From Schmidtea polychroa (taxonomy: Eukaryota): a stretch of DNA of 60,000 nt. How positions within the stretch are numbered: position 1 is the stretch's first letter; every line of letters starts with the position of its first letter. The stretch spans positions 4,590,001 to 4,650,000 of the forward strand of contig CM097885.1 in the NCBI GenBank assembly GCA_044892525.1, given 5' to 3'. The translations under genes and the position numbers were made by a program. Shown here piece by piece: positions 1 through 60,000 of the stretch. The notes beneath the pieces were generated by a model. It was given only the letters and a program-made list of their open reading frames with translations, was not told the DNA's origin and did no database searches.

Positions 1-77
1 ATTAATTCAAGTTAAAACGAGTTATCAAGTTGTAAACAAAAACTCCAATTCCAACTCCAATCATTAACTAAATTTTC

Positions 78-450
78 AAATCCCTTATAGAAGTAGAAAT
101 CAAGTTCAAACCTAATTGTAAGTCAAGGATTGAGCTCTGTTACTAGAACAAGAATAAAGTTGAAAATAAAGTCTCCAATACCAACTGTTAACTAAATATC
201 CAAATCCCTTATAGAAGTAGAAATCAAGTTCAAACCTAATTGTAAGTCAAGGATTGAGCTCTGTTATTAGAACAAGGATAAAGTTGGAAATAAAGTCTAC
301 AATACCTACTGTTAATTAAATATCCAAATCCCCTATAAAAGTAAAAGTCAAGTTCAGACCCAATTACAAGCCAAGGATAGAGTTCGGATACGATGACAAA
401 AGTCAAAATTGAAATAATCGAACATAGTATTAATACTAAAGAAGATTAGA
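78..450. repeat. ~124-bp degenerate tandem repeat (about 3 copies)
   Basis: AAATCCC(T/C)TATA(G/A)AAGTA...TCAAGTTCA recurs at ~78, ~202 and ~326. Confidence 0.7.
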
Positions 451-989
451 ATTCAAGCTAATCTATCTTAAACTGCAAGCTTCCAATCCTATCTCTAGGT
501 AAAGGACCAGATTCAAATCCTAGTCAAACTATTTCCGAACTCAAGGTTTTAGAATTTTTGTTTTTGAATAAAAGTTTTTGTCATAATCTATATTATTGTT
601 AGTTATTATTTTTATTTTTTATTCATTATACAGCACTCACCCCGATTGTCCCAATACATTTTATCGGTGACTCTTTCGGGCTCAACAATTTTCTTATTAA
701 ACATACACGAACATACGAAAACATCCAACAATTTTCTTATCAAACATACACTTAACACAGATCAATAAATGGATCTGCACAAAGCTCATTAAATGCTGAT
801 CCAATTTGATCCAATCAGCATTAAATGCGGTTACAGCTGATCCACGGCATCAATAATGTTGCAATCAGTTTATAATTGGGCAAATGCATCAATAACTGAA
901 TCAGACAAATTGATCCACCAGAACAAGGCAAATAATAAATCAGACCAAAACCAAAATAAATCAATTTTTATTGAAATGTTTGTTTAAAT

Positions 990-1595
990 TTGTCATTTTT
1001 CAATTCTGCACCTGAGCAGCAATTTATCCGATACGGCAGCAGCTTCTTCGAAGAAGACTAAGATTGAATAATCAGGAAAATAAATGTCAACTGGATCATT
1101 TATGTCATTTGATGGTTTCCTCCATACGCGACTATTAGGCCAAACTGAATATTTTTTTGAATTACTTTTCAAAAAGCTTCAATTTGCTGAATTGATCATA
1201 TCGACTGTCACCGATTGCTTAAACGGCCAATCCAATCGCTCATCATTTTCCCCGCGAATAAAGCAGAAATCAACATAAATTAGATCCCTAACTATATCAA
1301 GATCCTCAATCATCAACCTCAAGCACATTTTGTAACCGAGTGGCCCGGAATAAAATGCCTTGCTATAAATATATTTATCTTTCTCTTGTTTTGAAAATTT
1401 ATCAATTTCCCATTCAAAAAATCCATAATTTATATATTCATTTGCAAAAGTGGCATATTTTGCAATCTCAAGCTGATACTGAATCTAAAATTCAAACATT
1501 TCAATAAATTAATAAATCACTTTTTCATCCTTCTCTCTCTGCAGCTGCCTGGATTTCACTATACACTCTTTTAATCGCCGTTCCAAATCCTCCAT
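990..1595 (-). pseudogene. TRAF-family (coiled coil + MATH/TRAF-C domain) pseudogene of the host
   Basis: Manual translation: exon MEDLERRLKECIVKSRQLQREKDEK, short GT-AG intron, then FFEWEIDKF..YSKAFYSGPLGYKMCLRL. After a frameshift comes ENDERLDWPFKQSVTVDM. These are hallmark TRAF-C motifs; frameshift and stops present. Confidence 0.75.
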
Positions 1596-4354
1596 TAGCT
1601 ATTATCAAAATTATTAATTAAATGATATATAATTATTAATTAAAAAATAAACTAATTAAATATTTCATTTTTATATTTTATATTATCAGAATATTTCAAC
1701 ATTTACAACATAAATCATAAATCATACTTATTATATTAATTATTTATTCTGACGTTTACAATTTCAATATTTATAATTTGTATTTTGATGTAGATAAACA
1801 AACATTTTATAAATATTGTATTTTAGCTTTGAGGGCAATTCGAAAAATTTTTACTGTTAATTTTCCGTATTTTTCTCATCATATTTTTTTCATAAAATAT
1901 TTCAATAAAAAAGTAATAATTTATAGAATTTAATCTGATTAGAAAGGAATTCAAAATCAACAGAGCAAAAATAGAAATTCAAATAAAATCAATACTTTTT
2001 AACAAAATAATAAAAATTTTGAAAATGATTTAAATAAAATTTTACTGTGTATCGCTAAACGGGTTATTAATGTATTCAGGAATTTTGGGGTTTTAGCCTT
2101 TGATCTAATGATCTCGTTATGGTTATAAATGTTGGGAGTGATCCACAATTGGATAATTGGATATTTCAATGATCCAAATATTAGAATATAATTCACTCAG
2201 AAGATTTATTCCAAATCTTAAATCAAGAATTTTATGAAATAATTAAAACAAGTCAATGGGGAAAGTAGAAATTTGTAGTAAAATAAATAAATCAATAAAA
2301 TTAATATCTGTGAAAATGTTGAGAAATGCAAATATTTTGTCCGTGTCGAATAAGTTTCAAATCAATAATTGTGAAAATAAATGAAATAAATATTTCATTA
2401 ATAAATTATTAAAATATTTGAAAGTTTTTCAAAATTCAAAAATAATTATAAATAATAATTATAAATAATAATAAATACTTTTGAAATTTCAATATTTAAA
2501 ATGTTTTTTGTTGTAGATAAACAAACATTTTATAAATATTAGGGAAAATTAGATTGAGATTAATGTTAATTTTTCAGTGTTTTTCTTTTTTCTTTATAAC
2601 TTAATTTTCAAAATTTTTGTAAAAAACAAAATTAATATTTTTTAAAATCTTACGAAATTATTTAAATAAAAATTTGAAAATTGCAAAAAATTGTTGAGAA
2701 ATTTAATTGAAATAATTTTTAAAAAATAAAATGCAAATTAAAAATATTTCGAAATCTACAATAAATTTAAAATAAAAAAAGTCAAAATATAAAGAAATTT
2801 ATCGATAATTTGAAATTTTTTGAACAGATAAAAAAGAAATTCTGTTGAGGTCTCAATATCTGAGATTCCCAACGTTGCACTGGTGACTATATAGGTCTAT
2901 CAAATATGAAAACAGAGTTTGGTTAACAAATATATATTTTGAAATATAGGCGAACCCGCTTAATATCATGCTTACGGTTCCAAAAAAAATCATGTTATTA
3001 AGCGGGTCGTGATAATAACCGAAAACTCGGTTATTATCATTATTCATGACAATAACCGAAATTTTATTTCAATAGAGAATTTATTTATGTATTTATTTAT
3101 GAAAAAAGACATTATATTACGTCTGTTGAAGGTCTAAATCGATCTTCTGGAGTGAACATAGTTCACTCCCCTCCAAATGAAGGAGAAGAATCAACAGATC
3201 CATCGCCTGGAGCACTGCCAAAACAGCCTCATCACAGAAAGCAGAGCCCAGGAGGCCTTGGTGCAGGAGCAGTCACAGCCATTCAGAGAAGTGAAACATT
3301 TAGGTTACGAAACGAAAGCACATAATGACCAACAATTCCAAATCTTGTCTTATAATGATATAACTAAAACATAGTTTTCAATTTCAGAGCGAGTTGAGAT
3401 AGAATCGTATGACAATATGAAACATAGGAATTGTTCACAGAAACGCAGAATAACTATAAAAAAATATATGCCAAGAAAGAGTTTAGACTAGGAGAGAGTT
3501 GTCAGAGAAACTAGAATCCAATAAACACATCATGTATATCATAACATTTTACAATTTAGTTTTATTATCAATTGTCCGATATTCATTCAAATTATCTAGT
3601 ATCATTTCATTTCCTCTTTTCTTCATATTTTCTTCAATTTTACTTTTATTTTCTTCAATTTATTTAATCAATTCTAATATATATATATATATAAACAACC
3701 TCTCCGTGCCCATGTGCGCACACATACAAAAACAAGAAAATTTAACAATAAACGCGTACACAGGCGCGAACGCACAAACCACATAGACAGTCAGATGGAA
3801 ATGTCACTCCTCCATCTGACTAGTTGAAACATTTCTCCACTCTAGGGTTAAATTTGTTAGAGTTAAAAGTGTTATTTAAATATTGATATTTAAACAAAGT
3901 ATAAATAGAGTCAATATTCGAATTTATGAAATTAAAAATATCATTTTTTAAATGTTTATTAAGTGAGATTTCAGGTGAAAATTCAGGAATATTTTTTAAA
4001 TTTAACTTAATAATTCTATCGATTTTATTAATTAAGAATCGATTAAATTTACTTATATGAAATTGATTAAAATTGAAAATGTTATTAAAATTTTTATAAT
4101 CAAAATAATCACAAGATGATTTTTTATTATACGAATTTGTTTTATAAAATTTTCTTTTAAATTAGGATTTTTAATATTATTATTGGAAGTAGAATCCCCA
4201 TTATAAGCGCTAGTACCCCACTCGGTATCAATTCAATTATTTTTATGATAGCTTTAAAAATGTCAACTAGGTTTGCATCAGTAGAGGGGTCAGGGTAGTA
4301 ATCATTATTATCATTAATCTTATTGGACAAGTAGGATTTATTAAAGTTAAAAAG

Positions 4355-7049
4355 GACTAACCCAATGTCTCATAATTTTTTCCAAAATATTATTAGTGAT
4401 CCAGCGGGCTTACACTTTTTCTCATCGCAAAAGCTATCGTTCCCATTATCCGAATTTATTAATCGATAGCTTATTTTGAAGCTTAGTCTACGACCTTTCG
4501 ATTGAGCCATAGAAGGTATCATTATCATTATCATTCTATTGGACGATACCTCATCTTAAATCCCAATGCAAGACCTTTAAGATGAGATATAGATTCCTAT
4601 CATACGATGACTCATCTCATTTTTAGAACAAAGACAAAGACTAACCCAATGTCTCATAATTTTTTCCAAAATATTATTAGTGATCCAGCGGGCTTACACT
4701 TTTTCTCATCGCAAAAGCTATCGTTCCCATTATCCGAATTTATTAATCGATAGCTTATTTTGAAGCTTAGTCTACGACCTTTCGATTGAGCCATAGAAGG
4801 TATCATTATCATTAATATTGGCAAAGTTATTAACATTTTACCAAAAATCATTTTCAAGGTCATATTATTATTATTATTATTATTATTTTTCAAAATAATA
4901 TTAGTGATCCAGCGGGCACATGGTTTTCATTATCCGAATTTATTAATCGATAGCTTATTTTAAAGCCCTGTGCAAGATATATTTATTGATATATAAATAT
5001 TATTATTATCATTATTATTGGCAAAATTAATAACGTTTTACCAAAAGTCATTTTCAAGGTCATTTATTTTTTTTTCAAGGTCAAGGTCATTTATTTTTTC
5101 CAGGGTCTTTAAAATTTTCAAGGTCAAGGTCAAGGTCATTCCCAAGGTCACATGACTCACCGTGATGACTCATCAAGGTCATTTAATTTTTCAAGGCCAT
5201 TTATTTTCAAGGTCATTTTTTTTCAAGGTCATTTAATTTTTCAAGGTCAGAGTCATTTATTTTTTCAAGGGCATTTATTATTTTTTCAAGGTCAAGGTCA
5301 AGGTCATTTATTCTTTTCAAGGTCATTTATTTAATTCTTCAAGGTCAAGGTCAAGGTCATTAATTTTTTTCAAGGTTACGGTCATTCCCAAGGTCATATG
5401 ACTCACCGTGATAAACTCATCAAGGTCATTTAAATTTTCAAGGTCATTTATTTTTTTCAAGGTCATTAATTTTTTCAAGGTCAAGGTCGTTCCCACGGTC
5501 ATATGACTCACTGTGATGACTCATCAAGGTCATTTAATTTTCAAGGTAATTTATTTTTTCAAGGTCATTTAATTTTTCAAGTTCATTAACTTTTTTCAAG
5601 GTCAGGTAATTTTTCAAGGTCAAGGTTAAGGTCATTCTCAGGGTCATATGACTCACCGCGATGACTCATCAAGGTCATTTAATTTTTCAAGGTCATTAAT
5701 TTTTTTCAAGGTCATTAATTTTTTTCAAGGTCAAAGTCAATGTCATTTATTTTTATTTCAAGGTCATTTATTTTTAATGTCAAGGCCATTCCCAAGGTCA
5801 TATGACTCACCGTGATGACTCATCAAGGTAATTTAATTTTCAATGTCATTTATTTTTTCAAGGTCATTTATTTTTTTTTCAAGGTCAAGGTCAAGGTCAT
5901 TTATTCTTTTCAAGGTCATTTATTTAATTCTTCAAGGTCAAGGTCAAGGTCATTAATTTTTTTCAAGGTCATTTAGTTTTTCAAGGTCATTTTTTCAAGG
6001 TCATATTATTTTTGAAAAATATTATTATTATTACTATTATTATTATTATTATGATTATTATTATATACTCTGAGTTTATCCGACAAAATATTCTGTCCAA
6101 GGTCAAGGTCAAGGTCATTTATTTTTTTAATTTAATTTTATGTTTTAATTAAGTGATCCAGCGGGCTCACACTTTTTATCATCCCAAAAATTAATGTTCC
6201 CACCAACGGATTCTATTGGACGATACCTCATCTTAAATCCCAATGCAAGACCTTTAAGATGAGATATAGATTCCTATCATACGATGACTCATCTCATTTT
6301 TAGAACAAAGACAAAGACTAACCCAATGTCTCATAATTTTTTCCAAAATATTATTAGTGATCCAGCGGGCTTACACTTTTTGTCATCCCAAAAGCTATCG
6401 TTCCCATTATCTAAATTTATTAATCGATAGCTTATTTTGAAGCTTAGTCTACGACCTTTCGATTGAGCCATAGAAGGTATCATCATCATTAATATTGGCA
6501 AAGTTATTAACATTTTACCAAAAATCATTTTCAAGGTCATATTATTATTATTATTATTATTATTATTTTTCAAAATATTATTAGTGATCCAGCGGGCACA
6601 TGGTTTTCGTTTGCCCAAAGTTTTGTTCCCATTATCCGAATTTATTAATCGATAGCTTATTTTAAAGCCCTGTGCAAGATCTATCTATTGATATATAAAT
6701 ATTATTATTATCATTATTATTGGCAAAATTATTAACGTTTTACCAAAAATCATTTTCAAGGTCATTTATTTTTTCAAGGTCATTCATTTTTTTTTCAAGG
6801 TCATATTATTTTTTAAAAATATTATTATTATTACTATTATTATTATTATGATTATTATTATATACACTCTGAGTTTATCCGACAAAATATTCTGTCCCCC
6901 TATGGGTATTGCTCACAAAGGTACTGCTCACCAGAGTACTACTCACACTCAACAAGTCACATGGATACTGTTCACAAAGTTACTACTAAAAATAATCAAG
7001 ACAAAACTTTAACAAAGAAATTCTAAATATTATTCTTTAAATATACACT
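4355..7049 (+). repeat. Left inverted arm of element A, internally duplicated, with TCAAGGTCA arrays
   Basis: Block GACTAACCCAATGTCTCATAAT... occurs at ~4355, ~4639 and ~6316; reverse complement of 20233-21339. Confidence 0.85.
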
Positions 7050-7297
7050 CAACTCATATATGTAGTGGTGTGCTCACTCTAACATACATTTCAAATAAAA
7101 ATTTCTACCAAATTCTTTCAATAGTTAAAAATGATTTGTAAAAACTTTATCAATATTAATAAATATATTTATACAAGTGTTTAACATTTGTAAGAAATGT
7201 GAAAACTATAACGAGTTTTCAATAAAAATTTCAGATAATACTACAATGTAGAAGAAACGTTTTCAAAATAAAAAGAGATATTAACATTTATCACAGT

Positions 7298-10200
7298 TTA
7301 GTCTGACAATAAAATATCATCTATATCTATTTCATCATTAGGATCATCACCAGAAACAAAATCTGGACTTAATCCTCCGAATAGTGGCCCAACTTCTTCA
7401 AATATTTGATCATCATTTATATCATCTAGTGCTAAATAATGACCAAATGCGAGACTGGAATTTTTCCCCACCCAAAACCGCTTGTCGTCGTTGTTTGACA
7501 ACGCGATTTTATTGTTTTTAAATGTGTACAATTGATGGTTCCGCGTCCTTATCCTACTTTGTGGCACAGAAAATACTACGTTGTTATTGTAGCATTCTAA
7601 ATATGAATCGTGCCTAATTTCTGTACCTATTAACCTGACTCTTTTTGCTTTTAAATGATCTTTAGCCCCTAACAAACTATAGCACTTGGGTCTTAAGAAA
7701 ACCCATTCCTTATACCCTAGACCTTTACTTTCATCTTTAAATTTACCTATCACCGAATCAAGGTTTCTAGAGTATAAGGGATGTGCAGGGTCATAGTTGG
7801 AAGTGTCTAAAAGATTGTCACGAATCATTGCCGGCAAAAGAGTGTCAAGCTTACAGTTCCTAACCTCAAGAAAAAGAGTCAGCATCGCCGGCAACGATAT
7901 TTATCTCACATTTAAATTCATTTCTATATTTAGCCAATTCTATATACTGTAACTGGTACATCCTCAGTTTAGACAGGTCTAGCACCGTTTGGCCAATGTA
8001 ACTAGGCCTGTCTAAACATATAGAATCCTTATTGAGATGTGCAGCAATCAAGTCATCATCAATTTTGATAGATTTCTTGAAAGTCGGCTCTGAAGCATAT
8101 ACAATCATCTTTTCAGCTGAATTGCATAGCCTCAAATTCATCCATTTTTTAAGGTTTTCTACGGATTTCCCATACAGACTATTATTAAATAATTTGTATA
8201 GATCTCTGTGCAGCTCGCATGTAGAATTGGCTCTCAAATTAGTGTTTTTGTCTATGTACGATTTAAAAATGGGTGCATGCTCTAATTTGATTGCTCTATG
8301 TACATTTTTAATAATAGCCCCTAATTCTATATACAACTTGAGAAATCGCCAATGAAGAACATGGTTCTTCTTCGGCCAATGCGTGAGCATCAGCTTCTCA
8401 ACTTTAGAATTTGGCGGGCACATCTTTTCCGGAGCAAGCGGAAAATCATTCAGAAAGTCATGCAAACAATCAGGTATATCGATATCTACCTCCATAGTAT
8501 AACCATATGGAAGGTTATCGATATCAGCATTCATACATTCATTCAAGACAGAATCAAGATCATCATACACCCAAACAAAGTCAGCATAAGGCAGATTTTG
8601 GCTTAAGGCCCAACCATACAAGTTATTAATATCAATATACAAGAGTTCTGTGTCTTCAGAACTTGCAACATAATGTTTGTTAACAAATGTTAACCCACCC
8701 CGTATCCCTCCTTCATAGAAATTAAACATTTCCATGTCCTGCAAAAGTTCAATGGGTTCCGTTAATGTCATAAGCGCAGAGGCCCATGACATACCGGGAA
8801 TGCCATAGAAATTAAGAGGCTCAAGACCATGGCCTTTTCACGGAATTGTTGAAAATAGTCTGCGAGGAGAAACACGTCTAATTTAAGGTAAGTTAACATG
8901 TAATCTAACATGTTATTGCAGTTTTGCTGAGTCCAAATAACTTGGGCTAATGCATATTCATCATTAGACACAGAATCCCAGATAGGAGGTAGTTCAAGAG
9001 TCGATTCTAGAACCTCAAGAGATGTGGCAAAGTCATAAGGAAAGACACCTTTGGCTCGAACAATTGCGCCATCGAAAACCGAAGAAGTTAAAGGCAGATC
9101 GGAAAGAGTCTTAACCGCTTTTGCTAAAGATGAATTAACAAACTGCATGCTGTCAATAAAAAGAACAGACAATTTGTTAATATACACGATGAGGGAGATG
9201 AATTTCTCGGTAGTGGTCGGAATAATATTTAATTCCCAAGAAGGAAAATTCTTCAAACCATACTTCAAAATATGATAGAGATCATACCCCCTCAAATTAT
9301 GAAAAACCACAGGTAACCTTTCTGAATTCGTCGAGAAACATTACATTTCCTACAGGCAGCACCAAGATACTTACCTGAAAAGTGACAATGATCCCTAACT
9401 CTATTTCTAATAAATTTTTTACAAAGGTAGCAGGTTCTGGAATCACGAAAGGCCCGCTCTTCAGCGAAAGACAAGGTTTGCATGGGCTTTTTCCCATTAA
9501 TTTCGTAATATGGCAAGAAAATTGTCATAGCAATTTCCTCCACCTTACGCAAGAAAGACAACACACAATCATCCCCAACAAACTCATAATAAAATTTAGA
9601 GTTATTATAATTATTTATTAATAATAAACCTGCTGTTATTGGCAAATGCTTTTGATGGTGTATTATATCCCCCGGTAAAATTGATTCAAAGTCTGCATAT
9701 ATCACGAATGGCGGGGTTATGGTTTTCGCATAATTTTGAAAAATTAAATTTTTCTCTTTAGGTAGCGTGTATAGAGTTGTTCCTATCTGGTTTTTAATGC
9801 ATAAGGCGACATGAATATCAAATGCATTTTTATGTCTAAATCCGTTAAGACAATGGGGACACCAGTTTACTTGAAGTCTAACGCCGCATTCACTGCTAGA
9901 GTGACAATTCATTAATTTTTGTAAGTTAAAAACTGCGGTGTAATGAAAATTATCAACATCTTCCAATAAAAGTAAGTATAAGGGTTCACCACCTATAACC
10001 TTAGATCGGTGAATTATATCCAATTTGGGATGATGTGGAATATAATTATCGTCAACTATATTTTCAAAAGGCTTAGCTGGGGTTGTTCTATAAGTTAAAA
10101 AATTTATTGCTAAATTTAAATCCTTATTTTTCATCTCGAATTTAGGAATATCACATAGTTTCATTGGACAATCGAAAATGGGGTCAAAATTTAACTCGTC

Positions 10201-11240
10201 AAGATAATTTTCATAGGAACTAACTCTATTTCTATTTATATGTACGACATTACGTTTTAAAAGTGCTAAAATACTATTTATAAAGCACATATAATCAGTG
10301 TTTTTAACGTTTACTATTGCACTTTTAGATTTTAAAGCTGATGGGGTGGGGATATAACTATGTCCAGCTAGCCTATTCATATGTGTAAATTTTGTTAATA
10401 TAAAATCTATTTCTTTGATTTTAACAACCCGCCATCCACTACCCAAATATGTGAATTTTTCTATTTTATTATTTAATTTGTGAACCCCCTCACTTAGAAA
10501 ACTATCTGAAAAAGCCTCTGCCTATTCGAGAAGAAATTATCTTTAATTTCACCATCTTTTTCAAATTGAATCAATACGGAGAATTGTATTTTCACCGACC
10601 CCATTCTGATTATTTCATGATTTAACTTATTAACAATTTTATCGGTTATGGTTATTTGAATGATGTTATCCTTCTCTACATTAAATCTTAGATTCTTTCG
10701 AACCCCCTTAAAATCAATTTCGATTTCAGGTTCATCGTCAATATCGACTGAACCGCCTACTTGAATATTATTAACCACACCATTGACAGTTATTTGATCT
10801 AATTTATTAATTTTAGAGGGAGCATCAGACCCAATACTAACAGCAGGTCTTTTTAAATTATTATTTACATTAATAACATTATTAATTATAGGTTTTGTAA
10901 TATTATTTACAGGTTTTATATGTTTTGTATTAGTTTTAATTACATGTTTTGTAATATAATTTACAGGTTTTGTATTATTTACATTAGTTTTAATTACAGG
11001 TTTTGCGGTATTTCGCAGTTTGTTAAATATATCCTTTTTATTTAAAGAGAACTGATTTAAATGGGATTTATGTATACTGTAAAACTCTAAATATTTAATG
11101 CTATGGGAAGTCTCGCATATTGGGCATATATAGTACTTGATGCCATAAAATTTACGACCATAATATTTTTTCATCACTTTGTGACATAATTTTGAGTGAG
11201 CAGTTGAAGCCTGGCAGTAATGTGGATAAAATTTGCCTGT
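7298..11240 (-). pseudogene. Protein-primed family B DNA polymerase of element A, frameshifted into 5 pieces
   Basis: ORFs 10494-11177, 9292-10446, 8768-9310, 7866-8792, 7298-7894. Motifs: YADFES, RDHCHFSGKYLGAACRKCN (EndoVII-like), FHNLRGYD, YLKLDVFLL, YIDINNLYG, KLFNNSLYGK, GDADS. Confidence 0.93.
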
Positions 11241-11436
11241 TAATTATATTTATCAATTAATATTAGTCATGAAATTGTATTTATATAACATTTATATTTC
11301 TTTTACGCAATTATCATTTAGTTCTTATAAGGATTTTACAATTATTGATATGTTTCATTTAAATACATTATAAAAATGAAATAAATATTAATAATTGTAA
11401 AATATTAATAAAGTCTTGTAAACTATAAATGTGGGA

Positions 11437-11503
<67 letters not shown>

Positions 11504-11884
11504 GATGCAGCTGCATGCTCACTGCAGACTACATTTAATAAAGGGTAATTATTACATAATAAATAAATAGTTTGATGTAGCTGCATGCTCGATGCAGACT
11601 ACATTTAATAAAGGGTAATTATTACATAATAAATAAATAGTTTGATGTAGCTGCATGCTCGATGCAGACTACATTTAATAAAGGGTAATTATTACATAAT
11701 AAATAAATAGTTCGATGTAGCTGCATGCTCGATGCAGACTACATTTAATAAAGGGTAATTATTACATAATAAATAAAATAGTTTGATGCAGCTGTATGCT
11801 CACTGCAGACTACATTTAATAAAGGGTAATTATTACATAATAAATAAATAGTTTGATGCAGCTGCATGCTCACTGCAGACTACA
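11504..11884. repeat. 70-bp tandem repeat (6 units), each with a hairpin
   Basis: TTTGATGTAGCTGCATGCTCGATGCAGACTACATTTAATAAAGGG... at 11571, 11641, 11711 etc. Confidence 0.9.
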
Positions 11885-11889
11885 AGATA

Positions 11890-11944
<55 letters not shown>

Positions 11945-12265
11945 TTAACTAATGTAGTTGCTCATTGCAAACTACAAAGAGTATTTTAAAACTATAGTTT
12001 ATTAATCACTTTTTTTAAACATTTGCATAATTTCAAAATAATAATTTCATAATTTTCTCTATTTTCGTTATAATAATTTCAATATAATATTTTCATAATT
12101 TTCTTCATTTTCGTTATAATAGTTTCATCATAGTATTTTCTTCATTTTCATAATTTTCATCATAGTTATTTCTTTACAATTTCCATCATAGTATTTTCTT
12201 CATAATTTCGTCATAATTACAATAATAATAATTCCAAAAAAACATAATAATTTTACGAATAATAT

Positions 12266-12880
12266 TTATGCAACTGTTTAAAAAAGTGATTAAGAAAATT
12301 TTAAAAATTTTGTTAAAGAAATATAAAATTAAATAAAGGCTTACATTGTGATTCCTGGTCGGAATCAGATTCCTCATCAGCTACCTCCTCAATAGAAGTG
12401 AGGGCATTATTTTCATCAATAGAAATGTGAGCATTATTCTCCTCAATAGAAGTGAGGGCATTTTCCATATTGTTTTCCTCATCATTATTAATTGGGGTAT
12501 CTGCATCCATGTCATCATTAAACACTAAAATGATTTTTAAAAAATAATATACTAAAATAAAATAAATTTACTTTGTTTATTGAAAACATTGTTTTGCCCA
12601 ACAAATAAGGCATCATTATCCGGGGCATCATTTTGTCCAATAAACACGACATCATCGTCGTCGCTAATTATAATAGGTTCTAAATAAAATAATAATTTCA
12701 TAAAAATTAAAATATTTAAATTTACCGAAAATCCTATCAACATTCAAAATTGAATCATCTTCGGTCACTTGGTACAAGTCGAAAGGATCTAAATAAAAAA
12801 TAAAATATAATAAATAAATAAATAATAAAATTACCGGTAGTCAATAGACTTCTTAAAATATTATTGTTTCGGTTAGTCAT
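12266..12880 (-). CDS. Five-exon acidic ~134-aa protein of element A with SIM-like motifs
   Basis: Exons 12880-12835, 12788-12726, 12679-12572, 12524-12345, 12273-12266; GT-AG introns of 46, 46, 47 and 71 nt, all phase 1, frame preserved. Confidence 0.7.
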
Positions 12881-13140
12881 TTTAAAGTTTTTAATTTTGA
12901 AAAATTGTGACAAATTTTAGATTTGTCAATGTTTATATAGATCGGGAATATTTCCATGTCTCAACCAATCAGAATTTAGACACATTCCCATATAAACTGA
13001 ATATTTTTCCTCTATCAGCCAATCAAATGGTATCTACTTCATGGGACTGACTATCTTTGTTAGTCATGACTTTGTGCATGCACAATGATTGTGTTGTCTT
13101 TATTTGGATAATAATATTTTTCAAAATGAATTTAATTAAA

Positions 13141-13167
13141 AATAATAATATTAATAATATTAATAAT

Positions 13168-13240
<73 letters not shown>

Positions 13241-13269
13241 TTGATAATAATAATAATAATAATAATATT

Positions 13270-13324
<55 letters not shown>

Positions 13325-13344
13325 TTAATAATAATAATAATAAT

Positions 13345-13375
<31 letters not shown>

Positions 13376-13390
13376 ATTAAAATAATAATA
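13141..13390. repeat. (AAT)n microsatellite
   Basis: Direct reading. Confidence 0.95.
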
Positions 13391-13416
13391 ACAACAAAGG
13401 ATACAAAATACATTTA

Positions 13417-13803
13417 TTAAACATCAAATTTTTTATACAACAACCAAGCTAAACAATGTTGACCGCATGTTTGTGTCAATGGATTTTGAAACATAGTTTT
13501 ATTATATACAATAGGTTTCCCCATTGTTTGTAGTTTTGATACCAACAAAGCAGGGTAATAGAAACCCATTGGATCGAACACGAATATATTACTAGGTTTC
13601 ATATATATAGCAATCCAATGTTCTCCACCAAGATGAGACGATTGACTATTGACGATTATGGCTTGATTATTGCTCAAATATGGGATTTTTTCGAGAGGAA
13701 AAACTCCTACAAATTCATTTCCCAACATCTGTTTTCCAATTCTATTGACCTGAACAGAACTACTTTAATAAATCCTGAGTATCAAAAAAAAAACTTACTC
13801 CAT
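13417..13803 (-). CDS. Adenain-like cysteine protease of element A (5-nt first exon, 39-nt intron)
   Basis: GEHWIA, FDPMG, QNPLTQTCGQHC catalytic motifs; ATGGA|GTAAG...TAG|TTCT gives MDSVQVNRIGKQMLG. Confidence 0.88.
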
Positions 13804-13830
13804 GACAACTTTTTATATTTCTGTATACAT

Positions 13831-15053
13831 TTATACTAGCACGGTTCTATTTGCAGTAATTTGAACTTCATTTTCAAATACTCCATATATTATAACATTT
13901 ACTGGTTCAGTAATGGCCTTTGCAAACTTTATATCCAGTCGTAAATTTCCGTTTTGTGGTAATTGACTCTGATTTAAATCAAAATCGGGGGCTAAAACAA
14001 ATGTAAAAAATGGGTATTTGCTTTTAAAATCTTCAAGAGTTATTCCGCAATTCAAATTTTTATCTAAATAACCTAGATTTCTAACAATACTCTGCATATA
14101 TGTCGCACAGTAATTATCATTCTCGAAATCTTGAGTATATGTTTCTCTATAATCAGTATTTTTCGACAAAGTCAATGAAGTAACACCAAAGTTTTTGAAA
14201 ATTGAGCTGGAAGCAATATAAGACCCATTATATTGCGTTTCACTTTGAAATGTTACCAGAATAAAATTAGGCATTCTTCTGTCACCAAATATTTGTTCTT
14301 TATAGAATGATGAAGCACCTTTAGCAATAGCAAATTGTACAATTTCCTTTGTTTTTAAAGGATAAATTGCATGTTTTGAATAAAGACCCAATTGATGACC
14401 AGCTAATACTGACGGGTCTACTCGAACTCTTCTCACCAATAATTTTGCATCAGCTAATTGACATATTGGTGCACCAGTTACACTAGTAAGAGATAATGCA
14501 GAATCGGGCCTTTTCAATCTAATATGTACATTAACTCCCGGTAGTAAATATTTCGGTTGATCCATAAAATCAAGTTGTAATGATGAGCACATAGTGAATA
14601 CTTTTGAACCTTTAACCCACTTTTTTCTTTCATCATCTGTTGCTGCATAACCCATAGATGTAAGACAGGTATTTTTAGTATCGGAATTGTAATTTAAAAT
14701 AGTTTCTATCAAAGCCTTGTGAATGAATGTATTATTTCCGCCCTCAATCTTGATATTATTAAATCCCAACACTGCATCTTTAAACAGAGTATGAAACATG
14801 AAATTGTTTGGTAATACATCTGCATTGGCATCCAAAACTTTTCTATCTTTATCTACAACTTTGATCTGAACAGTCAATAAAGTATCGTTCAAATCTAAAT
14901 ATTCAGTTTGCGAACCATTAATATAAAACTCGATATCATTTCTACTATCAGTAATTAAATTCATAGGAAAACTTCCTCAAAGGCACCAAATTCTATAACA
15001 GCCTGAGGCGATGGTCTATCAAATATACATAATTCAGATTTACCACAAATCAT
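13831..15053 (-). CDS. Major capsid protein (double jelly roll) of element A, 1 frameshift near N-terminus
   Basis: MICGKSELCIFDRPSPQ start at 15053, frameshift ~14965, then YLDLNDTLL, QPKYLLPGV, GNLRLDIKFA; homologous to 47674-48897. Confidence 0.88.
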
Positions 15054-15412
15054 TTTGCAAATATAGTTCCATATCCTTTCATTCGTTTGTTTATACGCGA
15101 TATTCCATGTCCTTTACGTTTTGGAGCTTGGGCTGGAGGCGTATCTTTTTGAAACATACCAGCAACTCCAAGTAGAACCTTCCCTAACTCCGCTAAAGCA
15201 TTTGTTTTTAGAGATGGTAATATTTTCTGCTCATTCATAATCACATCTTTAGCAGTTTTCATGCCAAAACTACCAATACGTTTAGGAATAGGTAGGGCAA
15301 ATCTACCAATTGTTTTTAACCAACCTGATTCGTACTGTTTACCAATAAAATATGGTAATTCACCGCCAGATTGGCTATCACTATACATACTAATAATATC
15401 GGAATTAGCCAT
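15050..15412 (-). CDS. Small Polinton virion/core protein (QxGG motif, amphipathic N-terminus, basic C-terminus)
   Basis: SQSGG..KQYESGWLKTIGRFALP; syntenic homolog at 48894-49292. Confidence 0.65.
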   Translation of the reverse strand: MANSDIISMYSDSQSGGELPYFIGKQYESGWLKTIGRFALPIPKRIGSFGMKTAKDVIMNEQKILPSLKTNALAELGKVLLGVAGMFQKDTPPAQAPKRKGHGISRINKRMKGYGTIFAK

Positions 15413-16421
15413 CTACTTTACGAAAATGTAATGTCAAATGAGTTTTTGAGTCTTTTGGGAAGTTTATAAGTTTTCCACTATCGTCACGAATATTTATTTC
15501 TATATTGTTTATACATGAGCTTGAAATTGGTAAATACATAGGATTATCTATATTTATATTGACAACTTCATCATGTTCGTATTTTCCAATCCATACAGAT
15601 TTCAATAGAGGAACACTGGAATCACCAACTATTATAAGCTCAATAATATTAGTATATATGAACATTTGTTGATGATGTTCAAGTATTCTTGGTTTACGTA
15701 TACCAGCCGATTTTTCCCGATATTGCTGCTTCTCTAATCCAAGTGTATTTGTCAAATTTTTATCAAATGTAACTTCGCAAATGTCATCATTCAAACTGAA
15801 GGTAAATAACAATTCTTTCACAATGTCCAAACTTTTAAATATGTGTGAACAATTGAACTTTAAATATTTAAGTAATACATCAAGTTTATCAATATATAAT
15901 TCCTCAGCGAAGGTGAATGATTTTTCAACTTCATTATTATACGACACTGATATTTTGATTTCTTCTTTCATTACACTGTTTGCTTCATATAGATCAAAGC
16001 GTAATAAGTATTCTGTTTCCATAACTTCATTTTTCAACTTATTGCAACCCATTCGTCTGGCATCTTCAATATATTCGAATGTTATTGTAAATGGTTTAAA
16101 ATCACAACTGATATTTAATCCATCCTTGTAAAACATAGAGCAATGCGGATCTAATATTTGATTCGGAATATGATATGTTTTATCATAATTACTGATAATA
16201 AAGATACCACTACATGTTTTCATAACATTCCTTTTGAAATCAATCTTACATTGACTATAAAATGGGAATGTATTGTACACGAATGTAAAGTCTTGCAGTG
16301 CAACTTCCCAGTCACCATTTAAAGAAATCGAATTCTGGAGATTGACCATGAATTTACTGGCTTGATTATCTGGATGAATAAGCGGGCAACTATTGCTTGG
16401 CAAAATAGTATAAAAATTCAC
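15405..16421 (-). CDS. Minor capsid protein (penton) of element A
   Basis: FYTILPSNS, WEVAL, FIYTNIIE..IVGD...PLL, IEINIRDDSG..LTLHFRK; ORF track start at 16472 overlaps the integrase end. Confidence 0.85.
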   Translation of the reverse strand: MNFYTILPSNSCPLIHPDNQASKFMVNLQNSISLNGDWEVALQDFTFVYNTFPFYSQCKIDFKRNVMKTCSGIFIISNYDKTYHIPNQILDPHCSMFYKDGLNISCDFKPFTITFEYIEDARRMGCNKLKNEVMETEYLLRFDLYEANSVMKEEIKISVSYNNEVEKSFTFAEELYIDKLDVLLKYLKFNCSHIFKSLDIVKELLFTFSLNDDICEVTFDKNLTNTLGLEKQQYREKSAGIRKPRILEHHQQMFIYTNIIELIIVGDSSVPLLKSVWIGKYEHDEVVNINIDNPMYLPISSSCINNIEINIRDDSGKLINFPKDSKTHLTLHFRKVDG

Positions 16422-17467
16422 TTTACTAGGTCCTTTTCTGATATCCATGATGGGTTTTGATAACCATCCCATTTGACATAGTATTGTTTATCCTTGCCGA
16501 CCTTTTTAGTTTTCAATATCTTCTGAATTCTAAATACTTTTGGAGGAGGAAAACTTGTAATTCTTGTTCATAAAATTTTCCTTGTACAATATTGTTATCA
16601 TTGTCTTTGATGACATACATTACAGGATTCTGTTTAGTATTTATTTTTGAAATTACAAAGACTTCATCACTCCAATTCGTATCGGAATTTTTAATAAATG
16701 GTGATGCACTAATTTTACTAATTCTAACATGGTCACCTACTTTATATTTCGGTTTTGTAATATTTAGAATAGATTGTTTTTGACGTGATATCAATCGGCC
16801 TTAATCCATTCAGTCCTTGATGTGATGAGTGATTATAACTGGTTATTATTTTTGGTAAAACCAATACCCATTTTTTATTACCTTGATGCACAAATAATTT
16901 CTTTAATCTATCTCTCAAAGTTCGGTTAAATCTTTCAACATGAGCAGCTTTGTATTGAGAATGTACTGAGTAATGGTTTATTTTCAATTTATATAGGATT
17001 TGCTTGACTTTACTGTTGTAGAATTCTTAACCTAAAATAATAATAATAATAATAATAATAAAAATAATAATATTAATACCTAAATCAGTTTGCAAGTTTT
17101 TAGGATGTCCATCTTTAAATAAGTGATGAACAGCTTTGGACATTTCATCTGCAGATTTTGCCTTGACGGGTATTGCTCGGGCAAACCGACTGAATACATC
17201 AATACATGTTAAAATATATTTATACCCATTGTTAATTTTCGAATAGGGTATCATCTCCATCAAATCCATTTGCCATAAATCATTTATTCCATATGTTTTA
17301 TATGCTCTTGTTGGGAATCGTTTCTGCATTGGTTTGTTCAAACTTTACGCAAGCTGGTCTGATAACCACTTCTGGGTTTCCTTTTTCGAATTTGGAACTC
17401 TTTTCCTTAATTTTGCCACTCCACCAAAACCGGCTTCGTCTTCCGGGTTCGTCCAAATCTTCTCCAT
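16418..17467 (-). pseudogene. Retroviral-like integrase with C-terminal chromodomain, 48-nt intron, nonsense/frameshift lesions
   Basis: LWQMDL, CIDVFSRFA, LQTDLG|intron 17032-17079|G*EFYN, VERFNRTL, KYKVGDHVRI, GKFYEQELQ, YYVKWDGYQNPSWI. Confidence 0.9.
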
Positions 17468-17528
17468 TACAACAAGAAGATTTAATATTAAATTTAATGT
17501 CTGGTAATGAAGGATTAGCACCCATTGT

Positions 17529-18023
17529 TTATGATCGACGTCCTATTATTCCACCTAATAATGATATTGCTAAAGGTATCAATGCACCGATAAATCCCCC
17601 TTGTTGTTTATATATAATTTTTCTCATTTGTTGACGATTTTTATTATTTACTAATGATAGCAAAGGTTTCCTATGTTTACTCAATAATTGCTTTTTAGAT
17701 TTACTGATTTTAATCTTGCTTTTGACTACTTTAAGTATAATATCGAGTAAATCATCGACAACATAATTTGGAAATGATTGCAAAATACTGTTTCTTTTCA
17801 TACTTGGTGCCTTTAACAATGTATTGAAAAACGGGAAACTCCGATGATTTTTAACAACTTTTACTTTCTTAGTGGTTTTACTTTTAGGTTTAGGTTTAGG
17901 ATTTTTCGAAATAAGATTCATTGCAGGAAAATTTTCTGTAATAAGTTCTTTAGATAGAGTATAACTAGTTGTTGGTGGAACTTTTGGTTGTTTTTTACCC
18001 GATATCCTTGTTTTTGAAAACAT
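17529..18023 (-). CDS. Basic protein ending in QQGG + hydrophobic tail (Polinton core/membrane-lytic type)
   Basis: Lys-rich 164 aa ending KQQGGFIGALIPLAISLLGGIIGRRS. Confidence 0.6.
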   Translation of the reverse strand: MFSKTRISGKKQPKVPPTTSYTLSKELITENFPAMNLISKNPKPKPKSKTTKKVKVVKNHRSFPFFNTLLKAPSMKRNSILQSFPNYVVDDLLDIILKVVKSKIKISKSKKQLLSKHRKPLLSLVNNKNRQQMRKIIYKQQGGFIGALIPLAISLLGGIIGRRS

Positions 18024-18036
18024 GATTTATATGTTT

Positions 18037-18674
18037 TCAACTTTGTTTTGAACTTTGTTTATATACCAAGGCACCTTTTGGATTGAAAATATCTGTTTTT
18101 ACGCGTATATCATCAGGACATTGTTGTGTGAAATCGAGAAATATATACCCATGCGGTATTTTCGTAGCATCTTGAAATGCATTGATAAGAAAATTACGGT
18201 TATTAGGGTATGCTTGTCGTCCAAGAAAATCAATGACAGTTGCATCTCTAGGATTCTTGAAAATAACTAAATATTGTACATTTAAATTACGTGTTTGATG
18301 TGCACCACCTTGATGAAATAGATTTGTGTTATGAAAATAACTGTTACACCGACATGTCTGCTGATTTTTGTGAATAAATTATTAAAATCCTTTTCTTTAT
18401 TGGCTTCTTGATACAAATCATCGATAATGATGACATCATCTTTCTTCAAACGACTTGACCAGTTTTTATCAAAACCATTTACTATTTTCATGTTTTTCAA
18501 CTGACAGAAACTTGATTGCGTCAATCCATGTTCTTCGTCGGCGCCCCTATGCCAATAAATATTGTTGAATTTTGTTTTAAACAAATTTGATTTTAGTAAT
18601 TTACAAACAAATAAAGTTTTCCCGCTACCACTTGGACCAACGATTTGGTATACTGCATCATTTCGTAATTCCAT
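18037..18674 (-). pseudogene. A32/FtsK-like packaging ATPase of element A, frameshifted
   Basis: GPSGSGKT, IIIDDL, ISRH, ITQ; after the frameshift, LNVQYLVIFKNPRD...PHGYIFLDF. Confidence 0.88.
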
Positions 18675-18778
18675 TTTTTAAATTTAAACAATATAATTAT
18701 TGTTTATATTGTTAATTTAAATGAACTCTGTTTTTAAATAGCTATATATATCGGAGTTTTTATAATTATTTCATTAAA

Positions 18779-19232
18779 ATGCTTTCAAATATAAATTACA
18801 GGGCAAAACTGATGTATCAAAAATGGTATTTCTAATAGGGAAACCACAACAACTTATCAATAGAAGTAATAAATATCCGATAATATATTTCAAAACTGGT
18901 AAATGTAGAATTATGGGGTGTAAGGAAATAATCAAAGCTAGTGAATACAATGTTTATGATTTAGAAATACAATCGATAACCGTAACTTCTGATATAGGTT
19001 TTTAAATAAATTAGCTAAATTAATACCATGCTTTTATGAACCAGAATTATTTCCAGCTTTGAGATATATAAAATATAACCCTATGTGTGTAAATATATTC
19101 GCTAATGGTAAGGTAGTAATTCTTGGAATAAAAAATATTGATTACAAATGTATAGTTGATAATATCATATCTGAAATTAAATCAATAATTGAAGGAAAAG
19201 AATTTTTAGATTTTTTATTATCACTTAATTAA
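18779..19232 (+). pseudogene. TATA-binding-protein-like gene (two TBP repeats), frameshifted
   Basis: IIYFKTGKCRIMGCK ... LEIQSITVTSDIGF / FYEPELFPALRYIKYNPMCVNIFANGKVVILGIK, matching TBP IFSSGKMVCTGAK and YEPELFPGL..IFVSGKVVLTGAK. Confidence 0.78.
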
Positions 19233-19352
19233 TTATTTATCATTGCAATATCAATTCAATTAAAACAAAAACATGCTGCAATCTGATTGGATGATAAACA
19301 ATAGTCATAGGTATAAAAACCCTGCACCATTTCATTTTAATCATAATTCACA

Positions 19353-19772
19353 ATGACCAAGAAAATTTCAAGCACAGAAAAACCAAAAGTAGTTCCAGAA
19401 CTTGTAAAACCTGTTCAAATGTTCCACAACTATAAAATGTATTTTTTAAAAGAAGAAATCAATATGAAATTGGTGTCACCGATCAAGCTAATTCCTACCC
19501 AATTTCAATTCTTAACCGGCACGCTTTCGATGTTAGATATTAAAACCATAGATGATGTTTTCAAAAGGTTGAATACGAATCTATCATGCAATCAAAATGC
19601 ATTTTTCAACAACCGATATGCAAAATTTTATGATTCCTTTGATGAAATCAGTTTCAAAGAAAACGAAAATTGGTATATAACAATTGCAATCCAAGGATAT
19701 AAAGTTGATAATAATGATGTGTATTCTCCAATTTGGAAAATTATGTCTGCTAGACTTTCACAGTTATTTTAA
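19353..19772 (+). CDS. Conserved 139-aa Polinton protein (possible OB-fold SSB)
   Basis: Homolog at 45501-45932 shares KP.Q...Y.MY.LK and I.IQG.K......PIWKI. Confidence 0.65.
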   Translation: MTKKISSTEKPKVVPELVKPVQMFHNYKMYFLKEEINMKLVSPIKLIPTQFQFLTGTLSMLDIKTIDDVFKRLNTNLSCNQNAFFNNRYAKFYDSFDEISFKENENWYITIAIQGYKVDNNDVYSPIWKIMSARLSQLF

Positions 19773-19875
19773 TAAATGTTGTTGTATTTAATAAATGTAT
19801 TTAGTTATATTTGTTTTCGCTTATATTCTATATTTTCTATAAACAAATATATACTATAGTTTTAAAATACTAATA

Positions 19876-20234
19876 ATGACTACAGAAAAAGGTTAATATG
19901 ATTAGTTAATTATCAAATTATTTAATATTTAGAATTTATAATAAACTTTTTATTGGAAAAATTAGCAGAAATATCTGGTGTAAAAATGGATGATATATTA
20001 TCTGTTGCAAACGCATTAAATATAGTCTGGGTAGCAGAGAGTGAAGATTCGGGATTTGATGAAACAGATGAAGAAAACACTCAAGATGATGAGGAAAGCA
20101 TTCAAGAAATTGATGAACCTATGGAGGAATTTACGGATACTGAACCGTGCGTATATAGGGATTGTATAGATCATGTTGTTGAAAATGTTATGAACTGTGG
20201 AGATGATGAATGTGAATGTGTTAATAAATTTTAG
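19876..20234 (+). CDS. Spliced acidic, Cys-containing ~105-aa protein
   Basis: ATG 19876, 41-nt GT-AG intron 19892-19932, in frame with ORF 19953-20234; stop at the TIR edge. Confidence 0.55.
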
Positions 20235-21339
20235 TGTATATTTAAAGAATAATATTTAGAATTTCTTTGTTAAAGTTTTGTCTTGAATATTTTTAGTAGT
20301 AACTTTGTGAACAGTATCCATGTGACTTGTTGAGTGTGAGTAGTACTCTGGTGAGCAGTACCTTTGTGAGCAATACCCATAGGGGGACAGAATATTTTGT
20401 CGGATAAACTCAGAGTATATATAATAATAATCATAATAATAATAATAGTAATAATAATAATATTTTTAAAAAATAATATGACCTTGAAAAAAAATGAATG
20501 ACCTTGAAAAAAAATGACCTTAAAAATTTAAATGACCTTGAAAAAAATTAATGACCTTGAAAAAATAAATGACCTTGAAAAATTAAATGACATTGAAAAA
20601 AAATTAAATGACCTTGAAAAATTAAATGACCTTGATGAGTCATCACGGTGAGTCACATGACCTTGGGAATGACCTTAGGAATGACCTTGACCTTGAAAAA
20701 AATAAATGACCTTGGCCTTGACCTTGAAGAATTAAATAAATGACCTTGAAAAAACAAATGACCTTGACCTTGAAAAAATAATAAATGACCTTGAAAAATT
20801 AAATGACCTTGAAAAAATAAATGACCTTGAAAATTAAATGGCCTTGAAAAAATAAATGACCTTGAAAAATTAAATGACCTTGATGAGTCATCACGGTGAG
20901 TCATGTGGCCTTGGGAATGACCTTGACCTTGAAAAAATTTAATGACCTTGAAAAAAATAAATGACCTTGACCTTGACATTGAAAAAAAATAAATGACCTT
21001 GAAAATGATTTTTGGTAAAACGTTAACAATTTTGCCAATAATAATAATAATAATAATATCTATATATCAATAGATAGATCTTGCACAGGGCTTTAAAATA
21101 AGCTATCGATTAATAAATTCGGATAATGGGAACAAAACCTTTGGGCAAACGAAAACCATGTGCCCGCTGGATCACTAATATTATTTTGAAAAATAATAAT
21201 AATAATAATAATAATATGACCTTGAAAATGATTTTTGGTAAAATGTTAATAACTTTGCCAATATTAATGATGATGATACCTTCTATGGCTCAATCAAAAG
21301 GTCGTAGACTAAGCTTCAAAATAAGCTATCGATTAATAA
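20233..21339 (-). repeat. Right inverted arm of element A (TGACCTTGA arrays), truncated
   Basis: AGTGTATATTTAAAGAAT... mirrors 7049 backwards; ORF 21126-21446 mirrors ORF 6331-6618. Confidence 0.85.
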
Positions 21340-21592
21340 TAATATTTAAATTTTTAAAACTTTTTTTTAATAGAAGATTATGTAAATATATTCAAAAAAA
21401 TATAAAAATTCATTTAATGTCATTTCAAGCGGAATATTGCATATAATAATAATTATTTATTTAATACTTTTATATTCCTATTACATTTTTGTCAATTTTA
21501 AAATATTTTTAATTTAATTAACTAAATAAAATTATTTTTATATTAAAAATTTTGTTTAAATAAGATCAAATGCGTCTATAATTTTTACACCA

Positions 21593-22207
21593 ATGTTCAG
21601 TAATTATAACCTAACTCCGGATTCTCAATCACATTCAAATGTATCAGGACGCTCAACGGACCACAATTTGCGGTCAACAGCAAGCTTCGTAAGTTATCGA
21701 AGCTTTACGCCAAGTAGCTATGGAACTGAGTCGTCGAATGGTAACATTACTCCATTCAATCATCTTTCACAACAACAACTTGATGCCAGTCTTTCCAAAA
21801 TTTCAAATTCGCCTGTCAGTCAAGGCATCTTGAAGTCTTCTCCTTATTCTTACAATAATTTATTGAACTATTCATCAACTTCTAATGATTCCTTTTCAGA
21901 AAGTGGTCAGGAAGTGGCTACTTCTGTCAATTGCTCACCAGAACTGACTGACTTGGCCATTACTGAAGAACGACATATTGTACAAAATGAACCTTCTCAA
22001 TCTCTTCAAACTATCCAGCATCCTCAAATATATGACTTTCGTAAATTCCTTCAAACCTTGAATAGTAATCGCAATCATATAATTGAGAGTATCAAACATG
22101 TTATCAAAGACATAGGGAACCAACTTACGTACTCTAAAACCGAAAGCACTAACGATTCATTTGACCATTATGAACATATCATGACCATTCTTAATTATTA
22201 TGGTTAG
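21593..22207 (+). CDS. Ser-rich 204-aa ORF of unknown function, partial degenerate copy at ~22540-22760
   Basis: Open frame; GGAACTGAGTCGTCGAATGGTAACATTAC repeated at ~21722 and ~22621. Confidence 0.35.
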   Translation: MFSNYNLTPDSQSHSNVSGRSTDHNLRSTASFVSYRSFTPSSYGTESSNGNITPFNHLSQQQLDASLSKISNSPVSQGILKSSPYSYNNLLNYSSTSNDSFSESGQEVATSVNCSPELTDLAITEERHIVQNEPSQSLQTIQHPQIYDFRKFLQTLNSNRNHIIESIKHVIKDIGNQLTYSKTESTNDSFDHYEHIMTILNYYG

Positions 22208-22869
22208 ACGTCGTCCGAAGTCTAGCAAACAAGCTATTTTCCTGTCCTTTTATATTCAGGAATACAATCTGTATTCTTGGATGTTCTGTTTCGCTTGGTG
22301 ATATATCCGGATTCATTGTTGTAAATATAAATATCAGCGTTCTATTATTTATTTATGATTAATTTATTTGTATTTTTTGGGCATCTTTTAAGGGAATTTC
22401 ACCTATTTTATATTGTTGCATTTGTATCCGTTTCATTATTTGCCATCTGAACATATCTTTTCCTTGAAATCGATTTACACATTGAAATTTCTTTTGCACC
22501 ACTCCAGACAGCCCCAACAATTCTATAGCCAATCAAAATGGATTAGAACACTCAACGGACCGCAATTCGCGATCAACATCAAGCTTTGAAAGTTCTCAAA
22601 GTTTAACGTCAAGTAGCTCTGGAACTGAGTCGTCGAATGGTAACATTACCCAACTCAATCATCTTCTACTGCAACAACTTGAGTTCCGAATTCTAGCGTA
22701 AATCAAGGCAGCTTTAAGGGTTTTCTTCTTATTCTTACATTCGGCAACTTCCAATGGCTCCTATTTGATCCCAAAATTATTTTTTAAATATATTTAATTG
22801 AAAAACAAACAACATAAAATCCCACCACGTGCCATAGATTGCCGACCCCTAGGCTACAACTTCACAAAA

Positions 22870-23270
22870 GAAACAAATTTATAATTGTGATGAAACCGCC
22901 TTGAATTGGCTAATGCTGCGCACAAAACATTTGCTGGTATATCAGAAGTATCAAAACCAATGTATAAACGTAACTTTGTAGTAATTTAGTGGGCTTCATT
23001 AACTAAAACTTCTCGTAATAGGTAAATCTATGCTTCAACGCACTTTAGAGGAATTTATGTACACTGACTGTCCATTATATATAGAAACCAGAAAAGTACA
23101 TGGATATATCCTGAAGTTTGCCCTGACTGGTCCTTTAATGCATTTGTGGCATCTGCTAATGGCATAATAGGTCAATATGATATAGTCAATTTGTTAGATG
23201 TTTGATGTGAATCATGGAAGGAAATAAAAATTACCATTTTTGATGAATTCGTGAAATAAAATGTTTGGTA
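22870..23270 (+). mobile_element. pogo/Tigger-type DDE transposase remnant
   Basis: QIYNCDETALNW and RNQKSTWI fragments; heavily decayed. Confidence 0.55.
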
Positions 23271-23271
23271 C

Positions 23272-23494
23272 AGGTGAGAGCGAGAGTGAGGGTTGAGTGA
23301 GAGTGAGGGTGATAGTGAGGGTGATGGTGAGGGTGAGGATGACGGTTAGATGAGAGTGAAGGTGATGGTGATGGTGATGGTGATGGTGAGGGGAAGGTGA
23401 TGGTGAGGGTGAGGGTTAGGTGAGAGTGAAGGTGATGGTGATGGTGATGGTGAGGGTGAGGGTGAAGGTTAGGTGAGAGTGAAGCTGAAGGTGA
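23272..23494. repeat. G-rich GGTGA(G/T) hexamer repeat
   Basis: Direct reading. Confidence 0.85.
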
Positions 23495-24371
23495 TTAAAA
23501 AAACCAATCCTCTTAACTGATTTTATTCAAAAATCCAAAAAATATTTGACACCGAATTTCCTTGCGACAAAGGTATTTTGAATAAATATAATTGTTTTTG
23601 TTCTCGAATTGTCTAATCAGTATGTTTTATGTAATCATTGTACTAAATAATGAAATTTTCGCCCTTAAATAATAAATATATTATATTCCATTCCATAACT
23701 ACTCCCTGTTCCATTACCTCATTAGTCGGAAAGATGACCGAAAACTTAAAAGAGTATTGGTTTGTAGTATTCCATTACGTCTTGCAGTCTGACAATATGT
23801 TCAGTTCTGTTTTCTCGTACGTTTGCTCGTCTATATCCTCAGCATATCTTTGTAGAATGCTTTCCTGATAAGAGAAGTCTTCAAAGGTGTCACAAATTGT
23901 CGTACAGATTCTTTTGTATGACAAATAGTAGGTCTCATAACAAAGGCAGCAGTCTGAAGTTACCGTATCAGAATGATAATTGTCATCATGAATTAAATTT
24001 TTTTATATTCACATTGTTTCGATAATCTAATGGTATACATTTATGCATAATATATGTTTAAGTATTATGTATTGTGTGTGTATTATAGGAAATTTGTGAG
24101 AGCCTAGCAGAGTCTCCTTTAAAACTTGTTTTGTTACTTTTAGTGTATTTTGCTTGTTTATTCCATTATTAGCCTTTTATTATTTTCTAGTTTTGTTTCT
24201 ATTATTCCTTCTCTTTGACGATTTCTATTTTCAAATTTTTAATTTGGTTTCTTTAGTTTATTTTTTGATTATTTTATTGATTTCAATTTTCGTTATTTAT
24301 TTTTACATTTCTCATCATATACAATGAATATATACATAAATATACAATGATAAAAATACAAAACATACACA

Positions 24372-26004
24372 AGTATATAGTTAGGAGCCCGCTGCAACAA
24401 TTGTGGGGGGGGGGTACCCCCCTCCCCCTGTTGCACGATTTTTTTTGTTGCACGATTTTTTTTTGTTGCAACTTTTTATTACGCAATTGTTCCACACTAT
24501 AGTGAGGGGTCTCGATGGTCCTGAGATTTTCAATACAAAAAAATTTTTTTCAATACAAAAACGATGGTCCTGGGATTTTCAATACAAAAAATTTTTTTCA
24601 ATACAAAAACGATGGTCCTGGGATTTTCAATACAAAAAATTTTTTTTCTATACAAAAATCCGTCTACCAATAAAAAAGCATGGTAATTTAAGGTCTCAGG
24701 ATATTTTCAATACAAAAAAATTTTTTCAATACAAAAAGCATAGAATTTTCACACTATAGTGAGGGGGTCTCGATGGTCCTGGGATTTTCAATACAAAAAA
24801 AAATTTTTTTTCAATACAAAAAAAATTTTTCAATACAAAAAGCTGGTCTTCACTAAAAAGCATGGTAATTTAAGGTCTCAGGATATTTTCAATACAAAAA
24901 TCCGACTACTACTAAAAAAGCCAAGGATTTTTCAGACTATAGTGAGGTGAGTCTCCTTGGTCCTGAGAAATAGGTGGTCTACACTAAAAAACGCGGTAAA
25001 TTTTTCAATTAAAGTAAATAATGGTTCTAAAAAATTAAATTACAGTAAATAATGGTCCAAATTTTTCAATTACAGTAAATTATGGCTCAAATTTTCGAAT
25101 TACAGTAATTAATGGTTCTTAAAAATTAAATTACAGTAAATTATGGTCCTAAAAAATTAAATTACAGTAAATTATGGTCAAAAATTTAGAATTACAGTAA
25201 ATTATGGTCCAAATTTTTCAATTACAGTAAATTATGGCTCAAATTTTCGAATTACAGTAATTAATGGTTCTTAAAAATTAAATTACAGTAAATAATGGTC
25301 CAAATTTTTAAATAAGTAAATTTAGGTTCTAAAAAATTAAATTAAAGTAAATTATGGTTCTAAAATATTAAATTACAGTAAATTATGGTCAAAAATTTAG
25401 AATTACAGTAAATTATGGTCCAAATTTTTCAATTACAGTAAATTATGGCTCAAATTTTCGAATTACAGTAATTAATGGTTCTTAAAAATTAAATTACAGT
25501 AAATTATGGTCAAAATTTTTGAATTACAGTAAATTATGGTCCAAAAAATTAAATTAAAGTAAATTATGGTTCTAAAATATTAAATTACAGTAAATAATGG
25601 TCCAAATTTTTAAATAAGTAAATTTAGGTTCTAAAAAATTAAATTAAAGTAAATTATGGTTCTAAAATATTAAATTACAGTAAATTATGGTCCAGATTTT
25701 TCAATTAAAGTAAATAATGGTCCAAATTTTTAAATTAAAGTAAATTTAAGTTCTTAAAAATTAAATTACAGTAAATAATGGTCCAAATTTTTAAATTAAG
25801 TAATCAATGGTAAAAAATTTTAAATAAGTAAATTAAAGTAATAATTTTTAAATTAAGTAATCAATGGTAAAAAATTTTAAATAAGTAAATTAAAGTAAAT
25901 TAAAGTAAGATTTTAAAATTTAATTACAAAATAATAGAAGGTGTTTGAGAATTGAAATTTTTTAATGAAAATTTTCAATGGTAATTTTTAATGAAAATTT
26001 TTAT
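24372..26004 (+). repeat. Left TIR of element B with ~30-bp AATTACAGTAAATTATGGTCC array
   Basis: Reverse complement of 51320-52339, e.g. GAAGGTGTTTGAGAATTG / CAATTCTCAAACACCTTC. Confidence 0.85.
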
Positions 26005-26098
26005 GGAATATTTTTTAAGTAATTTTTAATAGAAAATTTTATGAAATATTTTTCAATGGTAATTTTTAATGGAAATTTTTATGGAATAATAATAATAA

Positions 26099-26148
<50 letters not shown>

Positions 26149-26233
26149 TATCGACCAAATACATAAAAATGAACTAGACACATAAAAATTTACCAAATAA
26201 CAAATGTAAAGATATAAAATTTATTCAATAAAA

Positions 26234-28474
26234 TTAGTCCTCATCGGACAAAATAACGTCATCGATATCGATGTCATCTTCTTCATTAAATTCTTCCTCA
26301 TCTTCTCCAAAATCTTCATTTAATTCTTCCTCATCTTCTGCAACAATTTCTCCAACATTTTCTCCAATATTTAATTCACTTAATCTTACATGCCCATATG
26401 CAAGACTAGTATTTTTCCCCACCCAAACCCTTTTGTCATCTTTGTTAGTAAGTGCTATTTTTGTGTTTTTAATTGTAAAAATTTGATGATTTTTGCTTGT
26501 TATTTTAGTCTGAGGAACCGAAAAAATCTGGTTAGTGTTATAACAATCCAGGTATGACTGATGTTTTATGTCACTACCTTTCAATGTTACACCTTTAGCC
26601 TTTTTTGTTTCCTCATCACCCAACAAGCTATAATATTTAGGTCTAAGAAAAACCCACTCCTTATATTTAAGACCTTTATTCTCGTCTTTGAACTTTCCAA
26701 TGACTGAATCAAGGTTCTTACTATATAAGGAATGACAACTATTGTAATTGGAAGTATCCAATAAATTATCTCGAATCATTGCAGGTAAAAGAACCTCAAG
26801 TTTACAGTTAATGACTTCGAGGAAAAAGGAATCCGTATCACCCGCAACGATATTAATTTTACAATTAAACTCATTGCGAAATGATTTCAGATCCTTATAT
26901 TGCAATTCATACATTCTAAGTTTATATAGATCAAGTACAGATTGACCAATGTAACTCGGTCTATCTAAACATATAGAATCTGAATTCAATAGTGCTGCGA
27001 TTAAATTATCTGCTATTTTAATAGATTTTTTAAAAGTCGGTTTTGACGAATATTTAACTAATTTACCGGCAGTTGTACAAAGACGAAGATTCATTCTTCT
27101 CTTTAAATTTTCAACTGTTTTGCCGTATAAACTGTTATTTAGCAATTTATAATAATTTTTATCTAAGTTATTTATGCTTTTTGACCTTAATTCTGTATTT
27201 GTATCTATATATTTTATAAAAATTGGAGATTGCTTAAATCTTACACCCTTATTTACACGTGTTACTTTAACACCAAGTTCCAAATATAATTTTAATAATC
27301 TCCAATGAATCACATAATTAGATTTTGGAAGATGAGTTAATAATAATTTTTCAACCTTAGACCCAACAGGTTTCATTTTTTCAGCAGCTACAGGGAAATC
27401 ATCCAACTTATCATGAAGCTCAGATGGAATTACAAGATCAACTTCAAGAGTGTATCCATAAGACAAAGATTCAAGATTTAAATTCCTACATTCATCCATT
27501 ATTAAATCAAATCCATCAAGAACCCAACTAAATTCGCCACAAGGTAATGATTGACTTAAAGCCCAACCATAAAGATTATTAATATCTATATAAAGTAACT
27601 CGGTGTTCTCGTCGGTTTTTACGTAATGCTTATTCACAAAAGTAAGACCGCCTCTTATTCCACCCTCATAAAAGCTAAACATTTCGTTTTCAGTTATGAG
27701 CTCAATTGGTTCATTTAAAGACATTAATGCAGAAGACCAAGACATACCTGGAATTCCGAAATAATTCAATGGTTCCAATCTATTGTGAGCAATGGATTTC
27801 AACCGAAACTGATGAAAGAAATCAGCCAAAAGAAAACAATCAAGTTTTAGGTAGATCATCATATAATCTAATAAAGTTACGCAGTTAGTTTCTACCCAAA
27901 TCTCCTGAGCTTTTTCATACTCAAGCTCAGTGACACCCTCCCAGATTGGTGGTAATTCATAATTAGTTTGGAGAATATATAAAGAAGTGGGGAAATTATA
28001 AGGGAAGATTCCTTTTTCAGAAACTATAGTACCAGAAAAAGCAGAATTAGTAAAAGGCAAAGAATTCAAAGTTTTGACTGCTTTAGCTAAAGAATCATTG
28101 ACAAATTGATAAGAATCAATGAATCTTAAGCTAATTTTGCCTTAATGAGCAATCAAAGAAATAAATTTTTCAGTCGTTATTGGGATGCAACCTAAAGTCC
28201 AATTTCAAATTTATTTAATCCGTATTTAAGTATATGATGCATATCGTATCCCTTCAAGTTATGAAATACGATAGCAAAATTTTATTTATTTTCCTATTTA
28301 TGTCACAAGTGCTACAAGCTGCACCCAAGTATTTCCCCGTAAAATGATCGTGATCTCTAACAGGATCGACGATAGATTTCAAACAAAGATAGCAAACGGA
28401 AGCACTAAGAAATTGATGTTGTTCAATTTTCGTTAATTTAATCATAGGTTTCCTACCCATTTTATAATAAAAAG
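26234..28474 (-). pseudogene. pPolB of element B, C-terminal part
   Basis: YYKMGRKPM..RDHDHFTGKYLGAAC, frameshifts ~28070-28260, then a 611-aa ORF with YIDINNLYG, KLLNNSLYGK, GDTDS. Confidence 0.92.
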
Positions 28475-29503
28475 AGTAGTGTGTATATATACCCAACCAA
28501 CACAGCCCTCCCAACAGAAACATACCTCCATTACGCTTATACCATTAGAAAAACAACCTAAAACTTATACTTTTATAGTATTTTAACCCTATATTTTTGA
28601 AAACAACCACCCTTAATCTTTAAAGCCTCAAACTCAAAAGCTTCAAACTAAAAAGAGAATAGAAAAGAAAATGGCATTATGAAAAAGTTAGAGGGCTATT
28701 TGGGATAGGGCTATATACACACTACTTTTGATCGCAATCAAACTCCGGAGCATTATGAAAAAGTTAGAGGGCTATTTGGGTTAGGGCTATATACACACTA
28801 CTTTTGATCGCAATCAAACTCCGGAGTTAATCATTATCAGATTATTGATTTTAAATTATATAAATTAAAAAATAAATGAAAAATAGTAAAACTGCTCTGA
28901 GGGGACAGTGGTATTTTTTTTTTCACTGTCAACTCAACAGTTTTTTTGATCCGGATCATTTCAACCTCTTTCGTTTATCAAATCTCTTCTAATATACAAG
29001 CTGGCCAGACTCATACATCAGAATCAATCCGATAATAGCAGCACGCCTTATTATTCGCTTCTCGCTCACGAAGTCGATTTCATCGGCGTTTTAAGCGTAC
29101 AAAAGTACAAATGAATTCGAAAGCGAATCCGAAAGAGGTCCGAAAACAACTGAGAAATAAATGTGCACATTAAAGAATCGATCCGGGGGTGTTCGAAAGA
29201 CTGGTGGCGATAATTACCGGTTCGCCACCATCACCCGTTTCAATAATTTTTTTTTCATATTTATGTTTAAAAAATAAAATAAAATAAAATAAATAAAATA
29301 AATAAAATAAATAAAATAAAATAAAATATACAACTACTTTATAAATCTAAGATACCCACACTATTATTTTCAAATTTTTAATATTATTTTATGTTGAAAA
29401 AAAACTAACCACAGTTAGGATTTGAACCGCTATCCATTTGAACCACTGTGCCAGTCTAGCCCACTGCGCTATCTAGGTTTGGATTTTTGTTATTTTTTAG
29501 ACT
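28475..29503 (+). repeat. Left TIR of element C (contains a 76-bp tandem duplication)
   Basis: Reverse complement of 42675-43617. Confidence 0.93.
29397..29480 (-). ncRNA. Putative Pol III small RNA unit (in left TIR)
   Basis: A-box TAGCGCAGTGG (29471-29461), B-box GGTTCAAATCC (29428-29418), T8 terminator. Confidence 0.6.
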
Positions 29504-29725
29504 ATAAATAATCGATTCAAGTTCTTTAACTCTTTCCTGTAATTGTTTCATTTTCTTCAATCTTATATCAGCAACATCTACAGCCTTCATATAAAAATGT
29601 CGATACTTTTCATTATCTACTATCAACTCTTTGATGTATTCTAATGGTTCTTCTTCTCTTCTTTTCATTCTCTTATGTTTAACTTCATTCAATTCATTTC
29701 TCATTCTTTCTTTTAACTCATCCAT
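29456..29725 (-). CDS. 89-aa charged coiled-coil protein
   Basis: ORF with AAAATG start context, stop inside the TIR. Confidence 0.5.
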   Translation of the reverse strand: MDELKERMRNELNEVKHKRMKRREEEPLEYIKELIVDNEKYRHFYMKAVDVADIRLKKMKQLQERVKELESIIYSLKNNKNPNLDSAVG

Positions 29726-29881
29726 TTTTATAAATATTTTTTTATTGGATATATTAATTTTTGGTAGTTAAAACGTTTTTGATCTTAAATTTCCAAGAGT
29801 TGCCGTTGACCAATATCCTTAAAAATTTGTACAAGTACTAAATCGAGTATGCTGATCAATATTTCGTTAAAAAAATATTTG

Positions 29882-29962
29882 AAAAAAAATGACCGAAATG
29901 GGATTTGAACCCATTGGTATTGGCAATGCAGTCGAGTGCTATTACCACTAAGCTATTAGAGC
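29882..29962 (-). ncRNA. tRNA-like (Cys-GCA-like 5' half) putative Pol III unit
   Basis: TAGCTTAGTGG A-box, CGACTGCA, perfect T-arm ATGGG-TTCAAAT-CCCAT, T8; acceptor stem only 5/7 paired. Confidence 0.6.
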
Positions 29963-30124
29963 TATACTCAATATAAAATAAGTTGTTAATGTGTGACTAT
30001 TTATTGATGAAATTAATAATTAATTAATCATTTTCTCGACAACTACCACTCAGATCCATCTGAAAATTTAAATATATACTAAAATCAGTACGCTGAATCA
30101 TATTCCGTTGAAAAAAAAATATCG

Positions 30125-30206
30125 AAAAAAATTGACCAAAATCGAAAATTGAACCCGGTACTCCCGGTGATAAAATTGAAGCCTATTCCCACTCCGCTAT
30201 AATGGC
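30125..30206 (-). ncRNA. Diverged paralog of the 29882-29962 Pol III-like unit
   Basis: A-box TAGCGGAGTGG, degenerate B-box GGTTCAATTTT 33 nt later, T7; downstream flank duplicated. Confidence 0.45.
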
Positions 30207-30262
30207 TTACAAAATATATTTAATTAATCCTATTGTGTGTGTGTAAATTTTAATATATAAAA

Positions 30263-31555
30263 ATGAATAATATAAATCTTAAAATTCAAGAAAAAAATAA
30301 ATTAAATCTTGATTATAATAAAGAATTTACTCGTGAAATCAAGAAAAACGATGTACTTAAAATATCCCCAACTTCAGGATCTATTGCAAACTTAAATCGT
30401 AGGGGTGATATAGTTTTTCAATCTCTTCAAACATCAAACCCAATAGATATTTGTAATGCCAAATTATATTATAAAATTGAATTAGAAATTGAAGCAAACA
30501 AAGATATAACCCTAGAAAATAATTTCTTTCCAAATTTATTCTCCAACATGAGATTAAAACTAGGATCATCAGAAATTGAAACTGTTTTACATCCAGGAGT
30601 ATATTCTACAATGTTAAATTTTATTTTGACTGGTTGTGATTATAAAAATGAATATGGTGAATTAACAGGCTGGATTCCTGATGTTAATAAAGGGGATTTA
30701 GATAAAGATGGTTTAGATATAAATTATGGTTACTATAAAAGAGCTGAACTTTATAAATCTAAAAAATTTGAAGGTTATTTTGAATTAAAACACTTGTTTG
30801 GATTCCTTCAAAACTATAATCGTATACTTCATAATGTTTTTATAGAATTAGTTTGTAATAGAGTAGAAGGTGATAAAAGATTGTTCTATGGAGATAAGGA
30901 TACAACAGCTAAATTAAAAATATCAACACTTGAATTGCATATACCTGAATGGACATTAAATCCACATTCTGAAATCAAACTCCTTGAAAGATTAAATTCC
31001 AACAAGTCTATAAATGTAAATTATTTAAATAGAATCTGTAGTGAATTTAGTATGACAGAGGGTTCAACATATTCTATAAAGGTAGCAAATTTAGCATACC
31101 GACCAAGATATATCTTGATTGGATTCAAAGAAGTAGATTCATCTTTCCAAAAAAATAACAACTTGTTTATTCAAAAGATTGGAGATGATAATTTAAAAAC
31201 AATCCAAATTCAATTAAATAGTTCTTATTATCCAATAAATAGAATGGAATTTAATATTGAAAATAATGAAAACATATTCCCATATCTAAATTATATTGAA
31301 ACATGTTATGATTTCAAAGTTGAACCACAATTAAGTTTAGAAGATTTCAAAAATTTATATTCTATATTTTGTATAAATGTATCAGATCAAGATGATAGAT
31401 TAGCCATAAATAATGTTGATGTTACACTTCATGTAACAAAGGATTCTAATTTCAAAGCTAAAGTATATACATTAATATTAGAAGAAAAGAAAATAGAAAT
31501 GAAATTATATGGTGGAAAGATTTCAATTATTGAAAATATTAGGGGAGATTCTTAA
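30263..31555 (+). CDS. Major capsid protein of element C
   Basis: 430 aa; NNFFPNLFS..LKLG..EIE..HPG, LKHLFGF, RPRYILIGF, QLNSSYYP, IFCINVS; Polinton MCP pattern and context. Confidence 0.85.
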   Translation: MNNINLKIQEKNKLNLDYNKEFTREIKKNDVLKISPTSGSIANLNRRGDIVFQSLQTSNPIDICNAKLYYKIELEIEANKDITLENNFFPNLFSNMRLKLGSSEIETVLHPGVYSTMLNFILTGCDYKNEYGELTGWIPDVNKGDLDKDGLDINYGYYKRAELYKSKKFEGYFELKHLFGFLQNYNRILHNVFIELVCNRVEGDKRLFYGDKDTTAKLKISTLELHIPEWTLNPHSEIKLLERLNSNKSINVNYLNRICSEFSMTEGSTYSIKVANLAYRPRYILIGFKEVDSSFQKNNNLFIQKIGDDNLKTIQIQLNSSYYPINRMEFNIENNENIFPYLNYIETCYDFKVEPQLSLEDFKNLYSIFCINVSDQDDRLAINNVDVTLHVTKDSNFKAKVYTLILEEKKIEMKLYGGKISIIENIRGDS

Positions 31556-31572
31556 TATTTTAACATTTTAAA

Positions 31573-33012
31573 ATGTCTCTAAATAAACCGTATTGGAGAT
31601 GTGAAACTTGTAATTGTCAAGTTACAAAACATCACAAAGCAAATCATTTAAAAACTAAAAAACACATACTTGGATCAAATACTAATTCTTGGTTAGAACC
31701 CAATCCTTCAAGTAGATTTGCTTTTGAGAATCAACTCTTTGAAGGAGGTGATCTACAATCTTCAAAAACAACATCTTCAATATTAAAACCTTTTACTACA
31801 GAAAAATATCCAGGTGAAAGACATTTATTTAAACACAACTATACCGGACCAGGAACAAGATTAGATATTAGATTAGATGAAAAAATTAATCCTAAACAAG
31901 GAGAAGAACCAATAAATAGAATTGATCAAGCAGCTTTAAAACATGATATTGCTTACAATTCAGAAGATCTTAGAGATAGACATGTTGCAGATGTTAATTT
32001 AATACATGATTTAAATAGTATCCAAAATCCATCAACCCAAGAAAAGATTCAAAGAGCTCTAGTTAAATTAGCAATGAAAGGTAAGATTTTCATAGGTGCT
32101 AGTTTACCAAGGATGGCAAAAGATGTTGCAAATAAAAAGATTATTGAACAAGCAGATGCTGAAAGATCCCTCGAGAATATATCCAAGACTAGTTTATTAA
32201 CCCCAACAGAATCACAAATAAAATATGCCAACGAATTACACCATGAATTTAGAAAAAATAAAAAATATTTAAAAGTTCAAGTACATGAAAAAGATCAAAC
32301 ATGGTCTGCAGATTTAGTCTTTATGCCAACCAAATCATCAGTTCCTGAAAAATATAAAATAATTTTAACTGTAATAGATTTATATACAAGATTTGCCTTT
32401 GCAAGGTGTTTAGAAAATAAAACAGGATATTCCATTACAGAAGCATTTGAAAATATATTTGAAGAACATCAAAGAATTTCAAAATATTTATGGAGTGATA
32501 AAGGAACAGAATTTTATAACAAAGTTTTTACAAAGTTTTTAAATGAAAATGATATTAAATTATATTCAACAGAAAACGAAGGAAAAGCAGTTGTGGTTGA
32601 AAGATTAAATAGAACATTAAAAAGTAAAATGTGGAAATATTTTACGGCTATTGGAAAACAAAAATGGAACAATGAATTGTTACAAAAGATTGTAAATGAA
32701 TATAATAATGATGTACATAGTTCTATAAAATCAACACCTTTAAATGCTTCCATGAATCCTGAAACCATTAAAGTGGTAAATATTGAAAATGATGTTATTG
32801 AAAAACCAAAGTTTAAAATTAGTGACCGAGTAAGAATATTTAAATATAAAAATAAATTTGAAAAAGGATTCACTGCAAAATGGACAAATGAAATTTTTAT
32901 TATAAATAAAATACATTATACAACTCCAATAACATATAGCATCATTGATTTAAATAATGAAAAAATATTAGGTAGATTTTATAATAATGAGTTACAGAAA
33001 ACAGATTTTTAA
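31573..33012 (+). CDS. C2H2 zinc finger + parvovirus-type PLA2 + integrase fusion
   Basis: CETC..HLKTKKH; NYTGPGT..NRIDQAALKHDIAY..RHVAD; WSADL, IDLYTRFA, SDKGTEF, VERLNRTLK, GRFYNNELQ. Confidence 0.9.
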   Translation: MSLNKPYWRCETCNCQVTKHHKANHLKTKKHILGSNTNSWLEPNPSSRFAFENQLFEGGDLQSSKTTSSILKPFTTEKYPGERHLFKHNYTGPGTRLDIRLDEKINPKQGEEPINRIDQAALKHDIAYNSEDLRDRHVADVNLIHDLNSIQNPSTQEKIQRALVKLAMKGKIFIGASLPRMAKDVANKKIIEQADAERSLENISKTSLLTPTESQIKYANELHHEFRKNKKYLKVQVHEKDQTWSADLVFMPTKSSVPEKYKIILTVIDLYTRFAFARCLENKTGYSITEAFENIFEEHQRISKYLWSDKGTEFYNKVFTKFLNENDIKLYSTENEGKAVVVERLNRTLKSKMWKYFTAIGKQKWNNELLQKIVNEYNNDVHSSIKSTPLNASMNPETIKVVNIENDVIEKPKFKISDRVRIFKYKNKFEKGFTAKWTNEIFIINKIHYTTPITYSIIDLNNEKILGRFYNNELQKTDF

Positions 33013-33023
33013 GTCGACAAGCC

Positions 33024-33890
33024 CTAAAATAAACTTTTCCATATTTCAGCTTCTTCTCTATCCAAATAAATATAATTATATTTTTCTTTCCAATGATTAT
33101 CAACAAACATATCAAACATATTCTTATCAGGTTCAACATTTGAAAATAAATCATTATAAATCATATTCTTATCACGGCGATCTAATTTAAAAAATATAAA
33201 ACAATTAGAATTATTTCTTATAGAGTTTTTATCTAAAGCATAATATGTTTGAGATATATAAATAACATTACAATTATTATGTCTTCCTCTTGTAAAGTAA
33301 CTCTTTTGAATCTCTTGGTTTTTCATATTGACAACATCATCAAATATAACTAGATTCTTTTTATCTTTAGGAAGTAAATCACAATGCAAAACATCTTCAG
33401 ATTTATTAGAGAATAAAACTTGAATCGCCTCTGCCTGCCCCTCATCTTCACAGATGTAATCATTTTTATTACTAATATCTGATTCTAAAATCTTTTCCTT
33501 ATACCAATCAACCATATCACAAGGTTGAAAAACTTCTTCAGGACATCTATGTTGATTTTTAAAAATATCAATTATAACTTTTTTAGTTAATTTATTTTCA
33601 AATCCACATTTCAAAAGTTGTAATTCTGGTTGATTTATGGTTGTAGAGTAAAGGATTAAATTATTATAATCTAAAAAACCATCTTCAAGCAACATTTTCA
33701 AAACAAGTACATTCTTTCCACATCCAGAAGAACCAACAATTAATAATCTAAAATTATCAGGAAATACTTTATTATTAAATTTAGATTTATGTCTATTTAA
33801 AATTGGTTTCCAAATTATTGGACTTCGTACATCCATTTTATTTATTATAAAATGACCTCGAAGAGTTCCTCTATTGAAGAATCTTTGCAA
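33024..33890 (-). CDS. Packaging ATPase of element C
   Basis: IVGSSGCGKN (atypical N), LVIFDDV, FTRGRH.NCNVIYISQ, IRNNSN; likely start ~33836. Confidence 0.88.
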   Translation of the reverse strand: MQRFFNRGTLRGHFIINKMDVRSPIIWKPILNRHKSKFNNKVFPDNFRLLIVGSSGCGKNVLVLKMLLEDGFLDYNNLILYSTTINQPELQLLKCGFENKLTKKVIIDIFKNQHRCPEEVFQPCDMVDWYKEKILESDISNKNDYICEDEGQAEAIQVLFSNKSEDVLHCDLLPKDKKNLVIFDDVVNMKNQEIQKSYFTRGRHNNCNVIYISQTYYALDKNSIRNNSNCFIFFKLDRRDKNMIYNDLFSNVEPDKNMFDMFVDNHWKEKYNYIYLDREEAEIWKSLF

Positions 33891-34463
33891 GAATTAATAA
33901 ATTCAAATAAAAATAAATCAGTAGTAATTGATGGTAAAAAATATTTTATTGGAAAAAAACATGTAAAAGAACAAGTTAGAGCGAAGATTAAAGAAGGTGG
34001 CATTCTTCCATTAGCTGCTTTAATACCTGCAATCATTGCTGGTTTATCAGGTGCTGCTGGAATAGCTGGAGGAATTGCAACTACAGTTCAAAAAGCTAAA
34101 GAATCTCAAAAGACAGACCTAGAAAAAGAAAAATTACAAACTGAAATCGATTCAATAAAAAAGAAGGGAGTGTCCGAAGGTCAAAAGTCCGTTGGAAAAG
34201 GTCTCTATCTTAATCCATATCAGAAAGTGTCCGAAGGTCAAAAGTCTCAGGGGAGTTCCTCCGTTGAAAAGGGTCTCTATCTTGATCCTTATAAAGGCCG
34301 CGGTTTAAATGATTTTTTAAAAAATCAAATTTCATCATCTGAATCTTTATCTTCAAAAGATAAAGATGATTTAAAAAAAATGTGTAAATCTTTAAAGAAT
34401 AGATGCCTTTGTAAAACTAAAAATGGTAAAGGATTATATTTAAAACCTTGGAAGGAACCATGA
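33852..34463 (+). CDS. Core/membrane-active protein (GG + hydrophobic helix, GKGLYL.P repeats)
   Basis: KEGGILPLAALIPAIIAGLSGAAGIAGGIA; three KGLYLxP motifs. Confidence 0.65.
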   Translation: MTSKSSSIEESLQELINSNKNKSVVIDGKKYFIGKKHVKEQVRAKIKEGGILPLAALIPAIIAGLSGAAGIAGGIATTVQKAKESQKTDLEKEKLQTEIDSIKKKGVSEGQKSVGKGLYLNPYQKVSEGQKSQGSSSVEKGLYLDPYKGRGLNDFLKNQISSSESLSSKDKDDLKKMCKSLKNRCLCKTKNGKGLYLKPWKEP

Positions 34464-34485
34464 TACCATTTTTGATACCATTAAA

Positions 34486-35352
34486 ATGGTATATGAAGAA
34501 AGATTAGCACTTTTAAAAAAATTACAATCAGAACAAAACAAGTATAATAAAAAAGATACAACTCAACATGCTGAATCTATAATATTAAATGAGGTAATCC
34601 AAAAACAACAAGGACCAACAATTAAAGCTATAAAAGGATTAAATGAGCAAGCAAAATTTAAAGAGTTGGAAGATAAAAAACAAAAAATAAAAGAATTGGA
34701 GTGGGAGAAAGAATCCACTGAAAATCATCCTGAAAGTCATTCTGAAAGAAATCAAAGAAAACGTAGAAGAACCTCTAATGTGGAAGAAGAAGAAATGTTT
34801 TTAAAAACAAAACCTCTTAAAGTTAATCCTAAAATTAGAGAAGGTTTAAGTGATTAAATTAAACCCACATTTCATATTAATTCTGAAGGATATTCAATAA
34901 TAACAATCAATAAACAAAACTTTACTTTATATACAACTCCAGAAAATAAATCACATATTCATTTACAAAATGTTTATAATAATGAATATTTAAACTTTGA
35001 ATTTACAGATGATTTTTATAGATTACTTTGTGGATATCCTTCAGATGATGTTGAAGAAATTAAAAAATATTTAAATTTTATAAGATCAATAAAAGCTAGT
35101 TCAAAAGCAAAACACATTCAAGATTTAAAGAAATATTTAGATAGAAATGAAAAGGGTTATGTTGTTAAAGAAGGTGATGGTATTAGGGTTAAACCAAACT
35201 CAATCAACCTTTTTATTGAATTAAGAAAACTATTAGCAGCTAAAAAAGCAGGTCATAATAATTTAGATTCTGATATTTTAAAGATTTCTAAAGATTTGTT
35301 AAAACAAGGAATAATTTCAAAAGATAAATTTAATAAGTATACGAAGTTATAA
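34486..35352 (+). pseudogene. Conserved Polinton protein with one in-frame stop (34855-34857)
   Basis: Frame continues past TAA to ELRKLLAAKKAGHNN..LLKQGIISK. Confidence 0.6.
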
Positions 35353-35374
35353 ATACAAAGTTATAAAATATAAA

Positions 35375-35839
35375 ATGACTAATCCTTCAATATTAGATTT
35401 TTTAAAAACATTTGGAATAAATGCAAAAACAAATTTTGATTTAAAAGATTATGCAAATTATTTAAATTTAAAAATAAAAATATTAATGAATGATGAATTA
35501 TCAAGTCTGAAAGATATTCTGAAAGAAGACACTCAAAAGAAACGAAGTCCCCTGAATATTATTATAAATTATCAAAATTCAAATGAGAAAGGATCTCATT
35601 GGGTTTGTATATATAAGAAATCTATCTACTTTGATTCTTTTGGGATTAAACCTACTAAAGAAGTTGAAGACTATCTCTCGAGGGGTTCCACTTTTAATTC
35701 TTTACAAGTTCAACCTAATAATACTAAAATATGTGGTATTATAAGTTTATATGTTTTGTATAGATTGAATAAATCCAAAGGAGAAGGTTTCACTTCCTTA
35801 ATCCAAGAAATTTATAATGATTTAAAATCTCTATTATGA
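35375..35839 (+). CDS. Adenain-like cysteine protease of element C
   Basis: GSHWVC, YFDSFG, QVQPNNTKICG. Confidence 0.88.
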   Translation: MTNPSILDFLKTFGINAKTNFDLKDYANYLNLKIKILMNDELSSLKDILKEDTQKKRSPLNIIINYQNSNEKGSHWVCIYKKSIYFDSFGIKPTKEVEDYLSRGSTFNSLQVQPNNTKICGIISLYVLYRLNKSKGEGFTSLIQEIYNDLKSLL

Positions 35840-36597
35840 AAATAGAGCTTCGCAACCTTCTGGAAGATAATTTAAAAAAAATGGTAAACATAATGTCAGA
35901 TAAATATTCAAGAACTTTATCTATAAATTCAAAAGAATCAGACTTTACTATAAACTTTCAAGATTCAATAAAATTAGATCAAAATTTAAATTATGAATTG
36001 GGGCTATTATGGTTTTGTGCTTATAATACTATTTTTAATATAACTAAAGATATTAACACATTTAGTTATGTAAGCCCCCCAAAAACGGAGTATAACATAA
36101 TAATAATAGAACCCGGGGCTTATGAGATAAAAGATTTAAATAATATACTTTCTAAAAAAACAAATGGAGCTATTGAAATTAAAATAGATTTACCAACTTC
36201 AAAATGTATAATGACTTTAAAGAATATAGGACTTAGGTTTCAAAATAATAGTTTCTTTAGAACAATTTTAGGATTTACACAAAACCATTATACCACACCT
36301 GAAGTTACATCAGAAAATATTATAAAAATAATAAATACAAACACAATAAATATTCATTGCGATTGTATAACAGGTTCTTATAATAATGGTAAACAAAGTA
36401 ATATTTTATATTCCTTTCCCTCAAACACAGTTCCTATGGGATATAAAATAGTTGAAAGAATGAATCCTCCAAATTATTTACCTTTATGTAGAAAATATAT
36501 AATGGATATTAATTTTAAAATTCTTAATCAAGAAGGAGAATTGATTGATTTTAATGGAGAAGAGATTTCAATGTATTTACATTTGAAACAGGTTTGA
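35836..36597 (+). CDS. Minor capsid protein (penton) of element C
   Basis: IEPGAYEI, ILGF, INIHCDCITGSYNNG..ILYSF...VPMGYKIVE, NQEGELIDFNGEEI. Confidence 0.82.
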   Translation: MKIELRNLLEDNLKKMVNIMSDKYSRTLSINSKESDFTINFQDSIKLDQNLNYELGLLWFCAYNTIFNITKDINTFSYVSPPKTEYNIIIIEPGAYEIKDLNNILSKKTNGAIEIKIDLPTSKCIMTLKNIGLRFQNNSFFRTILGFTQNHYTTPEVTSENIIKIINTNTINIHCDCITGSYNNGKQSNILYSFPSNTVPMGYKIVERMNPPNYLPLCRKYIMDINFKILNQEGELIDFNGEEISMYLHLKQV

Positions 36598-36621
36598 AGA
36601 TTCATTTTAAATTATTAATAA

Positions 36622-37599
36622 ATGAGTTCTTATATTCCTTGTAATAGAGGTGGTGGAACAATAAAAACAGGGTTTAATACAGAAGAAATATTAACTTTAA
36701 CAGAAAATAAATATATTAATGAAAGAGGTGATTCAATGAAGGGAGATTTAAATTTAAATGGACACAAGATAAAAGATTTATCTTTACCAATTGATGAAGG
36801 TGATGCAGTTAATAAAAATTATACTGATTTAACAACAACAAGAATTGAAAGTTCATTAACAACAAAAATTGATTCAATGGAATCAAAGCTTAATAATATC
36901 GAACAACGATTTAATGATAAATTTGACAAGTTACAAAGTCTGTTAACTGAACAAGTTGTAAAGGTAAATACTAGTATATTAAATTCTAAAGATAAACAAA
37001 TTATGAATACTAAATTTAATACAATATATAATATAATAAATGAGATGATTACATCATTTAATAAAAGACTTTCAAATTTAGAATCTCATACAACACACAT
37101 TAACACCACACATAGTATTAGAAAAAGAGCTGCTGAATTAGAACAGAATAAAACATTATTACCCCATACATATAAACATTTTATAGAACCAACTTTAATA
37201 ACGACAAATAGTAAAGAATGGAGTGTTTTTATGGTTGTAAAGATTATTGATCCTTATTTCTTTTTATTTGATGATGATAATGAAAGAATGAAATGGTTTG
37301 TGAAATGTGATTATAATAGTAAGTTTGAAAAGGGTGATGTTATAATAAGTGGTTATGATTTAACACATGGATATTGGCATGATAAAACTGATTCACATAA
37401 AACACATAAAGTTAAAAGTAAGAATATTATTTTTAAAAGCACACTTGTACAATATATAGATTTAATATTTTATGAAAAAAAGGTTGATGTTGATGAAGTT
37501 CGTAAAGCATTGATGGAATTGTATAAAGACATTCTCTCAACCAGAGTCTCTTATGATATCCGAGTATTGGTACCAGATAATAAAATCTTATTTTTTTAA
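36622..37599 (+). CDS. Fiber/spike-like protein
   Basis: GDSMKGDLNLNGHKIKDLSLPIDEGDAVNKNY (tail-fiber/neck-type motif), coiled coil, C-terminal beta-rich domain; follows the penton. Confidence 0.6.
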   Translation: MSSYIPCNRGGGTIKTGFNTEEILTLTENKYINERGDSMKGDLNLNGHKIKDLSLPIDEGDAVNKNYTDLTTTRIESSLTTKIDSMESKLNNIEQRFNDKFDKLQSLLTEQVVKVNTSILNSKDKQIMNTKFNTIYNIINEMITSFNKRLSNLESHTTHINTTHSIRKRAAELEQNKTLLPHTYKHFIEPTLITTNSKEWSVFMVVKIIDPYFFLFDDDNERMKWFVKCDYNSKFEKGDVIISGYDLTHGYWHDKTDSHKTHKVKSKNIIFKSTLVQYIDLIFYEKKVDVDEVRKALMELYKDILSTRVSYDIRVLVPDNKILFF

Positions 37600-37607
37600 T
37601 TATTAAA

Positions 37608-38200
37608 ATGGAAGAAGTAAGAGAAGAAAAAGTTTACCCAGAATTGTCATCAGGATATTATTCCCCCAGACCTTCGAGACCTTCAGCTCCCACAGAACTT
37701 GAAATTATGAGAGTAAAAGAATTTAAATCAGAAACCTTACATTTACAAGATTTATTAAAGCATTATAAAAAAATTAAAAATAGATGGAATAAAAGGAATA
37801 CAGTTTTAAAAGTTATAGGTTATTCTTTAGGATTTGCATCTGCAATATTAACAGTTATTTTACCTATAACTTTACCAGTTTTAACACATGCGCCTGTAAT
37901 ACTTGGAAGTATTTCTGTAGCTGATGGTTTCTTAACTGAAATAGTTTCATTATCTTATACTTCAAAAAAGAAAAGTTTATATCGTGAAGTTTGTTTGTCA
38001 ATAGAATTAGGAATCTCTAAATAATTTTAATTTCAATTAAAAGCTTTGGAAGATGGAATCTTAACTGATGATGAAATAATGAAATCAAATCAAATAATAC
38101 AAGATATTAAAAATAATATTAATAGATTAAAAAGTGCTAATGTTATAACTAATGAATATTCTAAAAAAATTAAACGGGAGAAATGGTTAAAGAATTCTTA
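37608..38200 (+). pseudogene. Two-TM membrane protein, interrupted by a stop at 38022-38024
   Basis: Hydrophobic VIGYSLGFASAILTVILPITLPVL..VILGSISV; KALEDGILTDDE continues after the stop. Confidence 0.5.
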
Positions 38201-38285
38201 TTTATAAAATGGGTGTATTTTAAAAAAAGTAGATCAGGTTGCTATAGTTGCTTAAATTAATTGTCGACATTTTATTATTAAAAAA

Positions 38286-41200
38286 TTAAATATCGTTGAA
38301 AGCCAACCTTTGAATCATTAATTTATGATTTTTAAATTCTTTATCACTTAGACCTTTTATATATTCAGGATCAGTATTAAAATATTTAAGTTCTAAACAT
38401 ATAGGATTAAAAACTTGAGAATATAAAGGCTTCTCGATTTCTCTCTCGGGATAAATGATTTCAACATTATAAATATCAAAATCAGTAATTTTTGTATCAT
38501 ATAACTTATTCAACTTTTCTAGATTTTTTATTATAGGGATTAAATTATTTCCTATAGGAAGAGTTGTCTTTAAATCACTTAGGATGAATCTCTTATCATC
38601 ATAATTTGATAATGATACTTTTTGAGATTCTATCAAGTGAATATCATGGTTTTCGCTTTTAATCTGATGCACTTCATCAATTTTATCTTTATGATTTGGA
38701 TTCAATGTATCTATATAATCTTGATGAGAAAGATTCTTTGCAACGGATTTCTGTATTCCTTTACATCTGTTATCCTTTACAGGTTTTTCTTCTTGTCCCT
38801 CTGGTCCTTTAGGGAATATAGGATATTTAAATGAAATAATTTCCTCTTTTTCTGGGGTTTTAAATATAATTTCTCGGGTTATAAATTCAGGGTTTTTAAA
38901 TGTTTCGTATGAATATTGTTTAGCACGAATAAATATTCCATTTTCTATAAGAGTAAAAGGTTTTTCATCTTTAAATGAAAATAATTCTCCAGTTGAATTT
39001 ATTAAATTTGAAAGTATAGGATTTTCAGCTATATCTCTTTGTAAATCATGAGTTCTTATTGTTAAAAACATTGAATCTGTATCCATTGCATGCATTGATA
39101 TATTAGAACCATATATAGGTTGTAAGATGTTATAATATGTTTCATACATTTGTAATTTTGAAAGTTCTAAAATTGAAAACCCTATAAATATTGGTTTGTT
39201 GTATGTTTTCTCAAAACTCTTTAGTTCTATTGCAGTAAGACTTTCAGAAAATACTTGTGCGTTTTTAAATGTAGGCTTTCCTAGCATACGATTATAACGC
39301 TTAATATCTTTGGTAGTATTTGTTAGGAGTTCAATATGAGTATATTTATCAACATTCTCCATTGTCTTCCCAAAGACTGAATTGTTTAAAAGTTTATAAT
39401 TATTATCTTTAAAAAGGTTACCTTCTCTTTTTGCAATGTTTCGACATCTAATGTTCTCCTCGATAAAAGCTTTCATGAATGGCCTCTGTTTAAATCTTAT
39501 GACACTATGAACTTTTTTTAATATCATACCTCGTAAAAGATAAAATTGGAGGAGTCTATAGTGACAAAGATAAAACCTTCGATCTGTTTGATCACAAAGA
39601 AGTTTCATTGTTGGGGGTTTATCTTGTGAGATTTGCCATTCAGAAAGTTCGTTGATATCAATTTTTCTTCTTACAGGAGCTAATGGGAAATATCTTGTTC
39701 CTGATTTTATATCATCTGGATATAATAAGTCACATTCTACAAAGTAACCTATTGGAGAATCTTTAGGTGTTGAAAGTATTTCTTTTATAACTTCTTTTGA
39801 TGATTCTATTTCAATGAAATCACCCATTGGTAAATATTGAGTCATAATTCCTGAATATAACGCTGTTGCATCTATATAAAGTATAAATATAGGATTTTTC
39901 ATTGTTTCTAATAATTCTTTTAATTCCTCATTGTTAATTTTTATATATAGATCAGAGGTCTTTGAAAGCATTCTGCTAGTAGTTATTGCATTTCTAGCTT
40001 TTATTTCTCTATTCCCCATTACTGAAGAGACTCCTCCTCTAATGTTTGTTTTAATTAGATTAAACATATCGAGGTTAGTTAAAAGATCTATAATTTTATC
40101 AGCTTCTTCTATATTTGAAGTCCAAATGGTATATAATAAAGTATCCCAAGCTAAAGAGGGTGCTGTTATATAATTGTAAGGTTTAAGAACAAAAGATTTT
40201 GTAAATTCTTCAAAGCAATCTGCTAGAATATAAACATCCAAGGATAAATACATACTTGTATATTCTCCTAAAGTTTTACACTTGAATAATTCCCACATTT
40301 TATTTGCTCGAGAATATTCTTGATTTGTAATATGATTTTTTTGAAGTTGTGAATAGAAATCTTCTTGGCTAGGAAGACTTGTTTCATTATATCTTTCAAA
40401 CGAGTCAACATAGTCATAAGGATATATTCCTTTTGCTAAACATGTAGGATATTCTTCTAGAGGAATATTATTTTTTTCCAAGAATTCTCGAGTGATTTTA
40501 AAATCTTCTGGTTTCATTGTTTTAGCTATTCCATCTAGAGACATTTGAAGAAAGTTTAACGAGTCTATAAATTTTAATTTTCCATATTCAACTGATTTAT
40601 ATTTTTCCTTTGTAAGTCCTATAACTTTGAAAGAGTTTTTAGCATTTGCTGCTAAATGTTTAATAAATAGATGTATGTCATAACCAAAAAGATTATGAAA
40701 TATAACAGGTACAAATTTAGGAGTATGACAATTAAGATTACAATCTTTATGAGCTGCTCCTCGATAATTATTTTCCTTTTTTAAATGATCATGATCGAGG
40801 ACTTTTATATTCGGAGACTCTTCAAATGGTTGTTTACACATCCAATAGTTGGAAGTGTTTTCATATTCTTGTTGTTGTTGATTAGAAATATTTTGAGGAT
40901 AGTTTGTTTTTAATACTTTAAATATTTCATGTTCTAGATCATTTATACTTTTAGTAAAATGATTCAAGACTTCTGTTTCTGAAATTCCTTGAAATGTATA
41001 TTCTCTAGATTCTATGAGTTCAGGATAATTACTTTTAAATAATAATTTATAAGCAGATGGTAATTGTTTAGTTTTTTTAACACTATTAGGTTTATTCCTT
41101 TTTCTTAGAAAGGCTTTCATCCTCTCTGGTTTCATCTTCTCTCCTGAGGAGTTCCAGGAATCCATGAGTTTATTTTTTTCTATTATTTTTAAATATTGTT

Positions 41201-42600
41201 TAACCAAATCTTGTTTACGATTTATAGATTCAAAGTCCCCATAAAGCACTCCTACTGTTTGTAGTAAATTTGAAAAGTTTTTAAAATACATCTTGGGATT
41301 ATTAGGCATTTTAATTAAAGCTGGATCATCTTTTGCACAAAATCTTGTATGTTTAATCATAGAGTTTTTAGTTGTTGAATAATGAAGACATCTTTTACAT
41401 GTTCCTCCTCCACTAGTTGGATTCTCTGGTGATGTAAAAGCTTGAAAGTTTTTTATTAAAACATAATGTTGATTATTTTGTTGTTCCAAGATTAAAAGAT
41501 ATATCTCCCTAGTGTTATCCTGTGGTTCATTATCTCTAACTTCATAATCTGAAATATAAATTGGAATAATTTCTCTGCTATTAACATGTTTCCCTTTAAC
41601 ACGTTCATAAATATTAATTTTAAGATTATTTAAACTTTCAAATTTTGGAATGTCTTCTAGTTTCATTGGATGTTTGAATCCTTTGGGAAATATTAATTCA
41701 TTTTCATATTGTTTGTATTTTGAAACTCTTTGAGGGTTTGATTCTTGAGGGTGTAAATGTGCAAGTATTGACCAGACGAAACATTTGTTATCATTATTCT
41801 GTATGTTTATAACATTTTTAGATTTAAAGGGTGTAGGAATATAAGATTTAGGATTAGGTGGTAATCCTCTCCAATAATCAATCACTAAAGTTTGGAAAGA
41901 GTTGAATACTAAGTTTGAATCTCCTAATTCATTTTCAACCTCTTCTTGTTTTGCTTCTACTGCTTGAATTATTTCTTTGATGGTTTTATCAAATCCTTTA
42001 GTTGAAAATAAATATTTAAAGGGTATTCCAATTTCAACATCTAAAGGTGTTGTCTTTTCTTCTGCTCCTCGCCAGTATTTTGCTTTGATTATAATTTTAT
42101 ATTTTATAACATTATACCTTGTCGGTTTATAATTTTTTAAAGCTTCAGTGAAAGAATTTTTAATATTTTTTTTATTTTTATTTATATATTCTCCAGGAGT
42201 TATAGGTCCATTGATTTCTAATTGAAATTCATCTACATGATTAAAATCATCCCAGTTATATTTTTCTCTTTCAACATGATCAGGTTCTCCTTCTGAATGA
42301 CATTCCTCATCGTCAGAATTTTGTTTTTTATTTTTACATTCTTTTATATGTTCTAAATAATAGAAATTTAGTTTTGTTGAAAAGTTACAATGAGAACATG
42401 TAAATATTTCTCTATTTTTCCCAATACAATTTTCAAAATGTTTATTATATCCAGAATGTAGAAATCTTCCTTTACATTTAGGACAAACCTTTTAATTTGT
42501 ATCATTAAGATTGTTTTCTTTTAATAAATGAGCTTTCGATTTTAAGTGAGAAATTAATCCAGTTTTATTTTTAAAAACTATTACAAATATTACAATTCAT
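38286..42600 (-). CDS. pPolB of element C (open from ~42490; N-terminal zinc fingers with small lesions)
   Basis: YGDFES, LDHDH..YRGAAHKDCN, FHNLFGYD, YLSLDVYIL, YIDATALYS, KLLNNSVFGK, MDTDS; upstream CPKC/CSHC..H fingers in frame. Confidence 0.95.
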
Positions 42601-42674
42601 TTTTAGAAAAAAATTTTTTATTGGATATCCTGTTTTGATTTTTTATGTTTTTATATTTATTTTCATAATGTCAC

Positions 42675-43617
42675 AGTATAAAAAATAACAAAAATCCAAA
42701 CATAGATAGCGCAGTGGGCTAGACTGGCACCGTGGTTCAAATGGATAGCGGTTCAAATCCTAACTGTGGTTAGTTTTTTTTCAACATAAAATAATATTAA
42801 AAATTTGAAAATAATAGTGTGGGTATCTTAGATTTATAAAGTAGTTGTATATTTTATTTTATTTTATTTATTTTATTTTATTTTATTTTTTAAACATAAA
42901 TATGAAAAAAAAATTATTGAAACGGGTGATGGTGGCGAACCGGTAATTATCGCCACCAGTCTTTCGAACACCCCCGGATCGATTCTTTAATGTGCACATT
43001 TATTTCTCAGTTGTTTTCGGACCTCTTTCGGATTCGCTTTCGAATTCATTTGTACTTTCGAGCAGCACGCTTAAAACGCCGATGAAATCGTATTCGAGCG
43101 AGAAGCGAATAATAAGGTGTGCTGCTATTATCGAATTGATTCTGATGTATGAGTCTGGCCAGCTTGTATATTAGAAGAGATTTGATAAACGAAAGAGGTT
43201 GAAATGATCCGGATCAAAAAAACTGTTGAGGGGACAGTGAAAAAAAAAAAAAAATACCACTGTCCCCTCAGAGCAGTTTTACTATTTTTCATTTATTTTT
43301 TAATTTATATAATTTAAAATCAATAATCTGATAAAGATTAACTCCGGAGTTTGATTGCGATCAAAAGTAGTGTGTATATAGCCCTATCCCAAATAGCCCT
43401 CTAACCTTTTCATAATGCCATTTTCTTTTCTATTCTCTTTTTAGTTTGAAGCTTTTGAGTTTGAGGCTTTAAAGATTAAGGGTGGTTGTTTTCAAAAATA
43501 TAGGGTTAAAATACTATAAAAGTATAAGTTTTAGGTTGTTTTTCTAATGGTATAAGCGTAATGGAGGTATGTTTTTGTTGGGAGGGCTGTGTTGGTTGGG
43601 TATATATACACACTACT
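42675..43617 (-). repeat. Right TIR of element C
   Basis: Reverse complement of 28475-29503. Confidence 0.93.
42698..42781 (+). ncRNA. Putative Pol III small RNA unit (right TIR copy)
   Basis: A-box 42707-42717, B-box 42750-42760, T-run 42774-42781. Confidence 0.6.
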
Positions 43618-45358
43618 AAAAAGGAAGAACCTTATTTAATGCTATATCCTCTATAGCACTTAAAAAACTCTCGACGCAATCTAAACCTATGAACTGCTGA
43701 TAAGATTTAGATCCGTCAAAGTTATTTACTAGTAAAAGACCAGCAGATATTGGCATGTGTCGCTGAAAATGATCATTATCAGAAGGTAAAATAGCCTCAA
43801 AATCGGCATAAACTACAAAAGGAGGAGTTACTGTTTTCGACCAGTCAGTAAACTGCAATAATTTATTTTGAGGGAAAGTGTAAAGAGTTGTTCCTAATTG
43901 ATTACGTTTGCATAATATTTCATGTTTTTCTAGTGCGTTTCTATTTTTAAAACCATTCAAACACCGATGGCACCATAATGATTGTATGCGTGTAGGACAA
44001 CTAGTGTTTATGTGGCAATTCAGTAACTTATTTAAATTGCTTATAGCAACGTAATGGAACTTGTTCCCTTTATTTAATAGTAGTAAATTAATTACTGTTC
44101 CATTTAAAACTTTGGAACGATGTATAATGTCTAAATGTGGATGTTTTAAAACGTAATTATCTGTTAATTGTTTGCTATTGTCATAAGAAAAAACGTTAAT
44201 TATTAAACCAGGATTTTTGGCCTCGAATTTTCTAATGTCTTTTAATTTCATGGGTAAATCTAATGGATTATATATTAAGTCTGATAAATTATAACTCGAT
44301 GTCCTATTTCTATATTGTGTAACAACCTCATCATATTTTAAAATAGCTAAAATGCTATATAAAAAACATGAATCATCGGTGTTTTTTACATTAATTAAGC
44401 ATTTTTTATTTTTTAGACAAGTAGGTAGTTCAATGAAACTCCTACCACTTAATCTACTTAGCCTACTTATCTTTGTTATGGTGAAGTGAATTTCTGTTAT
44501 TTTCTTTATGATCCAGCTACTTCCTAACTCTGTGATATTACTTATTTTCTCGTTTAGTTCCCTAATGCCTTCGTCAAAAAATGAGGCAGTTAAAGGTTTT
44601 GCGTAATTCGAAATATTATTAACCTTTATTTCCCCGTCTTTTTCAAATTCGATTGTTATTCCGAATTGAATTTTGACGGAGCCTAATTCGTTAATAATAT
44701 CTCTCAATTTTATAATTAATTGTTCTGGAAATATTATTTCCTTTATATTCAAGTTACTAGTATTTAAACTTAAAATTTGATGTGTACCCCTTAGATCTTT
44801 TTGTACTATGGGTAGTAGTTCCATCCCAAGAGTCGAGTGAAAGATTATCCAATTCATCATTGGATTCACCTACATTCCAAGAGTCGAGTGAAAGATTATC
44901 CAATTCATCATTGGATTCACCTACATTCCAAGAGTCAAGTGAAAGATTATCAAATTCATCATAGGATTCAGCAACTAATCCGACCTGGGATTCAACAAAA
45001 GGCAATCCGACCTGGGATTCAACAAAAGGCAATCCATCATTGGATTCAGCAACTAATCCGACCTGGGATTCAACAATGTATTTAATTTAATTTTTTTATT
45101 AGTAGTATTTATTTCAATAGTTGAAGGTCGTTTAAAAATAACATCTTTTTTAGAATTGAACATATTTAAATGATGTTTATGCTTATTATAAAAAACACTA
45201 TATGTTAAGGGCTCACTAATCTTACATATGGGGCATATAAAAAAAGTTTTATTATAATATTTTTTAGAGTAATAATTCTCCATTATAGAATGGTAATTAT
45301 TATTATGTTCTTTCGACGAACAATAATTTGCGTAAAGTATACCTAAAAATATATACAT
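43618..45358 (-). pseudogene. pPolB of element B, N-terminal part with tandem-repeat linker
   Basis: ICPIC N-terminus, 27- and 51-bp repeats 44830-45072, INVKNTDDSCF, YADFEA; ends VLPF at the insertion site. Confidence 0.9.
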
Positions 45359-45500
45359 TTAAAAATTTGGCTAAAACATTTGATAAAAATATATTTAAAA
45401 ATATTACTATTAAAATTTTCTTATAATTTTGCATGTATGCATCCAATCAAAATTAATTATTTGCTATAAATGATAATTTAATGAAATAAATTTAACAAAA

Positions 45501-45932
45501 ATGTCTACTATAAATAGTATCCTATTAGAAGAAAATAGTACATCAGTTATAGGTATGGTATGTAAACCTCCTATTCAGTTCCTTCAATATAATATGTACT
45601 ATTTGAAATATCCTATTACTTATTCATTCAAGGTAATTTTTTTTATTTAATTATTTAATATTAATTTGTTATAGGAACTAGTTAATTTAAAAACATGTCA
45701 ATTCAATATTCAAATTGGAGATATTGGGGAAGAAGATAGAAAAAATCTTGGAGAAATTCTTAAATTAATTAATAAAGAAATGATTTTTAATGAAAAATTT
45801 ACATTTATCAATTGTGAAAAAGGATGTAAATTAGACGAAGATAAAAAGTCAAAAGTTCGAATACTTATTCAAGGAGTCAAGATAAATGGAGTTATAATTA
45901 AACCAATTTGGAAAATTACAAATGTTTTTTGA
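45501..45932 (+). CDS. Spliced homolog of 19353-19772 in element B
   Basis: Exons 45501-45632 and 45675-45932, 42-nt GT-AG intron; ends ILIQGVKINGVIIKPIWKITNVF. Confidence 0.75.
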
Positions 45933-46028
45933 ATAAATTTTTATATTTAAGTGTTATCTTCAATTAAATGTTGTTGAAAAAATTTTAAAGTTAATAATTA
46001 TTTAATAAGGGTCAGATTATTATATTAA

Positions 46029-46187
46029 AGACTACTGCATGCTCACTGCAGACTATTATGTAGCTACGTGCTCACTGTAGACTACATTATTATTATATTA
46101 AAGACTACTGCATGCTCACTGCAGACTATTATGTAGCTACGTGCTCACTGTAGACTACATTATTATTATTATTAAAGACTACTGCAT
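46029..46187. repeat. 72-bp hairpin repeat homologous to 11504-11884
   Basis: CTGCATGCTCACTGCAGACTA..ATGTAGCTACGTGCTCACTGTAGACTACAT twice. Confidence 0.85.
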
Positions 46188-46204
46188 TATTATTAGTAGT
46201 ATTA

Positions 46205-46800
46205 ATTTCTATCATTATAAAAAAAATTTTTGCGAGGGATTTCCCCTTATTTCAAAATAAATATCACTAAAAAATATCATTAATAATCGTTTTTTAAAAA
46301 AAAATAGATAAATTTCATCTTTAAATATCATTATAAAATTTTTAATATCATTATATAAGTTTAAATATTATTAAAAAATGCTAATAATTTCATCATTAAA
46401 TATCATTATAAAAAAATTTTTTACGAGGGATTTCCCCTTATTTCAAATTATTGTTACTCTTAAGATAAAATAAAATTTTATTAAAAATATAATTAATAAT
46501 CATTTAAAAAAATATTAATAATTTCATCTTTAAATATCATTATAAAATTTAAATATTATTAAAAAATGCTAATAATTTCATCATTAAATATCATTATAAA
46601 AAAATTTTTGCGAGGGATTTCCCCTTATTTCATTATAAAATTTTATTTAAAATATTAGTAAAATATTAGATTATAAAAAATGAGTGAATTTCCTCTTAAG
46701 ATCAAATAAAATTTTATTAAAAAATTATATAAAAATATCATTAATAATCATTAAAAAATATTAGTAATTTCATCTTATAAAATTTTATAAAAAATTGATA
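46205..46800. repeat. ~190-bp AT-rich repeat with GAGGGATTTCCCC core (3 copies)
   Basis: Core at 46236, 46427, 46614. Confidence 0.75.
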
Positions 46801-47258
46801 AAAATACTTACATTTGACATTTTTGTTCATAGTTTCATTCATTTCAGAATTTTTGTTCATAGTTTCATTCATTTCAGAATTTTTGTTCATTTTCATAGTT
46901 TTTTAGTTTCAATCTTTTTTATCTAAAAAATAATTAAATTTTAATAATTAAAAAATAAAATTCTTACAATCCTTGGTACTAGCAAATTATGAGCAAATTT
47001 TAAAAACAAATCATTTATATACTTCTTCTTCTACTTAATACATTACGTAATAATTAAAGGATTAAATTTGATAACATGCGTAATAATTAAATGATTAAAT
47101 AACTTACATAATAATTAAAGGATTTAATACCTTACATAATAATTAACTTAATTAAAGATTTAGTTTAATAATCAAATATATTGAATTAATAATCAACTAA
47201 AAATTTATTGAAATAATCAGCTAAAAATTTATTGAAAACAACTTTTTATTATAAAAAT

Positions 47259-47637
47259 TTATTTCATTGACTTTAACCAAGCCAAACAATGTTGTCCACA
47301 TGTTTTTGTTATAGGGTTTTGGTAACGTATTCGATTGTATTCAATTGGCATTGACATTGATTGTAGTTTATTGATTAATATAGGTGGATAATAGAATCCC
47401 ATTGGATCAAATGCATATATTTTGTCTTGTTTCACGTATACTGCAAGCCAATGTTCACCATTCAGATTAGCAGATTGAGTATTTACAATTATTGCTTTGT
47501 TGACATCTAAATAAGGTATTTTGTCTAATGGGAAAACACCTAGAAATTTTTTTCCTAGTAATTTTCTTCCGATAACATGTATCTGAATAGAACTAAATTA
47601 ATAATAATTAAATAATTTAAATTAATTCTTACTTCAT
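47259..47637 (-). CDS. Adenain-like protease of element B (missed by ORF track; 5-nt first exon, 40-nt intron)
   Basis: ATGAA|intron 47593-47632|TTCT gives MNSIQIHVIGRKLLG..GEHWLA..FDPMG..QNPITKTCGQHC. Confidence 0.88.
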
Positions 47638-47673
47638 ATTTGATTAATTGATTTTCTATATTTGGTTTATATT

Positions 47674-48897
47674 TTATACCAAAACAGTACGAGTATATGT
47701 AATTTGAATTTCTTTTTCAAAAACTCCATATACAATTACAGAAACAGCTTCAGTAAGTGAAGATGCGAATTTAATATCTAATCGCAAATTTCCACTTTGT
47801 GGTAACTGACTTTGATGAAGATCAAAATCTGGTGCCAATACGAATGTAAAGAATGGATACCTGCTCTTAAAATCAGACATGGTGATACCGCAATTCATAT
47901 TTTTATTTAGATAACCCATATTTCTAATAATCGATTGCATATAACTTGTACTATAATCATCATTCTCAAAATCTTGACTATATTTTTCGCGATAATCACT
48001 TCCTTTACTTAAAGTTATGGACTTGACATTAAAGTGATCAAATATAGAAAATGATTCTGAAAACGACCCACTAAATCTTTTACTAGATTGAAATGCAACA
48101 AGTATAAAATTAGGTAATCGTCTATCTCCAAATATTTGTTCTTTATAAAAAGAGGAAGAACCAATAGGTAATGAGAAATCAACAACTTCTTTGCTTCTTA
48201 AAGGATAAATTGCATTTTTTGTAGACAGACCAATTTGATGTCCTGCCAAAACCGATGGTTCAACACGAACTCTTCTAACCATTAATTTTGCGTCTAATAA
48301 TAAAATTTTCGGTTCAATTTTCGCACAAGTTAGACTAAGTGTTGGATTTGATCTTGTTAATTTAATTTGAACACTAACACCTAGTAGTAAATATTTAGGT
48401 TGATCAAAGAAATCAAATTGAAGTGGGGAACATAAAGAAAAGGATTTTGATTTTTCAATCCATGTTTTTCTCGTAAGATCTTTGTTAGTATACCCCATTC
48501 CACCTAAAGATGTTCGTTTAGTATCTCCGTCATAATTTATAAGTGTTTCAATTAATGCTTTGTGGGCAAATCTATCATTTGATCCTTCAACTTTGATTGA
48601 ATTAAAAATTAATTCAACATCTTTAAAGAGGGTTTGGAAGAAGAAATTATTTGGAATTACTTCTGATTCGCCTAAATTCTCACCTAAATTATTAACAACT
48701 TTCAATTGAATATATAACAAAGTATCATTCAAATCTAAATATTCAGTCTGCGATCCGTTTATGTAAAATTGAATCGAAGAAGAACCAGCATCTGTAATAG
48801 AATTTCTTGGGTAAATATCTTCAAATGCTCCATGTTCAATCACTGCTTGGGGAGAAGGTCTATCAAAAAGACATAATTCTGATTTAGCACTAATCAT
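47674..48897 (-). CDS. Major capsid protein of element B (intact, 407 aa)
   Basis: KSELCLFD, YLDLNDTLLY, GNLRLDIKFA. Confidence 0.9.
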   Translation of the reverse strand: MISAKSELCLFDRPSPQAVIEHGAFEDIYPRNSITDAGSSSIQFYINGSQTEYLDLNDTLLYIQLKVVNNLGENLGESEVIPNNFFFQTLFKDVELIFNSIKVEGSNDRFAHKALIETLINYDGDTKRTSLGGMGYTNKDLTRKTWIEKSKSFSLCSPLQFDFFDQPKYLLLGVSVQIKLTRSNPTLSLTCAKIEPKILLLDAKLMVRRVRVEPSVLAGHQIGLSTKNAIYPLRSKEVVDFSLPIGSSSFYKEQIFGDRRLPNFILVAFQSSKRFSGSFSESFSIFDHFNVKSITLSKGSDYREKYSQDFENDDYSTSYMQSIIRNMGYLNKNMNCGITMSDFKSRYPFFTFVLAPDFDLHQSQLPQSGNLRLDIKFASSLTEAVSVIVYGVFEKEIQITYTRTVLV

Positions 48898-49292
48898 TTT
48901 TCAAAGATGGTACCATATCCTTTCATTCTTTTGTTTATATGTTTCTTCATAATTTTTCGGCGTTTAAGTATTCCGCCTTTTTGTTCTTTATCATTTTTAA
49001 ATACATCGGATACTTTATTAATTACTTCAGGTAAATGTTGCATCACAGCTGGTAATGATTCTTTAATTTCAGAAATTGCATTTGATTTTAAAGCAGGCAA
49101 GATATTTGCATTGTTATTTATTACGTCATTAGCAGTTTTCATACCAAAATTTCCTATTCGTCTAAGAATTGGGAGTGCAAATCTACCTATTGTCTTCAAC
49201 CAACCGGTTCCATATTGTTTACCAACAAAATATGATAAATCACCACCCGATTGGTTACTACTATAAAAATGTATTATGTCAGGATTACTCAT
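48894..49292 (-). CDS. Small virion/core protein of element B
   Basis: NQSGG..KQYGTGWLKTIGRFALPILRR; homolog of 15050-15412. Confidence 0.7.
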   Translation of the reverse strand: MSNPDIIHFYSSNQSGGDLSYFVGKQYGTGWLKTIGRFALPILRRIGNFGMKTANDVINNNANILPALKSNAISEIKESLPAVMQHLPEVINKVSDVFKNDKEQKGGILKRRKIMKKHINKRMKGYGTIFEK

Positions 49293-50301
49293 TTATTTTA
49301 CGAAAATGTAATGTCAAGTATGTTTTATCTTCTTTTCCAAATATATATTTTCCACTATCATCTCGTATATTGATTTCTATATTGTTTATATATGAAGACG
49401 ATACAGGTAAGTACATTGGATTCTTTTCAATTATTTGTACTAAATCATCTTTTTTATGTTTTTCCACCCAAATACATTTCAAAAGAGGGACCAATGTATC
49501 ACCAACAATAATTGGTTCGATAATATTTGTATAGATCATCAATTGTTGATTGCGTTGTAATACTTCAGGTTCTTTAAAACCAATAATAAGTTTGTCAGTA
49601 TATGCTTCTTCTAATAATCCTAAACTATTGGCTAAAAATTTACTAAATTGAACTTTACTGACATCATCATCCATTACAATTTTAACGATTTTTCCTTTTT
49701 GAATATCAACAGATTTGAATGGACGAGGATAAAAGGTTGATAGTTGATCATTTATTTGCGAAAGATCTGTAATGATATTTTCTTCGAATGTATCTGTAAA
49801 CTCGACATCGTAATAATATTGTATAGTTAATCGAATTGTATCAAACTTTATTTTTCGATTATTTGGAGGAATAGTGATTTGGTTCAAGGTTTTTTTAAAA
49901 GTTATTTCTTTTTCAGAAAATCCCAATTTTTGCGCTTCTTTAATACTATCGAATTCTACTTTAAAAGGAAAATATTTACAATTAATGTTCAATGTATTTC
50001 CATCAATATATATTAAATAAAATGGAGAGTCGTGACTGATTGTATATTCATTTTTTTCTTGGTTAAAGTAAAAGTATTCATAACTTGTATGTAATACACT
50101 TTTACTATATTTGACATTTGAATTGTTGTAAAAAGGAAAATAATTATACACAAAGGTAAAGTCCATGAGAGCTACTTCCCATTCACCATCCAAGTAAATA
50201 GGATTTTGAAATTCGACATTAAATTTACCAGCTTCATTATTTGGATGAGTCTGAGGACAACGATTAGAAGGTAAATTCACATAAAAATCTTTTTTAATCA
50301 T
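49285..50301 (-). CDS. Minor capsid protein (penton) copy 1 of element B
   Basis: FYVNLPSN, WEVAL, IEINIRDDSG, LTLHFRK. Confidence 0.85.
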   Translation of the reverse strand: MIKKDFYVNLPSNRCPQTHPNNEAGKFNVEFQNPIYLDGEWEVALMDFTFVYNYFPFYNNSNVKYSKSVLHTSYEYFYFNQEKNEYTISHDSPFYLIYIDGNTLNINCKYFPFKVEFDSIKEAQKLGFSEKEITFKKTLNQITIPPNNRKIKFDTIRLTIQYYYDVEFTDTFEENIITDLSQINDQLSTFYPRPFKSVDIQKGKIVKIVMDDDVSKVQFSKFLANSLGLLEEAYTDKLIIGFKEPEVLQRNQQLMIYTNIIEPIIVGDTLVPLLKCIWVEKHKKDDLVQIIEKNPMYLPVSSSYINNIEINIRDDSGKYIFGKEDKTYLTLHFRKINE

Positions 50302-51346
50302 TTATTTTACGAAAATGTAATGTCAAGTGTGTTTTTGTATCTCTACTAAATTTTATTAATTTTCCACTATCATCTCGTATATTGATTTCAATGTTGTTTA
50401 TAGAAGAATTAGAAATTGGTAGATACATTGGATTCTTCATTTCTAGTTGCACAATTTCTCCTTGTTCATATTTTTTTTTCCAAATAGATTTCAATAACGG
50501 AACTCTTACATCTCCAACAGTCAATGGTTCGATAATATTTGAGTAAATAAACATTTGTTGATGATGATTAAATAATTTTGGAATTTTTGTTCCAATAATT
50601 TCTTTCTCTGTAAATGTTTGTTTCTTTAATCCCAATGTTTTTGTTAAATTTTTATCAAAGGTTATTGATGAAATGTTATCAGCAAGACTTATTTTAACCA
50701 ATTCATTATTTTGTATTTTTAAATCTTTAAAGGGAGACGGATTAATTGTCATTAACTGACCATGTATTTCAGATAAAGTATTGATGTATAGTTCATCTTC
50801 GAAATAATGTTCAAATTTTGTTTTTTCAACAACGCTTATAATTATACCAAATTGATCAATTGTTTTATCTTCTGTAAATTTTGGTAATTTAATTCGCAAA
50901 TGATCACTATCACTAATAACCGATACTGATTTTAATCCAAATTTATTAGCATGTTCAAAATCTGGAAACGTTATTTTAAATGGAACATGTGGACAAACAA
51001 CAACCAAATTCTCATATCTTTCAATGAACATGTCAACTTCAGGAGTATTTTTAGGATTTATTACTTCAAAGGTTCGATTTGAATTATTTATTCTAAAATA
51101 TTTAATTTCTTCATCCATCTTTACTTTTTCATATTGTATCAATGAATTACTGTAATAAGGAAAAGTATTATACACAAAGGTAAAGTCCATGAGAGCTACT
51201 TCCCATTCACCATCCAAGTAAATAGGATTCTGAAATTCGACATTAAATTTACTAGCTTCATTATCAGGGAAAATAAGAGGACAACTATTAGAAGGTAAAA
51301 TAATATAAAAATCTTTAATATAAAAATTTTCATTAAAAATTACCAT
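50294..51346 (-). CDS. Minor capsid protein (penton) copy 2 of element B; start codon lies in the TIR
   Basis: FYIILPSNS, WEVAL, IEINIRDDSG, LTLHFRK. Confidence 0.85.
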   Translation of the reverse strand: MVIFNENFYIKDFYIILPSNSCPLIFPDNEASKFNVEFQNPIYLDGEWEVALMDFTFVYNTFPYYSNSLIQYEKVKMDEEIKYFRINNSNRTFEVINPKNTPEVDMFIERYENLVVVCPHVPFKITFPDFEHANKFGLKSVSVISDSDHLRIKLPKFTEDKTIDQFGIIISVVEKTKFEHYFEDELYINTLSEIHGQLMTINPSPFKDLKIQNNELVKISLADNISSITFDKNLTKTLGLKKQTFTEKEIIGTKIPKLFNHHQQMFIYSNIIEPLTVGDVRVPLLKSIWKKKYEQGEIVQLEMKNPMYLPISNSSINNIEINIRDDSGKLIKFSRDTKTHLTLHFRKIND

Positions 51347-52339
51347 TGAAAATTTTCATTAAAAAATTTCAATTCTCAAACACCTTCAACTTTTTGTTAA
51401 TAAATTTTAAAATCTTACTTTAATTTACTTATTTAAAATTTTTTACCATTGATTACTTAATTTAAAAATTATTACTTTAATTTACTTATTTAAAATTTTT
51501 TACCATTGATTACTTAATTTAAAATTTGAACCTTAATTAACTTTAATTTAATTTTTAGAACCATAATTTACTTTAATTTAAAAATTTGGACCATTATTTA
51601 CTGTAATTTAATTTTTTAGAACCATAATTTACTGTAATTTAAATTTTTAGGACCATTATTTACTGTAATTTAATTTTTTAGGACCATTATTTACTGTAAT
51701 TTAATTTTTTAGAACCATTATTTACTGTAATTGAAAAATTTGGACCATAATTTACTGTAATTCTAAATTTTTGACCATTATTTACTGTAATTTAATATTT
51801 TAGAACCATAATTTACTTTAATTGAAATATTTACCACGTTTTTTAGTGTAGACCACCTATTTCTCAGGACCAAGGAGACTCACCTCACTATAGTCTGAAA
51901 AATCTTTGGCTTTTTTAGTGTAGACCAGCTTTTTGTATTGAAAATATCCTGAGACCTTAAATTACCATGCGTTTTTAGTGTAGACCAGCTTTTTGTGTTG
52001 AAAATATCCTGAGACCTTAAATTACCATGCTTTTTTAGTGTAGACCAGCTTTTTGTATTGAAAATCCCAGGACCATCGAGACCCCCTCACTATAGTGTGA
52101 AAATTCCATGCTTTTTTAGTGGTAGTCGGATTTTTGTATAGAAAAAAATTTTTTGTATTGAAAATCCCAGGACCATCGAGACCCCCTCACTATAGTGTGA
52201 TAAAAAAAAATTTGGACCAAAAATCCCTGAAAGCAAAAAATGTGAGTTGCAGCAATTGCGTAATCAAAAGTTGCAGCAGAATTTCCCCCCCCCCCCCCCG
52301 GGGGCGGGGGTTGCTGCCGCGGGCCACTATCTACCTACT
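51320..52339 (-). repeat. Right TIR of element B
   Basis: GGACCAT..TTTACTGTAATT array and CCAGGACCATCGAGACCCCCTCACTATAGTG mirror the left TIR. Confidence 0.85.
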
Positions 52340-53529
52340 TACACATGCAGCACACACATCATATTCTGGTTGGATTTCTTCGGTCGAAATCAAGTTGTTG
52401 TTTGTGTACGTCCTCTTTTGAACATAAACGGCTATTTGTAGGCCATGATGTACAGGACCCAATCTCACAAATTATTGCATAAGACCGTCACCATCACTTA
52501 TTATGTATAATATATTCTTGAAGAGGGAATCTAAATTGGCCTAATTTAGCTTCAACTAATTTCAAAACTCCTTATGTGGGCCAGCTTCCAACCCAGGTTT
52601 TTCTGAATGCATTTTATTGTAATATAAATATAAATCAATGAAATAAAATTTGGTGCAATTTAATGCCCAATTTTTTGGATAAACCGTTCAGTAAAATGGA
52701 TTAAATATTCATTAATTTTATAATAAATTAAACTAAACTTTTAACCTTTGTTTTACTGCCTATTTTTGATAATATATCGACCAAAAACATGTTTACTTTG
52801 CATTATAATCTTATTTACTGAAACATAAATTACTGAACATTTTATTAAAATACTGAACATTTAATATTATCAGAAATAAATTGATGCTCATTTGATCAGT
52901 TGACATAAAATTATAAACTGACAAATAAATGTCGTACTATCATTTTAAAATAAATATTTAAACATAAGAAAATGAAAAAAAAATACATTTTTTTTTAGAA
53001 TTGAAAACGTGAAAATAGAATTTCTCTCAAGAAGGAACCTTAGCCATACTAATAACTTGAGGCATTCTAAAGGTTCAATATGTATTTGCTTGATAATGTG
53101 CAATGAAGATCTATAAAAGCTGTTTTAATTACTTTTTTATTATATAGAAAATATTTTTTAATTTTATTAAATTTCCAATATTTTTATTCAAATTTATTAA
53201 ATATAATTTGTAAATATATTATTAGAATCAAAAATAATTTTATATAGAAATGTTTTTTATATTAACATAGAGCATTTTTTAAATTCTTAAAAATTTATAA
53301 AATTTTAAATTTTACTTTTTAAATATATTATTGTCTAAATAATATTTTTAAGTAGGTTTTAAAATAATTATTTTAAATTAATTTTAAACTAATTAAACTT
53401 ATTTAATTGCTTGATCAACAGCACCTCACAAATTACACGTTCCCTATAATTATTAAAATTTTTTAATAAAAATTTAAAATCAGACATACCTATTTTATTC
53501 TTACAGCCATTATTGTACTCACCAATTTT

Positions 53530-53640
53530 GATCAATGCCTTCGGTCTATAATGTTCTCGAGCTCGAAATTCTCTCCAATGTATGTGGCATTACACCCATT
53601 GCATGTTAACCGATACACATATATCGTACTTTCCATGAAT
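53530..53640 (-). mobile_element. Penelope-like retroelement remnant (GIY-YIG endonuclease)
   Basis: Translates to IYVYRLTCNGCNATYIGE. Confidence 0.5.
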
Positions 53641-54624
53641 TTGACACAAGTTTATAAATTAATAAATAAAATTTTAAATTTTTGAACTGAAGAATAATTG
53701 GATTTAGAAGGAAGGATCGATTGAAAATCACAGGAGACCAAAATGGCGCGGTTACTTCATTAAAACAAAAAAGTAAAATTATTATACAATTGTTACTTCA
53801 TAATCACATCTTATATTTAATATCTTTCTCATTCACTGACTCTCTATGGTGTAAGGTTGAAAGAAACCGGTAAACTTATTTGCTACCCTTCAGCATCATT
53901 TTCGTGTTTCAGACGTATCGCAACTGTTGTTGTAAGGAATGGAAAACTAATCTTGAGTAAAATTCTTTATTTCTTATTAAAAAGACAATAATCTAGTCTT
54001 ACATATTCATCCAAACTCGTAATCGGCGGCCTAACCTCAACCCATTTATACAGCTTTGGACACATTGCCCAAATCATTAACACAATCTACAGACATACCA
54101 TTGCAGGCCCAGTTCTTCTTTTAATAAAGAAGTGAGAATCAAAATCTGATACCCATCATCACTAAATGCTCTTTAATATGTTGATATGCAATTTTGGTTC
54201 TAGGACTGACAACATTTGACAAATATCAGTATGTAATTCTACATCCATATTCTCTACCATAAATATATAATGTATTACAGTAAGTGGGAGAGGTGGAAAA
54301 GGGGGCTGATATTCAAAGTATTAATTCAAGGAAAATATTCCTAGATTAAATATGTCGATAATATGGGTACATTCGCAATTTTTGGTCCCTGAATTATAAT
54401 AATATTATGATAAAATTGCCGAATTCAAATGGTTAATTATTTTATCAAAATATCGGATATTACTCTTTCTATGTGACAATATAATTCAGGACCTCAATAG
54501 CCCGGATATCTCACTGGTCATCTTCCTGTTTGGGTCACCCTTTTGTCACGTCCATTTATACCAAATTTAATGATATTTCATTGCCATTGTCAACATTTTT
54601 TAATATCGGTTCAAATCATTAAAT

Positions 54625-54845
<221 letters not shown>

Positions 54846-55529
54846 GTGATGATTTCTTGGTAGCAGCATTAATTAAATTTTAAACAATTAAATAATAATT
54901 CAAGCCTTTTGATGCGAATAACATATTTAATGCAATTTCTCAAGGTCAATATTGTTATTAAATAGTTATTAAATAGTTATTGGAAACTATATTTTTATAA
55001 ATATTTTAAGATATTATTTATTCTCAGATGTTTCTATGAGCTATTTATAAAAGCCCTAAAAATTTAAAAACGTTTTTTAGTGTTTTGTTTTAAATTTAAA
55101 AGATATTTAATAAAAAAAAATTTTTAATTTTAAAATTCTTCAGAAACAAGTTTTTTATTATATTTAACCAATGAGAAGTAAGAAAATTAAAATAAAAGAG
55201 AAGATCAAATTGCATTTGAAAATAGAAGAAACTAAAATAATAAAAACTGACAAGTATGGATGGTCACCATTTAACGAATTTTAAAATGAATGTTGTGGTG
55301 ACAGAGCCGGCTCTTAGGTCGGACTTCGGGCATTTTTCTCTATTAATTATTAATTATTTTCTATTAATTATTAGTAGCTAGGGCAAGATTTCGACACCAA
55401 ATGCAGCGTTGATATTGATGGTATATTGTTGATATAACAATATTGATATTGATATATATTTATTTCATGAGTTAAATTTTTTGTCACAGATTATTCAAGA
55501 GAATACAACTCAATTATAATGCCTGAAAC

Positions 55530-55792
55530 AAATTTTCAAAGATAATATAGACGATGTATATCCCAATACATATATAGCATTGAGAATTATGCTAACAATG
55601 CCTGTTTCAGTAGCTTCTGCCAAACGCAGTTTTTCTAAATTAAAGTTAATTAAAAATGATCTAAGATCAACCATGCAACATAATATGTTAGAGGGAGTGG
55701 CTCTGTTATCAACAGAGAAGGAGATAACAAAACAGATGAATTTTGATGATATTATCGATGAATTAGCAGTAAAAAATATTTGTTCGAAATAA
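55530..55792 (+). mobile_element. hAT transposase C-terminal dimerization-domain remnant
   Basis: VYPNTYIALRIMLTMPVSVASAKRSFSKLKLIKNDLRSTM. Confidence 0.8.
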
Positions 55793-55962
55793 GAATAAAA
55801 AATAATATGTTTATTTATGCATTTTATTGAATATATTGAAATAATAAACATTATGTGTATGTGTGTATATTATTGAATATATTGAAGGAATAAATATTAT
55901 GTTTATGTGTGTATATTATTGAATATATTGAAGGAATAAATATTATGTTTATTTATGTATAT

Positions 55963-56279
55963 TGTTAGAAGCTATAACATTTAATTCTTCTGTCATCAAA
56001 AAAAATTACTAAGACTATTAAATCCAAAATTATATTTCATTAAATCTGATTATATAAACAAATATTCTTGGGACATTTTCTAAATTTTAATTTCAACCAA
56101 ATATCAACATACCATCGCATTCATACTTGAATTTCAATTTTATTAAAGATTATTTTATTTTAAAATTTCAATTATCATTTCAATTTTAATATCTTAAAAT
56201 AATTTAAGTTTCAATTAAAATTTTACAAATTTTAATCATGAACTAATTTAATTTAGTATTTTAAATTTAACTCCTCACA
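55963..56279 (-). repeat. 3' LTR (~317 bp) preceded by polypurine tract
   Basis: PPT AAAAAAGGGGGA, then TGTGAGGAG...CTTCTAACA with imperfect inverted ends. Confidence 0.7.
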
Positions 56280-59200
56280 TCCCCCTTTTTTAAAATGTTT
56301 GATCTTCTCAACATTTCTGACTACCATCTTCCCATTTTGATCTTTAAGTAAGTAGCTCCGTTCATGTATTTTCTTTATCACTTTGTACGGCCCTTCCCAC
56401 CTTGCATCGTCTTTATTTCGAATTTCTTGTTTGATCAAAACCAAATCTTCCATTTCAAAAACTCTCACTGTTTTGCTTATTTTTGGTTTTAGTGTTTTAT
56501 CCTCTATTCTCTTTTCCATATCTTCTCTATTTATTTCTTTATTCGAGTACCATTTCATTCTGTCGATTTTCCTCCCAAATATAATCTCAGCTGGGCTTAC
56601 TCCCGTTGTTTTTTGAACTGTTGCATTTAAAGTATATTCTATTTCTGGCACTATATCAGCCCAGTTTTTCCTTCCTCCTTCATTCAATGACGCGTTAATA
56701 TACTCTCTGATTGTTCTGAATTGTCTTTCAATAATACCATTCGTGTTATGGTGATATGGGCTTGAGAAAATTAATTCAATGCCAGCTGCCTTTGCTAGTT
56801 CTTTTATACTTCTTGCTTCAAAGTTCTTCCCACAATCTACATGAAGTTCTTTTGGAGCTCCAAACTTTAATATCCATTTATTTAATAACGTCTCACTAAT
56901 TGTTTTTTCGTCTTGCTTGTTTATGGCCGTTAATGAGATGTATTTACTATAGTGGTCAATGATTCCGCAAATATATTTCTTTTTGTTGAACGTTTCTTTC
57001 AATGGCCCACATATATCCATATATATCTTCTCGAATGGTTCTGTACTCTTTATTGTTTGAGTTTCCTCCTTTGTCTTGGTTGTTATCGTTTTCATTTTCT
57101 GACATCTTTCGCCGTTCTCAATTACCTTTTTTACTTCCGTTGCTAAATTTTCCATGTCGCAGTTATTCTGGATATATTTCGTTACTTTCTGTGCACCTGC
57201 ATGGCACAGCAATACGTGTACTTCTTTTATCATCCTCTGTCTATTATCTGACGGTATCCATATTTTACCTTGCTTAGTTAGTACCGTGTTGTTTTCCATT
57301 ATGAACTTACAATCTTTATTTTCTAACTTATTCTTTATTTCTTGGACCTCCATATTGTCATTTTGCCACTTGTTATATCCGCCTTCTGCTGTTACTGTTA
57401 ATATTCTGGTTTTAATTTTGCCGGTTTTTGGGTCTTCGTGTTCCATCATACACTGTACACATGTTCCGCAAGTTTTCCTGGATAGCATATCCGCGTTTGT
57501 ATGGCTTGTTCCTTTTCCATTTAATATCCATTTTAATATCCAGGCTGCTTAAATAGTTGATCCATGTCTGGAATTGAGCAGTTATTGGTTTCTTCGTTGT
57601 TACCATAAACGTAATAGCTTTATGGTCCGTTCTCAGTACGAATCTCTTACCATATAAGTAATGGTTGAAATGTTTACAAAAATAGTATATTGCCAATAAT
57701 TCTTTTCTGGTAATGCAGTATCCTTTTTCGTGGCTGCTCATCGCATGTGAACCATATGCAATGACATGTTCATGTCCTTTTTCATCCTTTTGCGAAAGAA
57801 CTGCTCCAATAGTATCGAAGCTCGCGTCTGTGTCTAATATAAATTCTTTTCTGAAATCTGGAAATACCAATACTGGGGCGGTTATCAATGCTTCTTTCAT
57901 TTCCCCAAAAGCCTTTTCACACATCTCTGTCCATCTTATTTTCTCATTGTTTTTTCCGCATATGCTTTCTAGTGCTCTTGCCTTCTTTGCATAGTCTTTT
58001 ATGAACCGTCGATAATAGTTACAGATACCCAGAAAGCTCCTCAGATTCTTTACACATTTTGGCTTTTGAAATGATTGTATTGCTTCTATCTTAGTATTAT
58101 CTATTTGTATGCCGTCTTTATTTATTATGTGTCCCAGAAACTTCACTTCTTTTCTAAATATTTGACATTTTTCGGGGTTCAATCTTAGTCCTGCTGTTGC
58201 GATCTTCCCTAGGACTTTTTCAAATATGTTATAATGGTCTTCTTCTGTCTTTGTGAATATTAGGATGTCGTCTAAATATACCATCACTCCATCTTTCCAC
58301 AAATCTACTATACTTTCGTCATTAATTCTTGAAATGTTCCTAGTGCCGCTGCAATACCGAACGGCATCCTGTTAAAACAGAACTGTCCTTCTTTTGTTGA
58401 GAATGCTGTTTTCTCTTGAGATTCTTTATCTATCTTCACTTGGTAATAAGCATTTCCCAAGTCGATTGAGCTAAAATATCTGGATCCGTGTAGGATGTCT
58501 AAAATTTCATCTACATTTGGCATTGGAAATGCTTGTCTTTCTGTTATCTTGTTTAATTGTCTGAAGTCTAGACAAAGCCTGATGTCTTTTTTCTCTTTCT
58601 TCCATACACAAACTAAAGGTGTGTTCCACGGTGAATTACATTTCCTAATTATTCCGTTGTTTTCTAGCTTTTATATTGCTTCCTCAATCTTGTCTTCCAA
58701 ATTTATTGGCTGACGTCTCGGTTTAATCATTATTGGCTCTCCTTTCGTGATGATCTTATGTTTTATCAGATTGGTACACCCAATGTCCCATTTATCTGCC
58801 ATAAAAACATTCTTGTTTGCCTGAAATATTTCTAACAGTCTCTTATTTCCGGTAACCTTTAAAACGTCGATGGCATGACGTAATCTTTCTTCATCTGTTA
58901 TAATCCGCCCAAATCTAGCTTCTATTTCGCAAATGAAATCACTACGTTTTTCATGTTCTTCTAGTATACATTTCAATTCTATACCAAATATCCTTTGTAG
59001 TTCTACTCCTCCAATAATTTCTGGTATTAAATTCTTTACTATAATGAATGTTACATTTCTTTCAATACTGCCCATTTTAACATTGATGTTTATTTTACCC
59101 ATAGTTTCTAATCTACTGTTGTTTGCACATCTTAGCGATTCCCTTGTTTCTAATATTTCGATATTTTCTAATCGATCAATTACAGATTTAGCCATCACAT

Positions 59201-59369
59201 TAATTCGCGCTCCTGTATCCAATAAACAATCTACTTTCCGCCCTTGGATATCCAGTGTTGTACTCGGTCTACCTTGCATTATATTATATGTTATTACTGG
59301 ACTTTTTTGTTCTTCTACTGACAAAATATTCTGCTCTCTAGTATCTTCTACAATTTCATTAATACACAC
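56253..59369 (-). pseudogene. pol: Gypsy pol polyprotein (fragmented)
   Basis: ORFs 58671-59369, 58308-58523, 57412-58302, 56253-57488. Confidence 0.9.
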
Positions 59370-60000
59370 GTCTCCATTTTTCTTGAGGAATTTGTAAATT
59401 TTCTCTATAGTTCTTTCCTCGTGTTTTACTAATTCATTTACTTTACACTCCTCTTTAAATTTTTCTGAATTTCCTTATCATTCGACTTTTTGATTTCTAC
59501 ACTACTATAATTATTAATATCACGTTCAAAAACACTACAATCTTTATCAATCATACAATCATCATACATACTTAAATTACACATACCGTTAGCATTCATT
59601 CTTTGGTTGAAATCAATATTACTTAGTAAATTGCTCCGATCAATGTCCCGTTTGATGGAGCGTGCTCGTTTGGGTCATTCCCCCTGTTATACTCGTCTGG
59701 CTGGCTTGACTGTTTTGTATTCATCATCTCATCATCAGACTCGATAGCTGCAATATCTTTTCTGTTATATTGTTGGTTTCCCCATTGTCTTTGATGTACG
59801 TTCCTTGATTGATACATATCTTCCCTTTGTTGATAGGTATTTCTTTGAATTCTTCCTCCTGACATCTTCCTTTGGTCTCGATCTCTTCCTTGATTTCGTC
59901 TTTCCATATTTGTGTAGCACTCTCTTTCTTTGTGTCCTCGTGCATTGCATCTATGACATTTGATTGTTGGGCATTCTCTTCGTATGTGACCTTCAACACC

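Follow-up and report, generated by a model that had tools for sequence, protein, structure and literature searches.

TATA-binding proteins of cells, DNA viruses, and Polintons

The two-lobed saddle that TATA-binding protein (TBP) adopts is found in cellular TBP and TRF proteins and in archaeal TBP (PF00352). In cellular TBP, the convex surfaces of the N-lobe helices dock TFIIA, TAF1, Brf1, and Mot1. TBPs are also found in nucleocytoviruses, and those that hold one encode their own RNA polymerase. The gene described here, carried by a Polinton of Schmidtea polychroa, shares the TBP fold with these viral proteins (ASFV B263R-like and Heterosigma virus TBP, with Foldseek E-values down to 1.5e-7), but identity among the top matches is 8-22%, and no RNA polymerase was recognized among the 43 ORFs scanned in the window, a term that refers here to the whole stretch of 60,000 nucleotides that was analyzed.

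The principle proposed below is that of the vTBPs of beta- and gammaherpesviruses (KSHV ORF24, EBV BcRF1, and CMV UL87, with a TATT late box), in which a viral TBP fold reads a variant late TATA box and uses the host Pol II. The parts of PMC12529657 drawn upon here describe ORF24 as a multidomain protein of 752 aa with a polar DNA interface, which makes direct contact with Pol II, depends on five partners, and is devoid of the glutamates that contact TFIIB. Polar residues at the positions of V122, V161, and L205 are common to ORF24 (as listed in the same source) and the Polinton protein. In contrast, the latter is a bare core of 145-170 aa that keeps the TFIIB glutamates, is associated with a different box, and is accompanied by no recognized partner genes; the large protein with a Pol II-binding N-domain and a DNA-binding C-domain that is typical of the herpesviruses is replaced by one of 154 aa. 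Another point of reference is TBPm3, an altered-specificity mutant of yeast TBP with the changes I194F, V203T, and L205V (PMC1636458, in the part cited).

Adintoviruses, Mavericks, and MELD viruses share with the element studied here the genes for pPolB, integrase, ATPase, and adenain, as well as inverted repeats (Starrett et al. 2021, PMC8502044, as far as cited here). The legend of Fig. 5 in that 2021 paper lists a TBP label for some related virus, while the word "promoter" is absent from the main text, where neither a TBP family nor a box is described. Searches of the literature outside subscription journals, in which these elements were paired with TBP, TATA, or promoter terms, listed no paper on a Polinton TBP family or its box. 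The gene and box described below bear on two questions, namely the way in which Polintons, lacking an RNA polymerase, bring their capsid genes to expression, and the existence of a viral cycle in these elements.

A short TBP gene in Polinton A

Polinton A holds pPolB, an integrase, an A32 ATPase, adenain, and terminal inverted repeats, a set characteristic of Polintons/Mavericks. Related repeats around it extend to at least 4456 and 21339. Its features are the following:

6788..20494, no strand: Polinton A, between inner inverted-repeat arms (6788-7052 and 20230-20494), with pPolB, protease, integrase, and ATPase
18743..18750, plus strand: TATATATA, a canonical TATA-like box ahead of the TBP gene
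18771-18775, plus strand: initiator-like TCATT, 28 nt after the first base of TATATATA
18779..19232, plus strand: short TBP-fold gene, broken near 18805 and near 19000, open in sister copies (154 aa)
19353..19772, plus strand: 139-aa OB-fold protein, which has a canonical TATAAAAA of its own at 19312 and a TCATA at 19341
18701..18708, minus strand: TATAAACA box of the ATPase gene, 34 nt ahead of the start
18037..18674, minus strand: A32-like packaging ATPase, split in the window copy, head-to-head with the TBP gene
18056..18063, minus strand: TATAAACA box inside the 3' end of the ATPase gene, before a basic core-like gene (start 18023)
17605..17612, minus strand: TATAAACA box before a small Met-Gly ORF (start 17528)
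17298-17528, minus strand: small ORF starting with Met-Gly and containing Cys-Cys, between the core gene and the integrase, with its own box
17526..17533, minus strand: CATAAACA box upstream of the integrase
16485..16492, minus strand: GATAAACA box before the putative penton gene
15506..15513, minus strand: TATAAACA box inside the 3' end of the putative penton gene, before a 120-aa gene
15088..15095, minus strand: TATAAACA box ahead of the gene for the putative major capsid protein

The initial annotation had read a TBP-like gene with both repeats across two frameshifts in this copy, head-to-head with the ATPase gene, and this reading is borne out by a Pfam TBP match and by fold comparison. 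All the peptides that it quoted are found on the plus strand, where the ATG at 18779 and the stop at 19230-19232 delimit a stretch read in three successive frames, with the two frame breaks at the positions given above, and the longest ATG-started TBP-like ORF has indeed only 60 aa. The ATPase gene starts at 18674 on the opposite strand. The 3' piece of the window copy scores 33 bits with Pfam TBP (E 5.4e-8), and the 154-aa protein of an open sister copy, L014, scores 56.4 bits, both above the gathering cut-off of 22.9 bits; the 5' piece has no Pfam match at E 0.05.

The genes for PolB, integrase, ATPase, and the putative major capsid protein are likewise split in this element. The breaks represent decay of the window copy and are not a feature of the family. 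Sequencing error is unlikely to explain all of them, because the copy is 95-97% identical to its sisters and is broken in several genes.

As for the double jelly-roll capsid and the penton, which are likewise typical of Polintons, the candidates of element A have no Pfam match and are so labeled for their size, their position, and their conservation from locus to locus. The small Met-Gly ORF (52-84 aa) is conserved at the position between core and integrase genes in many loci, and might possibly encode a myristoylated virion protein. The 139-aa neighbor, which has no match in Pfam or Atlas, resembles T7 gp2.5, Enc34 SSB, and ASFV CP312R (middling Z-scores of 6.4-7.2, Foldseek E 1.6e-5), and its gene adjoins that of the TBP in 21 of 80 metagenome loci. 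It was considered as a transcription partner and set aside, as its top folds are single-strand binding proteins. Several relatives of this gene show a splice-acceptor-like sequence just 5' of the ORF.

A conserved family distinct from host TBP

A DNA search of the genome, in which the best 40 of 2755 candidates were scored, retrieved sister copies 95-97% identical to the window copy. The intact copies for which the initial annotation had called were found: an uninterrupted frame of at least 154 aa is present in 17 of the 20 fetched loci, the window copy being one of the three exceptions. With L014 as the query, all 150 matches scored (the best 150 of 4137 candidates) are identical, full length, stop-free, and 154 aa long.

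A Pfam search of the genome scored at least 150 TBP matches. Its top ten rows are the canonical host TBP and divergent two-repeat paralogues, of which the host genome holds at least five loci beside the canonical gene (L021-L030), one long uninterrupted frame being present in two of them. All six lower-ranking places that were fetched adjoin Polinton ATPases and represent other subfamilies. Matches between host loci and the element TBP are short, with identities of 28-53%. Separately, the host genome contains 13 TFIIB-family matches, with open frames of ~304 aa clustered at C1:23.8-24.2 Mb and C3:38.2-39.1 Mb, and two copies of a Brf1-like gene (L130 and L131).

Of 118 candidates, 97 were recognized as homologues, mostly of 144-165 aa, and a profile search finds many more members; two loci (L031 and L111) encode full-length or ordinary TBP types and were left outside the family. 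Polinton hallmark genes lie nearby in 39 of the 80 metagenome loci, and in 27 of the 35 contigs of at least 3 kb. A capsid candidate of the element-A type occurs in 11 of the metagenome TBP loci, while that of element B, another Polinton of the window, occurs in none. Contigs from four runs guessed to be RNA span the element (X1 including the TBP gene), although they carry no strand, start, or level and were left out of the evidence.

The phylogeny that had been proposed was built from 30 of 98 representatives, picked at random, together with 14 locus proteins and eight cellular-type rows, 52 rows in all. The cellular-type rows split off from the Polinton family at 100/100; no named nucleocytovirus TBP is among the rows, and the tree places no donor. 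The Polinton proteins are 22-32% identical to cellular and archaeal TBPs. The initial annotation had reckoned with a recent retrocopy of host TBP absent from sister elements, and the gene is neither. These comparisons indicate that it belongs to a distinct family, and that it is a conserved member of a wide Polinton clade rather than peculiar to Polinton A.

The dN/dS ratio of the TBP gene is about 0.2. Of the nine pairs compared, six fall within 0.12-0.33, two very close ones give 0.44 and 0.05, and the last is saturated. TBP and ATPase distances correlate over 10 dereplicated loci (rho 0.81, reached in 2 of 3000 permutations), with a dereplication filter that missed the long-form clade. Loci L014 and L112 depart from this pattern, with ATPases 7% apart and TBPs 45% apart, and were noted together with L115 and L116; an exchange of the early module between subfamilies sharing the same box is the likely origin of this difference. 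A distant subclade (L077-L100, L104, and L110) holds longer TBPs with fuller N-lobe segments and mostly a CATAAAC form of the box, as well as PLA2-like and KilA-N-like genes.

Fold and DNA-binding face

The AlphaFold2 model of the L014 protein (pLDDT 96) has a clear TBP fold. Its residues 1-141 align with archaeal TBP 2z8u (Z 12.6, rmsd 2.4), the next non-TBP fold reaching Z 6.3, and Foldseek gives a TM of ~0.7 to TBP over both lobes, so that both repeats of the initial annotation are present, the N-lobe in shortened form. The C-lobe is complete. In the N-lobe the strands are kept, H1 is missing, and H2 is a helix of four residues, the helices being otherwise reduced to loops; the H2 segment comprises 18 residues in the short subfamily versus 33 in cellular TBP, with longer forms in the sister subclade.

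Residues were counted over 98 word-index-free representatives, with the yeast numbering of Table 1 of PMC12529657. Three of the four intercalating phenylalanines are kept (F116 in 93, F190 in 97, and F207 in 97 of the 98), while no conserved Phe stands at or beside the position of F99 in these representatives, where the exact register varies between aligners. P191 is kept, and N69 is kept in 79. By sequence, the acidic C-terminal stirrup for TFIIB is also retained, with E186 in 87 and E188 in 96. Contrary to these positions, most other DNA contacts of cellular and archaeal TBPs are replaced: V122 by Arg in 93, T124 by Met in 96, L205 by Asn in 97, N159 by Ser or Thr in 97, V161 by Thr or Ser in 95, I194 by Arg in 61, and V203 by Cys or His in 84. 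The protein thus departs from canonical TBP in its phenylalanines, in the symmetric Asn69/Asn159, Thr124/Thr215, and Val/Leu contacts, and in the lack of a full N-lobe H1/H2, and it probably works like a minimal late factor of the herpesvirus type.

I194, V203, and L205, all changed in the Polinton family, are the positions mutated in TBPm3. The changes of TBPm3 are engineered and hydrophobic and relax base 2, whereas those of the Polinton proteins are natural, polar, and extended to both lobes. PMC1636458, in the part cited, assigns the 3' half of the TATA box to the N-lobe; in the Polinton proteins this is the most remodeled lobe, and the unusual C of the box described below falls in that half. 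Taken at face value, the residue pattern is that of a selected new specificity. The TBP of L136, a contig discussed below, holds His and Trp instead of the near-invariant Arg44 and Met46 and yet is accompanied by the same box, so these two residues would not be required for reading the C.

The same residues bear on the other function that the initial annotation had suggested, namely a decoy or dominant-negative TBP that damps host transcription by sequestering host TFIIB or TBP cofactors or by blocking host promoters. Such a role would suit the TFIIB stirrup, which is conserved better than any other surface (E188 in 96 of the 98), and the loss of one intercalating Phe is shared with TRF2, described in the cited part of PMC10005294 as a protein that does not bind TATA. 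However, the DNA-facing positions are fixed to new polar residues instead of drifting, the N-lobe helices that a cofactor decoy would need are reduced in the model, and the genome tolerates no fewer than 150 intact copies. A decoy would also leave the box unexplained. We regard it as unlikely, and less likely than a late factor.

A TATA-like box before packaging and virion genes

An unbiased word count was made in 77 dereplicated regions upstream of late-block genes (ATPase, core, integrase, penton, 120-aa, capsid, and protease genes). The top word is ATAAAC, present on the sense strand in 68 of the regions and on the antisense strand in two, counts that, like the P-values, overstate independence because the loci are related. 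The sense-strand consensus is (T/C)ATAAAC(A), and the base 5' of ATAAAC (n = 54) is T in 38, C in 13, G in three, and A in none. The box precedes 13/15 ATPase, 3/3 core, 14/16 integrase, 16/18 penton, 9/9 120-aa, 10/10 capsid, and 3/6 protease genes, where about one per gene class is expected. It is also found before three related SSB genes, while half of the protease genes are devoid of it.

The TBP genes are preceded by the box in 7 of 57 cases (3.7 expected), only one of them in the T/C form, and by a canonical TATA in 21 of 57 (7.4 expected); of 24 early-type promoters, 11 show TCA between +28 and +30. In Polinton A, TATATATA and the TCATT that follows would accordingly be read as a host-type, early promoter of the TBP gene. 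By these counts (68/77 versus 7/57 TBP genes), the variant box is confined to late genes, "late" being a designation inferred from gene type.

The distance from box to ATG is 31-48 nt in 29 of 55 cases, longer in 20, and under 31 in six; in most of these six the homologous start seems to come after the first ATG. After the box no clear initiator is seen, only a weak YR peak at +30 (32/80). Where boxes lie inside coding sequence, Ile-Asn is encoded as ATA-AAC at 13 of 16 box sites (one of the 16 mis-captured) versus 33 of 144 elsewhere; embedded boxes fix synonymous codons.

Two further contigs agree with this distribution. L136, which was found by its capsid gene alone, carries a TBP and shows TATAAAC before 8/8 block genes and before neither TBP nor PolB, and the only four ATAAAC sites of L137 lie on the sense strand before four block genes. 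In element B, which has no TBP, the box occurs at 0/11 starts; it is a single element of a different Polinton group. This is the only TBP-less control, and TBP and box may both be mere clade markers, since no TBP-less close relative was found: none was present in viral contigs (queried with ATPase, capsid, and element-B capsid) or in a phage collection, and genome contigs gave two loci, one TBP-positive and the other too short to tell.

Since ATAAACA fits the forkhead consensus, RTAAAYA, the box could be read by a host factor (a forkhead protein, host TBP, or one of the divergent paralogues, for which at least five loci are available), the element TBP having another job such as boosting or bending at the termini. 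The forkhead version was rejected, as the other forkhead form, GTAAAC, is present in 1/77 regions and the box is strand-specific (68 versus 2). With regard to a host TBP, the title of PDB entry 1qn3 records a plant TBP crystallized on a C(-25) TATA variant, but in the downstream half a C is disfavored by both TBPm3 and TFIIIB (PMC1636458, in the part cited). Moreover, the same box recurs in metagenome elements with ATPases only ~40% identical, presumably from different hosts. A host reader is accordingly improbable, though somewhat less so than a decoy.

The idea that the boxes are transcript-end signals of the upstream gene has in its favor that many of them are located within the 3' end of that gene, and small ORFs without an assigned role might encode another reader; in either case the TBP would be a hitch-hiker. 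Against a transcript end, AATAAAC is found in only 2/77 regions, so that, with the strand bias, a poly(A) hexamer was rejected, and the box precedes ATPase genes with no same-strand gene upstream (in the window and in L112-L114). Against these readings also stand a spacing whose lower edge, near 31 nt, is TATA-like, and a TBP dN/dS well below 1. We give this possibility very little weight.

Proposed mechanism of late gene activation

The presence of an own TBP and a matching non-standard TATA box suggests that these elements switch on their late genes themselves. In our judgment the gene probably encodes an altered-specificity TBP, made early, which directs host Pol II to the late genes of the element. 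In a first step, host TBP and Pol II would transcribe the element TBP from its canonical TATA box and initiator, the neighboring SSB-like gene being expressed early together with it by the host machinery. In a second step, every packaging, integrase, and virion-block gene would have the element TBP bound at (T/C)ATAAAC(A), ~30 nt ahead of its start site. Finally, its conserved acidic stirrup would recruit host TFIIB and Pol II, with initiation predicted to be TBP-directed, TFIIB-dependent, and located ~30 nt 3' of each box.

The late factor suggested by the initial annotation thus receives strong indirect support from the promoter-like box on the sense strand and from the rewired DNA-binding face, while the qualification "element-specific" has to be dropped in view of the conservation of the gene across a wide Polinton clade. 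The broader proposal, to which we lean with rather less assurance, is that in a broad clade of animal Polintons the full early-to-late switch resides in one natural orthogonal TBP of 150 aa, with YATAAACA as its site and with host TFIIB and Pol II as its sole requirements.

If true, this would be the smallest known viral late-transcription system, a convergent and much simpler parallel to that of the herpesviruses, and a conserved sign of a timed virion program in these "transposons". The family would also provide a natural set of altered-specificity TBPs for the study of minor-groove reading. A dedicated factor with a defined box of 7-8 nt can be tested with one small protein and short DNA probes (TATAAACA, CATAAACA, and TATAAAAG), and the box offers a means of recognizing late genes where elements lack annotation.

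Other elements in the window

Element B (28475-43617) sits within element C (24855-51975), inside the gene for the polymerase of the latter. It belongs to a different Polinton group, with a PLA2-integrase, a DJR capsid, and no TBP match. AAATG is found at 9 of its 11 starts, several of them preceded by CATTTT or ATTTT, a context that possibly represents its own promoter type. The 43617-51975 part of element C shows two penton-like genes and is devoid of ATPase, integrase, and TBP. Element C is a deletion derivative, as full copies of its family (L118-L125) carry these three genes, the TBPs of L120 and L125 being 57-58% identical. The contigs L136 and L137 are Polinton contigs within two bacterial metagenome-assembled genomes, and are probably mis-binned DNA of eukaryotic viruses. 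The window also contains pol fragments of an LTR retrotransposon (56253-59907, minus strand), with protease, RT/RNase H, and integrase.

Follow-up and report, generated by a model that had tools for sequence, protein, structure and literature searches.

Results

A Polinton with tRNA-like units next to its capsid gene

The window, by which we mean the whole 60-kb stretch of Schmidtea polychroa DNA that was analysed, carries a Polinton/Maverick element (termed Polinton C, Table 1) in which genes for pPolB, an rve integrase, a double jelly-roll (DJR) capsid and an A32/FtsK-type ATPase are enclosed by TIRs of ~1 kb each and by a 6-bp TSD. The Pfam gene assignments, the TIRs and the TSD agree that this is a real Polinton, as had been claimed from a first reading of the sequence. 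The minus strand carries three units with tRNA-type promoter boxes (U1, U2 and the left copy of U3) between the capsid ATG and the left TIR, and U3 lies inside the TIR. U1 is divergent to the capsid gene, with 57 nt between its 5′ end and the capsid ATG, and the left U3 contains an additional fused A/B-like box at 29453-29440.

Table 1. Coordinates of Polinton C and of its features, as positions in the window.
Feature	Position	Strand	Details
TSD AAAAAG copies	28469-28474 and 43618-43623		Read at the element termini
Polinton/Maverick C	28475..43617		15,143 bp; 6-bp TSD AAAAAG
Left TIR	28475..29503		Contains U3 and 9-bp hairpin; inverted-repeat pairs, 96-99% complementary
9-bp hairpin	29202..29230	minus	TIR copy 42930-42958; fold z -1.76
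U3 left, tRNA-like, in TIR	29406..29480	minus	A box 29471-29461; B box 29428-29418; T8 29397-29404
Small ORF, 89 aa, Lys/Glu-rich	29456..29725	minus	Between U2 and U3
484-bp accessory module with U1 and U2	29762..30245	minus	Missing in some family copies; direct repeat AAAATT at borders
U2, degenerate tRNA pseudogene-like	29890..29962	minus	A box 29955-29945; B box GGTTCAAATCC 29911-29901; T8 29882-29889
U1, tRNA-like	30134..30206	minus	A box TAGCGGAGTGG 30199-30189; B box GGTTCAATTTT 30155-30145, degenerate; T7 30125-30131
DJR capsid	30263-31555		Pfam, E 4e-27
rve integrase with PLA2-like domain	31573-33012		Pfam
A32-type ATPase	33024-33836		Pfam
pPolB	38286-41666		Pfam
Right TIR	42675..43617		Inverted-repeat pairs
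U3 right, TIR copy of U3	42698..42772	plus, outward-facing	A box 42707-42717; B box 42750-42760; T8 42774-42781

The accessory module that holds U1 and U2 consists of two diverged tandem repeats with a spacing of 244 bp. The final codons of the small ORF between U2 and U3 extend into U3 in the window copy; in other copies of the family this ORF ends upstream of the TIR at a stop codon of its own and shows conservative residue changes.

Promoter boxes and terminators exceed chance expectation

Type-2 Pol III units have an A box (TRGCNNAGTGG) and a B box (GGTTCRANTCC) placed ~30-60 nt apart. The A box matches this consensus at 11/11 positions in U1, U2 and U3, the B box matches at 11/11 in U2 and U3 and at 8/11 in U1, and the gaps between the boxes are 33, 33 and 32 nt, respectively. 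U1-U3 have in this sense the boxes and spacing of a type-2 promoter and also its terminator, as the runs of T7, T8 and T8 begin 0-2 nt past the ends of U1, U2 and U3. Host tRNA genes are comparable in this respect, with T6-T7 runs located 3-5 nt past their 3′ ends.

The A-box pattern TRGCNNAGTGG occurs five times in the 60 kb, where 0.13 matches are expected, and all five fall within units; a relaxed B-box pattern (GGTTCRAWTYY) occurs six times against 0.95 expected, with four of the six in units. Neither count was reached in any of 100 shuffles. The composite pattern AGTGG-N30-37-GGTTCRANT-N8-20-T6 locates exactly four sites in the window (U1, U2, U3 left and U3 right), and no shuffle of the 100 contained a match. 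The box motifs, spacing and terminators of the units are far above chance. When the A/B-box patterns, the composite pattern and Rfam were applied to the remaining Polintons of the window, no tRNA-like unit was found in them.

The original prediction proposed four minus-strand box pairs at tRNA spacing, the first three ending in T7-T8 runs and the outer two repeated in the opposite TIR, for a total of six units per element. All four pairs exist at their positions, the tRNA spacing and the terminators are borne out for the three co-oriented units, and the outer two pairs do reside in the TIR and recur on the right side. The total is corrected to four good units, with the fourth pair dropped. In that pair (29227-29174), each box misses two fixed consensus positions (9/11 by eye), no T run is present, and the supposed A box is one arm of the 9-bp hairpin; it was rejected as a tRNA-type unit on these grounds.

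Residual tRNA character of the units

Only U2 is recognized as a tRNA by Rfam: its RF00005 score of 32.4 bits exceeds the gathering score of 29, with E 0.0066 over the whole window. In the Rfam alignment, U2 pairs 5/7 positions of the acceptor stem, 3/4 of the D stem, 2/5 of the anticodon stem and 5/5 of the T stem, and its anticodon loop reads GCA, whereas relaxed ARAGORN gives another anticodon. The 63 host tRNA matches that were scored reached 62.6-74.1 bits. U1, U3 and the fourth motif pair gave no Rfam tRNA match at E<=10 in the window, and U3 gave none in any of eight family loci. ARAGORN detected no tRNA gene at default settings, and U1 was detected only at a relaxed threshold of 80%. 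The expectation that Infernal would return a pseudogene or no call at all was thus right for U1 and U3, but U2 passes the tRNA threshold. With its broken anticodon stem and no default ARAGORN call, U2 does not look like an intact tRNA gene.

Minimum-free-energy folds contained no cloverleaf in any unit, in agreement with the original prediction. Compared with shuffled sequences, U1 and U3 fold no better than chance (z 0.16 and -0.09), and U2 folds moderately better (z -2.45) without forming a long duplex. The ends of the commoner version of U3 in the family can pair in a stem of ~9 bp, and the window U3 has no such stem. No Rfam family other than tRNA was matched in the window at E<=1. No sequencing run recorded as RNA was found to contain the stretch; of four further data sets (X1-X4), which yielded assembled contigs of uncertain RNA status, X1 and X2 overlap parts of the region in a form that carries no information on transcript start, end, strand or level.

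Relationships among the units and to host tRNA genes

U1 is a paralogue of U2 over ~155 nt, with 17/22 box positions and 56/70 positions of the non-tRNA downstream flank identical. U2 and U3 have the same 11/11 B box and the terminator in common, and the sequence between their boxes cannot be aligned. Their B box is the identical 11-mer found in host tRNA-Cys genes, and the A box of U2 differs from that of host tRNA-Cys at one position. By pattern search, the host has ~981 tRNA-Cys(GCA) genes in 281-bp tandem arrays. Because U2 is identical to host tRNA-Cys at 47/73 positions and to host tRNA-Lys at 51/73, a parent tRNA cannot be assigned.

Beyond matches of <=18 nt, the unit flanks contain nothing similar to the host tRNA arrays, and the inter-box parts have no complementarity longer than 13 nt to the rest of the window. 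The 34-mers of U1 and U2 and a 15-mer of U2 are absent from three supplementary files of a planarian tRNA table (PMC7962491). The U2 34-mer has no exact match in viral_contigs or in metagenome_contigs, and the capsid protein has no relative in either set.

The units travel with the Polinton C family

Polinton C represents a young family of roughly 2,000 copies per genome. Counting 34-mers with up to two mismatches gave 2116 genome copies of U1, 3240 of U2, 1981 of U3 and 2185 of the capsid gene. All eight loci found with U2 are Polinton C copies. Among the 61 exact U2 copies on C1 (0-32.3 Mb), 58 are accompanied, at the expected offset, by the capsid or small-ORF marker, and the other three are truncated or rearranged family fragments, so that no solitary copy was seen and the independent dispersal that characterizes a tRNA-derived SINE was not observed. 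The units belong to the Polinton family and travel with the element, which agrees with the initial view that they are Polinton-encoded and speaks against a dispersed host tRNA-SINE. As a separate observation, another family of this genome has a 7SL RNA head.

We regard as extremely improbable the view that the units derive from a host tRNA-derived SINE insertion or that U2 is a working tRNA that compensates for codon usage: the AAAATT direct repeat that bounds the 484-bp module relative to copies without it, the Rfam score of U2 and the tRNAs reported in the available portion of a survey of polinton-like viruses and virophages (PMC12220804) would suit it, but family context surrounds every one of the 61 exact U2 copies examined, the module begins 42 nt ahead of the tRNA-like head and has no SINE tail, and U2 pairs only 2/5 of its anticodon stem, scores 32 bits where 63 host tRNAs score 62.6-74.1, and is not called by default ARAGORN.

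Variation among family copies was examined at 29 loci sampled by a capsid anchor, 21 of which were collinear and used for the conservation test. Four of the 29 copies lack both U1 and U2 and are still found at several genome locations; therefore, the internal units are not needed for spread. Unit number also varies through recombination or duplication between units (L055, L067 and tandem U3 pairs), a pattern expected of a generic, dose-like module more than of one specific RNA. A unit lies divergently 40-65 bp upstream of the capsid ATG in two architectures, formed by U3 in L040 and L042 and by U1 in the window type. In neither L050 nor L066 does a unit adjoin the capsid ATG, and U3 is ~370 bp away.

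The original prediction named boxes no more conserved than their flanks as an outcome that would count against it, and no excess was seen in the 21 collinear copies or in the comparison of U1 with U2. Columns with shared variants numbered 3 in U1, 8 in U2 and 12 in U3 per 81-83 nt, against a mean of 4.25 per 81 nt, the U2 figure being dominated by indels in a few copies (L056, L057 and L065). As far as can be tested, conservation of the units does not exceed that of the flanks, although the test has low power because the copies are young and differ by only a few percent. Among TIR variants that are 82-85% identical overall, the A box and B-box core of U3 are intact, save for one A-box change in L050.

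Discussion

Probably captured tRNA-type genes that may still recruit Pol III

Given the promoter signals and the decayed tRNA features, we consider U1-U3 to be, more likely than not, captured sequences derived from tRNA genes that have decayed as tRNAs, seemingly remain competent for TFIIIC and Pol III, and constitute a variable-copy accessory module of this Polinton lineage. The units appear to retain everything that a type-2 Pol III gene needs, namely both promoter boxes, spaced as in tRNA genes, and an oligo-T terminator at the 3′ end. Under the established rules for tRNA-type promoters, on which the following steps are based, TFIIIC would contact the B box and then the A box and would place TFIIIB ~30 bp upstream. 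Pol III would then start a few nucleotides ahead of the unit and stop in the T7-T8 run, yielding weakly structured RNAs of ~75-85 nt with an oligo-U tail. Such products could arise from up to four sites per element, each aimed at the nearer terminus.

What this competence would mean for the element can be graded. Neutral passenger activity has close to an even chance. An effect of TFIIIC/Pol III occupancy at the DNA level, by which the capsid/small-ORF promoter region and the inner TIR edges would be kept open or insulated, is a tentative proposal, and a function of the unit RNA itself, for example as a decoy, appears improbable. Even intact boxes could go unused should the element be heterochromatic in vivo.

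The strongest competing explanation, which we judge possible although not the likely one, is that the units are inert relics: tRNA genes or pseudogenes from a host that are decaying, are neither bound nor transcribed, and have intact boxes only because the family is young. The lack of conservation excess over the flanks, the degenerate B box of U1, the broken anticodon and acceptor stems, the dispensability of U1 and U2, and the loss by the window U3 of a stem kept in other copies are all consistent with decay. Were the units silent, they would be an ordinary case of captured, decaying tRNA genes. However, the neutral flank of U1 and U2 is ~20% diverged, yet both A boxes fit 9/9 fixed consensus positions, a T7-T8 run stands at the canonical place in 3/3 units, and U2 and U3 have a common 11/11 B box and terminator despite inter-box sequences that cannot be aligned. 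Moreover, the rules for type-2 promoters would imply binding unless chromatin prevents it.

A second alternative, which is rather unlikely, takes the units as TFIIIC-bound chromatin barriers or promoter-proximal elements that would keep spreading heterochromatin away from the inner TIR edges and from the promoter region of the capsid gene and small ORF. It would account for the divergent unit just upstream of the capsid ATG in two architectures, for boxes that are common to three paralogues whose inter-box sequence is not, for weakly structured predicted RNAs, and for a variable unit number. The role would be assigned by analogy with yeast and mammals, where tRNA genes act as chromatin barriers. 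The two copies (L050 and L066) with no unit next to the capsid ATG, and boxes conserved no better than their flanks, count against it. U3 is found at both element ends because it lies in the TIR, and its position there is not independent evidence for a barrier. In its favour, planarian Polintons are reported in two studies to be among the transposons most strongly repressed by piRNA-guided heterochromatin (PMC8532177, PMC10558129).

The barrier alternative suits the data somewhat better than a VA-RNA-like decoy, the main idea of the original prediction. Such Pol III transcripts would saturate or blunt an RNA-based defence, for example PKR, Dicer/Exportin-5 or the piRNA machinery. The sharing of internal promoter boxes and terminators with VA RNA genes, the evolutionary relationship of Polintons to adenoviruses, and the presence of several units per element and thousands per genome would be in keeping with a decoy. 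The analogy fails on structure: only 73-75 nt precede the first T run, compared with a length of ~160 nt for VA RNA, and folding of U1 and U3 is at shuffle level and that of U2 lacks a long duplex (z 0.16, -2.45 and -0.09 for U1-U3). The absence of any Rfam family except tRNA at E<=1, the free divergence of inter-box sequence among paralogues and the dispensability of U1 and U2 also argue against it, and we regard it as very improbable.

Novelty and implications

Full-text literature searches turned up no account of animal Polintons with Pol III or tRNA-like units, which agrees with the original suggestion that such units are undescribed. This holds for animal Polintons only: the accessible part of PMC12220804 reports tRNA genes in polinton-like viruses and virophages, and the claim of novelty must therefore be narrowed.

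If the units are active, a single family of transposons contributes Pol III promoters in the thousands, on a scale comparable with that of a SINE family but spread by a DNA virus-like element. This would matter for the distribution of TFIIIC and Pol III in the genome and for the reading of tRNA predictions and small-RNA mapping, and would bear on a possible use of Pol III products or factors by Polintons to counter host silencing, as in their adenovirus relatives. A bolder form of the proposal is that an animal Polinton (adintovirus-like) uses Pol III units of its own, one per TIR and up to two near the capsid promoter, against host silencing, either as tDNA-type barriers to piRNA-directed heterochromatin or as abundant small tRNA-like RNAs. 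This is unlikely. If true, some 7,000 TFIIIC/Pol III sites would have been added to the genome, the units would be to Polintons what Pol III non-coding RNA genes are to adenoviruses and herpesviruses, and the 7SL RNA head of the second family would turn the capture of Pol III genes into a recurrent strategy. Natural family variants with zero, one or two internal units make the question testable.

Comparison with known systems

Polinton-like viruses and virophages resemble Polinton C as small capsid-encoding relatives, some with pPolB, whose tRNA-type genes are presumably host-derived. In the portion of PMC12220804 available, 558 tRNAs are reported in ~8,300 genomes and interpreted as codon compensation; in PMC8502044, 'predicted tRNA genes' are flagged in a figure legend. 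As far as these partial sources go, the viral tRNAs are ordinary, whereas in Polinton C two of the three units fall short of the tRNA threshold and the anticodon stem of the one that passes is broken. Polinton C also differs, on the same sources, in having one unit in the TIR, an animal host and thousands of copies.

Adenovirus VA RNA I and II resemble the units in coming from Pol III genes whose A and B boxes are internal and which terminate in T runs, and they belong to the same wider virus lineage. VA RNA is ~160 nt long and forms a long imperfect duplex with an apical stem, central domain and terminal stem, and this duplex acts on PKR and Dicer. In contrast, the units are ~75 nt long, are predicted to be weakly structured, and have no similarity to VA RNA in sequence or by model.

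The TMERs (vtRNAs) of murid gammaherpesvirus 68 (MHV68) are likewise a co-oriented cluster of non-decoding tRNA-like Pol III genes, located close to one end of the linear genome of a DNA virus. TMERs keep a cloverleaf, which is followed by pre-miRNA hairpins and then the terminator; the units have no cloverleaf and their T7-T8 runs come directly after the tRNA-like part, so that they are not of the TMER type.

The heads of tRNA-derived SINEs and the insulators formed by tDNAs and SINEs share with the units the persistence of promoter boxes beyond the tRNA fold in decayed tRNA sequence, and a high copy number that provides many potential TFIIIC sites. The mode of multiplication differs, SINE copies being produced by retroposition and the unit copies by the Polinton itself.

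Host element and arrangement of the units

Polinton C, which carries the tRNA-like units U1, U2 and U3, is a complete Polinton/Maverick by its Pfam domains, terminal inverted repeats (TIRs) and target-site duplication (TSD). It lies in an AT-rich window (GC approximately 21-36% in 2-kb steps; C1:4590001-4650000, C1 being contig CM097885.1) of a 781-Mb assembly, in which matches were located on four very large contigs. Within the element, a phospholipase A2-like domain precedes the rve core in the integrase ORF, and coding-like sequence upstream of the pPolB ATG, on the same strand, may belong to pPolB, either as an N-terminal extension or as upstream exons. Contig depth in X1 and X2, which are assembled contigs from two sequencing runs whose RNA status is a guess, is by far highest over the GC-richer TIR part.

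A larger outer element encloses Polinton C. At two other loci (L069, C1:92700-98700, and L070, C1:109100-115100) the same 1.2-kb piece of the left end of Polinton C, corresponding to window positions 28827-30018 and carrying U2, U3 and the small ORF, sits between copies of the outer element's repeat region in inverted orientation, and its breakpoints are identical at the two loci. This suggests that a composite derivative was itself copied.

Features of Polinton C and its surroundings (window positions)
Feature	Position	Strand	Remarks
Outer element, inverted repeats	24855-25898 and 51415-51975		Bounds; long, rich in 30-nt tandem repeats
Outer element, flanking ORFs	26234-27862 and 43616-44860	minus	No Pfam match
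Polinton C	28475-43617		TSD AAAAAG, 6 bp
TIRs of Polinton C	28475-29503 and 42675-43617		96-99% complementary
GC-richer TIR part	28884-29246 (+ TIR copy)		Contains 9-bp hairpin
9-bp hairpin	29202-29230		Includes 'A box' of fourth motif pair
Fourth motif pair	29227-29174	minus	
U3	29480-29406	minus	
Small ORF	29456-29725	minus	89 aa, Lys/Glu-rich
U2	29962-29890	minus	
U1	30206-30134	minus	
Double jelly-roll capsid gene	30263-31555		PF21738, E 4e-27
rve integrase with PLA2-like domain	31573-33012		Pfam; PLA2-like domain PF08398, E 3e-9
A32-type ATPase	33024-33836		Pfam
pPolB	38286-41666	minus	Pfam
Coding-like sequence	41669-42490	minus	Cys/His-rich motifs
U3 right (TIR copy of U3)	42698-42772	plus	

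Every unit is on the strand that reads toward the nearer terminus. U1 and U2, which lie 244 bp apart, form a diverged tandem pair of paralogues and can be aligned over approximately 155 nt (the 73-nt unit with about 20 nt before it and about 60 nt after it), with identities of 9/11 in the A box, 8/11 in the B box, 19/33 between the boxes and 56/70 downstream. U3 has in common with U2 the A-box consensus, all 11 B-box positions and a terminator followed by CAA; its inter-box sequence is unrelated to that of U2 and includes a second, fused A/B-like box. U1 and the capsid gene are divergently oriented, with 57 nt separating the capsid ATG from the 5′ end of U1. Between U2 and U3 is the small ORF, which likewise diverges from the capsid gene. 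Other family copies keep this ORF with conservative residue changes and its own stop approximately 37 nt before the TIR, and in the window copy a deletion joins its end to the TIR and U3.

Promoter boxes, terminators and tRNA likeness

The original prediction named four pairs of A-box and B-box motifs, and all four are present in the sequence where it placed them. Three of these pairs are far beyond chance. The A-box pattern matches the window five times (0.13 expected), always within units, and the B-box pattern six times (0.95 expected), four of them within units. A composite pattern, in which the A-box core is followed after 30-37 nt by a B box and after a further 8-20 nt by T6, occurs at exactly four sites, which are U1, U2 and the left and right copies of U3, and at none in 100 shuffles. 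The gap between the boxes (33 nt in U1 and U2, 32 nt in U3) matches tRNA geometry, and the runs of T7 (U1), T8 (U2) and T8 (U3) start 0-2 nt past the expected end of a 73-nt tRNA; in the host's own tRNA genes, T6-T7 runs follow 3-5 nt past the gene end. The fourth pair does not hold up as a tRNA-type unit, having both boxes off consensus, no T run and an 'A box' that is one arm of a hairpin. There are therefore four good units per element rather than the six proposed.

With Rfam at E ≤ 1, U2 and nothing else in the window gives a match, an alignment of 32.4 bits against the tRNA gathering score of 29, where a pseudo or absent tRNA call had been expected. In this alignment the T arm is perfect, and 5/7 acceptor, 3/4 D and only 2/5 anticodon pairs are formed. 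Host tRNA matches score 62.6-74.1 bits (n = 63). No Rfam tRNA match was obtained for U1 or U3 at E ≤ 10. ARAGORN found no gene at default settings, and at a relaxed threshold it reported U1 and U2 as units of 73 nt, assigning them anticodons at odds with the Rfam reading. As originally stated, no unit folds into a full cloverleaf, and the folding of U1 and U3 is not better than that of shuffled sequence.

We infer that the units are tRNA-derived. U2 is identical to host tRNA-Lys at 51/73 positions and to host tRNA-Cys at 47/73, so that neither stands out as the parent, and the B-box 11-mer of host tRNA-Cys(GCA), a tRNA with approximately 981 genes (pattern matches) in 281-bp tandem arrays, is that of U2 and U3. 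The flanks of the units show no resemblance, beyond matches of at most 18 nt, to the host tRNA arrays that were compared. Host tRNA arrays are very large, with units of approximately 281 bp (Cys-GCA), 424 bp (Lys-UUU) and 278 bp (Arg-UCG), and are found at C1:269250638-269286377, C4:76658343-76669437, C140, C333 and C474.

The units belong to the Polinton family

The units belong to the Polinton C family and not to the host. All eight loci retrieved with a U2 query are copies of this Polinton region, with 94.6-96.6% identity over 2.5-2.7 kb. Genome-wide, 34-mers with at most two mismatches gave 3240 matches for U2, 2116 for U1 and 1981 for the window version of U3; markers for the capsid gene and the small ORF gave 2185 and 1398, and the reversed-pattern controls had 0 matches. 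Copy locations come from the matches listed (100 per 34-mer), all exact and on C1. Among these, 39 of 61 exact U2 copies in C1:0-32.3 Mb are accompanied by both markers at the offset and in the orientation expected, 14 by the capsid marker alone, five by the ORF marker alone and three by neither, and the fetched sequences of the last three are truncated or rearranged family fragments. Exact U2 also stands beside 53 of the 100 exact capsid-marker copies listed. A dispersed tRNA-SINE is excluded as far as the 61 copies go, because all 61 are family copies or fragments.

Within the family, the unit content varies. Among 29 copies with a capsid anchor, a sample biased toward copies most like the window, U1 is present at 80% coverage or more in 25, U2 in 23, U3 in 28 and the hairpin in 27, and both U1 and U2 are missing from four. 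At L040 and L042 the U3-bearing TIR runs directly up to the region upstream of the capsid gene, which puts U3 where the window has U1; at L050 and L066 TIR and capsid gene are separated by the small ORF alone; L054 lacks this ORF. Recombinants are seen at L055 (U1/U2) and L067 (U1/U3), and tandem U3 pairs approximately 232 bp apart occur at six places among the matches listed (100 exact). Set against L050 and L066, the 484-bp module with U1 and U2 has a direct repeat, AAAATT, at its borders, which fits an insertion as well as a deletion between short repeats. The units are therefore a recombining, dispensable module of variable number.

Selection on the units

Evidence for selection is weak and mostly negative. 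In 21 collinear copies, columns with a variant shared by at least two copies number 3/81 in U1, 8/81 in U2 (mostly one 12-nt deletion common to copies) and 12/83 in U3, against a mean of 4.25 per 81 nt elsewhere, placing the units at the 53rd, 87th and 96th percentiles of variability. Substitutions in U2 are all singletons among 30 loci, eight of which were chosen for identical U2. Between U1 and U2 the boxes are not better kept than the non-tRNA flank, an outcome that the original prediction had counted against itself if joined by an absence of transcripts and of Pol III occupancy. The test on family copies has low power in either direction, because young-family copies mostly record neutral decay after insertion. 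Some constraint is suggested by the A boxes of U1 and U2, which fit every fixed consensus position in a pair approximately 20% diverged, by the terminators kept in all three units, and by the B-box core of U3, unchanged in 35/35 readable loci including TIR variants just 82-85% identical overall.

Proposed function and relation to known systems

U2 and U3 qualify by their sequence as complete type-2 Pol III genes, and U1 does so less surely. On the established rules for type-2 promoters (TFIIIC binding, TFIIIB placement and a Pol III transcript ending in a T run), TFIIIC would bind the B and A boxes, TFIIIB would be positioned upstream of the unit, and Pol III would make a short transcript. The predicted RNAs, of approximately 75-85 nt with an oligo-U tail, would retain at best a tRNA 'top half' (acceptor and T arm in U2). 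On balance, the units are probably element-borne, tRNA-derived and competent for Pol III/TFIIIC. Their most likely role is neutral activity. Next comes an effect at the DNA level, in which TFIIIC/Pol III would occupy sites next to the capsid promoter and along the edges of the TIRs. A decoy role for the RNA is least likely, because the predicted RNAs lack a VA-type long duplex and differ freely from one paralogue to another.

Another locus, L074, has at 2457-2586 (C1:134456-134585) a weak but specific match to Metazoa_SRP (7SL) of 30.4 bits (threshold 70, E 3.5e-5), of which the first 44 nt or so align well. Its flanks resemble the TIR region of Polinton A, another Polinton in the window (6800-6980 and 20300-20490), and not Polinton C. 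We interpret this piece, with its SRP score below threshold, as a second Pol III-gene derivative, in another Polinton-type family of this genome.

Passages of two studies count planarian Polintons with the transposons on which repression by piRNA-guided heterochromatin is strongest (PMC8532177, PMC10558129). U1 and U2 are absent from the passages and three supplementary files consulted of a planarian tRNA survey (PMC7962491). Full-text searches outside subscription journals gave no description of animal Polintons with Pol III or tRNA-like units. As excerpted, one study counts 558 tRNAs in approximately 8,300 polinton-like virus and virophage genomes and interprets them as codon compensation (PMC12220804), and a figure legend marks predicted tRNA genes in some related viruses (PMC8502044). 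The Pol III-type units of the original prediction are real, tRNA-derived and owned by the Polinton; their analogy with VA RNA is not established, the long duplex that defines VA RNA being missing from the predicted RNAs. Virus- and transposon-borne genes of tRNA type are already known, and the units of Polinton C are a variant of these.
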